Source: an uncultured Desulfobacteraceae bacterium
GTDB lineage: Bacteria; Desulfobacterota; Desulfobacteria; Desulfobacterales; JAABSP01
DNA length: 64,000 bases
Reading direction: 5' to 3'
NCBI GenBank assembly: GCA_964431545.1
Contig: CAYSLC010000003.1
Span: 449-64,448, forward strand
This document shows positions 1-64,000 of the stretch, one piece after another. The number at the start of each line of letters is the position of its first letter. Positions within the stretch are counted from its first letter, which is position 1. Below the pieces are notes generated by a model. It ran no database searches, had not been told where the DNA came from, and saw only the letters and a list, made by a program, of their open reading frames with translations. The translations under genes were made by a program, and so were the position numbers.

Positions 1-105
1 ATCGATCTCCCGGGCGATGTGGGGAAAGAAGAATTCCATGAATTCCTGGAAATAAGCGCTCAGGATTTCTTTCCAGGGGCTGTCGTAGTCGTCTCGATTT
101 ACCAT
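1..105 (-). CDS. N-terminus of an Rpn-like/transposase_31-type 'DYDSPWKE' protein, running off the window edge
   Basis: Minus-strand ATG at 105 gives MVNRDDYDSPWKEILSAYFQEFMEFFFPHIAREID. The DYDSPWKE..YF.EF..FFFP motif is the typical N-terminus of this family. Not in the ORF track. Confidence 0.6.
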   Translation of the reverse strand, partial: MVNRDDYDSPWKEILSAYFQEFMEFFFPHIAREID

Positions 106-329
106 TGAATTGGGCTGATTTCCATATCCAGACCTTCGGGTTTCCAGCGAAAACGCCATTCTTTGAACCATTATAGAATCGGCCGTCGTCTCCGTCAATC
201 TTTTCGACATCTTTTGACAGCCGATTACACCGCCCTTTCCGCTTGTCTTCGGCGGCGCGTCCCGATGACGTCCACCACCGCCTCCCGCAAGGGCCGACGG
301 CGAGCGCGGTGGCTGGAGATGGACGGGCG

Positions 330-1544
330 TTAGGCCGCCCCCTGCTTCCAATTGATGAAGACCCCCGCGATGAGGGAAACGAAACCCACGAATATGAGCA
401 TGATCCCCCATTCGATCTGACTGTGGGGGCCGTTCCATATCCAGAGAACCAGGATTCCCAGGCACAGGGGGACCAGGGCCGCTATCAGCCGGAAATAGAA
501 GCCGACCACCACCAGCGCGGATACCGCCAGAACGCTCAGCCCCATTCCCGGCTGGGGAAACGGATACCGGTGCCAGCCCAGGGTTGACAGTGCCAGATAA
601 AAGGCAATGACGGCACCGACATAGAGCCGGTACCGATGCTGTTCCCATCCCTTCAGCAAAAAGGTGGTTCCGGAAAACAGGGCGGTGATCCAGAAAAGCT
701 GCGGTCGGGTCAGGGATACCGCCATTGCGATGGCAAGGCTCATCCATGTACTCTCCTCTCTTTCCGAAAGACCCGGCACAAAGGAGAGGATCACGAGAAA
801 CGGCGATAGATGGGCGATATTGACGCGGATATCCAGAACCGGCAGCCATGATCCGAACAGGTGGTAGAGATATGCCCCGGCCCATATCAGCCATGCGGCT
901 TTGACCGAACGGTCCAGAACGGTCTTGCCCCAGTCATCGAGATCATCCTCATCCGCCACGGCTGTCGGGAACCAGAGGACGGCAAACGCGAGGGCCGCGC
1001 CGTACCATGTCAGAAGATAATGCGCCGTCAGCGCCGTATCCGGGCTGCCGATATTGGCTTTTACGATATAGGGCGCGATCCCCACCCCGAGCGCGGCAAG
1101 GACCGGAATGGAAAAAAAACGGGGCGACGCCTTCAGACGGAAAATCCACGTCAATGCCTTCAGCTTCAGCGCGAATACCGCGATCCAGAGGAAGGTCCAG
1201 AGTGGGCCGTAAGCGGCAAAGGAGAGGTGTTCGGTCTGGAAGGTCAGATCGAAGATCAGTACGACTTCGATCAGGCCGAGGATCACCGCCGGACGGCGCT
1301 GCCCGGTTTTCCGGTAGAGGATGAAACTCCCCGCCAGCAAGAGGATTTCATACAGTTCGATGACGCCGGTCAGCAGGACCTGGCCGTCCATGAACAGGTG
1401 CCGTTGAACCTGGGGGATCCGGGTCAACCCCCTGGATACGAGGAAGACGCCGAAGATGAAGCATAAGGCACTGAAAAAATACAGGGGATTGTAAAGGACA
1501 AAGCACCGGTGCAATTGGGATTTGAATCGACCATTGAGATCCAT
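330..1544 (-). CDS. Uncharacterised polytopic membrane protein (~404 aa)
   Basis: The ORF 330..1631 has an AGGAGG RBS before ATG 1544 (MDLNGRF). About 12 hydrophobic segments. No family recognised. Confidence 0.75.
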   Translation of the reverse strand: MDLNGRFKSQLHRCFVLYNPLYFFSALCFIFGVFLVSRGLTRIPQVQRHLFMDGQVLLTGVIELYEILLLAGSFILYRKTGQRRPAVILGLIEVVLIFDLTFQTEHLSFAAYGPLWTFLWIAVFALKLKALTWIFRLKASPRFFSIPVLAALGVGIAPYIVKANIGSPDTALTAHYLLTWYGAALAFAVLWFPTAVADEDDLDDWGKTVLDRSVKAAWLIWAGAYLYHLFGSWLPVLDIRVNIAHLSPFLVILSFVPGLSEREESTWMSLAIAMAVSLTRPQLFWITALFSGTTFLLKGWEQHRYRLYVGAVIAFYLALSTLGWHRYPFPQPGMGLSVLAVSALVVVGFYFRLIAALVPLCLGILVLWIWNGPHSQIEWGIMLIFVGFVSLIAGVFINWKQGAA

Positions 1545-2049
1545 TTTGCCACCTCCTGGGTTGGTTGAGGATGATCGGATGTTTCTCACCTTTCCGGGTC
1601 CCAGCATATCGGGGCAAAAGGGGCAAATCAAGGAGAAAAACCAATATATTATATATATTTCAGTAGTTTATCAAGTGTTCCCCCATCTTTCGCCGTCTTT
1701 CATTTGGCCTCTCGGGGAAACTTTGGAAAAGTATGGAAAAGTCGGCGGCCGTCTACGGCGGCAAAACCCTTTCCATTCAATAATCCGGCGCTTCTTCCAT
1801 GCCGGGCGGGAAAAATTGCAAATTCGGGGTGCCGGACCCGCAGGCGTAGGTCCGGACCCTGGAAATGATTTTCGGCGAAAACGGGAATGGGGCCGGGACG
1901 AAACGGGGCGGCCCAATGTCGCCAGTTTAGCGGAACAACGGCGAAGACGTCACATCAGGTGGCGGATCTCGAGCCCTCCCATAACCTCGGGAGCATTACC
2001 CGTTTCTGAATCAGAAAGAACCAAGCCCGGACGATGCCTTTGGTCGGCA

Positions 2050-2093
2050 TCCGTCAAAGACCTCCGAGGTTTCAAAAACCATAGAGGTCTGGG
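2050..2093. repeat. Dispersed 44-bp palindromic repeat, copy 1
   Basis: TCCGTCAAAGACCTCCGAGGTTTCAAAAACCATAGAGGTCTGGG matches the reverse complement of 56599-56642 at 40/44 positions. Confidence 0.75.
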
Positions 2094-2174
2094 AGTTCCG
2101 CGCTTTCCTGTGACGGTTTCTGGTTTCCGCCAGTGGAACTGGGATTTCCCTTCAAGGGGATGCCGGGTCCAGAA

Positions 2175-2367
2175 AGCCCTGAAAGGGCGCCACATACCAG
2201 CCCAGGGCCAACGCCCTGGGACCAATGGTATTACGGTATAAGCCCTGAAAGGGCGTGACATCGAACCTTGGAGCCCTCGTTGATGTGACGCCCTTTCAGG
2301 GCTCGACGGGTTGTCACGCCGTACCCAGGGCGTTGCCCGTGGGCTGGTATGTATAACCCCGTTGGGG
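2175..2367. repeat. Nested REP-like palindromic cluster (GCCCTGAAAGGGC type)
   Basis: Inner arms 2241-2262 and 2282-2303 are 21/22 complementary. Outer arms 2175-2220 and 2324-2367 (CCCAGGGC..ACGCCCTGGG) are imperfectly complementary. Confidence 0.75.
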
Positions 2368-2771
2368 TATCCCTCCGAACGGAATTCTTCTCATGATATG
2401 CGGTCCCAGGAGCATTATCCATTTCTGAATCAGCAAAAACTTACTATCCACCAACCGTTCCTCGCAACCGAATCCTGGGTAAGGTGGAAATCAAGAAACG
2501 GGTAATGCTCCCAGTATCGACTGTTTCTTGTAGCCGCTGAAAACCCAAAAAGATAAAGCTTGAGTCCAAAGGCCGATCGATGTATGTCTGATGGATAGAA
2601 AAGCCATGCCGAGAAAGGTGTTTATCAACCTTGCGAATGATAGGATAATAGTGTAGATTGTTCCTACATAAAGGCTGTCGGCTTGGGTTTTGGAACCCAT
2701 CGATTTTAAAATGGATCGCCATAAGGGCGACTTCGCCGACGGCCATCGCCGGAAGGGGAATTTGACTCGTA

Positions 2772-3146
2772 ATGAAAGAGGAATTCCTGGAGAAAGCAAA
2801 GGAAAATCTCCAGTCCGCTGGAATCTGCTTCGAAAATGGTCTCTATAACGCCTGCGCGAACCGCGCCTATTACGCCGCATTTCAATCAGCCGTTTCAGCG
2901 CTCGCCGATCGGGGCATCACAAAAGAGAAGATCGAACATAAATGGGTTCAGGCTGAATTCAACGGCAGACTGATTGGGAAGCAAAAAGTGTATCCAGGTG
3001 GGATGAAATCCTATTTGATGAAAATGCAAACAGTCAGGGATCAGGCTGATTATTCCCACCAGAACGTGAATAAAAAGACCGCCCGGCGGCAAATCGGCAG
3101 AGCCGGCGAAATTGTCGCTTCGGTGGAAAAGGTACTGAAAAAATGA
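2772..3146 (+). CDS. HEPN domain protein (UPF0332-like), putative toxin
   Basis: LEKAKENL..A...YNACANRAYYAAF N-terminus and an R-x4-Y (RDQADY) motif. Confidence 0.85.
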   Translation: MKEEFLEKAKENLQSAGICFENGLYNACANRAYYAAFQSAVSALADRGITKEKIEHKWVQAEFNGRLIGKQKVYPGGMKSYLMKMQTVRDQADYSHQNVNKKTARRQIGRAGEIVASVEKVLKK

Positions 3147-3397
3147 TAAATTTTAAGCAGGAAGAGCTGATTCAGGAGCTAATGGCCCAGATCAGGGAAG
3201 AATTTCCAGAGGTTAATTTGATCAGCATCGTGGAACACCCTGAAGACCCGGAATCTTTATGGATCAACGTCACGGCGCCGGATGATGAAGACCGGGAGAT
3301 GGACCTGATCGAATTCGCAGGCGACAAGATCACGGATATCCTTCTGGACTATGGTTATCACATGCTGGTCATGCCCGTGCGAAAGAAAGCCGCATAA
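3143..3397 (+). CDS. Small acidic HEPN partner protein (MNT-like/putative antitoxin)
   Basis: 84 aa with an ATGA overlap onto the HEPN gene. Size and alpha/beta pattern resemble minimal nucleotidyltransferases, but there is no GS-x-DxD motif. Confidence 0.65.
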   Translation: MINFKQEELIQELMAQIREEFPEVNLISIVEHPEDPESLWINVTAPDDEDREMDLIEFAGDKITDILLDYGYHMLVMPVRKKAA

Positions 3398-3479
3398 ACC
3401 GCTGTGCAGCGCACCCCAGTCCATTCCAAACGAGAAGGGCGGACCAAAGAATTGAAATCGGTTTGGCCAAAAAACTGAC

Positions 3480-3590
3480 CAGTTGCTCATATCCGTCTGG
3501 AATATAAACGACGAGACTTGCAAGCCAGCCGATGGCGTCGAAGATTTTTTCGAACCTGCTTTTTCCGGATTGATATACGACCTTGGCCGA
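3480..3590 (-). pseudogene. IS91-family (Y2) transposase C-terminal remnant
   Basis: KVVYQSGKSRFEKIFDAIGWLASLVVYIPDGYEQLV resembles the KVVY.SK....K.FDALEWLA....HIP..GEQMV segment of IS91-type transposases. Confidence 0.55.
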
Positions 3591-3672
3591 GCCGAATGCC
3601 GTCTCCATGGGGCCGAAGTTGGTGAAATCCAGTCAGCCGCGCCCACCTTTTTCTCCGCCTTTGAGTAACGTC

Positions 3673-4086
3673 AGACGCCGGTTCAACCTCGCCTCCCGGA
3701 TAGAGGGAGCCAACAGACGGTACGGTACAGAGCTGATGATCTCCGAGGCGACCCTTCGGTCCCTGACCCCCGGAACCTTCCGGACCCGGATCCTGGACGT
3801 GGTCCGGGTGAAAGGGAAGTCCGAGGCGGTGCGGGTCCATGAGGTCTATGGATGGGAGGGGGACGGGATGGATCGGTCCGGGGAGACCTATTTCGAAACC
3901 TACGCGGCCGCCTTCGAGGCGTACCTCGCCGGGGATTTCGCATCCGCCCTCCGGGTCTTCCGGGAGGCCCTCTCCCTGAAGCCGGTGGATCCCGCCGCCG
4001 GGGAGATGATCCGGCGGATCGAATCGATCGATCCCGATGATCTTCCCCCGGACTGGGACGGCGCCGTCCGGTTGACGACCAAATAG
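3673..4086 (+). pseudogene. 5'-truncated class III adenylate/guanylate cyclase (C-terminal part only)
   Basis: NLASRIEGANRRYGTELMISE...RVKGK plus the TPR-like tail (WDGAVRLTTK). The catalytic N-terminal half of the cyclase domain is absent. Confidence 0.8.
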
Positions 4087-4173
4087 GCACCGGCAGCGTC
4101 GTCCGGCCTGCGGCGAGGTCGCCACCACCCCCTTGAAACGCACCCGGAACAGCACCGCGCAAAGCATCGGCAC
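4005..4173. repeat. Left copy of a ~170-bp imperfect direct repeat (cyclase 3' end + RND permease 3' end)
   Basis: Aligns by eye with 9352-9525. It contains the cyclase stop and a VPMLCAVLFRVRFKG copy of the RND C-terminus (VPVLYAVLFRLRFKG). Confidence 0.85.
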
Positions 4174-4272
4174 AAAGCCGTCGGGGAGGTTCGAGGCGGG
4201 AGAGCCGAACGGTATCGGGATCTCGGGGAGGTTGAGGCGGCAGGTGTGCTCCATTTTTTTCCTGTTCCGCTT

Positions 4273-5901
4273 TTACACCGGCTGTTCCGGGTCGGCAACA
4301 GGATCCGTTTCCACAAAAATCGGCGCAACGCTGACGCCGGAAGCGTCATCGTGATAAACAGCCGCCAGTCGTTGGCGGTTCTCTTTGTCGATGGTCTCGA
4401 TGAAAAAAATCAAATAAATCCGGTCCAGTCCCAATTGCACTGCGTATTTCGCGGCTCGGGAGAGGGCCTCGTGATAAGCATAGCGATCCTTGAAGGATTT
4501 CAGTTCAAGCGCGTACAGCACTTTCCCATATTGGATCAAGAGGTCGATTTTCCCGTTTCCTGTTGGAAACTCAGGAAAAACATAACCTCCTTTGTCCCGG
4601 AAAAATGCGTCAAGGTACATGTACAGATTGAAATGAAACACGGCTTCATAGATCCGCAGATCGGTTTTTCTCCGGGGCGCGTTCTTGAAAAGCCAGTCCC
4701 GGTTCTGAACAAGGTATTGCCGATACAATCGCATCAGCGCGGGGATATCGATTGAATCTCCCTTCACGACCGCTTCGATATCCGTCATGGGATCATACAG
4801 GTGATCCATGGTCCGGAAAATTTCCCGGGAAAAATAATTGAACAACCGTTTCTGCACAAAGGGGCTTGAGAATCGAACCGCGTTTTCGGTTCTGCTGATC
4901 TTTTCCCGGTCGATTACGCCGTTCATATACAGGAAATTTTGCAGTGGATCGTCGAACCGGAACGGCAGGATCTCCCTTGTTTTGAACAGCTCTAAAACCG
5001 TCCCCTTGTAAGGTTCCCGTCGAGCCTTGCTGATCATGTTCAGGACGTTGTTGTTGGGCAGCGCGCTCACCGCATCCGCGAAAACCATTTCAAAATCGTC
5101 CGGGGAAACGGGCCGGCTGCGATCCGGCGCATACCCTTCGTATCCTTCCGTCACCAATTCTCCGAACCAGGAAACCAGGCCGGGCTGACCTCGGGTTTCT
5201 TTGTAAATGCGTTCAACGACGACGGGGTCCACATGCTGCCCGCTTTCGTTTTCATACCATTGGAACATGGACTGGACTTCTTCAAAGGTCAGATTGGGAA
5301 TATGCAGGCTCCGCTGGACATTGAACGGAGAGCCTGTCACGTTTTCAATGCCAAGAACGCTTCTGACGCCGATGAGCGCGAGTCGGTGCAGACTCACGGC
5401 GCTTTCAAGACCGGGCGCCCCGGACGCCATCTGGCGTGTGATATAAATATCTCTGAATTCATTGGCGAATTTATTGATAAATGTTTCGTCGAGGGCATCG
5501 AATTCATCGATGGCCAATATCAGCGGTTTTTCAAAATAGCGATCCGAAAACAGATGCCGCAGATCTTTCCAGGCCGCGACCGGCCGAAAGTCCATGGCAA
5601 ACCATTCCGCCAGCTTTTCTACAAACAGTTCAAGAACGCCCCTGTCCGTCGTCTCGGTCTTGGCCGACTGCATGCTGATGAGGCCGACCTCGAACGATCC
5701 GGTCTCTCTGATCCTCCCGACCACTTCCCGCATCAACCCTGTTTTCCCGCACTGGCGAGGCGCCCAGACCGTGACGTAATGTCCGCCTTCATCCGGCGTT
5801 TCACCCGTCAGTCGAGCAAGGGTTTTCTCCACCAGTTCCGTCCGGGGAACGTAGTAGTGACGGTTTTTATTGACGGGACCATAGGATGAAAACTTCCGCA
5901 T
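4273..5901 (-). CDS. AAA-like (AAA_35-type) NTPase with C-terminal PD-(D/E)XK nuclease domain
   Basis: Start MRKFSSYGP with RBS AAGGAG. Walker A APRQCGKT, Walker B IDEFD, C-terminal PEFPTGNGKIDLLI...ALELK. Confidence 0.85.
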   Translation of the reverse strand: MRKFSSYGPVNKNRHYYVPRTELVEKTLARLTGETPDEGGHYVTVWAPRQCGKTGLMREVVGRIRETGSFEVGLISMQSAKTETTDRGVLELFVEKLAEWFAMDFRPVAAWKDLRHLFSDRYFEKPLILAIDEFDALDETFINKFANEFRDIYITRQMASGAPGLESAVSLHRLALIGVRSVLGIENVTGSPFNVQRSLHIPNLTFEEVQSMFQWYENESGQHVDPVVVERIYKETRGQPGLVSWFGELVTEGYEGYAPDRSRPVSPDDFEMVFADAVSALPNNNVLNMISKARREPYKGTVLELFKTREILPFRFDDPLQNFLYMNGVIDREKISRTENAVRFSSPFVQKRLFNYFSREIFRTMDHLYDPMTDIEAVVKGDSIDIPALMRLYRQYLVQNRDWLFKNAPRRKTDLRIYEAVFHFNLYMYLDAFFRDKGGYVFPEFPTGNGKIDLLIQYGKVLYALELKSFKDRYAYHEALSRAAKYAVQLGLDRIYLIFFIETIDKENRQRLAAVYHDDASGVSVAPIFVETDPVADPEQPV

Positions 5902-6086
5902 GGCACGCTCCTTGGTTCGTTTAACAAGCGGCATACACCGTCGGCAAAAATTCGGTGTCACCGATCAGGCGATGGACGGGTCGCTTGCCGGACAATGCCT
6001 CGCCGTTTTCCATGATGATGCGGACGCCTTCGCCGCGCTTTGTCCATGAGGGTTCGGCGGCCGGTGTCGACCCCGGACGACGCCGC

Positions 6087-7469
6087 CTATCCGCCCGCGG
6101 ATCGCAGAACCCGGGCGGTGGCATCCAGGTTGTCTCTCTCGGCCCAGTCCAGGGCGGTCATGCCCCTTTCGTCCTTTCCATTCACGTCGGCGCCGTATCG
6201 CAGCAAGAGCTTGACCATCTTATGTCTCCGCCACCGCACGGCCATGATCAGCGGCGTTTCTCCGCGCACCCCGCTATGGTGGTTGACGTTCGCCCCGGCC
6301 CGGATGCTCATCTCCACGCACTTGGCGTTTTGGCCGTACACGGAATTGGCGAGGAGACTGTTTGCATCGTATGACCGCCCCGGCGACATCATCAGTTTGC
6401 CCATCAGCTCCGCATGGCCGTGACTGGCGGCGTTACACAGGCCGCGGCCGAAAGCCTGGTCCCCCGTCTGTCCCGCCAAGGCCAGGGCGATGTCCGTGTT
6501 TCCGGACTTGCATGAATTGATAAACGCCTTTTCCACGTCGTTTTTTTCCGCTTGCGGCATCAGGGCGCGTGCGCGCCTCAAGTCTCCTCTTTCCACGGCC
6601 GCCTCCATTTCCCAGGAGATGTTTCGACCGCCGCCGGACCGCAGAAGCTCCGCCGTCTCCGAGCCTTGCCGCGCCGCTTTCAAGGCGTGGTCGATGGCGG
6701 CATTGGGAACACCCCGCGCCAGGATCAACTCCACCTTCTCGGTGTCGCCCCGGCCCCGACCCGCCGCCGTGCGAAGGGCGTCGGAAAGAATCACCGGATG
6801 GGGGTTGTCCGCCATCAGCATGCGGAAAATCTTCATGTTCGGTTTTCCCGCCGCGATGGAGAGGGGATGGGTGCTGTCCCAGACGTCCACCGCGTCCAGG
6901 CCGCCGGACACCGCCTTTCTGACGTTCACGTCCCCGCCGCCTTCGAGAAGCATCCGCACCATATCCACATCCTGGTTCCGCACCGCGACGGAGAGGACCG
7001 TGGGTGAGGAAGGCCGTACTATATATATACCGGTATGGTTGGTCGGCGGCGGGTAAAAAATGAACCCATTGGGATCCGCCCCGGCCCGGACCAACTCCCG
7101 CGCCTTTTCCAGGTCTTTCGCCGTTACCGCGCGGAGAAGCTTATGGGTCGGGGTTCCTTCCCGGTATCCCTTGGCCGCGCGGTCGAGCTTGAATTGATCC
7201 ATCTCCGCACCGGACAACGTCTTCCGCTCTTCCTCCCGGATTATCTCCTGGACCTGGCTCTGGTGGAAACTCATGGTCCCGCCGCCGCGGACGCATTTGA
7301 CCATGCTTCCCTCCTTCCAGATGCCGCTTGCCTCAACCCGCCGCCCGTTTTTCAGGACCAGCACGTCCGCGTGGGCGAAGGCGGCCGTGAGCAGAACCGC
7401 CGCCGCAACCGCCCCTATGTAACGCCGCAAACCAGCGCGGAAGGGATTGGCGTCCGTCCGTCTCGTCAT
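6087..7469 (-). CDS. Exported ankyrin-repeat protein
   Basis: RBS GGAGG before ATG 7469. Signal-like AVAAAVLLTAAFAHA. Ankyrin repeats (TVLSVAVRNQDVDMVRMLLEGG; ETPLIMAV..MVKLLLRYGADVNGKDERGMTALDWA). Confidence 0.85.
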   Translation of the reverse strand: MTRRTDANPFRAGLRRYIGAVAAAVLLTAAFAHADVLVLKNGRRVEASGIWKEGSMVKCVRGGGTMSFHQSQVQEIIREEERKTLSGAEMDQFKLDRAAKGYREGTPTHKLLRAVTAKDLEKARELVRAGADPNGFIFYPPPTNHTGIYIVRPSSPTVLSVAVRNQDVDMVRMLLEGGGDVNVRKAVSGGLDAVDVWDSTHPLSIAAGKPNMKIFRMLMADNPHPVILSDALRTAAGRGRGDTEKVELILARGVPNAAIDHALKAARQGSETAELLRSGGGRNISWEMEAAVERGDLRRARALMPQAEKNDVEKAFINSCKSGNTDIALALAGQTGDQAFGRGLCNAASHGHAELMGKLMMSPGRSYDANSLLANSVYGQNAKCVEMSIRAGANVNHHSGVRGETPLIMAVRWRRHKMVKLLLRYGADVNGKDERGMTALDWAERDNLDATARVLRSAGG

Positions 7470-7559
7470 ATGAAATTCTCCTCCAATAAAAAGTCCACAT
7501 AACATTTCTCAAACCAACATTTTGGTTAACGACACTACATAAAAACTCGCTTTTTGTCG

Positions 7560-7585
7560 ACGAAAATGCAACGAAAATGCAACGA
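7560..7585. promoter_or_regulatory. 11-bp tandem direct repeat upstream of the ankyrin gene (possible regulator site)
   Basis: ACGAAAATGCA x2 + ACGA, about 90 bp upstream of ATG 7469 in an AT-rich intergenic stretch. Confidence 0.3.
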
Positions 7586-7742
7586 GGTTTTCAAATGTGC
7601 TTCGTCGCGTCGGATTGCATCCCTCCACGGCTACGGCATATTGCGGTCGATGGGACGCGAGCCGGCGGTAAGGCTGCATGGCATAGGCGAATGGTCAAAG
7701 ATCGGCAAGGGATTGAACCAGTTTGGCAAAAAAACCAAGGCA

Positions 7743-9284
7743 CTAAGAAGCATCAATGGGATATCCGCCGTTGCTCGGCCTCCCGAATACCGTGGGGATG
7801 ATGTCGGTGATGATCCGCTTTCCGTCGATGATCTCTTCGGTGTGGATTTCATCGGCCTCGGTATGCTTGCGGCTAAAAACGACATAGAAACCTTCTTCCA
7901 GCCCCTCCGAAGCCAGATATGCGGCCAGTTGGCGCTTTCCCCGGTCGAAATAGTGCCGGTCCGTGTAGATCTTGGTTTCGATGACGTGCTTCTGATCTTT
8001 GTGCAGGATCAGGATGTCGGTTCTTCCCCGGCCCGAGGGAACCTCGATGAGGGTCTGTCCCCCGAGGCGTTCGATGAAAAAGTTGATGAAGCTGTCCAGG
8101 CTATAGTGCCAGGCGGCCTCTTTGAGGTTTTCGGTGTCGAATGCGCGGAAGCCTCTTCTGCGGACGTACTCCCGGTATCTTTTCAGAATGGCGCGGATGT
8201 TGAGAACCCCTTGGCTCACATATTCGGAAAAGGTGTCGTGCGCGGAGACATAGTGCTGGTGTTCGTCGTTGAAGAGCGGCTGGAATGCGGTGATCAGCCG
8301 TTTTGCATAGATCGGAACCGGTATGGCCACATTATCATCCACATTCTCCACAACACCGTTGGCATACAAATATGCGATGTCCGGATCATCCACCGTGAAG
8401 GGAACCGGTTCTTCCATGAACAGCAGCCGAAACATGAAAGGCTTTTTTGTGCGGGCCTTTTGCACGATGTTGATGATGTTTTTGTCAAACTTGCGCGTCA
8501 GATAGTGTTTCAAGGTTTTGTAGAAATCATCCATTTGGACCGGCTTTGAACGATCCGTCGCCACCGCATCCGTCAGATGCTCGCAGATGCCGCAGACAAG
8601 GCCGGGCTGCCCTTTTGTGTTTTCGTGGATGGCTTCGATCACATCGGCTGCAAAAGGCTGTCCCGATTCGGCCTCATACTGGCCGATGAGATCCTCGATT
8701 TCTTCGAAGGTGAAGTAGGGAAGCGTCAGCTCATCCGCGACATTGAAGGGCGAGGCATGGGAGACCACCAATTCCGCGAGGGTGCTGACGCCCACGAGGA
8801 TCATCGCCCGGAGGCAGTGGTCTCCTTTTTGATGGTAGAGCTTTCGGAAGGCGTGCATCAGCTCGCCCATGACGATATCGGGAATGCCCTCGAATTCGTC
8901 GATGATCAGAACAAGCGGATCGATCAGGGGCTCCAGTTCCTCGAAAAAGATCCCGAGGCTCACCTGACTGTTGACGGGAAGATCGAGAAAGACGCCGAAT
9001 TCCTTGATCCTTCGCTTCAACTGCCGGGAGAAATCGAGGTAGAACTCCTCCCGGGTCGCGGTCTTCAGATGCTCGAAGCTGACCCATATGGGGGTATAGG
9101 GCTCCTTTTTGAGTTCTTGGATCAGCAGTTGAAAGTAGGTGGTCTTGCCGGACTGGCGGGGCGCGAAGATGGTGAAGTAGCGGCCCCGCTCCACTTTGCG
9201 GCGGCCCTTTTCCATCAGCTTCTCCCGCAGGACGGTGTAGTGTTCGGCCGGGTTGCAGGGGCCGGTTGTGTTGAAATAGCGCAT
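7743..9284 (-). CDS. AAA-like NTPase with C-terminal PD-(D/E)XK nuclease domain (paralogue of 4273..5901)
   Basis: MRYFNTTGPC..HY N-terminus, Walker A APRQSGKT, Walker B IDEFE, C-terminal IEVPSGRGRTDILI...VIETK. Confidence 0.88.
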   Translation of the reverse strand: MRYFNTTGPCNPAEHYTVLREKLMEKGRRKVERGRYFTIFAPRQSGKTTYFQLLIQELKKEPYTPIWVSFEHLKTATREEFYLDFSRQLKRRIKEFGVFLDLPVNSQVSLGIFFEELEPLIDPLVLIIDEFEGIPDIVMGELMHAFRKLYHQKGDHCLRAMILVGVSTLAELVVSHASPFNVADELTLPYFTFEEIEDLIGQYEAESGQPFAADVIEAIHENTKGQPGLVCGICEHLTDAVATDRSKPVQMDDFYKTLKHYLTRKFDKNIINIVQKARTKKPFMFRLLFMEEPVPFTVDDPDIAYLYANGVVENVDDNVAIPVPIYAKRLITAFQPLFNDEHQHYVSAHDTFSEYVSQGVLNIRAILKRYREYVRRRGFRAFDTENLKEAAWHYSLDSFINFFIERLGGQTLIEVPSGRGRTDILILHKDQKHVIETKIYTDRHYFDRGKRQLAAYLASEGLEEGFYVVFSRKHTEADEIHTEEIIDGKRIITDIIPTVFGRPSNGGYPIDAS

Positions 9285-9351
9285 ATGTTTCTCCGATCGC
9301 TGTTTTTGTTCCCAAACATTTTTTCCGCGTTGGCGGAAACCCCGACGAAGG

Positions 9352-9525
9352 GATGATCCGGCGGATCGAATCGATCGATCCCGGCGGTCTTCCCCCGGAT
9401 TGGGACGTCGCCGTCCGGTTGACCACCAAATAGCCGCCGACGGGCGTCCTCCGGCCTCCGCTACGGGGAGGTCGCCGTCACCCCTTGAAACGCAACCGGA
9501 ACAGCACCGCGTAGAGCACCGGCAC
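9352..9525. repeat. Right copy of the ~170-bp imperfect direct repeat
   Basis: Carries a copy of the cyclase 3' end (MIRRIESIDPGGLPPDWDVAVRLTTK*) followed by the true RND permease 3' end. Confidence 0.85.
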
Positions 9526-12500
9526 CACCCCCAGGGTCAGGAGGGTGGCGAAGAGGAGCCCGGCGATGATGGCGACGGCCATGGGTTTCCACATGGCGCC
9601 GCCGCCGAAGTAGAGGGGGGCCATGCCGAAGGCGGTGGTGGCGGTGGTGAGCAGGATGGGCCGCATCCGCCGCTGGGCCGCCTCGATGACGGCCTTGGGG
9701 GGATCGAGGTGGTTCTCGGTGATCTCCAGGTGGATCCGCTCCAGGAGCACGATGGCGTTGTTGATGACGATCCCGGAGAGGGAGACGATGCCGAGCAGGG
9801 TCATGAAGCCGAAGTAGAGGCCCGTGGCGAAGAGCCCCAGGACCACGCCGATGAACCCCAGGGGGATGGTGATGAGGATGATGGCGGGCCGGCGAAGGGA
9901 GTTGAACTGGATCACCAGGAGCATGACGATGATGAACCCGGCCACGGGGAGGTTGACCATGATCGACGCATTGGCGTCCCGGGAGGTCTCGGCCTCGCCC
10001 CCCAGTTCGTAGCGGTAGCCCACCCCCCAGCCTTCGCTCTCCTTGTCCAGCCATGGAACCACCTCGGTTGTCACCTGGCTGGCGGTGACGCCGGGATCGA
10101 GATCGGTGTGGACGGTCACCGTCTTGAGCCGGTTCTTCCGGATGATCTTGGGGGGCTGCCATTCAACCTCGATGTCGGCCACCTGGAGCAGGGGCACCGA
10201 TTCCCCGGTGGCCTGGACATGGACATTGAGCCCCCTCAGGTTGGCCACGTCCCGCCGGTCCGCGGCCACCGACCGGAGGACCACCGGGATGATGTCGTCC
10301 CCCTCCCGGTAGTCGGTCACCTCCATGCCGCTCAGGCCCGTCTGGAGGGAGACGGCGATGTCCCGGCTGGTGACCCCGGCCCGCAGGGCCCGGGGCTGAT
10401 CGACCTTCACCACGATCTTCTTGGTGCGCCGCCCCCAGTCGTCGCCGATGTTCCGGGTCCCCGGCGTCTCGGCCAGCTTCCGCTTGACCCGGTCCGCGAT
10501 GTCGAAGACCCGGTCGGTCTCCCGGCCGATGATCCGGATCTCCACCGGGTACTCGATGGGGGGGCCGTTTTCGATCTTCTTGAGGATCAGGTCCACGTCG
10601 GGGAAGTGGCCCGCCACATGGGCCTCCAGCCGGGCCATGGTCCGGTCCATGGCGGCGACGGAGGTGTTGTCCACCACCATGAGGGCGTACTCGGGGCTGC
10701 TCACCTCCGGGGTGTGCTGGAGGACGAATCGCGGCCCGCCCTCCCCGACGTAGGTGACCCAGTGGGTGACCCCGCCCTCCCCTTCGGCGCTTTCCCCCCT
10801 TCCATTCTTCCCCTTTGCCATGAGTTCCCGCTCCATGAATTCCTCGATCTCGATCACCGTCGCCTCGGTCGCCTCGATGGCCGTGCCCATGGGCAGGTGG
10901 ATCTCGGCCTTGAAATAGGTCCGCTCGGAGGGGGGAAAGAAGATCACCGGCAGGTATCGGGTGGAGAAGAGGGTCAACCCGAAGAGGAGGGCCACCAGGG
11001 TCAGGGTGATCCACCGGTGGCGGAGGGCCAGGAGCAGCCCCCGGCGGTAGCCGCGATGGAAGCGGGTGTTGTGGGACTCCTTGCCCGCCGTCGGCTTCGG
11101 CTTCAGGAACTTGACGCAGAGCAATGGGATCATGGTCAGGGCCAGGACCCACGAGGAGAGCAGCGTGATGGCGACCACCTTGAAGAGCGGCGCGGTGTAT
11201 TCCCCGGTGTCCGACTCCGCCAGGTAGATGGGGAGAAACGCCGCCGCCGTGGTGAGGGAGGAGGTGAGCAGGGGCACCACCAGCTCTCCGGCCGAGGAGA
11301 CCGCCGCCTCCACCGCCTTTCTTCCGGAGGCGATCTCCACCATGATCGACTCGCTCATGACGATGGCGTTGTCCACCAGCATCCCCAGGGCGATGATGAG
11401 CGACGCCAGGGACATCTGGTCGAGGCCGATGCCGAGGTAGTACATGATCAGCATCGCCATGAGGATGGTCATGGGGATCAGGGTGGCCACCAGCAGGCCG
11501 GTGCGGATGCCGAGGGTGAGGAGCATCACCGCCATGACCACGGCGATGGCCTGGAGGAGGTTGTTCCGGAACTCCACCACCTTCCGGTCCACCTCCCGGG
11601 GCTGGAAGGTGGTCTTGACAAAGTCGACCCCGTAGGGATAGGCGGTCCGGAGCCGGTCCAGCAGGGCGTTCACGGCGTCGCCCAGGGCCATGAGGTTGCC
11701 CCCCTCCCGCATGGAGACGGCCAGGGCCAGGGCCGGCTCCCCGGAGACCCGCATCTTCGACCGGGGCGGGTCGATGTATCCCCGGCGGATCTCCACCAGA
11801 TCCCCCAGGTAGAGGACCTCGCCGGTGCGGGGGAGACGGATGACGGCCCGCCGCATCTCGTCCACCGACTCGAAGTTTCCCGACGGCTCCACCACGATCC
11901 GCTCGGTGTCGATCTCCACGGCCCCGCCGGGGATGATGATGTTCCGGCTCTCCAGGATCGCCATGAGGTTGGCGGGAGAGAGGTTCAGGTCGGCCAGCCG
12001 GGCGTTCCGGTACTCCATGAAGACCCGCTCCGCCTGGGCCCCCAAAATCTTCACCTTGGCCGCGTTCTCCAGCAGGAGGAGTTCATCCCTGACCTCGTCG
12101 GCCACCGTCTTGAGTTCCGCGTAGGAGAACCCCTCGCCGGTGACGCCGATGATGATGCCGTAGACATCCCCGAACTCGTCGTCCACGAAGGGGCCGACCA
12201 CCCCGTCGGGGAGGTCCGGCACGGCCCGGTCGACCTTGCGCCGGAGGCTGTCCCAGATGGGCCGCATCTCGGTGTACCGTTCCAGGACGTGGGCGAAGAC
12301 GATGGAGACGCCGTTCTTCGACTGGCTCTCCACGTAGTCGAGTTCCGGGATCTCCTGGATCGTCTTCTCCAGCTTGTCGGTGACGAGCCGCTCCACCCGC
12401 TCGGGTCCGGCGCCGGGAAAGTAGGTGATCACCTGGGCGATCCGGACCGTGAATCCGGGGTCGTAGTCCCGGGGAAGGCTGAAATAGGCGTAGAAGCCGC

Positions 12501-12570
12501 CCACCAGGACGATCAGCAGCGCCACGGCGGTGACCCGGTCATTTTCGATGGCCCGGCGGGTGAGATTCAT
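9478..12570 (-). CDS. RND efflux permease (AcrB/AcrD/AcrF family)
   Basis: 1030 aa with ALGMLVDNAIV, GIVINNAIVLL and RPILLTT motifs and a 12-TM/two-periplasmic-loop layout. Confidence 0.95.
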   Translation of the reverse strand: MNLTRRAIENDRVTAVALLIVLVGGFYAYFSLPRDYDPGFTVRIAQVITYFPGAGPERVERLVTDKLEKTIQEIPELDYVESQSKNGVSIVFAHVLERYTEMRPIWDSLRRKVDRAVPDLPDGVVGPFVDDEFGDVYGIIIGVTGEGFSYAELKTVADEVRDELLLLENAAKVKILGAQAERVFMEYRNARLADLNLSPANLMAILESRNIIIPGGAVEIDTERIVVEPSGNFESVDEMRRAVIRLPRTGEVLYLGDLVEIRRGYIDPPRSKMRVSGEPALALAVSMREGGNLMALGDAVNALLDRLRTAYPYGVDFVKTTFQPREVDRKVVEFRNNLLQAIAVVMAVMLLTLGIRTGLLVATLIPMTILMAMLIMYYLGIGLDQMSLASLIIALGMLVDNAIVMSESIMVEIASGRKAVEAAVSSAGELVVPLLTSSLTTAAAFLPIYLAESDTGEYTAPLFKVVAITLLSSWVLALTMIPLLCVKFLKPKPTAGKESHNTRFHRGYRRGLLLALRHRWITLTLVALLFGLTLFSTRYLPVIFFPPSERTYFKAEIHLPMGTAIEATEATVIEIEEFMERELMAKGKNGRGESAEGEGGVTHWVTYVGEGGPRFVLQHTPEVSSPEYALMVVDNTSVAAMDRTMARLEAHVAGHFPDVDLILKKIENGPPIEYPVEIRIIGRETDRVFDIADRVKRKLAETPGTRNIGDDWGRRTKKIVVKVDQPRALRAGVTSRDIAVSLQTGLSGMEVTDYREGDDIIPVVLRSVAADRRDVANLRGLNVHVQATGESVPLLQVADIEVEWQPPKIIRKNRLKTVTVHTDLDPGVTASQVTTEVVPWLDKESEGWGVGYRYELGGEAETSRDANASIMVNLPVAGFIIVMLLVIQFNSLRRPAIILITIPLGFIGVVLGLFATGLYFGFMTLLGIVSLSGIVINNAIVLLERIHLEITENHLDPPKAVIEAAQRRMRPILLTTATTAFGMAPLYFGGGAMWKPMAVAIIAGLLFATLLTLGVVPVLYAVLFRLRFKG

Positions 12571-12577
12571 GGGCCGG

Positions 12578-13756
12578 TCATTTCTCCGTCAGCTTGACCC
12601 GGCGGCCCTCATCCAGGCGGCTGATGCCGGCGGTGACCAGGAGATCCCCGTCGGAGAGCCCCGATTCGATGGCAAGCCCCTCGGGGGTGATCTCCCCCAC
12701 GGTCACCGGCCGCCGATGGACCACCCCGGTCCCGTCCTCCGACGGCGTCACGGTGTAGACGAACCGGCCGTCCCGGTCCTCCCCCACGGCCACGGTGGGC
12801 ACCATGATCCGTTTCTCGGCATCCCCCTGTTCGACGGCGAACCGGACCTCGGCGGCCATGCCCGGCCGGATCTCCGGGCGGGGCTCGGCCAGGGCCACCG
12901 TCACGGGAAAGGTGGTCTCCGCCCCGGTGGCCGACACCCCCACCTCGGTGGTCACCGCGTCGAAGCGCCGGTCCGGGAGGGCGTCGAAGACCACCGTGGC
13001 CGGCTCCCCTTCCCGGAGCCGGGAGATGATCCCCTCTGGCACGGCCACCCGGACCTCGATCCGGTCCCCGCAGGTGACCGTGGCCACGGGTTGACCGGGC
13101 CCCACGTTCTCGTTCTCCTCCACGGCCACCGCCGCCACGGCGCAGTCGTCCCGGGGGACGGCGAGCCGGGTGTAGCCGAGCTGCCTCCGGGCCAGGGCCA
13201 ACTGCTTTCGGATGGACCGGACCGCCGCCTTGGAGGACTCCGCCGCGGCCCGGGCCGCGTCCAGGTCGTTGCGCGAGGCGTTCCGGTTCTCGTAGAGGGC
13301 CCGGACCCGCTCGTAGGCGGCGGCGGCGTTCCGGGCCTCGGCCTCGGCCCGGGCCAGGGACGCCTCGGCCTCCTGGACCCGGAGGGCGAAGTCGGCCGGG
13401 TCGAGCCGGGCGATGAGATCCCCCCGGTCCGCCCGGTCCCCCACCGCCACCAGGACCTCCTCGATGGTCCCGCCCACCTTGAAGCTCAGAACGGACGCCA
13501 CGGCGGCCCGGGCCGTGCCGGCAAAGGCCCGAACCGTCGGCCCGGCCGAACCGGAGACCCTCACATACCGGACCGGGCGCAGGGCCGGCTCCGTCTTGGC
13601 CGGGGGCTCATCTCCGCAGCCGAGGGCGAGGAGGAGGCACAAGATGGCTTTCCATGTCCAGGTGATCGTGTCGTTTTGGAATAATTTCAAAGTGGTCTTC
13701 CGTTGAGATCCTCGATCAATTTCTCCATATTTTTGTTGACAAAGGGCGGCTTCCAA
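12578..13756 (-). CDS. RND periplasmic adaptor (membrane fusion protein); true start probably near 13690
   Basis: Lipoprotein-like LLLALGC, LSFKVGGTI..V.V..GD.V..GD.IARLD, coiled-coil, RPGM. Directly upstream of the permease. Confidence 0.9.
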   Translation of the reverse strand: MEAALCQQKYGEIDRGSQRKTTLKLFQNDTITWTWKAILCLLLALGCGDEPPAKTEPALRPVRYVRVSGSAGPTVRAFAGTARAAVASVLSFKVGGTIEEVLVAVGDRADRGDLIARLDPADFALRVQEAEASLARAEAEARNAAAAYERVRALYENRNASRNDLDAARAAAESSKAAVRSIRKQLALARRQLGYTRLAVPRDDCAVAAVAVEENENVGPGQPVATVTCGDRIEVRVAVPEGIISRLREGEPATVVFDALPDRRFDAVTTEVGVSATGAETTFPVTVALAEPRPEIRPGMAAEVRFAVEQGDAEKRIMVPTVAVGEDRDGRFVYTVTPSEDGTGVVHRRPVTVGEITPEGLAIESGLSDGDLLVTAGISRLDEGRRVKLTEK

Positions 13757-13821
13757 TTTAGCAATCTTGGATAGCGGATTTCAGATGATTTTTCAATGGT
13801 CCGGAGCCCCCGGAGAGTCTC

Positions 13822-15093
13822 ATGATCAAACAGTTCTCGTTTCACAACTGGAAAAGCTTCCAACAGGCCGATCTTCACATCGATCCCCTGACGGTGTTGA
13901 TCGGCGCCAACGCCAGCGGAAAATCCAACGCCATCGACGCCCTGGCATTCCTGCACAGATTGGCTTCGGGCATCAACCTGACCCCCGCTCTCGCCGGAGA
14001 CGCCAACCTTCCCGCCATCCGGGGGGGACTGGAATGGGCGGCGCTGAAACCACGGACATCGGAATTTACCCTGGAGTCCGTCATCTCCGGAACCGCCGAA
14101 CGGACGGATTACCATTATTCGATCACCATTTCCGTCGGAAACGGCCAGTGCCTACTGAAAGCGGAATCGATCAAACGGTTGAAATACCGCCCCACCAAGC
14201 GAAATCAACAGGCCGGAAAACCCTATGAAATCTTCCTATATCGAACCGACCCCTGCGATGGGGAAAGCCCTTCGATCACCGCAAGACTATACAATGAAAA
14301 GATGGGATCTCCAAGGCCGGCCTCCCGAACGAATGCGATCCTGACGCAGCTTGCCGCCCAAAACCTCCGAAGGGAGATCGCGGAAGGCATTGACGAGGTC
14401 AAAAGGGGACTCGGAAACATCTTTATCCTCGATCCCATTCCAGCACACATGCGGGACTACAAACCGTTTTCGGACCGGATGGAGACCGACGCGGCCAACA
14501 TCGCCGGAGTCATCGCCGCCCTGCCCCAAGATCAGAAAGCCAAAATGGAACAAACATTGACGGATTATGTCCGTCACCTTCCGGAGAGAGATATCCGAAA
14601 GGTCTGGGCCGAGCCGGTGGGGAAATTCCAATCGGATGCCATGCTCTATTGCCTGGAGTCATGGAAGGCCGATGATGAATCGACGCTGGTCGACGCGCGA
14701 GGCATGTCGGACGGGACGCTTCGCTTTCTCGCCATCTTGACCGCGCTTCAAACCCGCCCCTCCGGCAGTCTGCTGGTGGTGGAAGAGATCGACAATGGGC
14801 TGCACCCTTCCCGCGCGTTGCTGATCGTTCGGATGCTTCGGGAAATCGGGAAATCCCGGGCCGTCGACGTTCTGGCCACCACTCATAATCCTACCCTGCT
14901 CGACGCGTTGGGGGCCGGGATCGTCCCCTTCGTCACCATCTCCCATCGGGATATCTCCTCCGGCTTCAGCAAACTGACGCTCTTGGAGGATTTGAAACAA
15001 TTGCCGAAACTTCTGGCATACGGACCGGTCGGCAAGCTTGTTTCACGGGGCATGATCGAGGACGCGCTCAAGGCCGAGCCGGACCATGCATAG
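13822..15093 (+). CDS. ABC-type ATPase (AAA_21/AbiEii-like)
   Basis: Walker A GANASGKS, signature MSDGT, Walker B/D-loop VVEEIDNGLHP, H-loop TTHNP. No transmembrane partner. Confidence 0.9.
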   Translation: MIKQFSFHNWKSFQQADLHIDPLTVLIGANASGKSNAIDALAFLHRLASGINLTPALAGDANLPAIRGGLEWAALKPRTSEFTLESVISGTAERTDYHYSITISVGNGQCLLKAESIKRLKYRPTKRNQQAGKPYEIFLYRTDPCDGESPSITARLYNEKMGSPRPASRTNAILTQLAAQNLRREIAEGIDEVKRGLGNIFILDPIPAHMRDYKPFSDRMETDAANIAGVIAALPQDQKAKMEQTLTDYVRHLPERDIRKVWAEPVGKFQSDAMLYCLESWKADDESTLVDARGMSDGTLRFLAILTALQTRPSGSLLVVEEIDNGLHPSRALLIVRMLREIGKSRAVDVLATTHNPTLLDALGAGIVPFVTISHRDISSGFSKLTLLEDLKQLPKLLAYGPVGKLVSRGMIEDALKAEPDHA

Positions 15094-15598
15094 GGTGATG
15101 ATTTTCGATACCTCCGTACTCTGCGTCTGGCTCAGGGTGCCTGGGAAAGAGAGTTGCGGCCCGGCGGATGACCGTTGGGATGAAGCCCGCATCCAATGCC
15201 TGATCGACGAAGAGGAGCGGAAAAAAAGCACCTTCGTCCTCCCCCTGGCGGCCATCATCGAAACCGGCAACCATATCAGTCAGGCACCCCGCCACCGACA
15301 CGAGGCCGCGACTCGATTGGCCGGAATCATCCTCAAGGCGGCCGACGCCGCGTCGCCATGGGCCGCGTTTACGGAGCAGGCCGCCCTGTGGGAACCCGGA
15401 AATCTGAAAGACCTCGCGACATCCTGGCCTCCCCTTGCGGCCCAGGGGCTGTCCATCGGGGATGCGACCATACGGGACGTGGCTGAATACTACGCAAACA
15501 TCGGTGCCCGTGTGATCATATTGACCGGTGACAAAGGATTGAAATCCCATGAGCCGGCGAAACCGATCCCTGAGCCGCGTCGCCGGCGAAGGCAATAG
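15086..15598 (+). CDS. PIN-fold protein coupled to the ABC ATPase
   Basis: FDTSVL, IETGNHI, SIGDATI and LTGDKGL supply the four PIN acidic positions. Overlaps the ATPase gene by 8 bp. Confidence 0.75.
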   Translation: MHRVMIFDTSVLCVWLRVPGKESCGPADDRWDEARIQCLIDEEERKKSTFVLPLAAIIETGNHISQAPRHRHEAATRLAGIILKAADAASPWAAFTEQAALWEPGNLKDLATSWPPLAAQGLSIGDATIRDVAEYYANIGARVIILTGDKGLKSHEPAKPIPEPRRRRRQ

Positions 15599-15672
15599 TT
15601 CAATTCCGCCGATCTCCCGCCCCTCAAGCGAATAAGCTTCGGATTACATCGATAAAAAACACTTTCCATCTG

Positions 15673-17118
15673 CTACCACTCCCCCGAAGCCTCGATCCAC
15701 TCGGCGAGGGTCGGCGGATCGGGGAGGCAGGCCGAGACCGGCTTCCACTGGCACTGGGCATTGAGTTCCACGCCCTCCTGGATCAGGGAGACGGGCCGGT
15801 CCGCCGAGACGACCACCACAACGATGCCCCGGTGCTCGGCGGTGAAGCGGAGGGCGGAGTTGAACCGCGCCCCCCGGGCCCGGTCCTCCCCCCGGATCGA
15901 CCGGCCGTCCAGGAGGCAGGCGAAGCCGTGGAGCTTCAAGTCCGCGCCGATGTGGAGGGCGCCGTCCATCTTGGAGAGAGAGCGGGTGAGGGCCATGTAC
16001 CGGGGCTCCCGGAGATCGAGGGGCGCCTCCAGGGATTGGCCGGAAATCCCGATGGGCGGGTCGTTCAGGTCGATGACCAGGGTGCAGCCGTGCTTCATCT
16101 CCTCGGCGCTGTGGACGAGTTTGAGGACAATCTGGAAGAGGCCGTGCTGCCGGTCGGAAGGGATCCCCGACTCCAGGAGGAGTTCCTCCAACTCCACCAG
16201 CTTCGCCTTGCGGGTGGAGGAGTGGAACCGCCCGTCAAAGAAGGAGCAGACGCGGTTTCCGTTGGCGCTCAGAAATCCGTGGGCGCCCCGGAAATGGGCG
16301 GTGATCCGCCCCCTGGGCATCTTCCCGGCGGCGATGCCCACGATGCACCGGCCGTCGGAGACGAGACTGCACCCGGGCCGTTCCACCGCCGTCAACAGCT
16401 TCCGGACGTGCTTGAAGTTGTCGAGGTTGGGCCGCTCCTCCGGGGGAAACCGGGTGAGGAAGGTCAGCTCCGTCAGGGCGGCCGGCGGGACGAAGACCAG
16501 GGCGCCCAGGGGCCACTCCCCCTCCTCCAGGGTTTTGGAGATCCTGAGCACGGCGTCGAGGATGGGGTAGTTGCGCATGTGGACGTCCATGCCGAGGATC
16601 CGGTTCATCTCGTCGACGATGTGGTCCCGGACGGCGTGGGTGGCGTATTCCTGGAGGACATACCCGGAGGTGCCCAGATAGCAGGAGTTTTCAGAGGTCA
16701 TGTCGTGAGCCAGGAGCCACGCCGCGTGCTCCAGCCACCGTTCGGTGGGACCGGTGGCGCACATATCCGGATGGTGCTCGGTGAACCAGATCTGGTAGAA
16801 GACCGCATCGGACCACCCCCCGAAGGAGATCAACCCCGCCAGACCCAGGTTCTTCTCGGGATAGGGGTGACCGTACCGGCTCATGTCCGATGGGGGCGGC
16901 GCCTGGGTCCGCCACCGGTCGGATTCGATGTAGAGTTCCTTGAGCTTGGGTTCGTGCCCCCGCAGCAGGTTCTGGGGGTCATGGATCCGCATGGGTCCTT
17001 CCGGGTTCACCGCATAGATCACCGCGGCCCGGCTGGGGCCGGAAAAGTGAGACAGTCCGTCCCGGAGCCCTTCATAGATGTGGAAGGCGCACAGCTTGCG
17101 GATCAATGGGTCGACCAC
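15673..17118 (-). CDS. DisA_N/DAC-domain protein with long N-terminal sensor-like region (deltaproteobacterial type)
   Basis: C-terminal HGCTLVID...KMDGALHIG..L.GFACLLDG...RGARFNSA. GTG start. Confidence 0.85.
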   Translation of the reverse strand: MVDPLIRKLCAFHIYEGLRDGLSHFSGPSRAAVIYAVNPEGPMRIHDPQNLLRGHEPKLKELYIESDRWRTQAPPPSDMSRYGHPYPEKNLGLAGLISFGGWSDAVFYQIWFTEHHPDMCATGPTERWLEHAAWLLAHDMTSENSCYLGTSGYVLQEYATHAVRDHIVDEMNRILGMDVHMRNYPILDAVLRISKTLEEGEWPLGALVFVPPAALTELTFLTRFPPEERPNLDNFKHVRKLLTAVERPGCSLVSDGRCIVGIAAGKMPRGRITAHFRGAHGFLSANGNRVCSFFDGRFHSSTRKAKLVELEELLLESGIPSDRQHGLFQIVLKLVHSAEEMKHGCTLVIDLNDPPIGISGQSLEAPLDLREPRYMALTRSLSKMDGALHIGADLKLHGFACLLDGRSIRGEDRARGARFNSALRFTAEHRGIVVVVVSADRPVSLIQEGVELNAQCQWKPVSACLPDPPTLAEWIEASGEW

Positions 17119-17298
17119 GGGAATCCTCCGGAATTATGGTAACGGGTCAAGGGCGGGTCGCGACGGTCTTCATACCACAGGAAGGGAAGGGTTTCAAATC
17201 GTATGACGCGGGCGGATCATTTCACTTCCGCATGGCTGTTGGGGATGGCGCGGTGGCCGGTAAGGTTCCGGGGGGCGCCGGTCAGGCTACAATGCCTT

Positions 17299-17830
<532 letters not shown>

Positions 17831-17938
17831 CTAGATTCATTACAGATCGCCGTTGGAAAAATCAAGACCGAATCAGTCCGGCAATCATAATCCATAGGCC
17901 GGTCATACTGAAATGGAAAGAGGAAAGAGTAGATCACC

Positions 17939-20900
17939 TCACTCCAGATTCCGAAACAGCTTCCGCAGCGGCCCGATCATCAGGGTGGAGAGGGGATTGA
18001 CGGTCACTTCGGGAGCCGCCAGGGGGCCGGTGAGGGTATAGTTCGCCGCGATGATGCCGTCTCCGGTGATCAGCTTTCCGATGACGGGCACCACGCCGAT
18101 GAGCCGGTTGATGACGTTGAAGGGGACCACCAGTCCCTCCAGATGGAGGATCTCCCCGGCCGGATCGATGCTCCCGTCCGCGGTGATCCCCAGGGCCGGC
18201 CCCTCCATGCGGCCGTTTTCCACGAACAGGGTCCGGGCGCCGTCGAAGCGGAGATCCGCCGCCAGCGCGTCGAAGCCGATCCCCCGCCGCTCCAGTTGGT
18301 CCACGATCCCCCCCAGGGAGGCGAGGGAGAGGATGTCGAGAATCACCGGCGCCTCCCGCAGCTTGAACCCCTCGATGGTCAGCCGGCCCCGCCCCTCCCC
18401 GCCCCGGAACCCGTCGCCGCCGGCGTATTCCCCAGCCTGGCGCAGCCGCAGGGCGAGGCGCCCCCCCTCCAGATGGCCGTAGAGGCCGAGCCCCTGGAGC
18501 AGGGCGCCGGCGTCGCCGGTCTCGATGCGGAGGCGCCGGCCGTCGGCATCGGTCGTCAGGGATACGTCCACCGGTCGATTCCCGCCGATGATCCCGGCGA
18601 GGTCCGCCGACCGGAGTTTCCCAGAATCGTATTCGGCCCGGGCGGCCACATCGGAAAGGCGGATCCCGTTGAGAAGGTCTACCCGGTCCAGGGCGGCGCT
18701 GAGCCCCCCCTCGAAGGAGAGGGATTCGTGGGAGTTCCTCCTTTTCTCCGCCTCCAGAAACGGCCCGGCGTCGAGGCGTGCGCCGGAGACGGAGAGGTGC
18801 ATGCGCCGCCCCCGGTTGCGCATCAACCGGGCCCCGATATCGCTCTTCCCGAGCCTGGCCCGCTCGACGGTGAGGTCGAGGTCCCCGCCGTCCCCGCCGG
18901 CCACGGTGCCGTACCCCAGGATGTAATACTCCGACCCGTAGAGATGGAACTTGGGGATCCGAAGGGTCCCGCCGGGCTCCGCCCGGATCTCCGCCAGAAA
19001 GCGGCCCGCCACGCCGGAGGGCTTTCGCCACCGGAGCCCCGGCACGGTCAGGGCGGCCCCGCCAAGGTCGGCCTGGAGGTCGATCCGCGTGGCGTCCGGC
19101 TTGGGGACCACCGTCGCCTCGGTCTCTGCCCGGCCCGTCAGGATCCCGGCGGCGGGGATCCCCCAGGCCGCCAGGTCGGCGGGACCGAGGGATGCGGAAA
19201 GGCGCAGGGCGCTCCCGGCGTTCGCACGGCCGGTTCCGCCCCCGAGGCCCCGACGGCGCCAGGAGACGGTCAACGGCGTCTTCCCGGACCGAAATCCGCC
19301 TTCGGCGGTGATCTCCCGGTCGTCCACCCGGACGGAGAGATTCCCGTCGGTGAGGGGCCGGCCCGGGAAATCGGGCACGATCAGGTCCTCCATCCGGAAC
19401 CGTCCCGAGACCCGGAGGGCCTCCGGGGAGAAGTCGCGCCCCAGGGGGAACCGGATGCGGAGGTTCCCGCCGGCCGATCCCTCCCGGATCTGCACCTTGA
19501 TGCGGGGATCCGCCTCCAGGGGACCGAGGGCGGCGAGCATCTCCGCCGCCGGCCCCTGGATGGCGCTCCGGATGTCGATGTTCGGAGCGCCCTCGGCCCA
19601 TCCGGAGATCCGGACCCGTCCCCGGGCCGTGGATGACGCCATGACCCGGCCGTCCTCCACCCGGATGTCGATCCCCCGGGCGGTGAAATCGGCTCGACCG
19701 TCCGCATGGTGAAGGGCCGGAAGCGGCGGAAAGTAGTCGAGGCGCAGATCCGCGAACGCCACCGCCGCCGTCACGGCCGAGGCGGGAAGGACGTCGGATT
19801 TCCAGTCTTCGGGCCCGATCTTCAGCCGGACCCAGGCCCCCCGGATGCCCCCCCCTTGAAAGTGGTCCCGCATCCATGCCCGCACCGGGGGGGCCCAGGC
19901 CGGGGGCCAATACCGGTAGGCGTTGACCAGGGTCAGCCCCTCCCCCCGGAGGGTGAGATCGATGGCCGGGGGAAACCGGTCCAGGGAGAGGGCTCCGGAT
20001 GCCGACAGAGTAGGCCCACCGCGGAACCGGACCGATGCGGAATCGATCCGCAAGACATTGTCCGGGGCTCCCTCGCCGGTGATCCGGAGCGCCGCCACCG
20101 CCGCCGGCCCTTCAAACAGTGGGCTTCCGATCGTCCCGGAACCGCCCGATAAAGACAGGCGATCGAGGGTCACGGATGCTCCCGCGGTGAAGTCGATCGC
20201 GACGTCGAGGGGAATCGCAACGGCACGGAGGGGGGCGAACCGGGGCCGGTCCAGGGCGAGATCGGCGGGCCGGAGGTCGGTGATCCCGACGGTCCCGGTG
20301 ACCGGGCCTCGGCCCGTGGGGCTGGCGGCCTGAAAGGTCATCTCCACGGCACGGCCGTCCATCTCCCCCTGGAGGGATCCCGCCAGGGTGGTTTTCCGAT
20401 TTCCGGGAATCACGTCCAGGTTGAACCGGGGGATCCGGAGGACCGGGGCGGATGTCCCATGGACCAGGATCCGTCCGTTCCCGAGGCGCACGTTGGAGAG
20501 CGGCCGCAGACCGGCGAGACCGCGGAGGGCCTCTCCCACCGCCCCGGAGCGGTCCGTCCAGCCGAAAAGCCCCCGCTCCTCCGCCGTACGGGACGACCGG
20601 GCCGGGAGACGGAGGGCCGGTTCCCGGAGGGTGATCCGGACCGGCACCCATCGTCGGGCCGCCAGGTCCCGCCAGGTCATCTCCAGGATCGCGCCGGGGA
20701 TCTCCACCGTCCAGTCTCCGGGCCCGTCCCGGATGGTGGTTTCCAAAAGCAGCAGGCGGGGGCGTAGACTCCCGCCGGGCCAGAACGGGCGAAGGTCGCC
20801 GATCCGGACCCGACCGGCGCCGGTCAGGTCCGCCAGGGCCTTCTCCACACCGGGGATCAGGGGCGAAAGGGGCGGCGGGGCGACCCGGAACCAGAGGAGT

Positions 20901-20980
20901 CCCCCGGCGGCGGCGAGGAGAAAAAGGGCCGCGAGGGCGACGGCCCAGCGGCGCGGGGAACGGAGACGAAGGGGGCGCAT
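17939..20980 (-). CDS. AsmA-like/DUF3971 (YhdP-type) large envelope protein
   Basis: 1013 aa, single N-terminal TM, beta-rich body, AsmA_2-type C-terminus (GIGFD...G.ALGITADG.ID...G.VVP.N.IN..G.VP.IG...APEVTVNPLS). Confidence 0.8.
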   Translation of the reverse strand: MRPLRLRSPRRWAVALAALFLLAAAGGLLWFRVAPPPLSPLIPGVEKALADLTGAGRVRIGDLRPFWPGGSLRPRLLLLETTIRDGPGDWTVEIPGAILEMTWRDLAARRWVPVRITLREPALRLPARSSRTAEERGLFGWTDRSGAVGEALRGLAGLRPLSNVRLGNGRILVHGTSAPVLRIPRFNLDVIPGNRKTTLAGSLQGEMDGRAVEMTFQAASPTGRGPVTGTVGITDLRPADLALDRPRFAPLRAVAIPLDVAIDFTAGASVTLDRLSLSGGSGTIGSPLFEGPAAVAALRITGEGAPDNVLRIDSASVRFRGGPTLSASGALSLDRFPPAIDLTLRGEGLTLVNAYRYWPPAWAPPVRAWMRDHFQGGGIRGAWVRLKIGPEDWKSDVLPASAVTAAVAFADLRLDYFPPLPALHHADGRADFTARGIDIRVEDGRVMASSTARGRVRISGWAEGAPNIDIRSAIQGPAAEMLAALGPLEADPRIKVQIREGSAGGNLRIRFPLGRDFSPEALRVSGRFRMEDLIVPDFPGRPLTDGNLSVRVDDREITAEGGFRSGKTPLTVSWRRRGLGGGTGRANAGSALRLSASLGPADLAAWGIPAAGILTGRAETEATVVPKPDATRIDLQADLGGAALTVPGLRWRKPSGVAGRFLAEIRAEPGGTLRIPKFHLYGSEYYILGYGTVAGGDGGDLDLTVERARLGKSDIGARLMRNRGRRMHLSVSGARLDAGPFLEAEKRRNSHESLSFEGGLSAALDRVDLLNGIRLSDVAARAEYDSGKLRSADLAGIIGGNRPVDVSLTTDADGRRLRIETGDAGALLQGLGLYGHLEGGRLALRLRQAGEYAGGDGFRGGEGRGRLTIEGFKLREAPVILDILSLASLGGIVDQLERRGIGFDALAADLRFDGARTLFVENGRMEGPALGITADGSIDPAGEILHLEGLVVPFNVINRLIGVVPVIGKLITGDGIIAANYTLTGPLAAPEVTVNPLSTLMIGPLRKLFRNLE

Positions 20981-21019
20981 GTCAGCCGTCGGCGGGCCGG
21001 GGAGAAAGGGGGCCGGGGA

Positions 21020-22027
21020 CTATTTCCTGCCCCGGATCAGGGCCTGGTAGGCCTCGGTCAGCCGGATGAAGACGTTGTGGTCGCCCCCCTGATCGGGATG
21101 GAGTTTCAACGCCTTTTTCCGGTAGATCCGGGTGATCTCCCCCCGGGACATCCCCTTGACGACCTCGGGGGCCACCCCCAGCAGATCGCCGGCGTCGGCG
21201 GCGCTCATGGCGGGGCGGGGCGGCCGGGACATGTGTCGCCGCCGGCTGTTCATGAAGTCGCGGATGTAGTCCCGCATGAAGGAGGACTCTCCGTAGTCGG
21301 TGTCGAAGTACATCACCAGGTACCGGATCAGATACTCGGAGAGGCGGCCTCCGTCCCGGTCGAGTCCGGCCCAGAACGCCTCGTCCCCATGGAGCCGGCA
21401 GACCTCATCGAGGAAGTGGGCGTCCACCTGGGCCTCGTCCAGGGCCTGGGGCATGGTCTTGGCCGCCTGCTGGTTGAAGAACCGCTGGAGGTCGAATGCG
21501 ACGTAGACGTAGGACTTGCGCTCCCGGGGCCGGAGGATCCGCTCTTCGTCCAGGAAATACTGTTCGATCTCGTCCCTCGACTTGCCGTGGAGCGGGCGGA
21601 AGAGCTTGGGCGACACCCGGCCGATGAACCCCTGGTCCATCTGGCCGTACCGGAGAAAGTGAATCCGCCGCTTGTCGAAGAGGTGGAAGCCCGCGTGGAG
21701 GGTCCGGCCCGTCTCCCGGCGGCGCCGCTTGACCTCCCGCTCCCGGTTCCGGAAGAGTTCCACCGCGTGCTTGATCTCTGGGTGGACGAAGGGCCAGAGG
21801 ATGGTGTCGAGCTGCTCGTAGACCGGGCCAACCGGGGACTTGGACCGGACGTCGGCCTCCAGGTCCTGGTCGATGTGGTAGGCGTTGCCGCCGGGGTAGA
21901 CCACCCATTGGCCCGGATCGGTGCCCAGGTGGAAGAGGTCGCGGTTGTGGAGGTGGTCGCCCATGGGGTACGACTCCCGGATGTAGTAATGGAGAACGCC
22001 CCTGATTCGTTTTCTGGCGAGGTACAT
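21020..22027 (-). CDS. Protein with C-terminal J-domain (DnaJ-like co-chaperone)
   Basis: Start MYLARKRIRG. C-terminal LGV...EITRIYRKKALKLHPDQGGD...FIRLTEAY with the HPD motif. Confidence 0.85.
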   Translation of the reverse strand: MYLARKRIRGVLHYYIRESYPMGDHLHNRDLFHLGTDPGQWVVYPGGNAYHIDQDLEADVRSKSPVGPVYEQLDTILWPFVHPEIKHAVELFRNREREVKRRRRETGRTLHAGFHLFDKRRIHFLRYGQMDQGFIGRVSPKLFRPLHGKSRDEIEQYFLDEERILRPRERKSYVYVAFDLQRFFNQQAAKTMPQALDEAQVDAHFLDEVCRLHGDEAFWAGLDRDGGRLSEYLIRYLVMYFDTDYGESSFMRDYIRDFMNSRRRHMSRPPRPAMSAADAGDLLGVAPEVVKGMSRGEITRIYRKKALKLHPDQGGDHNVFIRLTEAYQALIRGRK

Positions 22028-22210
22028 GATACGGATTTCCTTCCGGCGGCCCCTGAGGGGGGACACGCCCGATCTCATCGGCCCGCCCAAGCTCCGGCAC
22101 CGTCGGTCCGCGCCTGGATGACCGGTTTCCAAATCGATTCGGCCTTGTTTCGGAAAGATATCACGACAGCCCACACCTTGTCCACCATGCCGGCGGCGTT
22201 CAGGCAGCGC

Positions 22211-22675
22211 TCAACCGCCGATGCCTCCGGGGTCGGCTTCCCGTTCCGGCCCCAGGATCTCGCCCACGGCCGATCGGATCTCCCCCGTCTGGTACGGCTT
22301 GGCCAGGGCGGCCCGGAAGCCGTACCGCCGGGGATCGGTCATCATGGGGTCGTCGGAGTAGCCGCTGGAGACGACCCCCACGGTCCCCGGCGCCGGGCGG
22401 CGGATCTCCGCCATCGCCTCCCGGACGTCTTTCCCCACCAGCTCGGAGGCGGTGTGCCCCAATCGCGCCGCGCGGATCTCGTTGGCCGCCAGGAAGATCC
22501 CATGGGGATCGAGGATGAAGGCGGAGTCGAAGGTGGCCTCGAAGAGGATCCGTTCCAGGGCCCGGGCCTCCCGGAGGGTCCGGGCCATGCGCCGCAGGGC
22601 GGCCCGTTCGGCGAAGAGTCGCCGGCGGAGCCGCCTCACTTCGGCCAATGGCGCAATGGGATCGTTTTGGGTCAT
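22211..22675 (-). pseudogene. Internally deleted PAS...receiver chimera (remnant of a hybrid sensor kinase)
   Basis: The first half of a PAS domain (LFEATFDSAFILDPHGIFLAANE.....LGHTASELVGKD) is fused in frame to the second half of a receiver (EAMAEIRR...VVSSGYSDDPMM...YGF..AL.KPY). Confidence 0.65.
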
Positions 22676-22873
22676 CCGAAAAATTGGAATCAGGGAGGTC
22701 TGGGGTCTCTATCTTCCGGGGGCTTGCCGAACGCTGAGCGTTCCAAGGCAGACGGCCGGAAAAGGCGTTACAAATGGCCCGGTATGGCGTACGCTGTCGG
22801 GAACCGCCCTCCGCGTCGGGCAGGGGGAAATCGATGCGGCGGGCGGCGAACACTCTATAAGGAACCCGGCAAC

Positions 22874-23668
22874 ATGACCAGCCATATCAAAGAGGCCGTC
22901 CTCGCCTGGGTCTCCGGTTCGGAGCGGAGGCTCACCCCGATTGAACTGGAAAAGAGGATATCCCAAAACCTGGGAATGGAAAGGGGAAAAATCCGGCGGA
23001 TCCTCCGGGAACTGGTGGAGGAGAACGAGCTGACGTACACCGCCCACTTCGGCTCCGCTTTCCTGGAGCGGTCCTTCCATCGGCCGGTGCCGATCGGGGA
23101 GAATCTGGTGCTGGTTCCGGCCGGATCGGCCCATGATCCGGAGCCGGGCCGGATCGCGGTCCGCCTCGCCCCCGGCGCCGCCTTCGGGGCCGGCGATCAC
23201 CCCACCACCCGGCTGGCCCTGCTGGGCCTCCAGCGGGCCATGGCCGGCCCACGCCTTCGGGGCCGGGCCCTGGACATCGGCACCGGGTCCGGGGTCCTGG
23301 CCATCGCGGCGGTCCTGCTTGGGGCGTCCGAGGCGCTGGGGATCGACATCGACCCTTGCGCCCGGTTCGAGGCCCGGGAGAACGTCCGGATCAACGGCCT
23401 CGGCGACCGGATCACCATCGACGACCGGGATGTTCGATCCCTCCGGGGTCCGTTCCCCCTGGTCCTGGCCAACCTCCGGGCCCCGACCCTACACCGCCTG
23501 GGGGAGGCCATGGCGGGACTGCTCCCCGCAGGCGGCGCGGCGGTGGTCTCCGGGATCCGTCCCGAGGAGATCCCGGATCTACAAGCCGCCTACTCCGCCT
23601 CCGGACTCGAGACCGCATGGGAACGCGCCGAGAAGGGGTGGTCGGGGATGGTCCTCCGGCGGCGATGA
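22874..23668 (+). CDS. prmA: PrmA-like (L11-type) SAM methyltransferase with N-terminal winged-helix-like region
   Basis: PGAAFGAGDHPTT, ALDIGTGSGVLAIAA, GIDID, VLANL motifs. ATG 22874. Confidence 0.8.
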   Translation: MTSHIKEAVLAWVSGSERRLTPIELEKRISQNLGMERGKIRRILRELVEENELTYTAHFGSAFLERSFHRPVPIGENLVLVPAGSAHDPEPGRIAVRLAPGAAFGAGDHPTTRLALLGLQRAMAGPRLRGRALDIGTGSGVLAIAAVLLGASEALGIDIDPCARFEARENVRINGLGDRITIDDRDVRSLRGPFPLVLANLRAPTLHRLGEAMAGLLPAGGAAVVSGIRPEEIPDLQAAYSASGLETAWERAEKGWSGMVLRRR

Positions 23669-23677
23669 AAGGCCGTC

Positions 23678-26422
23678 TCAGGCCCGGTTTTCCGGGGTGA
23701 ACCCCGGCATCCGGAACTTCAAGGTCACCTCTCCGCTCTCCGGATCCACGTGGATCATCCGGCCGTCCTCGCCCGAGGTCTCCACCTTCTGGCCGGTGGT
23801 CATCTCCAGGATCCCCGTGATGAACCGCATCCCTTGGTCGAGGACCGTCTCCATCCGCTCCCTGGAGGCGCCGGCCGGAAAGGCCCCGGACCGGGCCGCG
23901 CCCGATCCGCCGCCTTCCGTCCCGGCCGCCGCTTCCGGCGCGGCCCTCTCCGCCGCCCCGGCCGCCGGGACTTCCTCCTCGTCGTAAGCCACCCCCTCCT
24001 CCCGGGTCCCCAGGACATCCGGGTTGAGAAAGTGGGGGGTGTCCTCGGGGATCTCCTCTCCCGGCCTGGATTCGGCGGGGGGCTCCACCGGCATCTCCCC
24101 CATCATCTCCCGGAGGCGGGCGAGCATCTCCTCCTTCTTCTCCCGGGTGAAGGCCACCTGGTCGACGGTGCCGTCGAAGACCCCCTGGAAGAGGTCGGTC
24201 TTGAGCTGGATCCCCGCCAGGATCCGCTCCTCGATGGAGCCCTTGGCGATCAGGTTGACCACGTTGACGCAGCGGCTCTTCTGGCCGATGCGGTTGACCC
24301 GGCCGATCCGCTGGTTGAGCTTGGCCGGGTTCCACGGCAGCTCGAAGTTGACCACGCAGTCGGCCGCCTGGAGGTTGAGCCCGGTCCCCCCGGCGTCGGT
24401 GGAGAGGAAGACCTTGCAGTCGGGGTCCTTGGAGAAGGCGTCGATGAGGTTCTGGCGTTTCTTGACCGGCACCCGGCCGGTCAGCTCCACGAACGGTATT
24501 CCCGCCGTGGAGAGCTGTTTGCCGATGAGGAAGCTCATGGCCGTCCATTCGGTGAAGATCACCACCTTGCGCCGGTTCTCGAAGACCAGCTCGTCGAGAA
24601 TTCCCTCCAGCTCCCGGAGCTTGGGCGAGAGGTTGGTCTTCCGGTCGATGAGGTAGGTGGAGTCGCAGACGCGGCGCATGCACAACAAAAGTTCCTGGAT
24701 CCGCCGGACGTCCATGGGGGTGAGGAACTTCTTGTTGAGCAGGGGCAGCAGGGATTGGGCATACCCGGCATGGATCTTCCGCTGGGGCTCGGTCAGGTCG
24801 AGGTAATAATTGTTGACGATTTCGTCGGGCAGGTCGGAGAGGACCTCCTCCTTGCGCCGCCGGATGACGATGGACTGGAGCCGCCGGTGGAGCTGGTCGA
24901 GGTTCCGGTAGCCCAGGATCTTGCCCTTCTTCTTGCGGCTGAGCATGAAGTGGTCGGCGGCGAAGCGCCACAGGGGGGAGAGCATGTGGGGGTCGAGGAA
25001 CTGGACGATGGAGTAGACGTCCTCCAGCTTGTTCTCCAGGGGGGTCCCGGTGAGCACGATGGCGTGCTTCCGGGGCAGCCGCTTGACGGCGTCGGCGGTT
25101 TTGGTGTTGAAATTCTTGATCCGCTGGGCCTCGTCCAGGATGATCAGGTCCGGGCTGTACTCCTTCAACACGGTCACGTCCCGGAGGACCGCTTCGTAGT
25201 TGGTGATCTTAAAAAACCGGTCGTCGGTCTCGTAGACGGCCCGCCGCTCCTCGGGCTTTCCGGCCACCACCACCGCCCCCTCGTCGGTGAACTTTTCGAT
25301 CTCCCGCTTCCACTGCTCCTTCAGGGAGGCGAGGGTGACCACCATCACCTGCCGGAAGCCGAAGATCTCCTTTTTCAGGATCGCCAGGACGATCGCCTGG
25401 AGGGTCTTTCCCAGGCCCATCTCATCGCCGATGAGGACCGCTTTCCGGTAAAGGCCGTACTTCACCCCCTCCAACTGGTAGGGATAGAGGTTCGTCTTGA
25501 TCATCTCCAGGGACGGCACCCCCTCCCCGGAGAGTTCCCGGAGCTGCCGGTCGAGCAGGTGTTCGTCGAGCCGGTCCACCACCGCCTCCTGGACCCGGAC
25601 CCGCTTGACGTCGTCGAGCCGGTCGAGGACCGGCAGCAGGTCCCCGAGACCCTGGCCGGTGAACCGTCCCTCCCCGTCGAAGAGCCCGGCGAAGAGGGGT
25701 CGGATCTCCGCCATCTCCGTTTCGGGCCGCTGGGTGAAGAGTCGGGGCCGGTCCTCGGCCGAGTCCCAATAGAGGTCGACAAAGGGAAACCGCTCCCGTT
25801 CCACGGCCTCCTGAAACCCCCGCTCGGCCTGGATGGCGTCGGTGGCGAAGATCAGGTGCTTGCACAGCCCCAGGCGGTTGGTGAGATAGTCGGGGCAGGT
25901 GCAGTGGCCGCTACCCCTTTCGGGTTCGTGGAGGGTGACCCGGTAGGTCTTGCCGGTGGGGGCGTTGACCTGGTGCTCCCCCCTGGCCATGTCCCCCCGG
26001 ACCAGCTCGAAACCTTCGGTGACCGCCCGCTTCTTCCGGTCCGCCAGGGCCTGTTCCCGGATCTCCTCGGGGGTGAGAAAGGGATCCTCCGGCTCCGGCT
26101 CCTCCACCACTTCCGGGGTCGGCGCCGCCGGCGGGGAACCGCCGATCCGCCGGCCCACGTCCAGGAGGACGGCCACGGTGTGTTTACACCCGATTCCCGG
26201 GTAGGGGCAGTCGCACCGGGTGTCGACGCCGCCGTTGTCCAGGCGGATCTCGGTGGTGTAGTCGCCGTAGAACCCGTCCACTTCATAGCGGTAGATCCCC
26301 TTTTGAGGGTCGGATTCGGCGCACATAAAGGCGCCGTTTTCGAAAATCTGGGCTCCCCTGTGGTAGATGGCCGCGCTGTCGGCCACATGGCGTCTGATAT
26401 ATTCGGGCGTCAGGTTTTCCAT
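23678..26422 (-). CDS. SNF2-family helicase with two SWIM zinc fingers
   Basis: RBS AAGGAG and start MENLTPEY. CDCP..GCKH and CTCP...LCKH fingers. DEMGLGKT, LDEAQRIKN, LTGTPLEN, STDAGGTGLNL, QRIGRVNRIGQ. Confidence 0.92.
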   Translation of the reverse strand: MENLTPEYIRRHVADSAAIYHRGAQIFENGAFMCAESDPQKGIYRYEVDGFYGDYTTEIRLDNGGVDTRCDCPYPGIGCKHTVAVLLDVGRRIGGSPPAAPTPEVVEEPEPEDPFLTPEEIREQALADRKKRAVTEGFELVRGDMARGEHQVNAPTGKTYRVTLHEPERGSGHCTCPDYLTNRLGLCKHLIFATDAIQAERGFQEAVERERFPFVDLYWDSAEDRPRLFTQRPETEMAEIRPLFAGLFDGEGRFTGQGLGDLLPVLDRLDDVKRVRVQEAVVDRLDEHLLDRQLRELSGEGVPSLEMIKTNLYPYQLEGVKYGLYRKAVLIGDEMGLGKTLQAIVLAILKKEIFGFRQVMVVTLASLKEQWKREIEKFTDEGAVVVAGKPEERRAVYETDDRFFKITNYEAVLRDVTVLKEYSPDLIILDEAQRIKNFNTKTADAVKRLPRKHAIVLTGTPLENKLEDVYSIVQFLDPHMLSPLWRFAADHFMLSRKKKGKILGYRNLDQLHRRLQSIVIRRRKEEVLSDLPDEIVNNYYLDLTEPQRKIHAGYAQSLLPLLNKKFLTPMDVRRIQELLLCMRRVCDSTYLIDRKTNLSPKLRELEGILDELVFENRRKVVIFTEWTAMSFLIGKQLSTAGIPFVELTGRVPVKKRQNLIDAFSKDPDCKVFLSTDAGGTGLNLQAADCVVNFELPWNPAKLNQRIGRVNRIGQKSRCVNVVNLIAKGSIEERILAGIQLKTDLFQGVFDGTVDQVAFTREKKEEMLARLREMMGEMPVEPPAESRPGEEIPEDTPHFLNPDVLGTREEGVAYDEEEVPAAGAAERAAPEAAAGTEGGGSGAARSGAFPAGASRERMETVLDQGMRFITGILEMTTGQKVETSGEDGRMIHVDPESGEVTLKFRMPGFTPENRA

Positions 26423-26584
26423 GGCACGTTCGCTCCTTGCTGTCATGTGGGGTCGGGACTCCCCCGGGGAGATCCGTCGCCGTGTCCGATAAAACACACG
26501 AAAAATTGAGATTGTATCGAAATCGCAACGGGGATCAAGCCATTTTTTCCCCCTTTTTCCCCTGGAACGGGTCTCCTTAAAGCA

Positions 26585-26614
26585 TTGACAATAAGCCCGT
26601 ATATCTTTTACATT
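26585..26614 (+). promoter_or_regulatory. Candidate sigma70 promoter for the CoA-disulfide reductase operon
   Basis: TTGACA-N18-TACATT, about 60 bp upstream of ATG 26676 (RBS AAGGAG). Confidence 0.5.
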
Positions 26615-26675
26615 TTGGTTTTGTATGACGCGGCTTCAGAATCGCAACTTCCGGCATCGACACAAGGAGTAGTGG

Positions 26676-28331
26676 ATGGCATCTAAGATCGTGATCGTGG
26701 GGGGCGTGGCCGGTGGAGCGACGGCCGCGGCCCGGGCCCGCCGCCTGGACGAGACGGCAAAGATCGTTCTCCTGGAACGGGGGGAGTTCATCTCCTTTGC
26801 CAACTGTGGACTCCCCTACTACATCGGGGCGTTCATCAAGGAGCGGGACGACCTGCTGGTGACGACCCCCAAGGCGTTCCGAAGACGGTACAACGTGGAT
26901 GTGCGGATCTTCTCCGAGGTGATTTCCCTCGACCGGAGGGAAAAGAGCCTCACCGTCCGGGACACGAAATCGGGGGAGACCTACCAGGAGACCTATGACC
27001 GCCTCATCCTCTCCCCGGGGGCGGAACCGATCCGACCGCCCCTGGAGGGGGTCGATATGGAGGGGATCTACAGCCTGAGGAACATCCCGGACACCGACCG
27101 CATCAAGGCCCGCGTGGACCGGGACCGGCCCGAGGCGGCGGTGATCGTGGGCGGCGGGTTCATCGGCCTGGAAATGGCCGAAAACCTGGCCCACCGGGGG
27201 GTGTCGGTGACGGTGGTGGAGATGCTCGACCAGGTGATGGCGCCCCTCGACCCCGAGATGGCCTCCCTGGTCCATTTCCATCTTCGGGAAAAGGGGGTCG
27301 CCCTGGAACTCGCAAACGGGGTCTCCGGCTTCTCCCGGAAAAATGGACGGATCATCGTCTCCACCACCCAGGGGCGGGATCTTCCCTGCGACATGGTGCT
27401 CCTTTCGGTGGGGGTCCGTCCAGAGAACCGCCTGGCCCGGGAGGCGGGACTTTCCATCGGCGATCGGGGCGCCATCGTGGTGGACGACGCCCTCCGAACC
27501 TCCGATCCGGACATCTTCGCAGTGGGGGACGCCGTGGAGGTGAGGGATTTCGTCACCGGTCTTCCGGCCATGACGGCACTGGCCGGACCGGCCAACAAAC
27601 AGGGCCGGATCGCCGCGGACAACGCCCTGGGCCGCCGGTCGGTCTTCCGGGGGACCCTGGGAACCATGGTGGTGAAGGTCTTCGATCTCACGGTGGCGGC
27701 CACCGGCCCCAGCGCCAAGGTGCTCCATGCCGGCGGCTTTCCCCATCTGGTCAGCTATACCCACTCCGGCTCCCACGCCGGCTATTACCCCGGCGCCACC
27801 ATGATGGCCGTCAAACTGATCTTCTCGCCGGGCAGCGGCCGGGTCCTCGGGGCCCAGATCGTGGGCCAAAAGGGCGTGGACAAGCGGATCGACGTACTGG
27901 CCACCGCCATCCGGGGAGGGATGACCGTCTACGATCTGGAGGAGCTGGAGCTGGCCTATGCCCCCCCCTACTCCTCGGCCAAGGACCCGGTCAACATGGC
28001 CGGATTCGTGGCGGCCAACATCCTGAAAGGGGATCACGACGTGATCCACTGGGACCAGGTCGACCGTCTAGATCCGAACGGCCATGTCCTCATCGACCTC
28101 CGGACCAAAAAGGAGCTTGAGGAGGACGGCCGCATCGAGGGGGCGCTCCACATCCCCATCGACCAGCTCCGGGACCGTCTCGAAGAGCTTGATCGGGACA
28201 AGGCCTATATCCCGTTCTGCGCCGTTGGGTTTCGGGGGTATCTGGGCCACCGGATCCTTGTACAACACGGGTTCAGTTCCCGGAACCTGAGCGGCGGATT
28301 CGAAACCTACAGCCAGGCGGTGGAACCATGA
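26676..28331 (+). CDS. CoA-disulfide reductase-like FAD oxidoreductase with rhodanese domain
   Basis: GGVAGGA, SFANCGLPY redox Cys, GGGFIGLE, YAPPYSSAKDPVN, C-terminal rhodanese (CAVGFRG). Confidence 0.93.
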   Translation: MASKIVIVGGVAGGATAAARARRLDETAKIVLLERGEFISFANCGLPYYIGAFIKERDDLLVTTPKAFRRRYNVDVRIFSEVISLDRREKSLTVRDTKSGETYQETYDRLILSPGAEPIRPPLEGVDMEGIYSLRNIPDTDRIKARVDRDRPEAAVIVGGGFIGLEMAENLAHRGVSVTVVEMLDQVMAPLDPEMASLVHFHLREKGVALELANGVSGFSRKNGRIIVSTTQGRDLPCDMVLLSVGVRPENRLAREAGLSIGDRGAIVVDDALRTSDPDIFAVGDAVEVRDFVTGLPAMTALAGPANKQGRIAADNALGRRSVFRGTLGTMVVKVFDLTVAATGPSAKVLHAGGFPHLVSYTHSGSHAGYYPGATMMAVKLIFSPGSGRVLGAQIVGQKGVDKRIDVLATAIRGGMTVYDLEELELAYAPPYSSAKDPVNMAGFVAANILKGDHDVIHWDQVDRLDPNGHVLIDLRTKKELEEDGRIEGALHIPIDQLRDRLEELDRDKAYIPFCAVGFRGYLGHRILVQHGFSSRNLSGGFETYSQAVEP

Positions 28332-28374
28332 CGGCCGGCGGATCCGACCTCCCGGATCCGGGCAAGGGGCGCCC

Positions 28375-28989
28375 ATGAACCCGACGGTCGCCGTGGTCAA
28401 GCGGCTCATGGACATCGTCCTTTCCACCCTCGGCCTCTTCACCGGCCTCCCGTTTTTCGCCTTGGCCGCGATGGCCATCAAGCTCGATACGCCGGGAGAC
28501 ATCTTTTTCAGGCAGGAGCGGGTGGGATTGGACGGCCGGGAGATCCGCATGGTCAAGTTCCGGACCATGCGGCAGGACGCCGAGAAAGATTCGGGCCCGG
28601 TCTGGGCCAAGGAGGAGGACGACCGGATCACACGGGTGGGACGGCTGCTGCGCAAGACCCGAATGGACGAGATCCCCCAGCTCTTCAATGTCTTCAGGGG
28701 AGAGATGAGCCTGGTGGGGCCCCGGCCCGAACGCCCTTTCTTCGTCTCCCAGCTCGACGGCGCCATCCCCTATTACGACGAACGGATCATCTCCGTGAAG
28801 CCGGGGATCACCGGTTTGGCCCAGATCAACGAGGGGTACGACACTTCCATCGACAGTGTGAAGATGAAGCTGCTCTACGACCATGCCTACGGGGCGAGCC
28901 TGACCCGCTTCCGGTCGTTTCTGGCCATGGACTTGTACATCATCGGCAGGACCGTTATGATAGTCCTAACGGGCAAGGGCGCCCATTAA
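28375..28989 (+). CDS. Minimal bacterial sugar transferase (polyprenyl-phosphate phosphoglycosyltransferase domain)
   Basis: KRLMDI, FRQERVG, KFRTM, DDRIT.VG..LRK..MDEIPQLFNV..GEMSLVGPRPE, KPGITGLAQI. Confidence 0.92.
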   Translation: MNPTVAVVKRLMDIVLSTLGLFTGLPFFALAAMAIKLDTPGDIFFRQERVGLDGREIRMVKFRTMRQDAEKDSGPVWAKEEDDRITRVGRLLRKTRMDEIPQLFNVFRGEMSLVGPRPERPFFVSQLDGAIPYYDERIISVKPGITGLAQINEGYDTSIDSVKMKLLYDHAYGASLTRFRSFLAMDLYIIGRTVMIVLTGKGAH

Positions 28990-29026
28990 CGAGGGGAACC
29001 GGTTCCCCCACCCCGAGGAGATCCGA

Positions 29027-29368
29027 ATGGAGATCATCACCGAGACGGTCAACGGCGTCACCGTATTCCGCATCTCCGGCTACATGGTGGCCGATACCAT
29101 CGATACCCTGAAACGGGAGTTGGAACGGGAGCGACCGTCGCCCATCAACAAGGTGGTCTTCGACCTGGAGAACGTGCGGATGATCGACAGTTCGGGCCTC
29201 GGGGCCATCGTCTTTCTGGTGAAGCGGTGCCGGGCCGCCGGCGGGGATGTGAAGGTGGCGGCGGCCCAGGGCCATGTCACCGACGTCTTCGAGCTGGTGG
29301 GCTTCCACAAGGCCATCGAAATGTACCCCACGGTGGCCGAGGCGATCGTGCGCTTTCGGGAACGGTGA
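29027..29368 (+). CDS. STAS-domain anti-sigma factor antagonist
   Basis: VVFDLENVRMIDSSGLGAIV with the phosphorylatable Ser. RBS GAGGAG. Confidence 0.9.
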   Translation: MEIITETVNGVTVFRISGYMVADTIDTLKRELERERPSPINKVVFDLENVRMIDSSGLGAIVFLVKRCRAAGGDVKVAAAQGHVTDVFELVGFHKAIEMYPTVAEAIVRFRER

Positions 29369-29385
29369 AAGGAAGATGCTGGGGA

Positions 29386-30633
29386 TTACCGGCCCGTCCC
29401 CGTACGGCTTGAGGGTTCGTGCAGTGACAGCTGCATCATCCCGGGCCCAGAGGCCTTCGCCTTCCTGATCGAATCGGGCGTCCACAGTCCTAGCTTTTCC
29501 CGCTTCCGGATCGATTCCCTGGTAAAAAGGCAGTTGCACTCTCCCCGGATTTTGGCCAGATAGACCGCCTCCTCATCGATGTTTTCGAACCGGCGAAGGA
29601 TTTCCTCCACGGGTCCCAGTTCGATTCCCATCCATTTTCTCTTCTTGATCTCCGCAACCGAATAGGTTGTTCCCGCCCCGCCGAACGGGTCGAAGACCAG
29701 ATCCCCCTCATCGCTGGCCATCTCGATGATGCGGTCGAGAAGCTTGATTGAAAGTTCGTTGGCGTCTTTCCGCCGTTTGTATTTGGCATGCCTAACGGGC
29801 GGTATGTCGAACCAGACATCCGTCAGATTGACCCCTTTCGGGTTCATTTTGTTCTTGTATCCGCCGTAATCCCGTAGATCCCCCATGCAGTGGGGGCAAA
29901 TCTCCATGGGCAGCCGGTCCGGATGAAACGTTACGGGCTTCTCCCCTTTCACGTAGTAGAGAAGGGAATAATGGGATGGGTAGAGTCTGCCCTGGATCGG
30001 CAGCGAATATTTGATATCCACGGCAATCCAATGCCGAAAACACAACCGGTCATTGAGGTAGGCGGACATATGCGTGTTCCATTTCGGCAGATTCCAGATG
30101 AATAGGCTGCCGCCCGGCTTGAGAATTCGGATGCACTCTCCCGCCCATTTCTCACACCATTCGAGGTATCTTTCCTCCTTCAGATTATCGTCGATTTTCG
30201 ACGGGTAGAGCTTGTTCAGATTGAACGGTGGATCGGCAAAGATCAAATCGACACTTTCATCGTCCATATTGGGCATCAGGTCGAGGCAATCCCCTTGAAA
30301 AAGGCGCCCATATGTCGTTTCGAAGGCGACGGGCGGTTTCGCTGAGTTGCCATTTGGATATTCTATGTCGTTTTTAATGGCCTCGTAGACCTTTCCGGCG
30401 TTCTTCTGGATAGCGGCCACAATTTTCCGATCCAGGCTCCCGGTTTTCAACATCAATTCCACCGGCGAGAGGTCGGATTGCCTGCACAAGCTATCGAGGT
30501 CCCTCCCGGTTGGAAGAGAATTTGTTTTCTCGTAAAAATTGAGCTTTTCGGCGCTCACGCCGCTTTTTCCCGCATACTTTTCCATTAAAAAAAGAGGCGG
30601 GACGGTGGCATAGCCCCCGCCCGCCGTCAACAA
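29386..30633 (-). CDS. Orphan site-specific DNA methyltransferase, M.BamHI-like (predicted m4C); start 30633 or 30585
   Basis: FADPPFN and DPFGGAGTT (beta-class order). LPIQGRLYP, CPHC..DYGGYKNKMNPKGV and NELSIKLLDRII closely recall M.BamHI. N-terminal HTH-like extension. Confidence 0.85.
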   Translation of the reverse strand: MLTAGGGYATVPPLFLMEKYAGKSGVSAEKLNFYEKTNSLPTGRDLDSLCRQSDLSPVELMLKTGSLDRKIVAAIQKNAGKVYEAIKNDIEYPNGNSAKPPVAFETTYGRLFQGDCLDLMPNMDDESVDLIFADPPFNLNKLYPSKIDDNLKEERYLEWCEKWAGECIRILKPGGSLFIWNLPKWNTHMSAYLNDRLCFRHWIAVDIKYSLPIQGRLYPSHYSLLYYVKGEKPVTFHPDRLPMEICPHCMGDLRDYGGYKNKMNPKGVNLTDVWFDIPPVRHAKYKRRKDANELSIKLLDRIIEMASDEGDLVFDPFGGAGTTYSVAEIKKRKWMGIELGPVEEILRRFENIDEEAVYLAKIRGECNCLFTRESIRKREKLGLWTPDSIRKAKASGPGMMQLSLHEPSSRTGTGR

Positions 30634-30638
30634 AACAA

Positions 30639-31265
30639 TTACCGCATCCCCACAAAAGGATTGAACTTCTTCTCTCTGCCCACGGAGGTCTCCGGTCCGT
30701 GGCCGGAGTAGATCGTCACCTCATCGCCCAGGGGGAAGATCTTGTTCCGGACGCTTGCGACCAGGGTCTCGAAGTCGCCGCCGGGTAGATCAGTCCGGCC
30801 GATGGAGCCGGAGAAGAGAAGATCCCCCACGAAGACCTTGTCGTCGGTGAAAAGAGAGATCCCCCCCGGGCTGTGGCCCGGCGTATGGAGAACCTTCAGG
30901 GTCACCTTCCCGAAGGTGACGGTGTCGCCGTCATCCACGGTCCGGTCCGGCTCCGGGGAGTTCTCCGAGCGGAGCCCGAACCCCGCCGCCGCCTGGGAGA
31001 GGTGGGAGAGCATGGGAGCGTCCTCCGCGTGGATCAGCAGGGGCGCGCCGGTGACCTCCTTCATCTTCCGGTTGGCGCCCACGTGGTCGAAGTGGCCGTG
31101 GGTGTTGATGAGGTACTTCACCGTCAGTTTCTCCTCGGCCAGGGCCATGAGGATCCGGTCCGATTCGTCGCCCGGATCGATCACCGCCGCCTCCTTGGTC
31201 TCCTCGCATCCCAGGATGTAGCAGTTGGCCATGATGGGGCCGACCGCCATCTGCTTCAAAATCAA
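30639..31265 (-). CDS. MBL-fold metallo-hydrolase (glyoxalase II-like)
   Basis: THGHFDH, HTPGHSPG, GDLLF..SIGRTDLPGG. AGGAGG RBS before TTG 31265. Confidence 0.92.
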   Translation of the reverse strand: MILKQMAVGPIMANCYILGCEETKEAAVIDPGDESDRILMALAEEKLTVKYLINTHGHFDHVGANRKMKEVTGAPLLIHAEDAPMLSHLSQAAAGFGLRSENSPEPDRTVDDGDTVTFGKVTLKVLHTPGHSPGGISLFTDDKVFVGDLLFSGSIGRTDLPGGDFETLVASVRNKIFPLGDEVTIYSGHGPETSVGREKKFNPFVGMR

Positions 31266-31276
31266 ATCTACCTCCT

Positions 31277-31555
31277 TTACGGATCTTCCGCAGAGGCCCG
31301 CTGCCGGGCCTGTTCGATCAGGTCGATCAACGTCGCCACCTTCGGCCGGGGCCGGGCCGTCTTGAGCCGATGGAGGGCCTCGGTGGAAAGCGTCTTCCCC
31401 AGATGGGCCTCCACGTCGAAGATCTCCCACCAGCAGTCGAGGATCTTCCAGCAACAGCCGTCCTCCCCTTCACCGCAGGCGCGACAGTAGCCGAAGACAA
31501 CGGCGCTCCCCAGACGGGGGCACCGTCGCTCCAAATGGTCACATCGGTCGCTCAC
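31277..31555 (-). CDS. Small Cys-rich hypothetical protein (~92 aa)
   Basis: RRCPRLG...GYCRAC....CCWKILDCWWE...PKVATLIDLIEQA. Fills the gap between trpB2 and the MBL gene. GTG start inferred. Confidence 0.65.
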   Translation of the reverse strand: MSDRCDHLERRCPRLGSAVVFGYCRACGEGEDGCCWKILDCWWEIFDVEAHLGKTLSTEALHRLKTARPRPKVATLIDLIEQARQRASAEDP

Positions 31556-31563
31556 GGTACGGA

Positions 31564-32943
31564 TCAGGTCCCGCTCTTGAGCCGGCGGGGTTTGGGATAC
31601 CCTTCGAAGTCCTTCTCGGAGCGGTGGATCTCCTCGTCGCTCAGTGCGAAGTCGCTCAACTGATCGGAAAAGAACTTGTCGTACGCCCCCAGGTCGAGCA
31701 GTCCATGGCCGCTCCACCCCACGACGATCACCTTCTCCTTGCCCTCCTCCTTCGCCTTCCGGGCCTCCTCCACCGCGTAGGCCAGGGCATGGGTGGTCTC
31801 CGGCGCCGGGATGTGGCCCTCGGTGCGGGCGAAGGTGACCCCGGCCTGGTAGGCGGACAACTGGGTGACCGATTTGGGGGTGATGAGCCCCTCGTCGGCC
31901 AGCTGGCTCACGGTGGGCGCCATGCCGTGGTACCGCAAGCCCCCGGCATGGAAGGGGGGCGGGACGAAGGCATGTCCCAGGCTGTGCATGGGCAGCAGCG
32001 GGGTGTACCGGGCCGTGTCCCCGTGGTCGTAGACGAAGGGGGCCTTGGTGAGGGTCGGGCACGCGGCCGGCTCCACCGGATAGATCTCCAGTTGTTTTCC
32101 GTGCATCTTGTCCAGGACGTACGGAAAGGCCAGGCCCGCGAAGTTGCTCCCGCCGCCGGCGCATCCGATGACCATGTCGGGGTACTCCCCGATCATCTCC
32201 AGTTGTTTCTTGGTCTCCAGACCGATGATGGTCTGGTGGAGCATCACGTGGTTGAGCACGCTGCCCAGGGAGTAGCGGGTCTCCCCGCTCTGATCGGTCA
32301 CCGCCGCCTCGATGGCCTCGCTGATGGCGATTCCCAGGCTCCCGGGCGTATCGGGATCCCGCTCCAGGGCCTCCCGGCCCGCCTTGGTCTCGGTGCTCGG
32401 GCTCGCCACGCAATGGCCGCCCCAGGCCTCCATCATCGACTTCCGGTACGGTTTCTGATCGAAGCTGACCCGGACCATGAAGACTTTGCAGGTGAGTCCG
32501 AACTGTCCGCAGGCGAAGGAGAGGGCGCTGCCCCACTGGCCGGCGCCGGTCTCGGTGGTCATCCGCTTGATGCCGAAGACCTTGTTGTAGTAGGCCTGGG
32601 GCACCGCCGTATTCGGCTTGTGGCTGCCCGGTGGACTGAGGCTCTCGTTTTTGAAGTAGATCCGGGCCGGTGTATCCAGGGCCTTCTCCAGATTGAGGGC
32701 CCGGACCAGTGGCGAGGGCCGCCAGAGGGTCAGCACATCGAGGACCGGATCGGGGATGTCGATCCACCGCTCGGTGCTCACCTCCTGCTCGACCAAGTTC
32801 ATGGGAAAGACCGGCGCCAGGTCCTGGGGGTTCACGGGGTTTCCGTCCGGCCCCAGGGGCGGGTTCATCTTGATGTCCGCGAGGATGTTGTACCATTGAC
32901 GCGGAATCTCGCTCTCCTTCAGAATCACTTTTCTCGCTTGCAT
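31564..32943 (-). CDS. trpB2: TrpB2 (TrpB-like PLP enzyme, stand-alone tryptophan synthase beta 2)
   Basis: [26 protein letters not shown] (PLP Lys), [27 protein letters not shown]. Confidence 0.95.
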
Positions 32944-32968
32944 AACACCTTCTTTTGATGGTTGAACT

Positions 32969-33418
32969 TCAAGATAGGGAATGGGCCTGGGGAGGTTGCA
33001 GCTCCCCGTTTTCAAAGGCCATCCGGATGCTGTCGAGGATGCCGTTGATGAAGGCGCCGGACTCCTCGGTGCCGAACCGCTTTCCCAGGTTGACCGCCTC
33101 GTTGATGGTGACCTTGGGCGGAATGTCCGGACGGTGGAGCAGCTCGTAGACGGCGATCCGGAGGGCGTTGCGGTCCACGCAGGACATACGGCCGAGCCGC
33201 CAGTTGCTGGAAAACCGCCCCACCACCTGGTCGATCTCCGACCGCCGATGGATCACCCCGTGGAGGACCTCCTCCAAAAAGGCCTTGCTCTTGGTGGGCG
33301 GCGGATAGTTGTCGCAGAAAAGATCGGCCGCCTCCGGGGTGAATCGCCCCTGCATGTCCATGAAGAACAGGGCCTGGAGCGCCAGCTCCCTCGCCCGGGT
33401 TCGGGACCGGACCGTCAT
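32969..33418 (-). CDS. nusB: Transcription antitermination factor NusB
   Basis: [36 protein letters not shown]...FINGILD. Confidence 0.96.
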
Positions 33419-33421
33419 GGG

Positions 33422-33895
33422 TTACGCCTGTTCCACCACCTCGATCAGATTGGCCATCTCCACCGCCGCCATGGCGGCGCTCCACCCTTTGTTGCCGGCC
33501 TTGGTGCCGGCCCGTTCCACGGCCTGTTCGATGGTGTCGGTGGTGAGGATCCCGAAGATCACCGGGATCCCCGAGTCGAGGCTCACCTTGGCGATCCCCT
33601 TGGAGGCCTCGGCGCAGACATAGTCGAAGTGGGGGGTCGATCCGCGGATCACCGCCCCCAGACAGATCACGGCGTGATACCGGCCCTTGTCGACCATCTT
33701 CCGGGCCAGCAGAGGGATCTCGAAGGCGCCCGGCACCCGGGCCACCTCGATGTCCTCGTCCCTGGCTCCGCTTCGGATCAGGGCGTCCAGGGCCCCGCCC
33801 ACCAGACGGTCGGTGATGAAATCATTGAAGCGGCCGACCACCAGGCCGAACCGCTTCCCCTCGGCGATAAGGTTGCCTTCGATGTTCCTGGGCAT
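33422..33895 (-). CDS. ribH: 6,7-dimethyl-8-ribityllumazine synthase
   Basis: [41 protein letters not shown]. Confidence 0.97.
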
Positions 33896-34015
33896 TCTCC
33901 TGGGTTCCTTCTCTCGGGCTTTTGAAAAACGGAGTCGGGAAGGCGGCGGGAGGATCCGCCGGATGGATCGCGGCCGATATCCGCCCCGCCCTCCTTTCCG
34001 AAACTCTTCTTAGGG

Positions 34016-35230
34016 TTAGGGATTGGCGTCGATGTTGAGCAGATGGCCCATCTTGAGCTTCTTGCAGGCCAGATAACACTTGTTGAACTCGTTGGGCTCC
34101 ACCTGAACCGGGACCTGTTCCACCATGGAGAGCCCGTACCCCTGCAGCCCGATCATCTTCTTGGGGTTGTTGGTCAGAAGACGCATCTTCTTGACGCCCA
34201 GGGCCACCAAAATCTGGGCGCCGATGCCGTAGTTGCGCAGGTCCGGCTTGAACCCGAGCTGTTCGTTGGCCTCCACCGTATCCAGCCCCTGGTCCTGGAG
34301 GGCGTAAGCCCGGAGTTTGTTGACCAGGCCGATGCCACGGCCCTCCTGCCGGATGTAGAGGAGCACCCCCGCGCCCTCCTTGTCCATCATCTCCATGGTC
34401 TTGTGGAGCTGGTCCCCGCAGTCGCACCGCATGGAACCGAAGATGTCCCCGGTGAGACACTCGGAATGGACCCGCACCAGGATGGGTTTCTCCGGGTCGA
34501 TCTCCCCCTTGATCATGGCGATGTGGAGGACATCCTCGATGTCGTTTTCAAAGACCACGGCCCGAAACTCCCCGGCATGGGCGGTGGGGATGACCGTCTC
34601 GGCCGCCTTCCGCACGAAGGACTCCTTGCGCATCCGGTATTCGATCAGGTCGGCGATGGTGCAGATGCCGATGCCGTGCTCCGCGGCGAACTTCTCCAGG
34701 GAGGGCATCCGGGCCATGGTGCCGTCGTCGTCCATGATCTCGCAGATCACCGCCGCCGGCTTCAGGCCGGCCATGCGGGCCAGATCCACGGACCCTTCGG
34801 TCTGTCCGGACCGGACCATGACGCCGCCGTTTCTCGCCCTCAGGGGAAAGACGTGGCCGGGACGGACCAGGTCCCTGGGCTTGGCGTCGTCGGCCACGGC
34901 GGTCTGGATGGTGGTGGCCCGGTCCGCGGCGGAGATCCCGGTGGTGACCCCCTTCCGGGCCTCGATGGAGACGGTGAACCCGGTGTGGAACCGGGAGGTA
35001 TTGTTCTCCACCATCAGGGGAAGCTGGAGCCTGTCGACCATCTCCCCGCTCATGGCGAGGCAGATCAGCCCCCGGCCGTACCTGGCCATGAAGTTGATGG
35101 CCTCGGGGGTGACTCTCTCGGCGGCCATGGTCAGGTCCCCTTCGTTCTCCCGGTCCTCGTCGTCCACCAGGATGACCATCCGCCCCGCCTTGATCTCCTG
35201 GACCGCCTCTTCTATGGTAAGTCGTGACAT
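34016..35230 (-). CDS. ribBA: Bifunctional DHBP synthase/GTP cyclohydrolase II
   Basis: [59 protein letters not shown]. Confidence 0.97.
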
Positions 35231-35273
35231 GTGCTTCTCTTTACTCCAAAAAAACCGTTTGAAAATTGGACAT

Positions 35274-35930
35274 TCAAAGGAACCCGCTCCGCTGGAGCAT
35301 CTCCCTGTCGATGCCGCCGCCCCCGGTGGCGCCGGCCGGCCGCCCCTCCCGGACGAAGCGTTCCACATACTTTCCGATCATGTCGGTCTCGATGTTCACC
35401 GGATCGCCGGGCCGCTTCCATCCCACCGTGGTCAAATCCGCGGTGTGGGGAATGACGCTCACCGAAAACCGCCCCCGTTCGCAGGTGTTGATGGTCAGAC
35501 TGATGCCGTCGACGGCCACGGAACCCTTGGGGATCATGTACCGGGAAAGGCGCTCGGGAACGGTGAAGGCGAGGACCACGGCGTTTCCCTCGGGGGTCCG
35601 GGAGGAGAGGCTCCCCACCCCGTCGATGTGGCCCGAGACCAGGTGGCCGTCGATCCGGTCGGACAGGCGCATGGCCCGCTCCAGATTGACCCGCTCCCCG
35701 ATCCGGGCCCGGCCGAAGGTGGACCGGGAGAGGGTCTCCGGGGAGACGTCCGCCGTGAACCCCCGGTCCTCCAGGGTCACCGCCGTGAGGCAGGCACCGT
35801 TGACGGCGATGCTGTCGCCGATCCGGGTCCCCGCCAGGGGGAAGTCGGACGTCAGGGTGAGCCGCTTTCCGCCTCCCTGGGACCGGATGGCGGTGATGGT
35901 TCCCAAACCCTCGATGATGCCGGTGAACAT
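35274..35930 (-). CDS. ribE: Riboflavin synthase alpha chain
   Basis: MFTGII N-terminus, [18 protein letters not shown]...[30 protein letters not shown]. Confidence 0.96.
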
Positions 35931-36233
35931 ATCTTCCAACCGATGGTCGCCTTGGCCCGCTCTCGGCCGCCGGACCCGCCGCCCCCGCCGGGCGACCGGG
36001 CCGATCCATCACTGGGGGCGGCCGTCGAAAACGTGCCCATATATAGAGGGATAAGGCCGGATAGTCAAAGGAAAACTTTCGGAAAGCGGGACCGACGGGG
36101 GGCCTCCCGCCGCCGTCCCTCCTTTCGGAAAAAAGCCTTGCGCGCGGTCGGAGATCTATGGTTATGTTCAGACAGGGATCTGAAGGACCGTCCAAAAAAC
36201 CGATTTTGGGATGTTTCAAAAAAGGAGATGGCC

Positions 36234-37076
36234 ATGAAGATCAGGAAGGCAAAGTTCGCGGGCAGTTGGTATCCCCGATCCGCCGCCGCCTGTGAAAAGG
36301 AGATCGAGACGTTCCTTGCCGACGCCAAGGGGAACTGCCCCGGAACGGGCGGCACCATCGGGGGGATCGTCCCCCACGCCGGATGGGTCTTTTCGGGGGG
36401 CATCGCCTGCAACGTGATCCACTGCATCGCCCGGGAGCCGGGGGTCGATACGGTGGCGGTCTTCGGGATGCACCTGCCGCCGGGGGCCCCCAACCACATC
36501 ATGCCGGAGGGGGCCTGGGAGACGCCCCTGGGGCCCATGCACATCGACGAGGAGATGTGCCGGATCCTCATGGACCGCTTCCCCTTCAACGTGGAGAGCT
36601 TTCCCCACGACAACACCATCGAACTCCAGCTCCCCTTCCTCAAATACTTCTTCCCCAAGGCGGCCCTGGTGCCGCTGGGGGTGCCGCCCTCCAAGAAATC
36701 CCTGGAGATCGGCCGGGCCGTGGCCGGAATCGCCGGGGAGACGGGACGTCGGATCAAGGTGCTCGGCTCCACCGATCTGACCCACTACGGGGCCAACTAC
36801 GGGTTCGAGCCCCAGGGGCGGGGGCGGGAGGCGATCGACTGGGTCCGGTATGAAAACGACCGGCGGGCCGTGGAGACGATGCTGGAGATGGACCCCGAGG
36901 CGCTGATCCGGGAGTCCCTGGACAACCAGAACGCCTGCTGCGGCGGCGCCGCGGCCACGGCCATCGCGGCGGGAAAGGCCCTGGGTTCCAAGGGGGCGGA
37001 ATCCGTGGCCTACGCCACCAGCTATGAGAAGAGCCCCGGGGACAGCTTCGTGGGATATGCCGGCATCGTCTTTTAG
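36234..37076 (+). CDS. amrB: AmmeMemoRadiSam system protein B (MEMO1 family)
   Basis: R...[47 protein letters not shown]. Confidence 0.9.
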
Positions 37077-38709
37077 AGGGGTCCGGGGGACCCGGGCCGG
37101 GCGCCCCTTCCGGATCGAGGGAGTCCTCTTCGACTTCGACGGCACCCTCACCCGTCCCGGGGCCCTCGACTTCGTGGCGATCAAGAAACAGATGGGCTGC
37201 CCGGCCGGGGAGCCGCTGCTGGAGTTCATCGAGAAGATCGCCGACGCGGGGGAACAACGCCGGGCCCGGGAGACGCTCGACCGGTTCGAGATGGCCGCCG
37301 CGGCCCTGGCCCGGCCCAACCCCGGCGCCGAGGCGCTCGTGGGGCGGCTCCGGGCCAGGGGGCTCAAAATCGGGATCCTCACCAGAAACACCCGGGCGGC
37401 CGTGGACGCATCCCTGGCGAACTTCCGGGAGATCGACGCCGGCCTTTTCGACGCGATCCTCTCCCGGGACGACGCCGCGTCCCCCAAGCCGAGCGGGGAA
37501 GGGGTCCTCCTGGCCGCGGAGCGGATGGGGGTGGATCCCGCCCACCTGCTCGTGGTGGGGGATTTCATCTTCGATGTCCAGGCCGGCCGGGCCGCCGGGG
37601 CCCTCACGGCGTTTCTGGAGAACGGCAGGGGTCCGGCCGGCGCCGGGGAGGAGGGCGACTTCACCGTCTCCGACCTCTCCGCGCTCCGGCCCCTGATCCG
37701 GCTGGGCGCGCCGCTTCCGCCGGGAAAGTTTCCCAACGCCCTCCTACGGGAGTTTCTGGACGGTTTCGAGTTCCAGGACCCCTCCCTGATCATCAACCCC
37801 GGCATCGGAGAGGACATCGCCGCCGTGGACGTGGGGGACGAGGAGGTGCTCATCCTCAAATCGGACCCCATCACCTTCGTCACCGACGCCGTCGGCCACT
37901 ACGCGGTCCTCATCAACGCCAACGACATCGCCACCTCCGGGGCCGTGCCCCGGTGGCTCCTGGCCACCCTCCTCTTCCCCCCGGGCATGAGCGCCTCGGA
38001 GATCTTCGCGGTGATGTACGACGTAAAGGACGTCTGCCGGGAGTGGGGGATCACCCTGTGCGGCGGCCACACCGAGATCACCGACGCGGTGACCCGACCG
38101 GTGGTCTCCGGCACCCTGGCCGGCACCGTGGGCCGGAAGGACCTCATCGACAAGGCGGCCATGCGGCCCGGGGACCGGGTTCTGCTCACCAAGGGGGTGG
38201 CGGTGGAGGGGACCACCATCATCGCCCGGGAGCTGGGCGACCGGCTCTCCGAACTCGGCGTGACCGAAGGGGAGATCGAGACCTGCAAGGGGTTCCTGGC
38301 CGACATCGGAGTCCTGACCGAGGCCCGGATCGCGGCGGCGTGCGAAGGGACCAGCGCCATGCACGACGTCACCGAGGGGGGCCTGGCCACGGCCCTGGGG
38401 GAGCTGGCCATCGCCGGCGGACACCGGATCCGGATCCGCATGGAGGCGATCCCGATCTTCCCGGAGACCGAGAAGATCGGCCGGCTGATGGGGTTCGACC
38501 CCCTTGGACTCATCGGCTCCGGAAGCCTGCTCATCTGCTGCCGCCCGGACCACTGCGACGGACTTCTCCACCGGATCCGGGACGCCGGCATCCCCGTCAC
38601 CATCATCGGAGAGGTGGCCGAAGCCGGGGAAGGGATCGAGGCGACCCGGGATGGTGCGCCGGCCGAATGGCCGAGGTTCGAGGTGGACGAACTGACACGG
38701 CTGTTCTGA
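37057..38709 (+). CDS. Fusion of HAD-IA hydrolase and AIR-synthase-related (PurM/HypE/ThiL-fold) domain; start uncertain
   Basis: [21 protein letters not shown] in the N-terminal half. [35 protein letters not shown] in the C-terminal half. Confidence 0.88.
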
Positions 38710-38736
38710 TGGAGGGCCGCGACGTTCTCCAATCGG

Positions 38737-41013
38737 GTGGACCCATCCCGTCCAGGACAGATGCGGAGGCCGCCATTGATCGATGACAAACTCGGAAAGC
38801 TTCTAAACGGCGACGGTCCGACCCGGCCGCCGTACCCCTCCGAAGGGGCGGACCGGCTGGCGGATCACTGGATCCGGGATCTGCTGGCGGGCACCGATAT
38901 CCTGGCCTTTGCCCCGCCGGGATCGGGGAAGACGGGCCTGGCCCTCTCGGTTTTGGGACGGCTCGATCCCGGCATGCCGGCCCTCTACGTCGGCCCCCGC
39001 CTCACGCCGTTTTCCGCAGTCCGCATGGCTTCGGCCCTGGAGGCCCTCGGCCGGACCGTCGCGTCCGCCTTTTGGGAGAGCCCCGTTTCCGCCGGCCGGA
39101 TCCTGGGACGGCCGGACGATCTCCGGGGCCGGCCCCTGCCCCGGCTCGGCCTCCTGATCCTGGACGATCTCCAGGAGATCCGCTCGCCGGACCTCGGTCC
39201 CGACCTGGAGCGGCTCCTCCTCCGCCTGCCGGCGGACCTCCCCATCCTCTACCTCTGCGACGCCCTCTCCGACCCCGAGGAGGCGGCGGCATGGCTCCGG
39301 GCGGCCCGAAACCGGCCCTGCCGGACGGAGACGCCCGATCTTCCGGAGATGCCCAGGATTCCGGCCCTCTTTTCCCCGGACGGGGAGATGGCGCCGCTGG
39401 TGGACCGCAAACGGGTGGCGGGGAAGGCCAAAAAGCTCCTCAAGGGCCGGGAGCCGGTCCCGGACCCGGCGTCGGGCCGGTTCCTCCGGATTCTGGCGAC
39501 GGCGCTGCGGGGGGCGGATCTGGTCCCCGCCCTGGTCCTGATGACCACCCCCGAACGGTGCGACCGGGCCGCCCAGGCCTGCCCCAAGGGGGAGTCCCCG
39601 TCCACCGCCGGAGATCTCCTCACCCATCCCCGGATCACGGCCATCCTGGACGGCTCCCCGATTCTCAAGGACTATCGGGCCCTCCGCGCCGCCCTTTCCC
39701 GGGGGGCGGCCCCCCTCCACGACGGCCACCATCCCCTCTGGAACCGGCTGGTGGAGGAGTTGCTCTCCCTGGGGGCCGTGGACCTTGTCTTCGCCCCGCC
39801 GGGGCCGGCGGGCCGGATGATCCGGCGGTTCCGGTCCGTGCTCTTCGCCGCCACCGGCACGGAGCCCGACCCCCTGGCCCGGAACCGCCTCGACGAATGG
39901 GAGACGGACCGGCTCCTCCGGCTGGCCGGCCGGCCGGGAACCGACCCGGCCGGCTGCATCGCCGCCGTCCACGCCGCCGACGTCGATCCGGTCTTCCTCA
40001 AGGACCAGTTGATCCGGCCGCCCCGCCGCCTCTCCGCCACCCTCCGGTGCGACCTCCGGACCACCCTGACCCTACTGGCCATGGGCGGCGATCCGGCCGA
40101 GACCTTGAAACGGACCTTCATCGGCCACCGCCGTCCCGATTTCGGCCGATTCTGCGCCGAGGCCATGGCCGCCGATCTGGCCGAGGAGGTGACCCGGCCG
40201 GCATGCAGCGGCCATCTCCAGACCGTGGCCGCCCTCAAGGACCTGCGCCTGAAGCTGGAAATGCGCCTGGGCCGGCTGGAAAACGAAGCCAAATCGGCCT
40301 CCGGCCGCCACCGAGCCGGCGTTCTGAACGAAAAAACGGCCCGGGAGAGCCTCCTGCGCCGCCTGCCCTGCGAGGCGTGTCCCCACCACGATCTCTGCCA
40401 CGGCCGGGGGACCCGGCGGTTCCGGGAGGCCATCGCCTCCTTCTACGGGATGGCCCCCCGGCTCCGGCAGAGCCTGACCGGCCTCCTGTACGATTTTGAC
40501 CACCACCTTTCCTGTCTTTCGGACTTCGGCATGATCGCCCCGCCGACGGGGCTCTCCAGGGAGGGCTGGATCGCCTTTCGGACCGGCCTGGGGGCGCCCC
40601 AGCCGCTGACGGAGTGCCTCCGGGAAGGAGCGTTGACGCTCGGGACGCCGGGTGGAGACCCTGGGGAGGACATCTCCCAGGCCCTGGTGGGGGGATTCAC
40701 GGAGGGGGCGGCCGCGCCGTTTCCTCCCGGTACGGCCGAGGCCCTGGCGGACGGGTTCCGGGAGCTTCGACCCCACTGGGACGGGCTGGAACCGGTCCTC
40801 GGGAAGACCCAGGAGGCGCTGCTGCGGTTCGGCGTCCTGGCTCCGGACTACGACCATGCCGCCTCGGCGACGATCCTGGCCTGGCGCCGGGGCGTCGATC
40901 CGGAGACCCTGGCCATCAGAACCGGCCTGACCCACGGGGCCCTCTCCCGGCTCTGCGAAGGAGCCGTCGACCTGTGGCGCCGGGTGATGTCCGTCGGCGG
41001 CGCCGATTCATGA
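38737..41013 (+). CDS. Degenerate Ski2/HelY-like helicase
   Basis: Walker A APPGSGKT. LILDDLQ in place of DEvH. CDALSD in place of SAT. RLAGRPG in place of QMxGRAGR. PCEACPHH insertion and DSHCT-like tail. Confidence 0.7.
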   Translation: MDPSRPGQMRRPPLIDDKLGKLLNGDGPTRPPYPSEGADRLADHWIRDLLAGTDILAFAPPGSGKTGLALSVLGRLDPGMPALYVGPRLTPFSAVRMASALEALGRTVASAFWESPVSAGRILGRPDDLRGRPLPRLGLLILDDLQEIRSPDLGPDLERLLLRLPADLPILYLCDALSDPEEAAAWLRAARNRPCRTETPDLPEMPRIPALFSPDGEMAPLVDRKRVAGKAKKLLKGREPVPDPASGRFLRILATALRGADLVPALVLMTTPERCDRAAQACPKGESPSTAGDLLTHPRITAILDGSPILKDYRALRAALSRGAAPLHDGHHPLWNRLVEELLSLGAVDLVFAPPGPAGRMIRRFRSVLFAATGTEPDPLARNRLDEWETDRLLRLAGRPGTDPAGCIAAVHAADVDPVFLKDQLIRPPRRLSATLRCDLRTTLTLLAMGGDPAETLKRTFIGHRRPDFGRFCAEAMAADLAEEVTRPACSGHLQTVAALKDLRLKLEMRLGRLENEAKSASGRHRAGVLNEKTARESLLRRLPCEACPHHDLCHGRGTRRFREAIASFYGMAPRLRQSLTGLLYDFDHHLSCLSDFGMIAPPTGLSREGWIAFRTGLGAPQPLTECLREGALTLGTPGGDPGEDISQALVGGFTEGAAAPFPPGTAEALADGFRELRPHWDGLEPVLGKTQEALLRFGVLAPDYDHAASATILAWRRGVDPETLAIRTGLTHGALSRLCEGAVDLWRRVMSVGGADS

Positions 41014-41054
41014 ACCGGGGTGAAGTCAAAACGCGGGCGGAATCAATCCTTTTC

Positions 41055-41414
41055 TTACCCCATGCCCGGAAAAGTGATTACCTGCCTGCACCCGTCCACA
41101 ACGTCCACGATCTTTCCCTGGCCGAGCGTACCGATCTTCTCAAGGAGTCTGGTTTTGCTCACGGTGGCCATCTGGCTGACGACGACCACGCTGGCCTTCG
41201 GTAGATTGGCGGTCCCCTTCCCGAGCCGGACATTTCCCGGCACCCGGGCAAGTTTCAAGTTCGACGTCAAGAGGCTGACCACCGTGGTCTGGATTCGGCT
41301 CCGATTGAGGATGTCGTTCTGGATGACCACCGCCGGTCTCATGCCGGAGGGGCCGGAATCGTCCGACCGTCCGAATTCGACCCAGTAAACGTCACCCTGG
41401 AGCGGCGTTACCAC
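41055..41414 (-). CDS. mazF: MazF/PemK family toxin
   Basis: QGDVYWV.F......RPAVVIQND..N......VV..LTS....GNV.L......LPK.SVV.VSQ. Confidence 0.92.
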   Translation of the reverse strand: MVTPLQGDVYWVEFGRSDDSGPSGMRPAVVIQNDILNRSRIQTTVVSLLTSNLKLARVPGNVRLGKGTANLPKASVVVVSQMATVSKTRLLEKIGTLGQGKIVDVVDGCRQVITFPGMG

Positions 41415-41662
41415 GGCAGTTCATCCACCGTCGTGTTCTCGGCGACGACTTCGGCCATGAGAAGCTGCTCCCGGGCGATCTCCTTGTCTTCAAACGCCCG
41501 GTTGACTTGCGCAATATATTCCCGTTCCTTGTCCCGCCTCAACTTTTCGACGAGCGCCTCGGTGACCAGGTGGCTCAGCTTGATCTTTTCCCTGGACGCC
41601 ACTTCATGGATCCGGGCATGAATGTCTTCCGGAATCGTCACGCTCAGTTTGGAATGGCTCAT
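41408..41662 (-). CDS. Ribbon-helix-helix antitoxin of the MazF-like toxin
   Basis: KLSVTIPED RHH start, acidic C-tail ending PW, overlaps the toxin start. Confidence 0.82.
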   Translation of the reverse strand: MSHSKLSVTIPEDIHARIHEVASREKIKLSHLVTEALVEKLRRDKEREYIAQVNRAFEDKEIAREQLLMAEVVAENTTVDELPW

Positions 41663-41907
41663 ATTTGTTCTCCTGATGTCGTCGGTTTGCTGTCCCATAA
41701 ATAATCATACAATTTATCGCTCTGTCAACAGGATTTTCACCCCCGATTTCCATGGGATACGGATAGACATGGGGATGCCCGCGGCCGGTTGACCAATCGA
41801 AACCGCTTCCGAATTGGACAGGCGGCGAATCGGTCGATCCGTGCGATCCGCCCGTCAAGATCACAGGACCCGTCCGGCGCCAGAAAAGAATCGGCCTCGA
41901 ACGAGGC

Positions 41908-44900
41908 TCATTCCTCGCGCACCGCCTCGTCCGCGCGCCGGGCCAGGCGGAACCCGAAATCATCGCTGCGGACCTCGGGGGAGCCCTGGCGGCGGAAGGT
42001 CGTCCGGCAGTACTCGGCCCCGAAGATCCACGAGCCGCCCCGCAGGACCCGGTCCGGGCCCCTGGGTTGCCGGACCCAGGGGCCGCCGTCTTCGGGGGCG
42101 CCCTCGTAGTTTCCGTGCCAGTCGTCCTCCACCCACTCCCAGACGTTGCCGTGCATGTCGTAGAGCCCCCAGTCGTTGGGGGCCTTCCCGCCCACGGGGC
42201 GGAGCTGGTCCCCGGAGTTCTTCCGGTACCAGGCGGCCCGGTCGAGGTCCTCTTCCGCATCGCCGGTGTTGTACCGCGTCGACGTCCCGGCCCGGCAGGC
42301 GTACTCCCACTGGGCCTCGGAGGGCAGTGCCAGGCCGGCCCATTCGGCGAACCGCCGGGCGTCGTGCCAGCTCACGCCCACCACCGGCTGTTTCGGCTGG
42401 TTGAAGCTCCGGTCGCTCCAGGACCGGGGCTCCTCCATGGCCGGATGGGCCGCCAGGAACCGGCCGTACTCCTCGTTGGTGACCGGGTACCGCCCCAGGT
42501 AGAAGGGCGCCACCCGCACCGGGTGGGCGGGTCCCTCCCAGTCGAAGCGCCCCGCCTCGGAGGGCGGTGATCCCATGGTGAAGGTCCCTCCCGGGATCAG
42601 GACCATCTCGTACCCCACCGATTCCGAACGGAACATCTCCTGGGATTGCTGGTCCCGGCGCGCCTCCACCCACCGCCGGATGGTCTCGGAGGTGTGCTTG
42701 AGCAGCTTCGGCATCAGCCGGTCCACCGCCGCCCTGTCGATCCGCTCCAGGATGTGGAGGGCCACGTTCTGTCGCTCCCACATCTCCAGATCCTCCCCGG
42801 GATGGATCTCCAGAAGCTTGATGAACGGTTCGGAGGAGATCTCCGTCGCCTCGTCCAGGCACAATTCCACCAGATCCCGGTGGTCGGCGAAGGCGGGGCG
42901 CTTCACCAGCTCCCGCATGAAGGGGACCATGAGGGAGGGCTCCTCCTGGAGGGCCAGCAGCAGCAGGATCACCTCCTGCCACCACGGCTCGCCGAAGCGG
43001 GCCGCCAGGTCCCGGATCACCCGCCGGTCCTCGAAGTAGGTCCGGCGGATCTCCCGGGCCGCGAGATACTCCTGGAACCCGAGGTGCATGAAGCCGTAGC
43101 TGTCCTGATCCCAGCCGGTGAGCAGGCCGCTTTCGTCCCGGACCGCAGACAGAAACGACTCCGCCGCCCCGTGCTCCCACCCCACGGCCCGGAGGGCCGG
43201 TTCCATGACGGGGGCCAGCTCCCCGGCCGTGGCCCTTGTTCGCCCCTCCCGCTCGTGGAGCCAGAGGGCCACCGGCTGGAGCACCCGCCGGCCGGTCCGG
43301 GCGGTCACCTTCGACGGGAACCCGATGGCACCGCGCCAGAGTTCCAGCAGCACCTCGATGCACTCCTCGTAGAGGCGGGCCCGGCTCCGGGGCAGATAGC
43401 CCCGGTCCCGGTGGACCAGGCAGAGGTTGGCCAGCAGCAGCGGGTTCCGGGTCATGGCGAAGACCCGGCGGGCCCGGAACTGGGTTCCCCGGAGCCGCGC
43501 CAGGAGGTCGTCCGCCTTCTCCCGGGCGATCACCGCCGCCTGGTCGGTGTCGGAGGATAGGCCCGTCTCCACGCTCCGGTACCAGTTGTGGATGAAAATC
43601 TCTGCCTGATCCGCGGACAAAGGCCGCATGTGCATCTCCAGAAACGCCTCGCCGAGGCGGGCCTCGGCGGTATACCCGGCGAACCTGGAGGTGACCACGA
43701 ACCGGCACGACCCGTGGACCCGCATCGCCTCGTCGATCCATCGGGAGACCTGGACCCGCTGACCGGGCTCCGCCACCTCGTCCAGGCCGTCGAAGAGGAG
43801 AAGGAGATCTCCCCGGTCCAGGAGACGCTTCCCGAACCCGTCGGGGGTGCCCAGGTGGGGGTGGTCGAGCTGGGCCTGGATGAAGGCGTCGAGGCCCCGG
43901 CCGAGGTCCCGCAGCTCCCGCAGGGGGAGAAAGACGGGGAGCGTGTCCACCGGAAGGCCCAGGTCGGCCCACCCGCCTTCCAGACACCAGAGCATCAGGC
44001 GCCGCAGGTGGGTCGTCTTTCCCGATCCGGGGTCCCCGAGGATCACCACTCCCCGCCGTCCCAGGCGGTCGGCCTCCCGGAAGGCGTCGGGCACGGAGAT
44101 CTCGATGCCCGCGCCGCACTCCCCAAGCCGCTTCTCCGCGTCCTCGGAGTCGGCGAAGCAGGCATCCCCCGTGGCCCGGAGATCGACCATGGCCCGCAGG
44201 GGCACGTAGACATCGGCGATGCGGATCGGCGCCCGCAGCCGCGTCTTGAAGCCGACCACCGGGAGATACTCGTGGAGGGAGCGGACCTTTCCCACATAGG
44301 CGTCGATGGCGGCCTTCGGAACGGGGTCGGCCGGGGCGGGCCGGACCGCCGCGACGCCGTCCGTCCCCGCCGATTCCGGCTCCCCCGATTCCGACCCCGA
44401 CGGCTCCGGTTCGGCTCCAGGGGACACGGGCTCCGGGGACCAGTCCCCCAGATCGATGACGTACCTCGGCAGCGGGTCCTTCCCCTTGCCCCGGGTCCAG
44501 ATGGCGTCCGGCCCCCAGGCCCCGTGGAGTTCCCGCCGGCAGCGGGTCTCCACCGTCAGCCGGCCCCGGGTGAACCGGAGGAGGTTGTACTGGAGGGGGT
44601 GGCCCGGGGTCCACTCCTTGACCGGCGCGCCGAAGGTCCCGGCGCCGATGGTGTGGATCGACCGGCCGTCCGCCGTGACGTCGTAGGCGTACTGCCCCTT
44701 CTCCGCCTTGTGGATGTGGCCGTGGAGGGCCAGGCGGAACCCGGCCCCGGCCAGCCGTTCCATGAACCCGTGGTCGGTGATCCGGTCCTCGAAGGGACTG
44801 ATGAGCGGATGGTGGAAGACCGCCAGCTTCAGGCACCCCTCGAATCTGGCCCTTTCCCCGCGGATGGCGCCCAGGGCCGTGCCCACCGCTTCAGGATGGA

Positions 44901-46095
44901 TGGCGGCCCGGGATCGGAAGTGGTGGTCGAGGTTCCAGGCGGAATTGAAGCCGAGGATCAGCAGGTTGCAGGCGGGCAGGTGGTGGAGGACGGCCTGCTC
45001 CGGATAGTCGAGGGGGTACGCGATCCCCTTCACCGTCTCGTGGAACCGGCTGAACTCGGCGAACCGGTTTCGGTAGGCCGCCTCGTTCCGGACCCGGAGG
45101 ACATCCTCCCCCACCCGGATGATCCGCGCCTCGTCCGGCTCTTCATCGACGTCGGCCAGGTCGACCAGGTCGTACCCCTTCCGGGCCAGCCGCCAGTTGA
45201 GGTCGTGGTTGCCGGGGACCATGACCAGCCGGGACGGATCGAGATCGAACTCGGCGAAGACCGCCTCCAGAAAGCGCCGGGCCGCGGCGTACTCGTCCGG
45301 TTCCGACCGGGTGGCGATGTCGCCGGAGAGGATCAGCCCGTCGAGGCGATCGACATCGAGGCCGCCGGCGAGGTCCTCGGCCAGTTGGTTGAACCAGTTG
45401 ACGGCGTCCCCGTCGGTGCCGAAGTGGAGATCGGACAGATGGAGGAGCGTGACGGTCCCTTCCGGCCCCGGCTTGTCCACGCCCCGGCCGCCGGCCGAGG
45501 CCCTTTCCGATATCCGGCCCGGCTCTCCGATATCTTCGGGTCCGTGCGGTCCCTGGAAGCTTTGACCCGGCGTCCCGGTGGTCCCGGCCTGGACCACCCC
45601 CCGGGCGGCATCGGCGCGGATCGAGGAGGTAGTGGGCCGGGGGACGGGCGTCGAGCCTTCAGGCGGCCCCCCCTCCCCCTCGATCCGCCGGGCCGTCCGC
45701 AAGGCCCAGAGGATCTTGGCCAGCCCGTCCTCGTAAGCGGGGAAGAGATCCACCCAGTGGAGGGCCGAAAGGCGCGGGTCGAGGGAGGTGCACTCGTCGA
45801 CGCGGACGGGGATCAGGAAGATCTCGTCCGGGGGAAACTCGTCGAGCACGTCCAGGGCCGTCTTCAACTCCTTCTGGACGTACCCCCGCTTGGAGAGGGA
45901 TCGGGAGGAGAGGAGCGCCAGGACGCTTCCGCTCTCCCGGATAGTCCGGGTGATGGTGGCCCGCCAGTTCTGGCCGGGCATCAGGTCCGCGTCGTCCATC
46001 CAGGGGACGAGGCCGGCGTCCGCGAGATCCTGGTAGAGCCGCCGGGCCGTCTCCAGATCCTCCCTGCCGTAGCTGATAAACACCCGATGGTTCAT
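41908..46095 (-). CDS. NLR-like protein: TIR - calcineurin-like metallophosphoesterase - NACHT - FGE-sulfatase (SUMF1) domain, 1395 aa
   Basis: TIR: VFISYGRED...VQKEL. MPE: SDLHFG/SGD/PGNHD/HHP/HGHIH. NACHT: GDPGSGKT, LLFDGLDEV, VTSR. FGE: GLYDMHGNVWEW, RGGSW...GFRL. Confidence 0.92.
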   Translation of the reverse strand: MNHRVFISYGREDLETARRLYQDLADAGLVPWMDDADLMPGQNWRATITRTIRESGSVLALLSSRSLSKRGYVQKELKTALDVLDEFPPDEIFLIPVRVDECTSLDPRLSALHWVDLFPAYEDGLAKILWALRTARRIEGEGGPPEGSTPVPRPTTSSIRADAARGVVQAGTTGTPGQSFQGPHGPEDIGEPGRISERASAGGRGVDKPGPEGTVTLLHLSDLHFGTDGDAVNWFNQLAEDLAGGLDVDRLDGLILSGDIATRSEPDEYAAARRFLEAVFAEFDLDPSRLVMVPGNHDLNWRLARKGYDLVDLADVDEEPDEARIIRVGEDVLRVRNEAAYRNRFAEFSRFHETVKGIAYPLDYPEQAVLHHLPACNLLILGFNSAWNLDHHFRSRAAIHPEAVGTALGAIRGERARFEGCLKLAVFHHPLISPFEDRITDHGFMERLAGAGFRLALHGHIHKAEKGQYAYDVTADGRSIHTIGAGTFGAPVKEWTPGHPLQYNLLRFTRGRLTVETRCRRELHGAWGPDAIWTRGKGKDPLPRYVIDLGDWSPEPVSPGAEPEPSGSESGEPESAGTDGVAAVRPAPADPVPKAAIDAYVGKVRSLHEYLPVVGFKTRLRAPIRIADVYVPLRAMVDLRATGDACFADSEDAEKRLGECGAGIEISVPDAFREADRLGRRGVVILGDPGSGKTTHLRRLMLWCLEGGWADLGLPVDTLPVFLPLRELRDLGRGLDAFIQAQLDHPHLGTPDGFGKRLLDRGDLLLLFDGLDEVAEPGQRVQVSRWIDEAMRVHGSCRFVVTSRFAGYTAEARLGEAFLEMHMRPLSADQAEIFIHNWYRSVETGLSSDTDQAAVIAREKADDLLARLRGTQFRARRVFAMTRNPLLLANLCLVHRDRGYLPRSRARLYEECIEVLLELWRGAIGFPSKVTARTGRRVLQPVALWLHEREGRTRATAGELAPVMEPALRAVGWEHGAAESFLSAVRDESGLLTGWDQDSYGFMHLGFQEYLAAREIRRTYFEDRRVIRDLAARFGEPWWQEVILLLLALQEEPSLMVPFMRELVKRPAFADHRDLVELCLDEATEISSEPFIKLLEIHPGEDLEMWERQNVALHILERIDRAAVDRLMPKLLKHTSETIRRWVEARRDQQSQEMFRSESVGYEMVLIPGGTFTMGSPPSEAGRFDWEGPAHPVRVAPFYLGRYPVTNEEYGRFLAAHPAMEEPRSWSDRSFNQPKQPVVGVSWHDARRFAEWAGLALPSEAQWEYACRAGTSTRYNTGDAEEDLDRAAWYRKNSGDQLRPVGGKAPNDWGLYDMHGNVWEWVEDDWHGNYEGAPEDGGPWVRQPRGPDRVLRGGSWIFGAEYCRTTFRRQGSPEVRSDDFGFRLARRADEAVREE

Positions 46096-46334
46096 GCGAA
46101 TGATCCCGTGGTCGGTCGGCGTGTCCGTGGGGTTTCTCTCGTCGTCCCGACATACCATCCACTCGGAGAAATGGCAATAGCCGGCCGGCCCCTCTTTTTC
46201 CCTTGCATCGGGTTCCCTCCGGGGCTATGGTTCATGGATAGTCGGCCTTGGAGCATCGGATCCACACCAGCCAATGGGTTCGGTCGGACCGCCGGACCGA
46301 ACCGGGGAAACGGCCGGACAGGGGAGCGCGGGCC

Positions 46335-47447
46335 ATGTCGGAACATTTCGATATCGTCATCATCGGAGCCGGACCCGGGGGGATCGCCGCCGCCGTCACG
46401 GCCAAGGAGGCCGGGAGATCCTACGTGGTGCTGGAGAAGGGGCCCCGTCCCCTCCAGGGGATCATCGACTCCTACCCCAAGGGGAAGAAGGTCTACCCCA
46501 CCATCCCGAAGTATCTTACGGGCCCCTTCCCCATCGACGGGCTCACCCCGCCGCCGGAGAAGATCCCGGTGGAGGCCTATGTGGATCAGGTGGAGACCTT
46601 TGCCGGCTCCGAGGGGCTCCACATCCGGTACGGGCACGAGTACCAGGACCTGGAGGAGACCCAGACGGAATACCTCGTCCGGACGGCGGCCGGCTCCGTG
46701 TTCGCGAAAAACATCGTCTTCGCCTTCGGCAGCAACATCCCCAACGACCTGGGGATCTACGGGGAGGCCAAGACCGTGCGGCGGAACCTGGAGAACCCCC
46801 AGGACTACATCGGGATCGCCACTCTGGTCATCGGCGGGGGGAACGCGGCGGCCGACGTGGTGGCGGCCCTGTCCAAGGTCAAGCGGGAGGCCGAGGACAC
46901 GACCCCGGTCTACTGGGGCCACATCAAGGAGAAGTTCGAGATCAACAAGGACACGGCCCGGGACCTGGGCGAGGAGATCCTCCTGGGGGGGCAGATCAAG
47001 ATCCTCCAGGGGGCGGTCCCGAAGATCGGGGAGGTCGACTCCGAAGGGATCGACCGGCTCTACATCCACCAGAGCCCCGGGGCCCACGGCAGCGACGACG
47101 TCTTCATGTACCAGGGGATGAGCTTCCCCATGAAGAACGTCATCGCCTGCATCGGCACCCACGGGCCGTCGGCCATCTTCAATCAACTCAACCTCCAGCA
47201 GATCACCTGCACGGGGGAGATCTGCCGCATCGCCCGGGAGGGGGAACAGCTCCTGCTCCTCTCCTCGACCCTCCAGACGAGCCGCCGGGGGATCTATGCC
47301 ATCGGCGGCTCCATCAGCCCCTCCTATATGGAGATCCAGGCGGATCGCACCATCCGGGAGAAGCGCCACTCCAACCTGATCTTCACCGCCGTCCAGGACG
47401 GGATCACCGCGGTGGAAGGGATTCTGGCGTCGGAGAGCCGGGAATGA
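46335..47447 (+). CDS. NAD(P)/FAD-dependent oxidoreductase (thioredoxin-reductase-like fold)
   Basis: IIGAGPGG FAD motif, VIGGGNAAAD second Rossmann motif, GIYAIG. No CxxC. Confidence 0.82.
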   Translation: MSEHFDIVIIGAGPGGIAAAVTAKEAGRSYVVLEKGPRPLQGIIDSYPKGKKVYPTIPKYLTGPFPIDGLTPPPEKIPVEAYVDQVETFAGSEGLHIRYGHEYQDLEETQTEYLVRTAAGSVFAKNIVFAFGSNIPNDLGIYGEAKTVRRNLENPQDYIGIATLVIGGGNAAADVVAALSKVKREAEDTTPVYWGHIKEKFEINKDTARDLGEEILLGGQIKILQGAVPKIGEVDSEGIDRLYIHQSPGAHGSDDVFMYQGMSFPMKNVIACIGTHGPSAIFNQLNLQQITCTGEICRIAREGEQLLLLSSTLQTSRRGIYAIGGSISPSYMEIQADRTIREKRHSNLIFTAVQDGITAVEGILASESRE

Positions 47448-47523
47448 ACCGCCCGGTCGCAGGCCTCCGGCATGCCGCGGCGCGGTTTTGCGCGCCCGCC
47501 GAGGCCCGGAGAAGGGGGTGGAA

Positions 47524-49638
47524 TTATTTGCTGCTGAAGACGGTCACCGGATCCCACTCCTGATCCCCGGTGATCCCGCAGCACGCTTCCAGCCGTTCCA
47601 GGTAGAGCCGGGACGGCCCGTCGGCCGGGTTCCCCTCCAGCACACGCCGGAAGGCCCGGGCCGCCCCCTCCCACTCCCTTTTGCGGTAGAGCGCCAATCC
47701 GGCCTCGAAGTCGTCCACCATTGAGAGGGTCTCCGGGGCCGCATCCTCCCTGCGCCCCAGCAGCTCGAAAAGGTCGACCGCCTCCGCCCTTCCCTTGACC
47801 CGGACCCGGTCCAGCTCCCGGAGCAGAAACCGCCGGTCCAGCCGGGCGGCGGTGGACCCGGAGACGATGATCTCCGTGCCGTAAACCTTGTTCAAGCCCT
47901 CCAGGCGGGAGGCGAGGTTGACGGCGTCCCCGATCACCGTATAGTCCATGAAATCGTTGCTGCCCAGGTTCCCCACCGTGACCACCCCCGTGTTGATGCC
48001 GATGCCGAGCCGCAGGGAATCGATCCCCTCCACGGCCGCCTCCCCGCGAAGCTCGCGGAGCCGGCGGAGCATATGGACGGCCGCCTCGGCGGCCTGGGCG
48101 GGATGGTCCTCGACATCCACCGGCGCACCGAAGAACGCCATGATGGCGTCGCCGATCAACTTGTCCAGGGTGCCCCGATGCTGGAACACGATGGGGACCA
48201 TGTTGGAGAAATAGTGGTTGAGGAGCAGGCCCGTCCCCTTGGCGCCCAGGCGCTCGGAGATGGTGGTGAATTTCCGCAGATCGGAAAACAGGATGGTCAG
48301 CTCCTTGTGGCGCCCTTCCAGGTCGAGGTCGAGGTTGCCGCTGATCAGCTCCTCCACAACGCCGTAGGAGACGTACCGGCCGAACAGGGAGGTGACGAAG
48401 GAAGCCCGCCGCTGCTCGAAGATCTTCTGGGTGATCACCCCGCCGAGGTACTGGAGGCCCAGCACGGCCATGAGGGGCGCCGTGGGAATCCAGAGCCGTT
48501 TGTTCAGAAAAGCCAGATGGCCCATCCAGACCACCAGGCCGAGGCTCAGGAGAAGAAACACCGCGGCGCCGATCATGCCGAACCGGGGCAGGTAGAAGAG
48601 GACCCCGAGGATCCCCAGGAGCACGATCAGGGTCCGGACGAACGGCAACGAGAGCTTCCGGATAAACGCTCCGGAGAGCATGGTCTCCACCGCGTGGGCG
48701 TGGCAGGCGACCCCCAGTTCCTTGGCGCCGAGAACATCCCGCACGACGCTGCCGAAGATCTCCTTGTATTCGTCCGTGGGTTTCAGGAACCGGGTGTAGG
48801 GGGTGCTGAAGATATCCTTCTCGGTGGCGAGACTGCTGCCGAGGATCACCAGCTTCCCCCGGACCGCCTCCGGTGGGAAGTCGTCTTTCACAACGTCCAG
48901 AAAAGAGAGGATCGGAAAGATGCGGTGGTCTCCGCGGTAATCGATGATCAGCTCGGGATAGGGGATCAGCAGTTGTGAGGGGCCTTCCCGGCCCACGGCC
49001 AGGTGGTCCTCTCCGGAGAAATCGAAGGTGAAGTCGATATTGAGATAGGTTCTGGCAAGCTCCAGGGAAAAAGCGGGAAGGAGTTCCAGGTTTCCGTCGG
49101 ACAGCGGCTTGGCGTGGAGATACCGGACCCGTCTCAGGATCTCATCCTCGTCGAGGAAAAAATCGATGAATCCGTCTCCGATCATCGCCTCCTGGAAGGT
49201 GGGGATGGAGACCAGCTCCCCGCCGTAGGCGGAGGTGCCCCGGGCCAGGACCACGTTGTTGCACCGGTCCATGGCCGCGGCAAGCCCCCGGTCGGCGGTC
49301 GGATCGGGGTCCGGGGCCAGGAAGATCATGTCCATGCCGATGATTTCGGCGCCGGCCTCGCAGAGATGGTTCAGGGCCAGGGCCATGTGGCGCCGGGACC
49401 AGGAGGCCTTCTCCCGGCCCAGGGCCACGGCGCTCTCCTGGTCCATGAGCACCAGCACCACCTCCCCCGACGGCGCCGTCCGCCCCCGCCATTTGAAATG
49501 GAGGTCGAAGAGATACCCGTCGACCCACCGGAAGAGCCCCACCCGATGGCCCAGGAGAATCAACGCCACCACCGCCAGGGTGCACAGGGCGGAGGCGGCG
49601 ATCTGTACCCGATCGGTGCGGCCGTTTCGGGGGCTCAT
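47524..49638 (-). CDS. CHASE2-domain class III adenylate/guanylate cyclase
   Basis: N-terminal TM, CHASE2, 3 TM, then FSDLRKFT, DKLIGDAIMA, GINTG, DYTVIGDAVNLASRLEG. Confidence 0.93.
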   Translation of the reverse strand: MSPRNGRTDRVQIAASALCTLAVVALILLGHRVGLFRWVDGYLFDLHFKWRGRTAPSGEVVLVLMDQESAVALGREKASWSRRHMALALNHLCEAGAEIIGMDMIFLAPDPDPTADRGLAAAMDRCNNVVLARGTSAYGGELVSIPTFQEAMIGDGFIDFFLDEDEILRRVRYLHAKPLSDGNLELLPAFSLELARTYLNIDFTFDFSGEDHLAVGREGPSQLLIPYPELIIDYRGDHRIFPILSFLDVVKDDFPPEAVRGKLVILGSSLATEKDIFSTPYTRFLKPTDEYKEIFGSVVRDVLGAKELGVACHAHAVETMLSGAFIRKLSLPFVRTLIVLLGILGVLFYLPRFGMIGAAVFLLLSLGLVVWMGHLAFLNKRLWIPTAPLMAVLGLQYLGGVITQKIFEQRRASFVTSLFGRYVSYGVVEELISGNLDLDLEGRHKELTILFSDLRKFTTISERLGAKGTGLLLNHYFSNMVPIVFQHRGTLDKLIGDAIMAFFGAPVDVEDHPAQAAEAAVHMLRRLRELRGEAAVEGIDSLRLGIGINTGVVTVGNLGSNDFMDYTVIGDAVNLASRLEGLNKVYGTEIIVSGSTAARLDRRFLLRELDRVRVKGRAEAVDLFELLGRREDAAPETLSMVDDFEAGLALYRKREWEGAARAFRRVLEGNPADGPSRLYLERLEACCGITGDQEWDPVTVFSSK

Positions 49639-50657
49639 GGGGATCCCGTGGTCGCATCCGCAAAGAAAAAGGGCCCGCGCATCCCCTCGATCCCCCCCAG
49701 CGGGCTGTTGACCACGATGATCACCCGGCACTTTTTCAGGATCCTGGAGGAGACGTCCACCTTCTTCAGGTCCCTGGCATCCCCCTCGCTGACCACCAGG
49801 TTGGCCTTCATCAGCCCCTGGGCCGCCTTGACATCCTTCACCACATACTTCCGCCGTTTCCGGCGCCGGCTCCGATCCTGTTTCTCCTCCTTCCCCTCCT
49901 GGGCGATGGCGGGGGAGGGTCCGAGCCCGGACAGGACCCGATCGATCAGCCCCTCCAGATCGGACCGGTCCGCCCCCAGCCGGCCCGGTGGAAGGTCGGA
50001 GACGACGTACCGGGCCATCCCCCGCCGGGCCAGGGATTCCCGCCCCACCTCCTCGATACCGTAAACGGCCCGGCCGGCCTCATCCACCACCTGGGGGAAC
50101 AGGGCCGGGACGACCTCCTCGCCCCGGGCGTCGAGGACCAGCCAGGTCTCCGTCTCCGGTTCGGGCGCCGTCTCCGCCGACGGCTCGGGATAGGCTTCCC
50201 ACGCCACCCCGGCGGACCGGAAATGGTCGAGAAGCCTCGCGGTCAGCCCTTCGACCCCCTTGATGTCCGCCTTCCGGGTCACCTCGAAGTGAGGGCGGTC
50301 CGTCTCGCCCACGAACCGGTCCCCGGCCTCCTGGTACCGGATCAGGGCCCGCAGGTGGAGGGCGACCCGGCCGCCGCCCAGGCTCTTGACGGTCTCCCGG
50401 TCGTTGAGCCGGATGCCCGCCGCGAGCTTCAGAATCGACTGGAGGGCCGTGACCTGGGCCGCCCGGAAGGCGCGACCCTTATCGCCGCCGTTCCGGTCGA
50501 GGTACCCCTTGCCCACGCCGTAGATGACGCCGTCGTCCCAGTCGATCCGCCCGTCGGCGAAGGTCTCCACGAAAGGGGAGAACCGGTCCCCGGCATCGGC
50601 GGCCCGGCAGGGGAGCGTGAAACATACCAGCAGCAGGAGCAAGATTTGTTTTTGCAT
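49635..50657 (-). CDS. Secreted hypothetical protein (LPP20-like N-terminal region)
   Basis: Signal peptide MQKQILLLLLVCFTLPCRA. GRIDWDDG...RAAQV.A...I and LVLDARG...PALFP.V.DE.G motifs. Its stop overlaps the cyclase ATG. Confidence 0.75.
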   Translation of the reverse strand: MQKQILLLLLVCFTLPCRAADAGDRFSPFVETFADGRIDWDDGVIYGVGKGYLDRNGGDKGRAFRAAQVTALQSILKLAAGIRLNDRETVKSLGGGRVALHLRALIRYQEAGDRFVGETDRPHFEVTRKADIKGVEGLTARLLDHFRSAGVAWEAYPEPSAETAPEPETETWLVLDARGEEVVPALFPQVVDEAGRAVYGIEEVGRESLARRGMARYVVSDLPPGRLGADRSDLEGLIDRVLSGLGPSPAIAQEGKEEKQDRSRRRKRRKYVVKDVKAAQGLMKANLVVSEGDARDLKKVDVSSRILKKCRVIIVVNSPLGGIEGMRGPFFFADATTGSP

Positions 50658-50738
50658 GGCTTTATCCTCCTGAGGGTGGCGGGATCCATCATCCCTCACT
50701 TTTTATGGGAGATCCGTGTTTTTTGTCAAGGCGCCTTT

Positions 50739-50776
50739 TTCATCGAAATTTCACTTGTCCTTCGACATCTTTTCAT
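50739..50776 (+). promoter_or_regulatory. cre-tag-like array: four TTCA(C/T)-type pentamers at 11-bp period
   Basis: TTCAT-cgaaat-TTCAC-ttgtcc-TTCGA-catctt-TTCAT, 86 bp upstream of the VIT gene. The E. coli CreB site is TTCAC-N6-TTCAC. Confidence 0.6.
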
Positions 50777-50861
50777 CTGTGAAGGCGATGATGGGAGCCA
50801 AGAGAACGGAATCGAACGGTTCCCTTCGGATCTTTCACCTTTAATCCATAAGGAGGTCTTC

Positions 50862-52868
50862 ATGAAAACGACGGTGATGGCGATGGGCATGGTGCTGGCT
50901 TTGACCGCGACGGTCCCGGCCTATGGCGGGACGGCGGGGGATCGTACCCTCTCCCCCTACTTCTTCGTGGCGGGGGAGGACGCCGCCGTGGACCGGTTTC
51001 CCCTGCGCGACACCCAGGTGGCGGTCGAGATCAGCGGGGTGATCGCCCACGTGACGGTCCGTCAGGAGTATGTCAACGACGGCGCGACGGCGATCAACGC
51101 CCGGTACATCTTTCCGGGCTCCACCCGGGCCGCGGTCCACGGGATGAAGATGGTGGTCGGGGAACGGGTGATCACCGCCAGGATCGAGGAGAAGGAGGCG
51201 GCCCGACGGACCTTCGAGGCGGCCAAGCGGGCGGGCAAGCGGGCCTCCCTCCTGGAGCAACAGCGGCCCAACGTCTTCTCCATGGATGTGGCCAACATCA
51301 TGCCCGGCGATACCGTGGCGGTGGAACTCCGGTACACGGAGCTGCTGGTGCCCGAGGACGGCACCTATGAATTCGTCTATCCCACGGTTGTGGGGCCCCG
51401 ATATTCGAACATGCCCGAGGCCGGGGCACCGGCGGGCGAAAAATGGGTCAAGAACCCCTACCTCACCCCCGGCGCCGATCCCAAGACGACCTTCGACATC
51501 ACCGTCGGCCTCCATGCGGGCATGCCGCTCATGGACGCCACCTGCGCCTCCCACGAGACCGACATCACCTACGAGAGCCGGACCGAGGCGAAGGTCCGGC
51601 TGGCCGGGGGGTCGGAATTCGGGGGAGACCGGGACTTCATCCTCCGGTACCGGCTGGCCGACCGGAAGATCGCCTCGGGGCTCCTCCTCCAGGAGGGCGG
51701 GACGGAGAACTTCTTCCTCCTGATGGTCCAGCCGCCGGAGCGGGTGGCGGCCGCCGACATCCCGGACCGGGAGTACATCTTCGTGGTGGACGTCTCCGGC
51801 TCCATGAACGGCTTCCCCCTGGACACCGCCAAGACGCTTCTGCGGGACCTCATCGCCGGCCTCCGGACCACCGACCGGTTCAACGTGGTCCTCTTCGCCG
51901 GATCGTCCCGGACCCTGGCCGAGACCTCGCTGCCGGCGAGCCAGGCCAACGTGGACCGGGCCGTCCGGTTCATCGATGACCAGCGGGGGGGCGGGGGCAC
52001 CGAACTGCTCCGCGCCATGAACCGGGCCATGGCCCTGCCCCGGGCCGAGGGGGTCTCCCGGACCCTGGCGGTGGTGACCGATGGGTACATCCACGCGGAA
52101 CGGGAGGTCTTCGCCGCCATCCAGGAGAACCTCGGCGACGCCAACGTCTTCGCCTTCGGCATCGGGAGCAGCGTCAACCGGTTCCTCATCGAGGGGATGG
52201 CCCGATCGGGAGAAGGGGAGCCCTTCGTGGTGACCCGTCCGGCGGAAGCCCCGGCGGCCGCCGAGAAGTTTCGGTCGTACATCTCCGCCCCGGTCCTCGC
52301 CGGCATCGGGATCGACTTCGACGGATTCGACGCCTTTGACGTCTCCCCCCCGGCGATCCCCGACCTCTTCGCCCAACGGCCGGTGGTCGTGGTCGGCAAG
52401 TGGCGGGGGGAACGGGCCGGGACCATCCGGGTCACCGGAACCACGGGGGACGGCCCCTACCGCCGGGAGTTTCCCGTGGCGGAGACCGCCGTCGACCACA
52501 CCGACGGCGCCCTCCGGTACCTCTGGGCCCGGGACCGGATCGCCCGCCTCTCCGACTTCAACCCAAACAAAGGCAACCCGGAGAACCGGTCGGAGATCGT
52601 CTCCCTGGGGCTCACCTACAACCTGCTCACCGCCTACACCTCCTTTGTGGCGGTGGACGAGGTGGTGGCCAACCCGACGGGGGAAGCGGACGACGTCAAA
52701 CAGCCGCTGCCGCTGCCCAAGAACGTCTCGCCTTTGGCCGTGGGCGGCGGCATGTCGAGCGTGCCGGAGCCGGACCTCTATCTCCTGGCCGTCGCCGCCC
52801 TGGCGCTGATGCTCCTGGGCCGGTGGAAGCGGCTGTGGGGGACCCGGCGCCGGACGGAGAGATCATGA
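50862..52868 (+). CDS. Secreted VIT + VWA domain protein with PEP-CTERM sorting signal
   Basis: AGGAGG RBS, signal peptide, VIT domain, MIDAS DVSGS, C-terminal VPEP + TM + basic tail (RWKR..RRR). Confidence 0.92.
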   Translation: MKTTVMAMGMVLALTATVPAYGGTAGDRTLSPYFFVAGEDAAVDRFPLRDTQVAVEISGVIAHVTVRQEYVNDGATAINARYIFPGSTRAAVHGMKMVVGERVITARIEEKEAARRTFEAAKRAGKRASLLEQQRPNVFSMDVANIMPGDTVAVELRYTELLVPEDGTYEFVYPTVVGPRYSNMPEAGAPAGEKWVKNPYLTPGADPKTTFDITVGLHAGMPLMDATCASHETDITYESRTEAKVRLAGGSEFGGDRDFILRYRLADRKIASGLLLQEGGTENFFLLMVQPPERVAAADIPDREYIFVVDVSGSMNGFPLDTAKTLLRDLIAGLRTTDRFNVVLFAGSSRTLAETSLPASQANVDRAVRFIDDQRGGGGTELLRAMNRAMALPRAEGVSRTLAVVTDGYIHAEREVFAAIQENLGDANVFAFGIGSSVNRFLIEGMARSGEGEPFVVTRPAEAPAAAEKFRSYISAPVLAGIGIDFDGFDAFDVSPPAIPDLFAQRPVVVVGKWRGERAGTIRVTGTTGDGPYRREFPVAETAVDHTDGALRYLWARDRIARLSDFNPNKGNPENRSEIVSLGLTYNLLTAYTSFVAVDEVVANPTGEADDVKQPLPLPKNVSPLAVGGGMSSVPEPDLYLLAVAALALMLLGRWKRLWGTRRRTERS

Positions 52869-53638
52869 TGAAGGGGCCGAACCCAAAGACGGGCCGCCGG
52901 CTGGCGGCGGCCCTCCTCGCCTGCCTGACGGCCCTCGGGATCGCCTACGGGCTCAAGCGCCACTACAGTCGGGCCGGGGGGGAGGCGCTCGCCTGGATCC
53001 TCCGCCCCACGGCCGGGCTGGTGGAGATCCTCTCCGGCATCCCCTTCGAACCCGAAGGGGATGCCGGATACCTCAACCGGGAGCGCCGGGTCTTCATCGC
53101 CCCGGCCTGCGCCGGGGTCAACTTCCTGATCATCGCCTTCTGCGCGGCGGCCTTCTCCGGCGTTTTCCGGCTCCGGCGGCCGTCGTGGCGGTTCCTTTGG
53201 ATCGGGATCAGCCTCCTGTGGGCATACGCCGCGACCCTCTGGGTCAACGCCCTGCGGATCACGGCCTCCATCCACCTCTACGGCGCGGACATCTACGCCG
53301 GCGGGATCACCCCGGACCGGGTCCACCGGATCGGGGGGACGGCCCTCTACGTCCTCTTCCTCTTCGGGTTCCACCTCGGGATCCGCCGGCTCCTCGACCG
53401 GATCGCGCCGGAGGACGGCCGGGATCCGCCCCGGCGAAGGCTTCCCGCCGGGCTCGCCCCCCTCTTCTGGTACCTGGCGGTGGTCCTGGGGATCCCGCTT
53501 TTCACCGCCGCCTTCCGGGAGGATCCGGGACGGTTCACCGAACACGCCCTGATGGTGGTCGCGGTGAGCCTGGGGATCTGGGCCTTGACACTTCTGCTCG
53601 GATGGGGTTTGAAGCGGGGGAGAGCCGGTACGGGGTGA
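52865..53638 (+). CDS. xrtK: Exosortase K-type intramembrane transpeptidase
   Basis: LKRHYS.A....L.WILRPTA.LV, IAPACAGVNF (catalytic Cys), NALRI (Arg), VHRIGG (His). ATGA overlap with the VIT gene. Confidence 0.82.
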   Translation: MMKGPNPKTGRRLAAALLACLTALGIAYGLKRHYSRAGGEALAWILRPTAGLVEILSGIPFEPEGDAGYLNRERRVFIAPACAGVNFLIIAFCAAAFSGVFRLRRPSWRFLWIGISLLWAYAATLWVNALRITASIHLYGADIYAGGITPDRVHRIGGTALYVLFLFGFHLGIRRLLDRIAPEDGRDPPRRRLPAGLAPLFWYLAVVLGIPLFTAAFREDPGRFTEHALMVVAVSLGIWALTLLLGWGLKRGRAGTG

Positions 53639-53671
53639 AGCGCCGGCGTCAACCGCCAAAGGAGGTCGCCC

Positions 53672-54355
53672 ATGAAACCGAAGATCCTGATCGTGGAGGA
53701 TGAGCCGGCCATCGCCGACGCCATCCAGTACGCCCTGGAGACCGACGGCTTCGACACCGCCTGCCTCGCCGCCGGAGGGCCGGCCCTCCCCCTGCTGGCC
53801 GGGGAGCGGATCGACCTGGTGGTCCTCGACATCGGCCTGCCGGACGTAAACGGCATCGAACTGTGCAAGGAGATCCGGAAGACCTCCCAGGTGCCCGTGA
53901 TCTTTCTGACGGCCCGGTCCGACGAGATCGACCGGGTGGTGGGCCTGGAGATCGGGGGCGACGACTACGTCACCAAGCCCTTCAGCCCCCGGGAGCTGGC
54001 GGCCCGGGTCAAGGCGGTGCTCCGTCGGGTCCGGCCGGCGGCGGATCCCCCGGACCCGTCCCCGCCCCCCTTCGCCGTGGACGAGGCCAAGCGGCGGATC
54101 GCCTTCTTCGGGGTCCATCTCGACCTTTCCCGGTATGAATACAAACTCCTGACGGTCTTCATCCGGCGGCCGGGGCGGGTCTTCACCCGGGACAACCTCA
54201 TGGACCAGGCCTGGGACGAGCCCGAGGCGAGCATGGACCGGACCGTGGACGCCCACATCAAGAACCTCCGGGCCAAGCTCCGGGCGGTGCGTCCGGATCT
54301 CGACCCCATCGTCACCCACCGGGGGACGGGCTATTCCCTGCGGGAGGACCTATGA
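53672..54355 (+). CDS. creB: Response regulator CreB (OmpR family)
   Basis: ILIVEDEPAIADAIQYALETDGF, LDIGLPD, EIDRVVGLEIGGDDYVTKPFSPRE, DRTVDAHIK.LR.KLR, THRGTGYSL. Confidence 0.88.
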   Translation: MKPKILIVEDEPAIADAIQYALETDGFDTACLAAGGPALPLLAGERIDLVVLDIGLPDVNGIELCKEIRKTSQVPVIFLTARSDEIDRVVGLEIGGDDYVTKPFSPRELAARVKAVLRRVRPAADPPDPSPPPFAVDEAKRRIAFFGVHLDLSRYEYKLLTVFIRRPGRVFTRDNLMDQAWDEPEASMDRTVDAHIKNLRAKLRAVRPDLDPIVTHRGTGYSLREDL

Positions 54356-55797
54356 GGCTCGGCACCCGGATCTTCTTCTGCTACCTGGTGATCTTCGCCG
54401 TCTGCTTCGCCTCCCCCTTCAACTGGATCCTGGACACCCTCCGGATCCGGTACCTGGAGGGGGTGGAGGACCCCCTGGTGGACCAGGCGAACATCCTGGC
54501 CGCACGGGCGGGGATGGAGATGGCGGCGGACGCCTTCGACCCGGAGCGGTGGTACGCGCTCTTCGAGCGGATCTCGGCCCGTCCCCTCTCCGCCCGGATC
54601 TACAAGCTGACCAAGGAGTCGGTGGACCAGCGGATCTACATCACCGACGGGGCCGGGAGGATCGTCTTCGACTCCGACTCCCGGAAGACCCTGGGGGAGG
54701 ACTATTCCACCTGGCGGGACGTCCGCTTGACCCTGCGCGGGGAGTACGGGGCCCGGACGACGCTCCAGGACGAATCGGACCCCACCTCGTCGGTCCTCTA
54801 CGTGGCCGCCCCCATCCTCGTGGACGGCGCCGTCGCCGGCGTGCTGACGGTGGCCAAACCCACCACCAACATCAAGTACTTCCTCCAGAAAGCGAAACCC
54901 CAGTTCGCGGTGATCGGCCTGCTCTACCTGTCGGCCGCGGCCCTGTTGAGCTTCCTGGTCTCCTTTCTCCTCACCCGGCCCATCAGCCGGCTGACCCAAT
55001 ACGCCCGGGACATCCGGGACGGCAAGCGCCCCGAGTTCCCGAGGCTCGACAGCAGCGAGATCGGGGAGATGGGGGCCGCCTTCGGGGAGATGAAGGAGGC
55101 CCTGGAGGGCAAACGGTACGTGGAGCAGTACGTCCAGAACCTCACCCACGAGATCAAGAGCCCCCTGTCGGCGATCCGGGGGGCGGCGGAGCTGATGGCC
55201 GAGCCCATGGATCCGGACCGCCACGCCCGGTTTCTGTCCAACATCGACGCCGAGGCCCGGCGGATCCAGCGGATCGTCGACCGGATGCTGGAACTCTCGG
55301 CCCTGGAAAACCGAAAGAAGCTCCAAAAGGTGGAAACCGTCTCCCTTTCCACGCTGACCAGCACGGTCCTGGAGAGCAAGGAGCCGGCGGTTTCCAAAAA
55401 GCGGCTCACCGTGGTCCGGGAGATCCCCCGGGACCTGACGGTCCGGGGGGACGCCTTCCTGCTCCACCAGGCGGTCTCCAACCTGATCCAGAACGCCGTG
55501 GATTTCAGCCCGGAGGAGGGCCGGATCGTCCTGTCCGCCGAGACCGACGGCAAAACCCTCCGGTTCACCGTAACCGACGAGGGGCCCGGCGTGCCCCCCT
55601 ACGCCCTGGAGAAGATCTTCCACAAGTTCTTCTCCCTCCAGCGTCCCGACACCGGCAAGAAGAGCACCGGCCTCGGCCTCAACTTCGTCCGGGAGGTGGC
55701 GGTCCTGCACGGCGGCGGGGTGCGGCTGGAGAACCGGGAGGTGCAAGGGGTCCGGGCGGTGATGGAGATCGACGGCCACGTCCGGGCCGGGACTTGA
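54352..55797 (+). CDS. creC: Sensor histidine kinase CreC
   Basis: MRLGTRIF..Y, GVEDPLVD.AN.LA, DVRLTLRGEYGAR.T, LYVAAP, LTVAKP (CreC-type periplasmic motifs). H-box LTHEIKSP, GLGL. Confidence 0.9.
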   Translation: MRLGTRIFFCYLVIFAVCFASPFNWILDTLRIRYLEGVEDPLVDQANILAARAGMEMAADAFDPERWYALFERISARPLSARIYKLTKESVDQRIYITDGAGRIVFDSDSRKTLGEDYSTWRDVRLTLRGEYGARTTLQDESDPTSSVLYVAAPILVDGAVAGVLTVAKPTTNIKYFLQKAKPQFAVIGLLYLSAAALLSFLVSFLLTRPISRLTQYARDIRDGKRPEFPRLDSSEIGEMGAAFGEMKEALEGKRYVEQYVQNLTHEIKSPLSAIRGAAELMAEPMDPDRHARFLSNIDAEARRIQRIVDRMLELSALENRKKLQKVETVSLSTLTSTVLESKEPAVSKKRLTVVREIPRDLTVRGDAFLLHQAVSNLIQNAVDFSPEEGRIVLSAETDGKTLRFTVTDEGPGVPPYALEKIFHKFFSLQRPDTGKKSTGLGLNFVREVAVLHGGGVRLENREVQGVRAVMEIDGHVRAGT

Positions 55798-55900
55798 ATG
55801 GGGGGACGACCATCAGTGCGTCGAGATCGAAACCGTGGTCAGCTCACCAGCAAATCCGATGCCCGAAGGTCCGATCGATGCGATTTTTGCAACGGCTTCC

Positions 55901-55928
55901 TTGACAGTTTTCATGCGTCGTGTATTGT
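55901..55928 (+). promoter_or_regulatory. Candidate sigma70 promoter of the RHH-PIN module
   Basis: TTGACA-N16-TATTGT followed by an AGGAGG RBS and ATG 55954. Confidence 0.5.
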
Positions 55929-55953
55929 AGTGGAGTAAAGGAGGAGATTTTCC

Positions 55954-56172
55954 ATGAGAACCGTTCTTTCCGTGAGTCTTCCGGAAAAATTGGCAAAGGA
56001 GCTGGATGTTTTCGCCGGAGAGATGGGGCGGAATAAAAGCGACATTCTGAGAGAGTCCCTGGGGCTCTATCTCTGGGAGGCGAAAATGCGCAAGGCGCGG
56101 CAGTTCTTCTATCCGAAAGCGAAAGCCGAGGGTTTTCTGACGGAGGAGGAGATGTTGGAACGTATCTCTTGA
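55954..56172 (+). CDS. CopG/RHH antitoxin
   Basis: MRTVLSVSLPEKLAKELD..A...GRNKSDILRESL. Confidence 0.85.
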   Translation: MRTVLSVSLPEKLAKELDVFAGEMGRNKSDILRESLGLYLWEAKMRKARQFFYPKAKAEGFLTEEEMLERIS

Positions 56173-56573
56173 ATGTGGTCTTGGACACGAATGTCTTGCT
56201 GTCCGCTTTTCTGACGGACGGCATTTGTGCGCGTATATTGAAGAGGGCTCGCCACCGTCAGCTCTCCTTCGTTCTTTGTGCTTCCGTGCTTCAGGAAACA
56301 AAAAGGCTGCTGGGAACCAAATTTTCACTCACGGAGAAGGAGATTGACTTTTTTGTTTCCCTCCTTTCGGAAGCCGCGGAGAAAGAGCACCATCCGGCAG
56401 GCGTTATTTCCGGCGTCTGTCGGGATCCGGATGATGACTGGGTCCTTCTTTGCGCCGTTGAGGCGGGTGCGGACTTTCTTGTAACCGGAGACAACGATCT
56501 TCTGGTATTGAATGAATATCGGAAAACGAAGATTCTGAGACCGAGGGGTTTTGAGTTGCTTTTCCGGGATTGA
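56169..56573 (+). CDS. PIN family toxin component
   Basis: VVLDTNVLLSA, CRDPDDD..L.CA....ADFLVTGDNDLL.L. TTGA overlap with the antitoxin. Confidence 0.9.
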   Translation: MNVVLDTNVLLSAFLTDGICARILKRARHRQLSFVLCASVLQETKRLLGTKFSLTEKEIDFFVSLLSEAAEKEHHPAGVISGVCRDPDDDWVLLCAVEAGADFLVTGDNDLLVLNEYRKTKILRPRGFELLFRD

Positions 56574-56598
56574 ACCTGGATCTCAAACATCGCTGAAC

Positions 56599-56642
56599 CC
56601 CAGACCTCCGAGGTTTTCGAAACCTCGGAGGTCTTTGACGGA
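56599..56642. repeat. Dispersed 44-bp palindromic repeat, copy 2 (may act as terminator)
   Basis: AGACCTCCGAGGTTTTCGAAACCTCGGAGGTCT hairpin. Inverse copy of 2050-2093. Confidence 0.75.
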
Positions 56643-56732
56643 GGCGAGCGGACACTGAGCGAGGCAGAGGTTCAATCATGACCGCAGGCTCCGGCGAAGA
56701 ACCACGCCTGTGAACGAAGAAAGGAGTAGAGG

Positions 56733-57326
56733 ATGAAGACACGCCCGATGATCTGTCTCTGTGCCGCGACCGTGGCGCTGCTGTTCCCGGGGTGCGCCAA
56801 GGAGAGCGGGCTTTTCAGGCCCGAAGCGTATGAGGTCGTCTACGCCGAACCCGCCGGTGAACCCACCGACCCCTCCCCCCTCGATCAGATGCCCTGGACG
56901 GCCGATGTCACCCGGGTCACCCGCCCCGCCTCCGGCGCCGACGAGGTGCTTCACGCGGTGCGGGTGGGCCGGCACCAGGGGTTCGACCGGCTGGTCTTCG
57001 AGTTCAAGGAGGGCCGGATCCCCGGCCACCATATCGAGTATGTCGACCAGCCGGTCCGGGAGTGCGGCTCCGGCCGCCCGGTGGAAGTGCCCGGGGATGC
57101 CCGGCTGATGGTGCGTCTGTTGTCGACCCAGGCCCACACGGAGGGCGGGGAGAACACGGTCGGCGACCGGGAGCGGCAATACAACCTGCGGGTGATCCGC
57201 GAACTGGAGTTGATCTGTGATGCCGAAGGGGTTGTGGAGTGGGTCCTGGGCGTCTCCGGCCCCAACGGATATCGGGCATTTGAACTGAACGCCCCTTCCA
57301 GGCTGGTGGTGGACCTGCGCCACTAG
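56733..57326 (+). CDS. Lipoprotein with AMIN-like domain
   Basis: Lipobox LLFPGC. VRVGRHQGFDRLVFEF, CGSG..V, PSRLVVDL motifs. Confidence 0.75.
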   Translation: MKTRPMICLCAATVALLFPGCAKESGLFRPEAYEVVYAEPAGEPTDPSPLDQMPWTADVTRVTRPASGADEVLHAVRVGRHQGFDRLVFEFKEGRIPGHHIEYVDQPVRECGSGRPVEVPGDARLMVRLLSTQAHTEGGENTVGDRERQYNLRVIRELELICDAEGVVEWVLGVSGPNGYRAFELNAPSRLVVDLRH

Positions 57327-57471
57327 ACTTGCGCATCTAGGCGCACAATACATATCCCCCCCCTGTAATGTAGGGGTTTGCACCCATTTCCTTCCCGCGC
57401 CTTCTTTCGTATTCTTACAATCGGCGGCGGAATGGTTCCGTGTCCGACCATTGTGAAAGGAGGTATGTGAA

Positions 57472-57636
57472 ATGCTGAAATGGGCCGTGATCTTTTTCAT
57501 TATCGCCCTGATCGCCGCGGTGTTCGGCTTCGGCGGCATCGCGGGCGCGGCGGCGGGTATCGCCAAGATCCTGTTCGTCCTGTTCCTGATCCTGTTCGTG
57601 GTTTTCCTGGTGATGGGCAAACGGCCGGTGAGCTGA
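57472..57636 (+). CDS. DUF1328 (UPF0391/YtjA-like) small membrane protein, 54 aa
   Basis: [47 protein letters not shown] with AGGAGG RBS. Below the ORF-track cutoff. Confidence 0.92.
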
Positions 57637-57819
57637 CGGTAAAGAGTCGGAATCCTCAACAACCCTCGACACGGATGGACGATCGGCCCCGTCGGGGTCG
57701 TGCCGGATCGATCCGGTGCGATCCGGGGTCGACCGTCCATCCGGGGTTGGGGGAAAGGAAAAAAGGCACCGGCTTTTCAGAAGAAGAAGGGAAGGAGGGG
57801 CCGTTGCCGGGAGAAGCGT

Positions 57820-58035
57820 ATGCAGCTGAAGATCCCCATGTTTGTTATATTCCTGACCATGTTTCTGTTTGTGGCGACCCCCCTCGATATCTCCGGCGGC
57901 AAGCTGTTCGGCCTCCGGGGACCCGCCGATCCCCGGGCCACCCGCCTGGAGACGAGGCTCGCCACCGCCACGGACCTCGCACCGGCGCCGGAGGACGCGG
58001 CGATGGCGTCGAATACTCCGACGAAAACCCCGTAA
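57820..58035 (+). CDS. Small hypothetical protein with N-terminal hydrophobic helix
   Basis: MQLKIPMFVIFLTMFLFVATP.., 71 aa, GGAG-like RBS. No family recognised. Confidence 0.4.
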   Translation: MQLKIPMFVIFLTMFLFVATPLDISGGKLFGLRGPADPRATRLETRLATATDLAPAPEDAAMASNTPTKTP

Positions 58036-58052
58036 ATGGGGAGGGAGACGGA

Positions 58053-58742
58053 TTAAAAATCATTCATCTTCAATTTGATCCGGGCATCCACGACGACGCA
58101 CCGCTCCGGTGAGCAGATCACCGGATTGAGGTTGATGCTCTCCACCAGGCTGCTCGCCTGCGTCGCCATCTCCGAGGAGGCCATCAACAACCGGCTCAGC
58201 TCCTGGATGTTGATGGGCTGATCCCCGGAATCCTTCCTGAACAGCGGATAGAGACCCAGCTCCCGTATCATCGCCCTGACATCCCATTCCTCGATGGGCG
58301 GCAGTCGGAAGGTCACCTTCCGGTCCAGCCGGGGAGGCGCGTCCCCCACCCCCAGAAAAATCGCCGGCCCGCAGTGGTAATCGACCCGGGCGATCCCCAC
58401 GGTCAGTTCCAGGCCCGCCTGCATCTCTTCGATGAGGATCCCCGCGAATCCGCTGATCTTCCGGAAGCGGTCGTAAACATCGGCCAGTTCCTGGTCATCC
58501 TGGATCCCCAGTGCCACCCCCTGCCTGTCCGATTTGCAGAAGATGGCCGGGGAGACGACCTTGGCGGCCACCGGATACCCGATCCGACCGGCAAATGCCA
58601 CGGCGTCTTTTCGGTTCAGGGCCCAGACGAACTTGGGAACATCCAAGCCGGCCAGCCCCAGGAGCCGTTTCGCATCCGGCTCCAGAACCCGTCCATTGGT
58701 CCGGGACGCGGTGAGAATCTCTAAAACTTCAGCCGCTAACAT
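58053..58742 (-). CDS. Stand-alone ATP-grasp subunit of NDP-forming acyl-CoA synthetase
   Basis: LEPDAKRLL...GL.VP, GYPVAAKVVSP..KSD..GV.L.I, I.SINLNP.....VVDARI. RBS GGAGG before ATG 58742. Confidence 0.82.
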   Translation of the reverse strand: MLAAEVLEILTASRTNGRVLEPDAKRLLGLAGLDVPKFVWALNRKDAVAFAGRIGYPVAAKVVSPAIFCKSDRQGVALGIQDDQELADVYDRFRKISGFAGILIEEMQAGLELTVGIARVDYHCGPAIFLGVGDAPPRLDRKVTFRLPPIEEWDVRAMIRELGLYPLFRKDSGDQPINIQELSRLLMASSEMATQASSLVESINLNPVICSPERCVVVDARIKLKMNDF

Positions 58743-59079
58743 GGGCGACCTCCTCTCTCCCTCCTTCACCGGCGGTGGTTTCATCCGCTCCGGGGCGGAA
58801 GGGGCATTCAAAGTTGGAAGCAATCGATCGATCCTGTTTTACGAAAAAGGGGATCTGAAAACAATTGGGGAGAACACCTATTTTCCCATCGGTAAAACTA
58901 CCTAGCCGTCCGGGAGGCCCCCTTTGCCGACCCGCCGGCGGTTCATCCGGATCGGTTTTAAAATCAATCGCCTAGGACTTTACACGACGTATCCGATATG
59001 GTATTTTTTTCCGGAAAACGACGGCGGACGCCCGCTTCCGGGACAGGTTCCGCCGGAACCCGCGAATCAGGATAACACC

Positions 59080-60309
59080 ATGAAAAAATGGATCTTACTG
59101 GGGATGATGAGCTTCTGGATCGGGGCCGGTCCCGTTCCGGCCCTCGGGGAAGCGCCCATCCGGATCGGACTGATCTTCTCCATGAGCGGATTGGGGCAGG
59201 AGGCCAGCGGGGACGTGCTCCAGGGCGCCCGACTGGCCGTGGAGGAGATCAACCACGACGGCGGCGTGGCCGGGCGGCCCCTCGACGTCCTGCGGCTGGA
59301 CGACCAGAGCACCCCGATCGGGGCCCGTCAGGCGGCCCTCAAGGCGGTGGAGGCCGGGGTATCGGCGGTGGTGGGCACGAGCTGGAGTTCGCTCTCCCTG
59401 GTGATCGCCCCGATTCTCCAGCAGGCGGGGATCCCCATGGTCAGCCACGGCTCCACCCATCCGGACGTGACCCGGGTGGGGGATTACATCTTCCGGGTCT
59501 GCTTCTCCGACACCTTTCAGGGGGAGGTCCTGGCCCGGTTCGCCCGGGAGGATCTCGGGGCCCGCACGTCGGCCATTCTCGTCAACGCCAGTTCCGATTA
59601 CAGCATGGGGCTGGCCGAGGTCTTCCGGAAATCGTTCGCCGGGGCCGGCGGAACGGTCCTCTGGAAAGGAGCCTACCGAAAGGAGACCCTCGATTTCACC
59701 AAGACCCTGGCCCCCCTGTCTTCCCCGCCGGTTCCTTCGGCCATACCCGATGTCCTCTTCGTTCCGGGCCACTCCCGGGACAGCGCCCTCATCGTGAAGC
59801 AGGCCGCCGCCATGGGGATCCGGACCACCTTCCTGGGCGGGGATGCCTGGCAGGCCCTGGACCGGTACCCGGATACCGTCCAGGCGGCGGAGGGGGCCTA
59901 CTTCTGCAGCCAGTGGCACCCCGACGTCGCATCCGCCCGGAGCCGGGACCTGCGGGAACGGTTCCAGCGGCGGTACGGAAAGGAGATCACCGCCTACGGC
60001 CCGGTGTTGGTCTACGACGCGGTCACGCTGATCGCGGACGCCGCCCGCCGGGCCGGAAGCCCCGACCCGGGGCGGATCCGGGAGGCGCTGGCCGCCACCC
60101 GGGGATTCGAAGGGGTGTCGGGGCTTCTCACTTTCGACGACAACGGTGATCCCGTGGACAAACCGGCGGTGATCGTGACCTTCAAGGGGGGGCGGATGGT
60201 TTTGGTCCGGTCGATGGGCCATGGCCGCCCACACCCCCCGCCGCCCGCCCATCCGTTATCTCCATTGGGGGAAGATGAGAGCGAAAATCCGGCGGATGCG
60301 ACGTTATAG
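59080..60309 (+). CDS. Periplasmic substrate-binding protein (LivJ/LivK type I PBP)
   Basis: Signal peptide. IRIGLI.S.SG, EEIN..GGV.GR, ST.P.VT..GDYIFRVCFSD.FQG, G.SG..TFD..GD. Confidence 0.9.
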   Translation: MKKWILLGMMSFWIGAGPVPALGEAPIRIGLIFSMSGLGQEASGDVLQGARLAVEEINHDGGVAGRPLDVLRLDDQSTPIGARQAALKAVEAGVSAVVGTSWSSLSLVIAPILQQAGIPMVSHGSTHPDVTRVGDYIFRVCFSDTFQGEVLARFAREDLGARTSAILVNASSDYSMGLAEVFRKSFAGAGGTVLWKGAYRKETLDFTKTLAPLSSPPVPSAIPDVLFVPGHSRDSALIVKQAAAMGIRTTFLGGDAWQALDRYPDTVQAAEGAYFCSQWHPDVASARSRDLRERFQRRYGKEITAYGPVLVYDAVTLIADAARRAGSPDPGRIREALAATRGFEGVSGLLTFDDNGDPVDKPAVIVTFKGGRMVLVRSMGHGRPHPPPPAHPLSPLGEDESENPADATL

Positions 60310-61411
60310 CGTCCTGCTCCGGGCGCTCCTGGCGGGGATGGTTCTCGCCTCCGCGGCCGGGGCCGAAGCGGACGAATGCGTCAAGGTGGCGGCCATCTTC
60401 TCCCTCACGGGGGAAGGAGCGGCGGGCCAGCGTCAGACCATCGAGGGGATCCGCATCGCCGAGGCGGAGATCCGGAGTCGGAAGGGGGGCCCCTGCCTGC
60501 GGATGATCCTGCTCGACGATCGGAACACGCCCATCGGCGCCCATCTGGCCGCCGAAGCGGCGGTGGAAAAAAAGGTCTCGGCCATCGTGGGGCCCGCCCG
60601 GAGCACCAACGCGCTGATGGTGGCCAAGGTGGCCCAGGCCGGAGGGATTCCGGCCGTCGCCACCGCCGCCACCGACCCGGCGGTCACCCGAACCGGCCGC
60701 TGGATCTTCCGGGCCGGTTTCACGGACACCTTCCAGGGACGGATTCTGGCCGAGTTCGCCAGGGGGTGGCTCCGGGCCGAGACGGCGGTGATCGTGCGAA
60801 AGGTCAGCAGCGACTACAGCATCAGCCTTTCCAGGATCTTCCGGGAGACCTTCGAGGCGGCGGGGGGGCGGATCGCCGCGGAGATCGACTATCTCCGGCG
60901 GCACCGGGATTTTCAAAACCGCCTGGCCCCCCTCGAATCCCTGCCGGCCGACATCCTCTTCATTCCCGGCCATTCGGAGAGCGGGGCCATCGCCCGCCAG
61001 GCCGCGGAGATGGGGCTTTCGGCCATCCCCCTGGGCGGGGACGGATGGGCCTCCCAGAGCTTCCTTCAAAGGGGCGGGGCCGAGCTGAAACACGGCTACT
61101 ACCTCACCCACTGGTCGGCCGAAATCGACAGCCGCAGGAGCCGGGACTTCGTGGCCGCTTACGGGCCCCGGCACGACCTCAACCCCGGAATGGCCCTCTC
61201 CTACGATACCCTCCACCTTCTCTGGGACGCCGTGAAACGGGCCGGATCGCCGGCGCCGGAGGCGATCCGGGACGCCCTTGCCGCAACCCGGAACTTCCAC
61301 GGGGTCACCGGGCAGATCACCTTCGACGGAAACGGGGACCCGGTGAAACCGGCGGTGATCATGGAGATCGTCGACGGGATCCCGCGCATGGTCCGGAAGC
61401 TGACGCCGTGA
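60275..61411 (+). CDS. Second LivJ/LivK-type periplasmic substrate-binding protein
   Basis: ATDPAVT..G.WIFRAGFTD.FQG, ALSYD, F.GVTG.ITFD.NGDP.KPA. Overlaps both neighbours. Confidence 0.9.
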   Translation: MRAKIRRMRRYSVLLRALLAGMVLASAAGAEADECVKVAAIFSLTGEGAAGQRQTIEGIRIAEAEIRSRKGGPCLRMILLDDRNTPIGAHLAAEAAVEKKVSAIVGPARSTNALMVAKVAQAGGIPAVATAATDPAVTRTGRWIFRAGFTDTFQGRILAEFARGWLRAETAVIVRKVSSDYSISLSRIFRETFEAAGGRIAAEIDYLRRHRDFQNRLAPLESLPADILFIPGHSESGAIARQAAEMGLSAIPLGGDGWASQSFLQRGGAELKHGYYLTHWSAEIDSRRSRDFVAAYGPRHDLNPGMALSYDTLHLLWDAVKRAGSPAPEAIRDALAATRNFHGVTGQITFDGNGDPVKPAVIMEIVDGIPRMVRKLTP

Positions 61412-63930
61412 CCCCGGACGGGAATCGCCGCCGGCTGGCGTTCCAGATCTACACCGGCGTGGCCGGCGCCCTGATTCTCACGGGGGTGGTCTTCGGCGTC
61501 GCCTTCTACCTCATCGAGTCCCAGCGGTACGCCACCCTGGTGGAGACCGTGGCGCTTGCGGTGGACAGCATCGTGAAGGAGCACGAAACGGCCGTCGCCA
61601 ACGAGCTGTTCGTCCACCATCGGGAGGCCCTGGGGCTGATCGCCCTGGAGATGCGGGAGACCCGGGAGGTCATCGGCGTCACCATCCATGGACAGGACGG
61701 CCGGGTGCTGGTGGAATCGGTCGAGCCGGACCTCGCCGACCTCCGGTCCCGGATCGATCCCCCGGCCGCCGGGGCCCCCTATCAGGTCGAGCCCGGCCAC
61801 TTCCTGGACCGGCCCCTTCTGGTCTACACCCGGCCCATCATGATCATCGGAGAGCCCATGGGGTTCGTGCGGGTCTTCTACACCCTGGAGGCGATCCGGA
61901 ACAAGGCCCGACGCGCCGCGTTCCTCTTTCTGACCCTGTTTCTCGCGCTGCTTCTGGCGCTCTTCTTCATCATCCGGCACCTGCTGGACCGGCGCGTCAT
62001 CCGCCCGGTGGACGCCCTCCGACAGGGCATGGAGGCGGTCCGGGAAGGGGGGATGGGAAAGCAGATCGAGGGGATCGCCGAAAACGAGATCGGGGACCTG
62101 GCCCGGGCCTTCAACGAAATGTCCGGCACCAACGCCCGGATGTACCGGGAGCTTCGGGAGTTGAACGTTTCGCTGGAGCGGAAGGTGGCGGAGCGGACCG
62201 CCCAGGTGGAGAAGGCCAACCGGGCCAAAAGCCAATTTCTGGCCAACATGAGCCACGAGATCCGGACCCCCATGAACGCGGTACTCGGATTCGCCGAGAT
62301 CCTCCTGTCCAGAAGCCGGGATCCGGAGCACCGGAACTATCTGGAGACCATCCTGTCCAGCGGAAAAAGCCTGCTCACCCTCATCAACGACATCCTCGAC
62401 CTGTCCAAGATCGAGGCCGGCCGTCTGGAACTGTCCCGGGAGCCGGTGAACCTGGAGGGGCTGACCGCGGAAGTCCTCCGGATGTTCCGCCTCAAGGCCA
62501 AGGAGAAATCGATCGCCCTCGACGCCGAAATCTCTCCGGAGCTTCCCGAGTGGGTGGTCGGCGACGAGGTCCGCCTGCGCCAGGTGCTGATCAACCTGGT
62601 GGGAAACGCCGTCAAGTTCACCGACCAGGGCCGTGTGCGGCTGACCGTCCGCGGCGCGACCCCGGAGGAAGCCCGGACGCCGGCGTCCGTGGACCGGACC
62701 GCCGTGGTCTTCGAGGTGGCGGATACGGGCATCGGGATCTCCGTGGACCAGCAGGAGCGGATCTTCGACGCCTTCGAGCGGCAGAAGGACGCGGGCCGGG
62801 AGTCCGAGGGGACCGGGCTGGGGCTGGCCATCTCCGGGAAGCTGGTCGAAATGATGAACGGGGTCATCTCCGTGGAGAGCGGACCCGGGCGCGGCAGCCT
62901 GTTCCGGGTGATCCTGCGGGAGATGGCGGTGGCCGGCCGATCGTCCGGGCCGTCCCGCCGGGGATCGGCGGAATCCGGGACCCCGGTGGGGGAAGTCCTG
63001 TTCGAACCGGCCACCGTGCTGGTCACGGACGATGTTCGCACCAACCGGGAGCTGGTCCGGGCCTACCTCCGGGGGACCGGACTCACGGTGGCGGAGGCGG
63101 AGGACGGGGAGAAAGTCCTGGCCCTGTTCTCGTCCGGCGGCCCCCCCCCGGACCTGATCCTCATGGACCTTCGGCTTCCGGGGCTGGACGGCTACCAGCT
63201 CACGGAGATCCTGAAAAGCCGCGAACCGTCGCGCCGCGTCCCCGTCATCGCCTTCACCGCCCAGGCCATGACATCGGACCGGGAGAAGATCGCCACCCTC
63301 TTCGACGGATCCCTCTACAAACCCCTGGGACGGGAGGCTCTGGTGGCCGAATTGAAACGGTTCCTGCCGGTCCGGGGCGGGACGGGCGAAACCGCCCCGG
63401 GGGCCCACCGGGGGGTGGCGGCCCCGGGGGAGTCCGGGCCCCCCGCCCCGGAGCTTCGGGCGGCCCTGGAGGACGAGATGCTCCCCGCCTGGGAGGAGAT
63501 CGAGGATGTCTGTTATCTCGACGGGGTGGTCCGGTTCGCCGAGCGTCTGGGGGCGTTGGCGGACGCCCACGGGTCGGCGTCCCTGTCGGCCTATGCGGGG
63601 GAGCTGTCCCGCTGCGCCCACAACGTGCAGGTGGACGGCATGGAGCGGCTCATGGGGGCGTTCCCGGACCTGGTGGCATCGTTTCGGACCGCGGCCTCCA
63701 ATGGGGGGCGGCCGCTCATCCCGCCGCCCACCGACAACCTCCGGGAGCTGCGGCGGCTGGCCACGCTCGGCCTCATGGGCCGGGTGGAGGCGCACGCCAC
63801 GCGCCTGGCCGAGGCCGACGGCCGGTATCTGCCCTTTGCCGGCAGACTCCGGGCCCTGGCCCGGGATTTCGAGGACAGCCGGCTGATCGCCTTCATCGAC
63901 GGGTTCCTGGACGAGGGGGCGGCCTTGTGA
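61408..63930 (+). CDS. Membrane hybrid histidine kinase (TM-periplasmic-TM-HAMP-HisKA-HATPase-REC + helical Hpt-like tail)
   Basis: GTGA overlap start. KSQFLANMSHEIRTPMN, LINLVGNAVKFT, GTGLGLAI, receiver LILMDLRLP..KP. Confidence 0.9.
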   Translation: MTPDGNRRRLAFQIYTGVAGALILTGVVFGVAFYLIESQRYATLVETVALAVDSIVKEHETAVANELFVHHREALGLIALEMRETREVIGVTIHGQDGRVLVESVEPDLADLRSRIDPPAAGAPYQVEPGHFLDRPLLVYTRPIMIIGEPMGFVRVFYTLEAIRNKARRAAFLFLTLFLALLLALFFIIRHLLDRRVIRPVDALRQGMEAVREGGMGKQIEGIAENEIGDLARAFNEMSGTNARMYRELRELNVSLERKVAERTAQVEKANRAKSQFLANMSHEIRTPMNAVLGFAEILLSRSRDPEHRNYLETILSSGKSLLTLINDILDLSKIEAGRLELSREPVNLEGLTAEVLRMFRLKAKEKSIALDAEISPELPEWVVGDEVRLRQVLINLVGNAVKFTDQGRVRLTVRGATPEEARTPASVDRTAVVFEVADTGIGISVDQQERIFDAFERQKDAGRESEGTGLGLAISGKLVEMMNGVISVESGPGRGSLFRVILREMAVAGRSSGPSRRGSAESGTPVGEVLFEPATVLVTDDVRTNRELVRAYLRGTGLTVAEAEDGEKVLALFSSGGPPPDLILMDLRLPGLDGYQLTEILKSREPSRRVPVIAFTAQAMTSDREKIATLFDGSLYKPLGREALVAELKRFLPVRGGTGETAPGAHRGVAAPGESGPPAPELRAALEDEMLPAWEEIEDVCYLDGVVRFAERLGALADAHGSASLSAYAGELSRCAHNVQVDGMERLMGAFPDLVASFRTAASNGGRPLIPPPTDNLRELRRLATLGLMGRVEAHATRLAEADGRYLPFAGRLRALARDFEDSRLIAFIDGFLDEGAAL

Positions 63931-64000
63931 GGCGGGGGGCCATGGAACACCGGCGCGCCTTCATCGGCGGGCCGCTAAAAAACCCGATGTTTCCGGTCGG

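Follow-up and report, generated by a model that had tools for sequence, protein, structure and literature searches.

A foreign AAA_35 and ankyrin gene insert flanked by imperfect direct repeats of a cyclase/RND gene junction in a Desulfobacteraceae genome

Introduction

How does a cluster of foreign genes come to lie between two partial copies of one gene junction, with no recombinase gene beside it? The question is raised by a locus in a metagenome-assembled genome (MAG) of an uncultured Desulfobacteraceae bacterium, within a 64,000-nt stretch of DNA analysed here as "the window". Three minus-strand genes, encoding two AAA_35/PD-(D/E)XK ATPases and an ankyrin protein, make up a 5.2-kb insert between direct repeats that carry the ends of a CHASE2 cyclase gene and a convergent RND efflux permease gene. 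A preliminary description held that a circle carrying a related version of this junction had entered by homologous or site-specific recombination, making the junction a variable "defence hotspot". That reading is partly supported by the analysis below.

Results

The junction of two convergent genes is duplicated around the insert

Searched against the whole 6-Mb genome, the repeats align as one gapped match (85.1% identity over 175 nt, E 4e-49), with ungapped segments at 3995-4092/9342-9439 (88%), 4108-4131/9461 onward (83%) and 4129-4198/9481-9550 (77%). They are ~190 bp long and unique in the genome. The alignment bears out the imperfect repeats first placed at 4005-4173 and 9352-9525, with slightly wider boundaries of ~3995-4180 and ~9342-9532. 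The repeats and the genes whose ends they carry are as follows.

3683-4086, plus strand: 3′ fragment of a CHASE2/class III cyclase gene, ~135 codons, stop kept (match to the C227 gene)
3995-4180, no strand assigned: left direct-repeat copy, with cyclase end, spacer and RND-end fragment (85% over 175 nt to the right copy, E 4e-49)
4129-4179, minus strand: RND 3′-end fragment (three-way alignment with the real RND end and L022, a related locus described below)
9342-9532, no strand assigned: right direct-repeat copy (match to the left copy)
9342-9433, plus strand: orphan cyclase 3′ fragment, ~28 codons and stop (comparison of cyclase ends)
9478-12570, minus strand: intact RND permease, AcrB family (Pfam ACR_tran, E 4.5e-156)
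12578-13756: membrane-fusion partner (MFP) of the RND permease (HlyD_3)

Each copy takes in ~28 codons from the cyclase end, the spacer between the genes and ~12-17 codons from the RND end, in agreement with the ~26 and ~15 codons proposed earlier. The left copy reads, in order, the cyclase stop TAG (4084-4086), the spacer and a minus-strand RND-like LCAVLFRVRFKG, whose stop has gone through a 1-nt insertion. The right copy reads MIRRIESIDPGGLPPDWDVAVRLTTK with its stop at 9431-9433, followed by the real RND end, whose stop lies at 9478-9480. Complete gene ends are kept for the cyclase in the left copy and for RND in the right one. The earlier view that these are the two real gene ends holds for the intact RND gene on the right and for the cyclase stop on the left, but the left cyclase is itself a 5′-truncated pseudogene fragment, retaining ~135 of 736 codons, with homology beginning at 3683 and none upstream. 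It is 84% identical in amino acids and 89.7% in nucleotides to the 3′ end of an intact gene encoding a 736-aa CHASE2 and Guanylate_cyc protein on another contig (C227), the sole intact close copy in the genome.

Relative to the C227 paralogue, the left and right cyclase ends are mutual closest relatives. The orphan right end carries non-conservative changes at conserved residues (DPDD to DPGG, WDG to WDV), and most differences between the two ends sit on this non-functional copy at conserved residues, with ~6 non-synonymous against 3 synonymous changes in a count made by hand from alignments and covering nine sites only. Such an excess on the non-functional copy fits decay after duplication. 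The longest identical run shared by the repeats is 33 nt (GATGATCCGGCGGATCGAATCGATCGATCCCG), a partly palindromic core. A search for a conserved terminator hairpin in the duplicated spacer gave no better folding than shuffled sequences did (z = 0 and −0.2).

The insert is a patchwork that includes a block from another genus

The three cargo genes fill the interval between the repeats, with gaps of only 125 nt and 237 nt, and all three reading frames are open. The parts of the insert are listed below.

4165-6073, minus strand: horizontally acquired block B1, with hydrolase stub, AAA1 and a HATPase_c_4 3′ stub (identity to L022)
4180-4254, minus strand: nucleoside-hydrolase 5′ stub of ~27 codons, carrying two 1-nt indels and joined to the RND fragment (match to L022)
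4273-5961, minus strand: AAA1, an AAA_35 ATPase with a C-terminal PD-(D/E)XK-like region (Pfam AAA_35, E 1.7e-10)
5962-6073, minus strand: decayed 3′ stub of a HATPase_c_4 gene (alignment with L022:2622-3410; Pfam)
6087-7505, minus strand: ankyrin-repeat protein (Pfam Ank_2, E 2e-21, residues 391-467)
7743-9284, minus strand: AAA2, a second AAA_35 ATPase (Pfam AAA_35, E 6.6e-13)

The true start of AAA1 is likely the ATG at 5934. AAA1 has about 11 paralogues in the genome, and its atlas neighbours bear AAA_35/DUF8371/PDDEXK_3. AAA2 is 31% identical to AAA1, and its best relatives are encoded on another contig of the same genome (C100, 69%) and in a second genome (G005, 67%). For the N-terminal ~400 aa of the ankyrin protein, relatives were undetectable: 300 genomes of the order gave no match at E ≤ 1e-20. 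The cargo had no relatives among viral contigs that would point to a phage origin.

Block B1 is foreign and was acquired horizontally. It is 89.7% identical in nucleotides over 1910 nt to L022, from a Desulfobacteraceae MAG of a different genus, and the match also covers flanking non-coding sequence and the truncated remains of the gene on each side; the other, neighbouring genes of L022 have matches of just 30-74% aa in the genome studied here. The hydrolase stub is ~88% identical in nucleotides to the start of the L022 gene at 5076-6017 (PF01156) and ~70% identical to the genome's own copy on C275, and in L022, too, a HATPase_c_4 gene precedes AAA1. AAA1 and AAA2 have a GC content of 52-55%, against 64% for the genome and 66-71% for the RND and MFP genes. 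The proposed entry of the cargo from outside is thus borne out by its GC content and by the block match to another genus, whereas the term "cassette" does not fit a patchwork with gene stubs at block ends and no defined ends of its own.

The same patchwork bears on a stepwise history, in which the right copy would be the resident junction, its cyclase cut to 28 codons, and the left (3683-4180) a random ~500-bp fragment of a related or paralogous junction pasted in, like the other foreign blocks, by successive illegitimate joins in a variable region prone to rearrangement. Truncated genes are visible at block ends across the region (a HEPN module, the cyclase fragment at 3683, the two stubs of B1, the ankyrin/AAA2 block), the left fragment has breakpoints at both ends, and accessory modules also flank the RND operon on its other side (the PDC-M07 pair at 13822-15598). 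Such a history is nevertheless rather improbable: it needs more independent events, as well as the coincidence that a piece of the very same junction, oriented alike, came to lie 5 kb away from the resident one; nor does the genome have a second cyclase/RND junction. A search for close relatives of the HEPN block gave matches of only 65-74%.

No methyltransferase or restriction-enzyme family was found in the cargo by Pfam, NCBIfam or PADLOC. In PADLOC, AAA1 had no match, AAA2 matched at E ~0.005 only, and it was only by its ankyrin repeats that the ankyrin protein matched a candidate, PDC-M72A. We found tandem paralogue arrays and no flanking repeats around the genome's other ~10 AAA_35 paralogues and at 13 loci in relatives. 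With repeated use of the site unseen, PADLOC matches absent or weak, and paralogue loci lacking such repeats, the notion of a defence hotspot finds no support.

An orthologous cyclase/RND junction was found neither in 40 relatives nor in two genomes with AAA1 orthologues (G041 and G042). Among the relatives, the best RND match (60%) has no convergent cyclase downstream, and the best cyclase match is 58%. As no close relative holds the junction, neither an empty site nor alternative cargo was seen among them, and a target that was single-copy before the event is a presumption.

The left inner joint points to illegitimate recombination

The left inner boundary of the repeat is a microhomology joint (GTGCCGGTG) between the nucleoside-hydrolase stub and the RND gene end. 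Up to GGC.T.GTGCCG.TG the left copy tracks the hydrolase, and past that point it tracks RND. In the three-way alignment, hydrolase and RND are identical at 14/16 nt across the joint, with GTGCCGGTG perfect. The RND fragment comprises the 12 codons of LCAVLFRVRFKG (4129-4164) and a 15-nt microhomology zone (4165-4179). A microhomology joint inside a truncated hydrolase gene argues that at least this joint was made by illegitimate recombination and not by a clean homologous or site-specific event. For the right inner boundary (9331-9342), the two closest paralogues of AAA2 showed no upstream homology by which its native upstream sequence, and with it the joint, could be traced.

Mobility genes are absent from the locus

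The absence of an integrase or transposase from the insert, noted at the outset, was confirmed and extended. In none of the three cargo ORFs did Pfam find a domain of an integrase or a transposase, tyrosine integrase (PF00589) had no match on the contig, IS91/Y2 transposase (PF04986) had none in the genome at E ≤ 1, and there is no tRNA at positions 1-20000 of the window.

Three candidate elements were rejected. An IS91 remnant at 3369-3632 was considered, but for the ORFs there (3257-3670 and 3369-3632) Pfam gave nothing at E ≤ 1, and neither a paralogue nor a Y2_Tnp match turned up in the genome. A DNA or composite transposon would bring terminal inverted repeats, a transposase and a short target duplication; no inverted repeats were found at the boundaries, no transposase is present and the duplication is ~190 bp. 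A site-specific integrative island would carry a tyrosine or serine recombinase gene at one end and, at both boundaries, a tRNA/tmRNA target or defined att core, all absent here, and the left boundary is the microhomology joint.

A degenerate form of such an island, whose integrase-bearing element brought replacement 3′ ends in its attP and later lost the integrase, is very improbable. Duplication of a target-gene 3′ end is typical of integrase islands, and the 33-nt identical, partly palindromic core is common to both repeats. However, no integrase or remnant lies at 1-16 kb or on the contig, the three genes leave little room between them, and the inner boundary lies in a truncated housekeeping-type gene and is not of att type.

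The assembly supports two distinct repeat copies

An artefact of assembly, named in the preliminary description as what would undo its reading, is unlikely: the copies differ by 15%, each has unique flanks, and an independent JGI metagenome contig (L016) matches the window at 2805-4178 with 99.7% identity, reproducing the left arrangement. A metagenome scan with the 27-nt repeat core returned a single contig of 1374 nt, left arm only. For the cargo and the right copy, one MAG contig is the only source. A chimera of co-occurring strains draws some plausibility from this left-only support and from the state of the MAG (466 contigs, 4.3% contamination), yet we rate it highly improbable, since the copies are only 85% identical and share at most 33 nt, too short a run to fuse k=55 paths, and unique flanks stand on both sides of each copy within one contig.

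Discussion

Our preferred explanation, to which we give about even credence, is that a foreign mosaic inserted with a long target duplication, its ends joined by illegitimate microhomology recombination. A mosaic of foreign DNA would have entered the tail-to-tail CHASE2-cyclase/RND efflux junction without a dedicated recombinase, its ends joining by microhomology at two points ~190 bp apart in the "wrong" order, so that the stretch between them, from cyclase codon −28 through the spacer to about RND codon −13, would become duplicated on both sides of the insert. A staggered double joint of this kind would need either a pair of sister chromosomes or a switch of template while DNA was being repaired or replicated. 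At least one block of the insert would derive from a relative of a different genus, with random cuts in its neighbouring genes. The redundant ends (RND on the left, cyclase on the right) would then have decayed as pseudogenes, bringing the repeats to 85%, and a separate rearrangement would have stripped the first ~600 cyclase codons. Of this account, the order of events, a duplication in place and the mode of repair are inferred. One of the points against it is that a fresh duplication starts at 100% identity, so that 85% needs long residence with all three ORFs kept open.

That difficulty is avoided if a circle carrying the cargo and a ~190-bp copy of the junction from a related strain integrated into the resident junction by RecA-dependent, Campbell-type recombination, since the repeats would then differ from the start by donor-recipient divergence and 15% would take no long decay. 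The direct-repeat-flanked layout is what a single crossover yields, and the 33-nt identical block suffices for RecA pairing. Such a circle would form when the repeats around an earlier insert with long target duplication recombined, a "release and re-invade" life cycle of the sort proposed for restriction-modification units (PMC2853133). Yet it follows from the hydrolase-RND joint that illegitimate recombination at some stage linked the junction copy to the cargo, and a circle therefore only adds a step to the preferred explanation. A 33-nt identical run is unremarkable at such divergence (about 1 chance in 8 by our own estimate), and the divergence of the left copy from C227, which might have marked a crossover by a shift, is flat across the repeat (~12% inside, 10% outside). 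Neither circle, donor nor empty site was found. As a full account we regard this as unlikely, though deserving real weight. What survives of the circle first proposed is that the repeats keep both gene ends; with the left joint illegitimate, Campbell-type integration of a circle with a diverged junction copy is a possible secondary step.

The closest known class for the locus would be insertion with long target duplication, which was reportedly described by Nobusato et al. in Gene in 2000 (259:99). As in that class, a few-kilobase foreign insert without transposase or integrase, with nuclease-type genes among its cargo, lies between long repeats that duplicate the target over gene ends. Published cases have repeats of 46-423 bp, often over start or stop codons, no mobility genes and restriction-modification genes as cargo (Furuta, Abe and Kobayashi 2010, NAR 38:2428, PMC2853133). 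Against the features by which those authors recognised such insertions, the repeats here are ~190 bp at 85% identity (>30 bp in their survey) and the insert is 5.2 kb without mobility genes (<20 kb), whereas restriction-modification homologues are missing; among the 40 relatives and the two genomes with AAA1 orthologues, none with the junction was found that might have shown an empty site. The published repeats are near-identical (mostly >90%) and the empty site is seen in a sister genome. As no methyltransferase or restriction family was found, the cargo, AAA_35/PD-(D/E)XK and ankyrin genes, differs in class from the published cases while the mechanism would be alike. A further difference is that one joint can be read here as a microhomology junction inside a co-transferred gene stub.

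Other systems share parts of this picture. In naturally transformable bacteria, microhomology-dependent recombination of foreign DNA (homology-facilitated or double illegitimate) has reportedly been described by de Vries and Wackernagel in 2002 and by Harms et al. in 2016. There, too, foreign fragments cut inside genes join the chromosome at 3-12-nt microhomologies without a dedicated recombinase, but resident DNA is usually deleted or replaced and not duplicated over ~190 bp, and a homologous anchor is not evident at this locus. Complex class 1 integrons, in which, reportedly after Toleman et al. in 2006, a circle integrates by homology and so leaves the 3′-conserved segment in two copies around ISCR1 and cargo, likewise place cargo between two partial direct copies of a resident segment, a Campbell-type rescue akin to the circle first proposed. 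They need an IS91-like rolling-circle transposase beside the cargo, whereas no Pfam-supported remnant and no Y2_Tnp match is present here. Integrase islands with a replacement 3′ end also restore interrupted gene ends through direct repeats, but integrase, tRNA/tmRNA target and att-like boundary are all absent in this case.

The locus would be a readable example of recombinase-free insertion building variable regions. One joint traces to a 9-16-nt microhomology between a co-transferred stub and the end of the target gene, and a donor-type locus persists in a sister genus. While opening no new mechanism, it would take long-target-duplication insertion beyond restriction-modification genes, to an ATPase-nuclease family, uncharacterised and highly expanded, of sulfate-reducer-type Desulfobacteraceae, and shows how such an insertion may look after long decay.

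The intact C227 cyclase stops 15 nt short of a copy of the MITE-like repeat found at positions 1988-2512 of the window. If C227 joins there, the locus would run from an intact cyclase through a MITE/HEPN insert, a 135-codon cyclase end, the AAA/ankyrin insert and a 28-codon end to RND. That the cyclase 3′ end is a repeatedly used landing site, with two nested long-target-duplication insertions at one gene end, is a quite improbable conjecture. Kobayashi is said to have proposed that restriction enzymes drive such insertion; nested insertions here, if real, might be driven by the PD-(D/E)XK nuclease-ATPases themselves.

Direct repeats around a recombinase-free insert

Three minus-strand ORFs fill the interval between two direct repeats at the tail-to-tail cyclase/RND junction, and none of them has an integrase or transposase domain.

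Features of the insert and its boundaries
3995-4092 and 9342-9439, direct: repeat block 1, 88% (repeat finder)
4108-4131 and 9461-9484, direct: repeat block 2, 83% (repeat finder)
4129-4198 and 9481-9550, direct: repeat block 3, 77% (repeat finder)
~3995-4180: left repeat copy (translation and alignment)
4180-4254: nucleoside hydrolase 5′ stub, first ~27 codons, two 1-nt indels (alignment with L022)
4273-5961, minus strand: AAA1, AAA_35
5962-6073: HATPase_c_4 3′ stub, ~110 nt, one 1-nt indel (alignment with L022)
6087-7505, minus strand: Ank, C-terminal ankyrin repeats
7743-9284, minus strand: AAA2, AAA_35
~9331-9342: right joint
~9342-9532: right repeat copy (translation and alignment)

The repeat finder returned three collinear direct-repeat blocks in the window, spaced by 5347-5353 nt, and BLAST of the whole 6-Mb assembly aligned the left and right copies in one gapped match (85.1% identity over 175 nt, E 4e-49). 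These two are the only full copies that the genome has. Translation showed that the left copy closes the plus-strand cyclase frame (…EMIRRIESIDPDDLPPDWDGAVRLTTK, stop 4084-4086) and, past a ~42-nt spacer, holds an RND-like piece on the minus strand (LCAVLFRVRFKG), whose stop is removed by a 1-nt insertion. The right copy holds a cyclase end (…GMIRRIESIDPGGLPPDWDVAVRLTTK, stop 9431-9433) and the genuine end of the 1030-aa AcrB-family permease (…VLYAVLFRLRFKG, stop 9478-9480). The preliminary description of imperfect direct repeats, each holding the ends of both convergent genes and enclosing no recombinase, is thus confirmed, with edges slightly wider than first drawn. Its statement that the right copy keeps the real RND end also holds; for the left copy, it is correct for the stop codon and not for a real gene, as the left ‘cyclase’ is a 3′ fragment. 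In the stop-to-stop frame 3574-4086, cyclase homology begins only at residue 37 (window 3683), so that of the 736 codons of a CHASE2 and class III cyclase only the ~135 at the 3′ end remain. ORFs just upstream were considered as an IS91 remnant and rejected, having no Pfam match at E ≤ 1 and no paralogue; a Y2-transposase relative (IS91-type, PF04986) had no match anywhere in the genome.

That the arrangement is an assembly chimera is very improbable, given that the copies are 15% divergent, the flanks are unique, and L016, an independent JGI metagenome contig (JGI12109J20283_10485339), matches window 2805-4178 at 99.7% identity. L016 ends at 4178, a few bases from where the left repeat stops on its inner side; an alternative allele could explain this, and so, equally, could graph branching caused by AAA1-related loci present in that sample. 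We give equally little credence to a degenerate integrase island, for which every defining feature tested failed: tyrosine integrase PF00589 had no match on the contig, and there is no tRNA in window 1-20 kb.

The AAA1 block matches a locus in another genus

When one genome of each species was scanned, two AAA1 orthologues came up, with 89% and 87% amino acid identity, at loci L022 and L023; these belong to two MAGs of the same family, Desulfobacteraceae, but another genus (G008 and G005). Window 4165-6073 matches L022 at 89.7% nucleotide identity over 1910 nt, whereas other L022 genes are only 30-74% identical to the host genome at the protein level, two having no DNA-level match at all; the AAA1 block has therefore been transferred horizontally, and relatively recently. 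The DNA-level match of L023 covers the AAA1 gene alone. Gene order in L022 is a HATPase_c_4 gene, the AAA1 orthologue and a 313-aa nucleoside hydrolase (PF01156); both neighbours persist in the insert as stubs, that of the hydrolase being ~88% identical to L022 and only ~70% to the host's own hydrolase on contig C275. Homology to L022 ends 14 nt beyond the Ank stop codon. Ank and AAA2 form a separate block, and the insert is a foreign mosaic. GC content is 52% for AAA1, 55% for AAA2 and 63% for Ank, compared with 64% for the genome and 66-71% for RND/MFP.

The best relatives of AAA2 are 67-69% identical. For the N-terminal ~400 residues of Ank (window 6300-7505, minus strand), a search of 300 genomes of the order gave no relative at E ≤ 1e-20, and the host's own genome gave only weak local matches. 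AAA1 lies in the protein atlas among uncharacterised AAA_35/DUF8371/PDDEXK_3 proteins. The AAA_35 family is expanded, its copies numbering ~11 in the host genome and 9 and 15 in the two relatives. For many AAA_35 paralogues in G005 and G008, the gene begins just 150-400 nt into its contig, which suggests that a repeat lies upstream, and genome G096 (contig C265; L033/L035) has two tandem copies with stretches 96-97% identical. In L023 the HATPase_c_4 and hydrolase genes are cut to ~50-nt and ~69-nt remnants (L023:2480-2660, 4315-4383) beside an intact AAA1; compared with L022, rearrangements beside AAA1 therefore recur in separate lineages. The L022 orthologue adjoins an AAA_21 ABC-type ATPase and DUF4276 pair (L022:316-2398), a defence-island-like context.

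A microhomology joint and the origin of the duplication

In a three-way alignment, the left copy tracks the L022 hydrolase up to …CCCGA.GGC.T.GTGCCG.TG and the RND end from this motif on. Hydrolase (…EGVVPV…) and RND (…LGVVPV…) have 14 of 16 nt in common at the joint, GTGCCGGTG being perfect. The left inner boundary is, on this alignment, a microhomology joint, which indicates that the foreign block was welded to RND codon ~-13 by illegitimate, microhomology-guided joining and not by exchange at an att site or inside a homologous junction already in place. Upstream of AAA2, its two closest paralogues show no homology from which the right joint could be traced.

The preliminary description had the cassette enter by homologous or site-specific recombination of a circle. 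Had a circle with a diverged copy of the junction integrated in the Campbell manner, an identical map would result and the 15% repeat divergence would be accounted for at once, but this only adds a step, because the microhomology joint requires a prior illegitimate event. No crossover signature, donor, circle or empty site was found; we consider this route unlikely, if the most credible of the alternatives. Less likely still is that the region was patched together step by step and that the left copy came in as a fragment from elsewhere: the region has many broken genes, but more events and a coincidence are required.

The simplest history that fits, to which we give an even chance, is one of duplication and decay in four steps. 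A linear foreign mosaic would have been joined at two points of a resident tail-to-tail junction. With these points ~190 bp apart and joined in reversed order, which would need sister chromosomes or a template switch, the intervening stretch would have been duplicated; the redundant gene-end fragments would then have decayed, and a separate event would have decapitated the cyclase. Differences in the coding part fall mostly on the non-functional copy, at residues conserved in functional genes (DPDD to DPGG, WDG to WDV, Y to C, stop lost). By a hand count of nine sites only, ~6 are non-synonymous and 3 synonymous, so that pseudogene decay fits better than divergence of functional orthologues.

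Insertion with long target duplication, first described from Helicobacter restriction-modification genes and later across bacteria, has the same architecture; its repeats measure 46-423 bp and often extend across start or stop codons, and the inserts have no mobility genes (PMC2853133). The locus is best read as a decayed example of this recombinase-free mode, in which one joint is unusually easy to read and a donor-type locus can be traced.

The junction as a proposed defence hotspot

The cyclase/RND junction is absent from the 40 relatives and the two genomes with AAA1 orthologues examined, and the repeat flanks occur at no other AAA_35 copy among the ~10 remaining host paralogues and 13 loci in relatives. 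Neither PADLOC nor NCBIfam gave a convincing defence assignment for the insert proteins. The earlier interpretation is supported in part: a foreign insert without a recombinase stands, a homologous or site-specific joint is contradicted at the left inner boundary, and the defence label is not supported. The wider neighbourhood, with a HEPN pair (2772-3397) and a PDC-M07 candidate (13822-15598), does look like a variable region, which is context and not evidence for the junction as a reusable landing pad.

The intact cyclase and a MITE-like repeat

The sole intact close cyclase copy lies on contig C227 (84% amino acid and 89.7% nucleotide identity to the left fragment). Over the last ~80 nt in common, the two window copies are mutually closest, with C227 standing apart. 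In the intact gene, the final ~25 nt (L019 63-90, on C227, versus window 4060-4086) are only ~63% identical to the window copies, compared with 90% for the preceding 380 nt, and are also AT-richer, which hints at a recombination breakpoint near codon -8.

C227 ends 15 nt past the cyclase stop, and the rest of it is unique in the assembly. Its end falls within the initial 55 nt of a MITE-like element that occurs dispersed in the genome; these 55 nt equal window 1988-2042 and a copy close to the right-hand end of the window's own contig. Several further contigs stop in the element with overlaps of 52-55 nt, as expected of a k=55 assembly graph. The element (window 1988-2512) is a modular dispersed repeat in which at least eight contigs terminate (C227, C68, C47, C168, C345, C159, C108 and C120), several with exact overlaps, making it a main cause of assembly breaks.

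Follow-up and report, generated by a model that had tools for sequence, protein, structure and literature searches.

The window (the whole 64-kb stretch of DNA that was analyzed) carries on its minus strand an open reading frame (ORF; 41908..46158) that, read from the start codon at 46095, encodes a 1395-aa NLR-like protein beginning MNHRVFISYG. The protein is identical to a database entry (P0001), and its start agrees with the start of the TIR domain in homologues. The ORF, the database identity, and the Pfam matches bear out the original prediction of a single polypeptide ordered as TIR domain, low-complexity linker, calcineurin-like metallophosphoesterase (MP), NACHT, and FGE-sulfatase/C-type-lectin-fold (FGE/CLec) domain (table 1); TIR_2, Metallophos, NACHT, and FGE-sulfatase each score above the Pfam gathering cut-off. 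The gene is real and intact, with a GC3 of 0.91, a value usual for genuine genes of the window, and with 30 synonymous and 9 nonsynonymous population SNPs. It is probably transcribed, most of its length being covered by metatranscriptome contigs. The data show that all four domains are under purifying selection and conserved in relatives, with their catalytic or nucleotide-binding residues intact.

Ordinary genes flank the NLR-like gene, in accord with the housekeeping run described earlier for this region, and a HAD-AIRS fusion encoded on the other strand at a distance of 3 kb (37024-38709) looks metabolic. No defense island was found around the gene, its sole conflict-type neighbor being a type II toxin–antitoxin (TA) pair with a local GC content of 0.59 versus ~0.70 in the flanks. 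A MazF-type TA system does adjoin the gene as predicted, with an antitoxin of the RHH type, but the implied link between the two did not hold up. The MazEF pair is a separate transcription unit and not part of the NLR-like gene: behind the NLR stop codon lies a terminator-like hairpin, and a promoter-like site of its own precedes the antitoxin.

Table 1. Features of the NLR-like gene and the adjoining toxin–antitoxin pair (aa, residues of the NLR-like protein)
Feature	Position	Strand	Extent	Basis
NLR-like gene (TIR, linker, MP, NACHT, helical region, FGE/CLec)	41908..46095	minus	1395 aa + stop	
TIR_2 domain	45709..46083	minus	aa 5-129	Pfam E=1e-26
Pro/Gly-rich low-complexity linker	45451..45678	minus	~80 aa (aa 140-215)	sequence
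Calcineurin-like MP module (catalytic core + C-terminal beta-sandwich)	44446..45453	minus	aa ~215-550	Pfam, motifs, AF2 model, Foldseek
NACHT NTPase	43579..44049	minus	aa 683-839	Pfam E=3.6e-16, 59.9 bits vs cut-off 26.7
NACHT-associated helical region	42616..43578	minus	aa 840-1160	conserved with NACHT across family
FGE-sulfatase/C-type-lectin-fold domain	41938..42609	minus	aa 1163-1386	Pfam E=1e-58
DGR variable-region equivalent	41938-42042	minus	aa 1352-1386	correspondence to relatives' VR
Terminator-like hairpin with T-run, directly 3' of NLR stop codon	41894..41907	minus		sequence
Type II TA pair, separately promoted	41055..41728	minus		
Promoter-like site of antitoxin	41701-41728	minus		sequence
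RHH antitoxin	41408-41662	minus		
MazF/PemK toxin	41055-41414	minus		

The NACHT domain has the intact Walker motifs claimed for it, namely GDPGSGKT (Walker A, K693; 44014-44037) and LLFDGLDE (Walker B, aa 766-773), and residues K693, D769, D772, and E773 show no change in 119-120 of the 120 homologues aligned. This conservation, the NACHT score, and a tripartite layout of effector(s), NTPase, and sensor are those of STAND/NACHT NLR-like proteins. At the N-terminus, the TIR motif QKEL places Glu76 (E76; codon at 45868-45870) at the catalytic position, as originally proposed. The nearest solved relatives of this domain are the TIR-APAZ proteins of SPARTA, in which E76 lies opposite residue 77, and the SPARTA papers name E77A as a mutant. 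The glutamate is retained in 15 of 16 TIR-MP proteins and its presence in a TIR fold marks the domain as a predicted NADase. Thoeris was rejected, ThsB giving only a match of E=0.007 and the locus having no ThsA-like neighbor.

Behind the linker, the MP domain (Metallophos, aa 216-463, E=2.6e-7) contains all five of the anticipated metal-ligand motifs (D222-x-H224, G-D259, G-N296-H297-D298, H428/H429, and G-H460-x-H462). With these counterparts of DxH, GD, GNH[DE], H, and GHxH and an alpha/beta-sandwich fold, it belongs in the calcineurin-like superfamily. The ligands do not vary across 26 aligned homologues, and in an alignment of 120 sequences ~50-54 MP-bearing members have them. The AF2 model of the module has a pLDDT of 90; folding aa 1-600 from the single sequence gave a poor model (pLDDT 43). 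Foldseek matched the module to YydB, GpdQ, Rv0805, Lmo2642, and SMPDL3A/B, and its sequence matches are GpdQ, Rv0805, Icc, and Lmo2642. An Mre11/SbcD-type nuclease was rejected: Mre11 first appears at Foldseek rank 17 (TMq 0.36-0.43), with YydB, GpdQ, Rv0805, Lmo2642, and SMPDL3 ahead of it, and a weak SbcD profile match involves the N-terminal motifs only. The domain and motif evidence thus supports a single-chain NLR-like protein with two apparently intact enzymes ahead of the NACHT.

The best solved matches of the C-terminal domain are PvdO, FGE, and TvpA. In human FGE, C336 and C341 are the catalytic copper-binding cysteines. The latter aligns with C1363 of the window protein and the former with F1358, in a column that is variable across the family, so we do not assign the domain as a formylglycine-generating enzyme (SUMF1/FGE). 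The same domain is the verified, hypermutated target of a diversity-generating retroelement (DGR) in two relatives (L087 and L088), where HRDC+RT genes are present and the mismatches between TR and VR are specific to adenines. The loss of the C336 equivalent and the use of the domain as a DGR variable region in these relatives make a ligand sensor our best reading, in support of the role first suggested for it. The STAND-CLec "antigen sensors" that DGRs diversify in multicellular bacteria have the same NACHT + CLec/FGE core (Dore et al., PNAS 2024), but a search of the 64-kb window for a TR/VR repeat, an RT, or a VR signature found none. The window copy is not classed as a DGR target, there being no template repeat in the 64 kb and the population SNPs in its VR-equivalent region being all synonymous, though a distant DGR might lie elsewhere in the genome.

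A family search returned 889 hits, mostly from Desulfobacterales, and the host of the window gene looks like a relative of these with high GC. The NACHT-helical-FGE core is 55-71% identical (aa 600-1140) while the N-terminal modules differ, those seen on the core being MP, TIR, TIR+MP, HetE-N+MP, DUF4062, trypsin, and EAD7. By sequence comparison, the window gene is a member of a large family of putative NACHT-FGS receptors that recombine N-terminal modules. The four-domain TIR-MP-NACHT-FGE form is rare (about six loci), and about 45 of the ~53 MP-bearing members are without a TIR. The window TIR is sister (88% support) to that of P0039, a TIR-NACHT-FGE protein lacking MP that is 71% identical to the window protein in both TIR and NACHT. 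P0032 and P0082 have sister TIRs (100% support), and the NACHT of P0082 is sister to the NACHT of an MP-only protein (100% support). In our reading, this NLR lineage had the MP as its ancestral effector, acting autonomously, and the TIR is a second module directed at NAD+ that was gained at the N-terminus through the module shuffling widespread in the family.

We also searched 1.84 billion representatives with the MP alone and analyzed the 150 closest MP proteins. The domain is terminal in 137 of these (47 N-terminal, 86 C-terminal, and 4 consisting of MP only) and internal in 13. Fusions with the effector-associated domains EAD1, 2, 8, and 10 occur, and unrelated NACHTs carry the same module at either end with 56-59% identity. 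On these comparisons, the MP is a mobile putative effector cassette, usually placed at the extreme N- or C-terminus of STAND or repeat proteins.

Phage defense has been validated by experiment for DS-8, a single MPP-NACHT protein, and it needs the catalytic residues of the MPP as well as the ATPase of the NACHT (DefensePredictor, Science 2026; PMC13092281). As in the window protein, the metallophosphatase lies directly N-terminal to NACHT in one polypeptide, and both phosphoesterases resemble SMPDL3A-class phosphodiesterases. The MP homology is at the domain level (NCBIfam NF053861, E=5.8e-12, aa 219-470 only) and DS-8 membership was rejected, the score being 44.2 bits against an equivalog cut-off of 790. 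The window protein differs further in its added N-terminal TIR and C-terminal FGE/CLec sensor, and in a NACHT of another clade. The DS-9A phosphoesterase (NF053862) was likewise rejected (78.4 bits vs. 420; DS9_1 profile match to the MP, E=5e-22), the adjoining HAD phosphatase partner gene being absent. PADLOC and NCBIfam thus gave only domain-level matches, far under the family cut-offs. Published catalogues of NACHT proteins already list FGS sensors as well as TIR and calcineurin-like N-terminal effectors (Kibby et al.; Kaur et al. 2020). Their "antigen-receptor type" has a tripartite effector, NACHT, and C-terminal FGS sensor like the window protein, but the phage-defense precedent for bNACHT comes from other clades and not from FGS-type members. 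One published DGR target combines Metallophos, NACHT, and CLec (Dore et al., PNAS 2024). The novelty originally claimed is therefore narrowed, all of these being known already, to the TIR+MP tandem ahead of NACHT, which we did not find described in the literature searched.

The reading that we favor, and consider fairly likely, is that the product is an NLR-like immune receptor of the STAND/NACHT class, built as a single chain of the FGS "antigen-receptor" type, in which both enzymes are genuine effectors. The lectin-fold domain would bind a foreign, probably phage, ligand, leading to ATP-dependent oligomerization of the NACHT and clustering of the N-terminal modules. The TIR domains would then assemble as active NADases and deplete NAD+, as in SPARTA and other TIR effectors activated by oligomerization, including TIR-bearing STAND proteins; the solved sequences closest to the window TIR are those of SPARTA, and the catalytic glutamate is common to both. 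Unlike SPARTA, the window protein has no Argonaute or APAZ, so that the trigger is presumably the NACHT and not a guide/target nucleic acid, and a second enzyme sits between the TIR and the switch domain. This MP, a predicted binuclear phosphodiesterase of the GpdQ/Rv0805/SMPDL3A structural class, would hydrolyze a nucleotide phosphodiester, and the infected cell would undergo growth arrest or death.

Phage defense, as against another self/non-self or developmental death function, is an extrapolation, the host being represented by an uncultured Desulfobacterota MAG. In a bacterium that forms aggregates or filaments, the protein might instead act in such a programme, for instance kin discrimination or programmed cell death. 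Members of the family cluster in Desulfobacterales, cyanobacteria, and myxobacteria, groups with multicellular habits, the literature links such systems to multicellularity, and the locus is not in a defense island. We nevertheless regard such a role as unlikely, since experiments on related architectures (bacterial NACHTs and DS-8) showed anti-phage activity, and a sensor that DGRs diversify, as in the relatives, points to a foreign ligand that evolves fast. One family relative also adjoins a restriction-modification gene and several toxin–antitoxin pairs.

Under the immune-receptor reading, the two enzymes may, as raised originally, be separate weapons or successive steps of one reaction, in which the TIR would cleave NAD+ to ADPR or a cyclic-ADPR isomer and the MP would hydrolyze that product, for example to AMP + ribose-5-phosphate. 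TIR is the commonest catalytic partner of the MP among the 150 representatives, 19 of which bear one (12.7%, a raw share without a baseline). The two are combined in unrelated contexts (TIR-MP-NACHT-FGE, FHA-GAF-TIR-MP, MP-TIR, TIR-ATPase-MP, and SEFIR/TIR-MP). Alignment of the window TIR-linker-MP with the FHA-GAF family is collinear across 95% of the query, with 39-43% identity. Pairing this frequent across unrelated architectures suggests that the TIR and MP may cooperate on one nucleotide pool. Both active sites are kept in 15 of 16 TIR-MP proteins, six Macro-MP fusions tie the MP family to an ADP-ribose-binding domain, and the fold class is that of nucleotide or phosphodiester hydrolases and not of nucleases. 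However, most MP-NACHT-FGE relatives have no TIR and near TIR-NACHT-FGE relatives such as P0039 have no MP, so each enzyme would suffice alone, and DS-8 defends without a TIR. Fusions of the MP with caspase or CHAT peptidases occur as well, for which a coupling through substrates is implausible, and the long, flexible linkers of TIR-MP proteins (40-110 aa) give no hint of a fixed two-domain interface. We therefore hold coupling of the two activities to be possible but rather doubtful, and have the same reservation about a dedicated two-step nucleotide cassette reused under NACHT-FGS, FHA-GAF, and AAA/STAND ATPase sensors. Were it so, NAD+ loss would be made irreversible and the product denied to phage salvage pathways or sponges, or alternatively a new signaling nucleotide would be created or shaped. 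In relatives, where a retroelement hypermutates the ligand-binding site of the receptor that bears this cassette, the result would then be an adaptive-like receptor whose output comes from two enzymes.

It is improbable that the MP is a regulator instead of an effector, degrading a cyclic-nucleotide or TIR-made signal and thereby setting a threshold, ending the response, or checking TIR output. Among its closest solved folds are indeed phosphodiesterases of cyclic nucleotides (Rv0805, Lmo2642, and Icc) and SMPDL3A, which cleaves cGAMP; the literature terms calcineurin-like domains of such systems "nucleotide-signal-degrading", and GAF domains accompany TIR-MP in one family. GAF domains sense cyclic nucleotides. 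Loss of MPP catalysis, however, abolishes DS-8 defense and does not enhance it, and the MP is the sole enzymatic domain in most family members, leaving nothing there to regulate. Its terminal effector-slot position and EAD fusions also fit the effector role that we prefer.

The linker expected between TIR and MP is present, and aa 159-182 (45550-45621) are a degenerate version of a short motif conserved in the linkers of relatives, with hydrophobic residues replaced by Pro/Gly/Thr. The N-termini of family NLRs bear short conserved Gly/Gln/hydrophobic motifs, as in NLR-associated amyloid signaling pairs (Bell/BASS; Bab/Agp). The window protein differs from these in its degenerate copy. A gene that lies 3 nt upstream of one family NLR gene encodes a small helical HetE-N protein ending in a motif of similar type, an arrangement that resembles published Bell-BASS/NLR pairs and their "all-in-one" fusions in layout and kind of motif.

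The window gene encodes, as the original prediction held, a single protein in which a TIR domain, a low-complexity linker of ~80 aa, a calcineurin-like metallophosphoesterase (MP), a NACHT domain and a C-terminal FGE-sulfatase (FGE) domain follow one another, and all four domains score above the Pfam gathering thresholds (Table). The window is ~70% GC and spurious long ORFs are frequent; the ORF, located by a scan of the window, has a GC3 of 0.91, similar to that of the window's other real genes. The chosen start codon gives 1395 aa with the N-terminus MNHRVFISYG, which coincides with the start of the TIR domain in homologues, and a database search returned a protein of 100% identical sequence (P0001). 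The motifs named beforehand were all found: E76 within QKEL in the TIR domain, the MP ligands D222/H224, D259, N296-H297-D298, H428/H429 and H460/H462, and Walker A (GDPGSGKT) and Walker B (LLFDGLDE) in the NACHT domain. The MP ligands are unchanged in 26/26 aligned homologues and the Walker residues in 119-120 of 120. The nearest solved TIR sequences are those of the SPARTA TIR-APAZ system, where the residue opposite E76 is 77; E77A is a named mutant in the SPARTA papers.

Table. Positions of features in the window gene, the window and related loci (P numbers, database homologues; L numbers, loci carrying relatives)
Feature	Location or proteins	Detail
ORF of the NLR-like gene	41908..46158, minus strand	start codon at 46095
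TIR_2	aa 5-129	E=1e-26
Metallophos	aa 216-463	E=2.6e-7
NACHT	aa 683-839	E=3.6e-16
FGE-sulfatase	aa 1163-1386	E=1e-58
First linker motif, window copy	aa 159-182 (45550-45621)	IRADAARGVVQAGTTGTPGQSFQG
First linker motif, relatives	P0020 aa 9-33; P0032 and P0039 aa ~160-185	
Second motif, NLR N-termini	P0006, P0008, P0009, P0018, P0021, P0025, P0027, P0036, P0044, P0048, P0060, P0077, P0086, P0106	
HetE-N (PF20701) protein	L087:7591-7998	135 aa
Four-domain copies, intact	P0001, P0003, P0032	P0003 61% and P0032 53% identity
Four-domain copy, decayed (P0002)	L084:10001-14002	closest homologue, 67% identity
Four-domain copy, decayed (P0137 and downstream ORF)	L088	frameshifted TIR-MP-NACHT-FGE
Fragments of the four-domain form	P0047, P0123	
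Tandem array, Desulfosarcina ovata	L085 (AP021879.1 4898971-4918690)	
DGR repeats	L087 11460-11706, 13276-13522, 16086-16332	
DGR TR/VR pair	L088 12039-12157, 14069-14187	
VR-equivalent segment of the window gene	41938-42042	
Rise in metagenome contig depth	42086-42447	
ORF without family match	38737-41013 (+)	758 aa
ORF without family match	49635-50699 (-)	354 aa
Direct repeats	3995-4198 and 9342-9550	~5.35 kb apart

An MSA-based AlphaFold model of the MP region (aa 205-575) was confident, with a pLDDT of 90; a single-sequence model of aa 1-600 (pLDDT 43) was unusable. The top PDB match of the MP model in Foldseek was B. subtilis YydB (9a6c_B, TMq 0.65), followed by GpdQ, Rv0805 and Lmo2642, then by SMPDL3A/B and purple acid phosphatases, with Mre11 lower. 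Because this order agrees with the sequence search (GpdQ, Rv0805, Icc), the MP is predicted to be a phosphodiesterase of the nucleotide or small-molecule class and not a nuclease, a fold that does not fix the substrate; an Mre11-like nuclease was rejected as the best class from the sequence matches and Foldseek rank. The entry 9a6c is an integrative model of the YydD-YydB complex, and YydB outscores every characterised phosphodiesterase as a match to the MP. In NCBIfam the MP matched DS9_1 (E=5e-22) and DS-8 (E=5.8e-12) at the domain level only, and the window protein fell below the curated full-length cut-offs of both DS-8 and DS-9A. DS-8, a single MPP-NACHT protein, protects E. coli against phage and requires both its MPP catalytic residues and its NACHT ATPase (PMC13092281).

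An exhaustive search with the MP alone across 1.84 billion representatives gave 528 clusters at E≤1e-30. Among the best 150 of these 528, the MP was N-terminal in 47, C-terminal in 86, internal in 13 and the only domain in 4, and its partners were HEAT or WD40 repeats, NACHT, NB-ARC or other STAND ATPases, and FGE; a biased search added EAD1, 2, 8 and 10, HetE-N, caspase or CHAT, and Macro domains. Such positions and partners mark the MP as a mobile effector cassette. TIR was the most frequent catalytic partner, present in 19 of the 150 best representatives (12.7%), in the orders TIR-linker-MP, MP-TIR, TIR-(AAA/STAND ATPase)-MP, FHA-GAF-TIR-MP and SEFIR/TIR-MP. The FHA-GAF family, whose neighbours are Ser/Thr kinases and a ClpB-like ATPase, is collinear with the TIR-linker-MP portion of the window protein at 39-43% identity. 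In aligned TIR-MP proteins all MP ligands are kept in 16/16 and the TIR glutamate in 15/16. Six fusions of a Macro domain to an MP (P0142, P0159, P0176, P0184, P0199 and P0211, from Sorangium and metagenomes, with MPs 53-57% identical) hint at ADP-ribose-related substrates.

The best-supported model, which we regard as probable, is that TIR and MP are two genuine effectors that would be switched on by NACHT oligomerisation. Its main rival, that the two enzymes act sequentially in two steps, overlaps with it in part and is the less likely of the two, a tentative reading at present. The recurrence of the pairing in several domain orders, the retained active-site residues and the Macro-MP fusions do speak for some form of cooperation between TIR and MP on nucleotides derived from NAD+. 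Obligate coupling, however, is hard to reconcile with the absence of TIR from most MP-NACHT-FGE proteins, with the absence of MP from the closest TIR and NACHT relative of the window protein, with the function of DS-8 without a TIR domain, or with the pairing of the MP with peptidases too.

A search with aa 200-1150 as query recovered 889 relatives, those with names belonging mainly to the Desulfobacterales (Desulfococcaceae, Desulfosarcina and Desulfonema). The RibBA encoded in the window is 82-87% identical to Desulfobacterales proteins, which identifies the host as a high-GC Desulfobacterota MAG. The core of NACHT, helical region and FGE is 55-71% identical among relatives, and the N-terminal slot is occupied by Metallophos, TIR_2, TIR_2 plus Metallophos, HetE-N plus Metallophos, DUF4062 (recently reported to be a TIR-like NADase), trypsin, EAD7 or nothing, the commonest variant being Metallophos alone in proteins of ~1170 aa. 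Deep nodes of domain-wise neighbour-joining trees were weakly supported and only nodes with ≥87% support were used. The TIR domains of the window protein and of P0039, which has TIR, NACHT and FGE but no MP, are sisters (88% support), and the NACHT domains of both fall in one subclade that also includes TIR+MP and MP-only proteins (87-93%). P0032 and P0082 likewise have sister TIR domains (100%), but the sister of the P0082 NACHT belongs to an MP-only protein (100%). By these trees N-terminal modules have been exchanged repeatedly within the family. The exact TIR-MP-NACHT-FGE architecture is rare yet recurrent (Table). The closest homologue, P0002, looks to be decaying: its FGE domain is encoded apart from the rest, in a 203-aa ORF of its own, and alanine has taken the place of the catalytic glutamate in its TIR domain. 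P0137 was rejected as a stand-alone TIR-MP protein, being a frameshift-split four-domain gene. At the Desulfosarcina ovata locus at least four paralogues, each NACHT-FGE or FGE, stand in tandem, and an IS200-type Y1 transposase lies between them.

Two motifs mark the N-terminal regions of the family. The first, roughly I.A....GV[IVT][QL][AV]E.I..[LV]..[ND]F[FY]G, is common to TIR-MP, TIR-NACHT and MP-NACHT relatives, lying between TIR and MP in P0032 and P0123 and between TIR and NACHT in P0039; the window copy is degenerate, with Pro, Gly or Thr in place of hydrophobic residues. The second, ..SQ[VI]G[VI][IV]GD[GN]..[IV]EGG[IV]HFHH, lies on the N-terminal side of many NLRs of the family, its looser form ..Q[VI]G[VI][IV]GD....EGG[IV]HFHH being present in at least 11 members, and it also terminates the HetE-N protein whose gene precedes P0019 by 3 nt. 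In layout, the motifs are like published NLR-associated amyloid signalling pairs (Bell/BASS) and "all-in-one" fusions. We infer from this layout an evolutionary route in which a TIR-motif effector gene could have been fused to a motif-MP-NACHT-FGE gene.

The best solved relatives of the FGE domain are PvdO, FGE and the diversity-generating retroelement (DGR) target TvpA. Phe1358 lies opposite the catalytic Cys336 of human FGE, only the Cys341 equivalent being kept, and because the Cys336 equivalent is lost and its column is variable across the family, the domain is not a formylglycine-generating enzyme. Complete DGRs with NACHT-FGE genes as targets were found at two relatives' loci, with mismatches confined almost wholly to template adenines. 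Downstream of a Metallophos-NACHT-FGE gene (P0019), L087 carries HRDC and RVT_1 genes and another NACHT-FGE gene; the 3' end of each NACHT-FGE gene is matched by the template repeat over a ~130-nt block, with mismatches at template adenines. At L088 HRDC and RT genes come after the frameshifted four-domain gene, and 17 of 19 TR/VR mismatches are at template adenines. These arrangements agree with the FGS "antigen-receptor type" bacterial NACHTs (Kibby et al.; Kaur et al. 2020) and DGR-diversified STAND-CLec sensors (Dore et al. 2024) described in the literature, where one published DGR target is Metallophos+NACHT+CLec. A repeat search found no template repeat within the 64-kb window, and all five population SNPs that metagenome contigs show in the VR-equivalent segment are synonymous; current DGR diversification of the window copy was therefore rejected. 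Over the conserved FGE core the depth of metagenome contigs is about ten times higher and assemblies break, an effect of the many paralogous genes with FGE domains in these communities and not of variation in the window gene.

The window protein does not represent a new type of system, its components and overall logic being known: NLR-like bacterial NACHT receptors, FGS sensors, TIR NADases, MPP-NACHT (DS-8) and DGR-diversified STAND-CLec proteins. What is new is that TIR and MP are stacked in front of a NACHT-FGS core and that the TIR-MP pairing recurs under unrelated sensors, neither of which was found described in the literature searched. Bacterial NLRs of the FGS type occur widely among multicellular and aggregate-forming species and have been proposed to be antibody-like, retroelement-diversified receptors; according to the literature none has been characterised (Dore et al. 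2024). Metallophosphatase effectors have only recently been validated, with DS-8. The serial arrangement of an MP and a TIR NADase, together with the recurrence of this pairing in 19/150 representatives, narrows the search for the MP substrate to NAD+-derived nucleotides and makes the question of the DS-8 substrate directly testable. The natural series of TIR-only, MP-only and TIR+MP proteins on near-identical NACHT-FGS cores would allow redundant, synergistic and sequential stacking to be told apart, so that the window protein offers an experimental handle on both the substrate of defence metallophosphatases and the logic of stacked effectors.

The gene is flanked on one side by riboflavin genes, Memo, a HAD-AIRS fusion and the 758-aa protein, and on the other by an FAD oxidoreductase, a CHASE2 cyclase, a sortase-target-like VIT-vWA protein, an exosortase and a two-component system; no defence genes occur among these. 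Reading the VIT-vWA protein as a vWA-type ternary conflict system was rejected on its sortase-target family match and the adjacent exosortase, and reading the cyclase as Pycsar on its generic class-III homology only. The 758-aa ORF, which directly adjoins the MazF gene, and the 354-aa ORF have gene-like GC3 and no Pfam, NCBIfam or PADLOC match. Elsewhere in the window, two adjacent direct repeats (98 nt at 88% and 70 nt at 77% identity) may be duplicated gene ends around an inserted segment.

The MazF-type toxin-antitoxin (TA) pair expected beside the NLR gene is indeed adjacent, downstream of it, but does not share a unit with it: a terminator-like hairpin lies just past the NLR stop codon, and the RHH-MazF pair, of lower GC (0.59), has its own promoter-like site (TTGACA-16-GATTAT). 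The pair is a neighbour of the NLR gene and no component of it. Other TA families lie beside relatives (Unstab_antitox/ParE-toxin and VapB at L082, HepT/MNT and PIN at L084, TacA/acetyltransferase at L087), and these differences mark variable islets, not a conserved partnership. Several metagenomes from hypersaline lakes and marine sediments contain the window gene at ≥99% identity. Metatranscriptome contigs, from runs that can contain DNA, span most of it, and transcription is likely. Its population SNPs, 30 synonymous vs 9 nonsynonymous, indicate purifying selection on the gene.

What the first reader, a model, noticed from the sequence alone, without database searches (positions are those of the whole stretch)
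50862..55797. CreBC wired to a VIT-VWA-PEP-CTERM protein and dedicated exosortase K instead of creD
Seen: a co-directional VIT-VWA-VPEP gene, xrtK-like gene (ATGA-coupled, Cys/Arg/His intact), creB and creC, with no creD in the window. Established: CreBC normally induces the inner-membrane protein CreD under envelope or beta-lactam stress, and exosortase K was defined next to MSEP-CTERM proteins. Inference: this is an envelope-stress module in which a private exosortase anchors one MIDAS-containing VIT/VWA surface protein as the CreBC output.
Basis: partly seen in the sequence, partly recalled or inferred. Interest (0 to 1): 0.7.

Follow-up and report, generated by a model that had tools for sequence, protein, structure and literature searches.

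The report
CreBC-controlled surface protein with private exosortase
This is a self-contained four-gene operon, found in many sediment and soil bacteria, in which a CreBC-type sensor pair appears to switch on one VIT/VWA surface protein and the private exosortase that processes its tail; it is the exosortase twin of a known dedicated-sortase system and a rare one-enzyme, one-substrate case for studying exosortases.

Summary
On the + strand lie four genes: a VIT-VWA protein with a VPEP/TM/basic tail (50862-52868), an XrtK-class exosortase overlapping it by ATGA (52865-53638), creB (53672-54355) and creC (54352-55797). The window holds no creD.

In 80 related genomic loci from several phyla, the VIT-VWA gene sits directly upstream of the exosortase in 78 of 78 evaluable cases. 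creBC is adjacent in 67 of 78. Nothing else is conserved around them.

The VIT promoter carries four TTCAY half-sites spaced 11 bp apart, the same half-site and spacing as the TTCAC-N6-TTCAC repeat upstream of E. coli creD. In-register repeats occur upstream of VIT in 53 of 67 loci, against 10 of 10,105 background windows. This supports direct, autoregulated CreB control.

The VIT-VWA protein's best family match is the "marine proteobacterial sortase target". So this is the exosortase/PEP-tail counterpart of the known dedicated sortase/LPXTG/two-component cassette. One related lineage even keeps that system's own kinase and regulator.

The "envelope or beta-lactam stress" reading has no support here. 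"Instead of creD" holds only at the locus level. The cassette is a new variant of a known kind, and I found no paper describing it.

The parts
50739..50776 (+). Array of four CreB-type half-sites at 11-bp period: TTCAT (50739), TTCAC (50750), TTCGA (50761, degenerate), TTCAT (50772). Proposed CreB~P binding site.
   Evidence: Sequence read. It contains the only exact TTCAY-N6-TTCAY in the whole window on either strand. Homologous arrays lie upstream of VIT in 53 of 67 loci, against 10 of 10,105 background windows. E. coli creD has TTCACCGTCACTTCAC 62 nt upstream of its ATG.
50787..50792 (+). Possible -10 hexamer GATGAT, 10 nt after the last half-site. There is no -35, as expected for an activator-dependent promoter. 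This is inference only.
   Evidence: Sequence read. The consensus scan finds no sigma-70 promoter inside or in front of the four-gene cassette; its only two promoter-like sites lie downstream of creC.
50850..50856 (+). Shine-Dalgarno AAGGAGG of the VIT-VWA gene.
   Evidence: Sequence read.
50862..52868 (+). VIT-VWA surface protein (668 aa). It has a signal-peptide-like N-terminus, a VIT domain, a VWA domain with MIDAS, and the conserved QPLPLPxGVSxLAVGG segment.
   Evidence: Pfam VIT 116.9 bits and VWA_3 69.6 bits. TIGR03788 marine proteobacterial sortase target 437 bits, over profile positions 2-597 of 629. PDB sequence relatives are PARP4, ITIH4 and ITIH1.
52761..52865 (+). C-terminal sorting signal: VPEP motif (aa 634-637), hydrophobic helix (639-653) and basic cluster (654-668).
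   Evidence: The (V)PEP[EGD][LM] + TM + basic tail is conserved in nearly all of the 77 related loci whose C-terminus could be read, and in all 120 listed best protein homologues.
52865..53638 (+). Dedicated exosortase of XrtK class (257 aa). Catalytic candidates are Cys82, Arg131 and His154. It has a C-terminal two-helix extension with a conserved PLxWY...RFxEH motif.
   Evidence: TIGR04287 100.8 bits against cut-off 55, and TIGR04178 35.2 bits. Invariant residues in alignment A1. AlphaFold2 model is all-helical with pLDDT 93.3.
53672..54355 (+). creB, an OmpR/PhoB-family response regulator. It starts 33 nt after the exosortase gene and has its own Shine-Dalgarno.
   Evidence: NF008296 321 bits against cut-off 273. 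It is 49% identical to E. coli CreB, and the DNA-binding C-terminus is highly conserved.
54352..55797 (+). creC, a sensor histidine kinase with periplasmic sensor, HAMP, HisKA and HATPase domains. Its ATG overlaps the creB stop as ATGA.
   Evidence: NF008312 573 bits against cut-off 356, aligned over 1-474 of 477 profile positions. It is 38% identical to E. coli CreC over the full length. Pfam domains.

Best explanation
The four genes form one self-contained, horizontally spread operon, a 'sense-and-display' cassette. CreC, a membrane kinase of the E. coli CreC family, senses a still unknown periplasmic or metabolic cue and phosphorylates CreB. CreB~P binds the array of four TTCAY half-sites just upstream of a weak -10 element. 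It then activates transcription of vit-xrt-creB-creC, so the system also amplifies itself. The VIT-VWA protein is exported by Sec and held temporarily in the inner membrane by its C-terminal helix. The co-translated exosortase (Cys/Arg/His) cleaves at the VPEP motif. By analogy with sortases and other exosortases, it passes the new C-terminus to an envelope acceptor, so that the metal-dependent (MIDAS) binding module ends up displayed on the outer surface. Shown here: gene content, conserved synteny, the conserved sorting signal, the conserved binding-site array, and homology to the sortase-system target. Inferred: the direction of regulation (activation), cleavage and transfer by the exosortase, the acceptor, surface location, and the signal sensed.
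For: Family assignments are. The catalytic triad is invariant. VIT lies directly upstream of the exosortase in 78 of 78 evaluable loci. creB lies directly downstream in 66 of 78, plus one locus (L050) where creBC sits downstream on the opposite strand. No other gene family is conserved around the cassette, and the window's flanking genes are not conserved. Identities of the four proteins co-vary across loci, with Spearman rho 0.38-0.79. The tail motif is conserved, and no other PEP-type tail occurs in the window or in 1.3 Mb of loci. Exact in-register TTCAY repeats occur in 53 of 67 VIT upstream regions. Twenty-two of those are perfect four-site arrays. Background is 10 of 10,105 windows with two sites and none with three. 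The array persists in three loci that lack an adjacent creBC (L006, L019, L057). E. coli creD carries an exact TTCAC-N6-TTCAC 62 nt upstream. The CreB recognition region is conserved with E. coli. ATGA overlaps, short gaps and no predicted internal terminators fit a single operon. The sortase twin in Novosphingobium has the same target-ATGA-enzyme layout and an LPQTG/TM/basic tail. A Pontibacter homologue, 50% identical, continues into a TonB-dependent outer-membrane barrel exactly where the VPEP tail sits here. This points to an outer-membrane or surface destination.
Against: There is no direct expression or binding data. Metatranscriptome contigs cover the locus at flat low depth, flanks included, and may be DNA carry-over. 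The third half-site in the window is degenerate (TTCGA). About 14% of loci lack an adjacent creBC, and four of those also lack the array (L044, L056, L070, L075). So the target/exosortase pair can operate under other control. The tail is not picked up by the generic PEP-CTERM model at E <= 10; only a weak NF038129 hit appears. No exosortase has a solved structure to check the active site against.
Confidence: 0.7

Rival explanations
1. The cassette is specifically an envelope-stress or beta-lactam response in which VIT-VWA/XrtK replaces CreD as the CreBC effector.
For: CreBC orthology by curated models. No creD in the window or in 79 of 80 loci. From memory: CreBC/BlrAB respond to PBP4 loss in Pseudomonas and Aeromonas, and creD is the strongest CreBC target.
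Against: Nothing in the sequence bears on the stimulus. The E. coli CreC cue itself is metabolic or unknown (PMC3962086). L021 has both the cassette and a true CreD (PF06123, 543 bits) downstream of the same creBC. So the two are not mutually exclusive. creD elsewhere in these genomes was not testable.
Confidence: 0.15
2. The VIT-VWA protein acts upstream of the kinase rather than downstream. Once processed, the surface protein would be a co-sensor or ligand trap that feeds information to CreC, while the real regulon lies elsewhere.
For: A two-component system also accompanies the sortase version, and the hybrid locus L036. This suggests a functional, not only regulatory, tie between target and kinase. 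VWA/MIDAS domains bind ligands.
Against: The conserved CreB-type array directly upstream of VIT shows at least that VIT is an output. This reading can coexist with the main one as a feedback loop. No other exact TTCAY-N6-TTCAY lies in the 64-kb window, which is uninformative about the rest of the genome.
Confidence: 0.12
3. The TTCAY array is bound by a different OmpR/PhoB-family regulator, for example PhoB, whose box is also an 11-bp direct repeat. The adjacency of creBC would then be coincidental operon hitch-hiking.
For: Pho boxes (CTGTCAT repeats, from memory) differ from TTTTCAT at only two positions. L033 and L036, which carry another regulator type, have TGTCAT-type repeats.
Against: The array co-occurs with an adjacent creBC: 49 of 57 loci with creBC have it. 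The half-site and spacing equal the E. coli creD site. L033/L036 switch both regulator and repeat type together, which argues that repeat and neighbouring regulator are matched.
Confidence: 0.05
4. The exosortase-like protein does not process the VIT-VWA tail. The tail would be only a membrane anchor and the neighbour would have another role.
For: No biochemical data exist for any XrtK. The tail fails the generic PEP-CTERM model.
Against: Adjacency holds in 78 of 78 loci, often with overlapping codons. The motif-helix-basic tail is strictly conserved. The parallel sortase/LPQTG twin also argues against it.
Confidence: 0.03

Closest known systems
Proteobacterial dedicated sortase system (class GN sortase TIGR03784 + 'marine proteobacterial sortase target' TIGR03788 + HK TIGR03785 + RR TIGR03787; Haft & Varghese 2011, PMC3237569)
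   Same: The target family is the same: 437 bits to TIGR03788, and about 33% identity to the Novosphingobium protein. One enzyme serves one adjacent target. The gene order is target then enzyme, with an ATGA overlap. The tail is tripartite (motif, helix, basic cluster). An OmpR-type two-component system is attached. Loci L033 and L036 combine the exosortase version with that system's own HK (470 bits) and RR (299 bits).
   Different: The enzyme is an exosortase, a polytopic membrane Cys/Arg/His protein, not a sortase. The motif is VPEP, not LPXTG. The two-component system is CreBC-class, and the window's proteins score only 127 and 133 bits on the sortase-system HK and RR models. The hosts are mainly Desulfobacterota and Acidobacteriota.
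Exosortase K / MSEP-CTERM system of Bacteroidota (TIGR04287 / TIGR04286; definition recalled from NCBIfam/TIGRFAMs)
   Same: The enzyme passes the XrtK model cut-off, and NCBI and JGI name its homologues 'exosortase K'. The logic of one enzyme with one adjacent target is the same.
   Different: The partner is a VIT-VWA protein with a VPEP tail and gives no TIGR04286 hit at E <= 10. The lineages are not Bacteroidota. The enzyme has an extra conserved C-terminal region of about 80 aa beyond the 163-position model. A CreBC pair is attached.
E. coli creABCD locus and the cre regulon
   Same: CreB is 49% and CreC 38% identical to the E. coli proteins, and both exceed the curated equivalog cut-offs. 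The TTCAY direct repeat has the same 11-bp register as the TTCAC-N6-TTCAC upstream of creD.
   Different: There is no creA or creD at the locus. The regulated genes lie upstream in the same operon, giving autoregulation. The array has four half-sites rather than two. The physiological cue is unknown.
Other anchoring versions of bacterial VIT-VWA ('vault homologue') proteins: GlyGly-CTERM/rhombosortase, PEP-CTERM in Verrucomicrobium spinosum (PMC3237569), and the Pontibacter TonB-receptor fusion
   Same: The VIT-VWA module is the same, with interchangeable C-terminal anchoring devices.
   Different: Those cases lack the private XrtK-class enzyme plus CreBC. The V. spinosum protein is one target of that organism's exosortase, a many-target one by my recollection.
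Eukaryotic inter-alpha-trypsin inhibitor heavy chains (ITIH) and PARP4
   Same: They share the VIT + VWA architecture and are detectable by sequence (PARP4 5e-26, ITIH4 1e-20). From memory, ITIH heavy chains are also cleaved near the C-terminus and covalently transferred to a glycan.
   Different: The processing machinery is unrelated, and no evidence here shows glycan attachment.

Membership tests
Exosortase/archaeosortase superfamily | Match to the family signature model and Pfam EpsH | tested here: met
   TIGR04178 35.2 bits (cut-off 23); PF09721 31.6 bits (cut-off 25.7).
Exosortase/archaeosortase superfamily | Conserved Cys, Arg and His catalytic candidates in a polytopic membrane protein | tested here: met
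   C82, R131 and H154 are invariant in 35 sequences. The AF2 model is all-helical with pLDDT 93.3.
Exosortase K (XrtK, TIGR04287) | Score above the curated cut-off | tested here: met
   100.8 bits against 55. Homologues are named exosortase K by NCBI and JGI.
Exosortase K (XrtK, TIGR04287) | Adjacent MSEP-CTERM target protein (TIGR04286); definition recalled from memory | tested here: not met
   The adjacent protein has a VPEP tail and gives no TIGR04286 hit even at E <= 10.
Exosortase K (XrtK, TIGR04287) | Bacteroidota host; definition recalled from memory | tested here: not met
   Relatives come from Desulfobacterota, Acidobacteriota, Binatia, Myxococcota and others.
PEP-CTERM sorting domain | Tripartite tail: PEP motif, hydrophobic helix, basic cluster at the extreme C-terminus of a secreted protein | tested here: met
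   VPEP + 15 hydrophobic residues + an Arg/Lys-rich end. The tail is conserved across loci.
PEP-CTERM sorting domain | Recognition by the generic model TIGR02595 | tested here: inconclusive
   Not listed at E <= 10. Only NF038129 PEP-CTERM appears at E 0.1 over aa 626-654. Short models are easily lost to HMMER filters.
Proteobacterial dedicated sortase system | Target protein reaches the TIGR03788 equivalog cut-off and carries LPXTG | tested here: not met
   437 bits against cut-off 551.65. The alignment stops at profile position 597 of 629, before the LPXTG tail. The tail here is VPEP.
Proteobacterial dedicated sortase system | Adjacent class GN sortase (TIGR03784) | tested here: not met
   The adjacent enzyme is an exosortase with no sortase domain. 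Compare L083, which has one.
Proteobacterial dedicated sortase system | Associated HK TIGR03785 and RR TIGR03787 | tested here: not met
   The window's HK scores 127 bits (cut-off 612) and its RR 133 bits (cut-off 336). The related locus L036 scores 470 and 299 bits.
CreBC two-component system | CreB and CreC reach the curated equivalog cut-offs over their full length | tested here: met
   NF008296 321 bits against 273; NF008312 573 bits against 356, aligned 1-474 of 477.
CreBC two-component system | Target promoters carry the cre tag, a TTCAC direct repeat with 6-nt spacer (sequence recalled from memory; its presence at E. coli creD was checked) | tested here: met
   The window has TTCAT-N6-TTCAC-N6-TTCGA-N6-TTCAT at 50739-50776. 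The array is conserved in related loci. E. coli creD carries an exact site. Binding itself is untested.
CreBC two-component system | creA upstream and creD downstream, as in enterobacteria | tested here: not met
   No creA or creD in the window. creD is near the cassette only in L021.
VIT-VWA (ITIH/vault-like) proteins | VIT domain followed by a VWA domain with a MIDAS motif | tested here: met
   PF08487 116.9 bits; PF13768 69.6 bits; D310-x-S-x-S.

The most novel reading that the evidence does not exclude
The cassette is an inducible covalent surface-coating device. On a CreC signal the cell makes one VIT-VWA protein. The private exosortase then transfers its new C-terminus onto an outer-envelope lipid or glycan. 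This would be a bacterial counterpart of the covalent transfer of ITIH heavy chains to glycans. The same module has been plugged, in different lineages, into sortase, rhombosortase, exosortase or a direct TonB-receptor fusion. If so, it would give the first one-substrate model for exosortase chemistry and the first defined dedicated output of a CreBC-family system outside the enterobacteria.
Probability: 0.25. Interest if true: 0.8.

Novelty: new variant of a known kind. Interest (0 to 1): 0.6.

Why it matters
Exosortases are widespread, but their chemistry, acceptor and products are still poorly known. One reason is that most serve dozens of substrates.

A compact operon with one enzyme, one substrate and its own regulator, present in a cultured organism with a complete genome (Desulfosarcina widdelii PP31, locus L034), is a tractable model.

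It also gives the CreBC family, whose signal and purpose remain unclear even in E. coli, a conserved and dedicated output with a clear operator. That operator could probably be tested directly in E. coli.

Finally, the same VIT-VWA module is wired to a sortase, a rhombosortase, an exosortase or an outer-membrane barrel. This shows that C-terminal sorting systems are interchangeable parts, and that surface anchoring is the conserved requirement.

Tried and rejected
- **Literature.** Searches for 'exosortase K' and 'MSEP-CTERM' found nothing. Sortase + VIT + Shewanella found nothing. A CreB + TTCAC search was swamped by eukaryotic CREB papers. The cre-tag sequence therefore rests on memory, plus the direct check at E. 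coli creD.
- **RNA evidence.** Metatranscriptome contigs from a hypersaline lake and from marine samples hold the locus. However, their depth is flat and low across both flanks and both strands, so they say nothing about regulation or operon limits.
- **Structure.** The exosortase model is confident but has no meaningful PDB neighbour by fold or by sequence.
- **Promoter and terminator scan.** It found no sigma-70 consensus promoter in or upstream of the four-gene cassette, and no terminator between the four genes. That fits an activator-dependent promoter but proves nothing.
- **Leader RNA.** The window's leader is not unusually structured (z = -0.16).
- **Other partners.** I looked for extra conserved genes (EPS genes, acceptor-making enzymes) by all-against-all ORF clustering and found none.
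- **Filing as canonical XrtK/MSEP-CTERM.** I considered this and rejected it, because the target does not match.
- **Filing as the dedicated sortase system.** I rejected this too, because there is no sortase and no LPXTG.

Full report
**1. What is in the sequence**

Four co-directional genes occupy 50862-55797 on the + strand.

- **Gene 1 (50862-52868, 668 aa).** It begins with a signal-peptide-like segment (MKTTVMAMGMVLALTATVPAYG). It contains a Pfam VIT domain (aa 48-158, 116.9 bits) and a VWA domain (aa 306-457) with a MIDAS D310-x-S-x-S motif. It ends in ...SSVPEPD-LYLLAVAALALMLLG-RWKRLWGTRRRTERS. That is a motif, a hydrophobic helix and a basic cluster, the layout of a C-terminal sorting signal.
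- **Gene 2 (52865-53638, 257 aa).** It overlaps the stop codon of gene 1 as ATGA. It scores 100.8 bits on TIGR04287, exosortase K (cut-off 55), and also passes the general exosortase signature model.
- **Genes 3 and 4 (53672-54355 and 54352-55797, again ATGA-overlapped).** They exceed NCBI's equivalog cut-offs for CreB (321 against 273 bits) and CreC (573 against 356 bits, aligned end to end). They are 49% and 38% identical to the E. coli proteins.

No creD or creA is detectable in the window. No terminator-like site lies between the four genes, and no consensus sigma-70 promoter lies in or upstream of the cassette.

**2. Is it more than chance?**

The exosortase has 79 detectable protein homologues at 30-53% identity. 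Many are named 'exosortase K' by JGI or NCBI. Cys82, Arg131 and His154 are invariant among 35 aligned members.

A scan of one genome per species returned 80 loci. They come from Desulfobacterota, Acidobacteriota (mostly Thermoanaerobaculia), Binatia, Myxococcota, Moduliflexus-like bacteria, Chitinispirillaceae and Eisenbacteria. One is a cultured strain, Desulfosarcina widdelii PP31.

Synteny results from tblastn with the window's four proteins:

- A VIT-VWA homologue (52-69% identity) lies immediately upstream of the exosortase on the same strand in 78 of 78 evaluable loci.
- creB-creC lie immediately downstream in 66 of 78, counting L071, where the genes overlap.
- In one further locus (L050), creBC lies downstream on the opposite strand.
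- No other gene family is conserved around the cassette, and none of the window's flanking genes recurs.
- Identities of the four proteins to the window co-vary across loci, with rho 0.38-0.79.

The unit is thus a four-gene module that has moved between phyla as a block.

**3. The sorting signal and the 'private' enzyme**

The C-terminal region is conserved as QPLPLPxGVSNLAVGG...(V)PEP[EGD][LM] + helix + basic residues. This holds in nearly all of the 77 related loci whose C-terminus could be read, and in all 120 listed best protein homologues.

A pattern scan of all six frames finds no other such tail in the 64-kb window. It finds none that is convincing in the 1.3 Mb searched, that is, the window plus the 80 loci with their flanks.

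This is the signature of a dedicated (one enzyme, one target) system as defined by Haft and colleagues (PMC3237569; bioRxiv 10.1101/2023.06.07.544157). Whole genomes could not be scanned, so 'single target per genome' remains an inference.

**4. The regulatory wiring**

The 162-nt region upstream of gene 1 contains TTCAT-cgaaat-TTCAC-ttgtcc-TTCGA-catctt-TTCAT at 50739-50776. These are four half-sites with an 11-bp period. The array holds the only exact TTCAY-N6-TTCAY in the whole window on either strand.

The same array recurs upstream of the VIT gene in the related loci:

- 53 of 67 loci have at least two exact half-sites in register within 250 nt of the start codon.
- 25 have at least three.
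- 22 have a perfect set of four.
- In 10,105 background windows from the same loci, 10 have two and none has three.
- Allowing mismatches, 54 of 72 loci score at least 17 of 20.
- In most loci the array starts about 90-145 nt upstream of the ATG, with a few further out.

In E. coli K-12, an exact TTCACCGTCACTTCAC lies 62 nt upstream of creD. creD is the classic CreBC target, and papers confirm that CreB binds a 'cre tag' (PMC3962086, PMC7873081). The tag's sequence I recall from Avison et al. 2001. The recognition region of CreB is strongly conserved between the window and E. coli.

Three loci without an adjacent creBC still carry the array (L006, L019, L057). Two closely related loci that carry a different regulator (L033, L036) carry a different repeat (TGTCAT type). 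Regulator and operator therefore change together.

In the window the last half-site ends 10 nt before a weak -10-like GATGAT, and there is no -35. This is the geometry of PhoB/OmpR-type activation, but that point is inference.

I conclude that CreB directly controls the operon and, because creBC are its last genes, its own synthesis. Binding and the sign of regulation are not shown.

**5. What it resembles**

The best family match of the VIT-VWA protein is TIGR03788, 'marine proteobacterial sortase target protein'. The score is 437 bits, below the 551.65 equivalog cut-off. The alignment covers profile positions 2-597 of 629, everything except the LPXTG tail.

That family belongs to the dedicated sortase system of Gram-negative bacteria: one class GN sortase, one adjacent VIT-VWA LPXTG target, and a two-component system.

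A live example was retrieved from Novosphingobium resinovorum plasmid pSA2 (L083). Its target (715 aa, 33% identical) ends in LPQTG + helix + RRRAA and overlaps a 'class GN sortase' gene by ATGA. This is the same architecture as here, with a different enzyme and motif.

Locus L036 (with its near-twin L033) is a hybrid. It pairs a VIT-VWA-VPEP protein and an XrtK-class exosortase with a divergent kinase and regulator. Their best matches are the sortase system's own models: TIGR03785 at 470 bits over the full 703 positions, and TIGR03787 at 299 bits.

Haft & Varghese (2011) already noted that bacterial 'vault homologues' carry GlyGly-CTERM, LPXTG or, in Verrucomicrobium spinosum, PEP-CTERM tails.

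A further variant turned up in a Pontibacter plasmid (L082). A 50%-identical VIT-VWA module keeps the QPLPLPxGVxNxAVG segment. Then, exactly where the VPEP tail sits here, it continues into the plug and barrel of a SusC/RagA-type TonB-dependent receptor. The common denominator is attachment of this module to the outer envelope.

**6. Membership**

- **The enzyme.** It is an exosortase and passes the XrtK model. However, its partner is not an MSEP-CTERM protein: there is no TIGR04286 hit at E <= 10. Its hosts are not Bacteroidota. It also carries about 80 extra conserved C-terminal residues. It is best described as an XrtK-class exosortase of a distinct system.
- **The cassette.** It is not a member of the dedicated sortase system, since it has no sortase, no LPXTG and different kinase and regulator families. 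It does work like one.
- **The two-component system.** It is CreBC by curated models and by operator type, but it lacks the creA and creD neighbours of the enterobacterial locus.

**7. Mechanism and rivals**

My best account (about 0.7) runs as follows:

- CreC senses an unknown cue.
- CreB~P binds the four-site array and activates vit-xrt-creBC, giving positive feedback.
- VIT-VWA is exported and held by its C-terminal helix.
- The exosortase cleaves at VPEP and transfers the protein to an envelope acceptor.
- The MIDAS-containing module is displayed at the surface.

The rivals are:

- **The specific envelope-stress or beta-lactam reading.** It is unsupported here, and L021 carries both the cassette and a true CreD.
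- **A co-sensor role for VIT-VWA upstream of CreC.** This is compatible with the main account as a feedback loop.
- **Binding of the array by another OmpR-family regulator.**
- **A non-processing role for the exosortase.**

The last two are unlikely given the co-variation and the strict adjacency.

**8. Novelty and limits**

No paper in the searchable library mentions exosortase K, MSEP-CTERM, or this cassette. Public annotation names the parts separately.

The idea of swapping sorting signals on VIT-VWA proteins is published. The following appear to be new:

- the dedicated XrtK-class/CreBC cassette;
- its breadth across phyla;
- the conserved four-site CreB operator;
- the hybrid with the sortase-system regulators.

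I rate it a new variant of a known kind, of solid but not extreme interest.

The limits are these. There is no expression, binding or processing data. The metatranscriptome contigs are uninformative. No whole-genome checks were possible. The definitions of XrtK/MSEP-CTERM and of the cre tag rest partly on memory.

Noticed in passing
L036 4847-10708 (and near-identical L033): This is a hybrid locus. A VIT-VWA-VPEP protein and an XrtK-class exosortase are paired with a divergently transcribed kinase and regulator. Their best matches are the 'proteobacterial dedicated sortase system' HK (470 bits) and RR (299 bits). The shared intergenic region carries TGTCAT-type 11-bp repeats instead of TTCAY.
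   Followed up: partly
L082 6421-11115 (Pontibacter sp. G13 plasmid NZ_CP134698.1): A 1564-aa protein is annotated as a SusC/RagA TonB-linked receptor. Its first ~640 aa are a VIT-VWA module 50% identical to the window's protein. The module is fused to the Plug and barrel exactly where the VPEP tail would be.
   Followed up: partly
L041 7770-7860, L047 7925-8018 and other Thermoanaerobaculia loci: The VIT leader forms a strong hairpin whose 3' arm contains the Shine-Dalgarno (CUCCUUGGCAAG...CUUGCCAAGGAGG), with MFE -42.7 kcal/mol and z = -5.8. This may be a translational control element or an RNA-stabilising element. It is absent from the window's leader. In these loci two TTCAT sites are followed by an inverted GTGAAC.
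   Followed up: partly
L021 9855-13202: Downstream of the cassette's creC lie an ankyrin-repeat protein (628 aa) and a genuine CreD (PF06123, 543 bits). This is the only locus of the 80 with creD nearby. Its relative L017 shows a 19-aa CreD-like fragment at 13012-13068.
   Followed up: partly
window 41908-46158 (- strand): A 1416-aa ORF whose translation looks like a multidomain NTPase. Read by eye, it has a TIR-like N-terminus, a metallophosphoesterase motif (LSDLHFG), a P-loop (GDPGSGKT) NACHT-like core and a C-terminal region resembling the formylglycine-generating-enzyme/sulfatase-modifying family. This is reminiscent of defence or signalling STAND proteins. It was not run against any library.
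   Followed up: no
window 47524-49731 (-), 49635-50699 (-), 56169-56573 (+): The immediate neighbours are a CHASE2-adenylate/guanylate cyclase, a secreted 354-aa protein with no Pfam match (divergent from the VIT gene), and a PIN-domain protein. None is conserved next to the cassette elsewhere.
   Followed up: yes
window 61969-62880 (+): A second histidine-kinase-like region, 26-27% identical to CreC over the catalytic half. It is unrelated to the cassette.
   Followed up: no
window 1-10000 versus the rest: G+C is 53-60% in the first 10 kb and again about 60% at 14-18, 28-32 and 56-58 kb, against 64-72% elsewhere. This may reflect mosaic or horizontally acquired segments.
   Followed up: no
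window 50600-55900: Near-identical sequence occurs in public runs labelled hypersaline lake, marine sediment and marine metagenomes or metatranscriptomes. The organism is therefore an uncultured saline-sediment bacterium. The closest exosortase homologue elsewhere is only 53% identical.
   Followed up: partly
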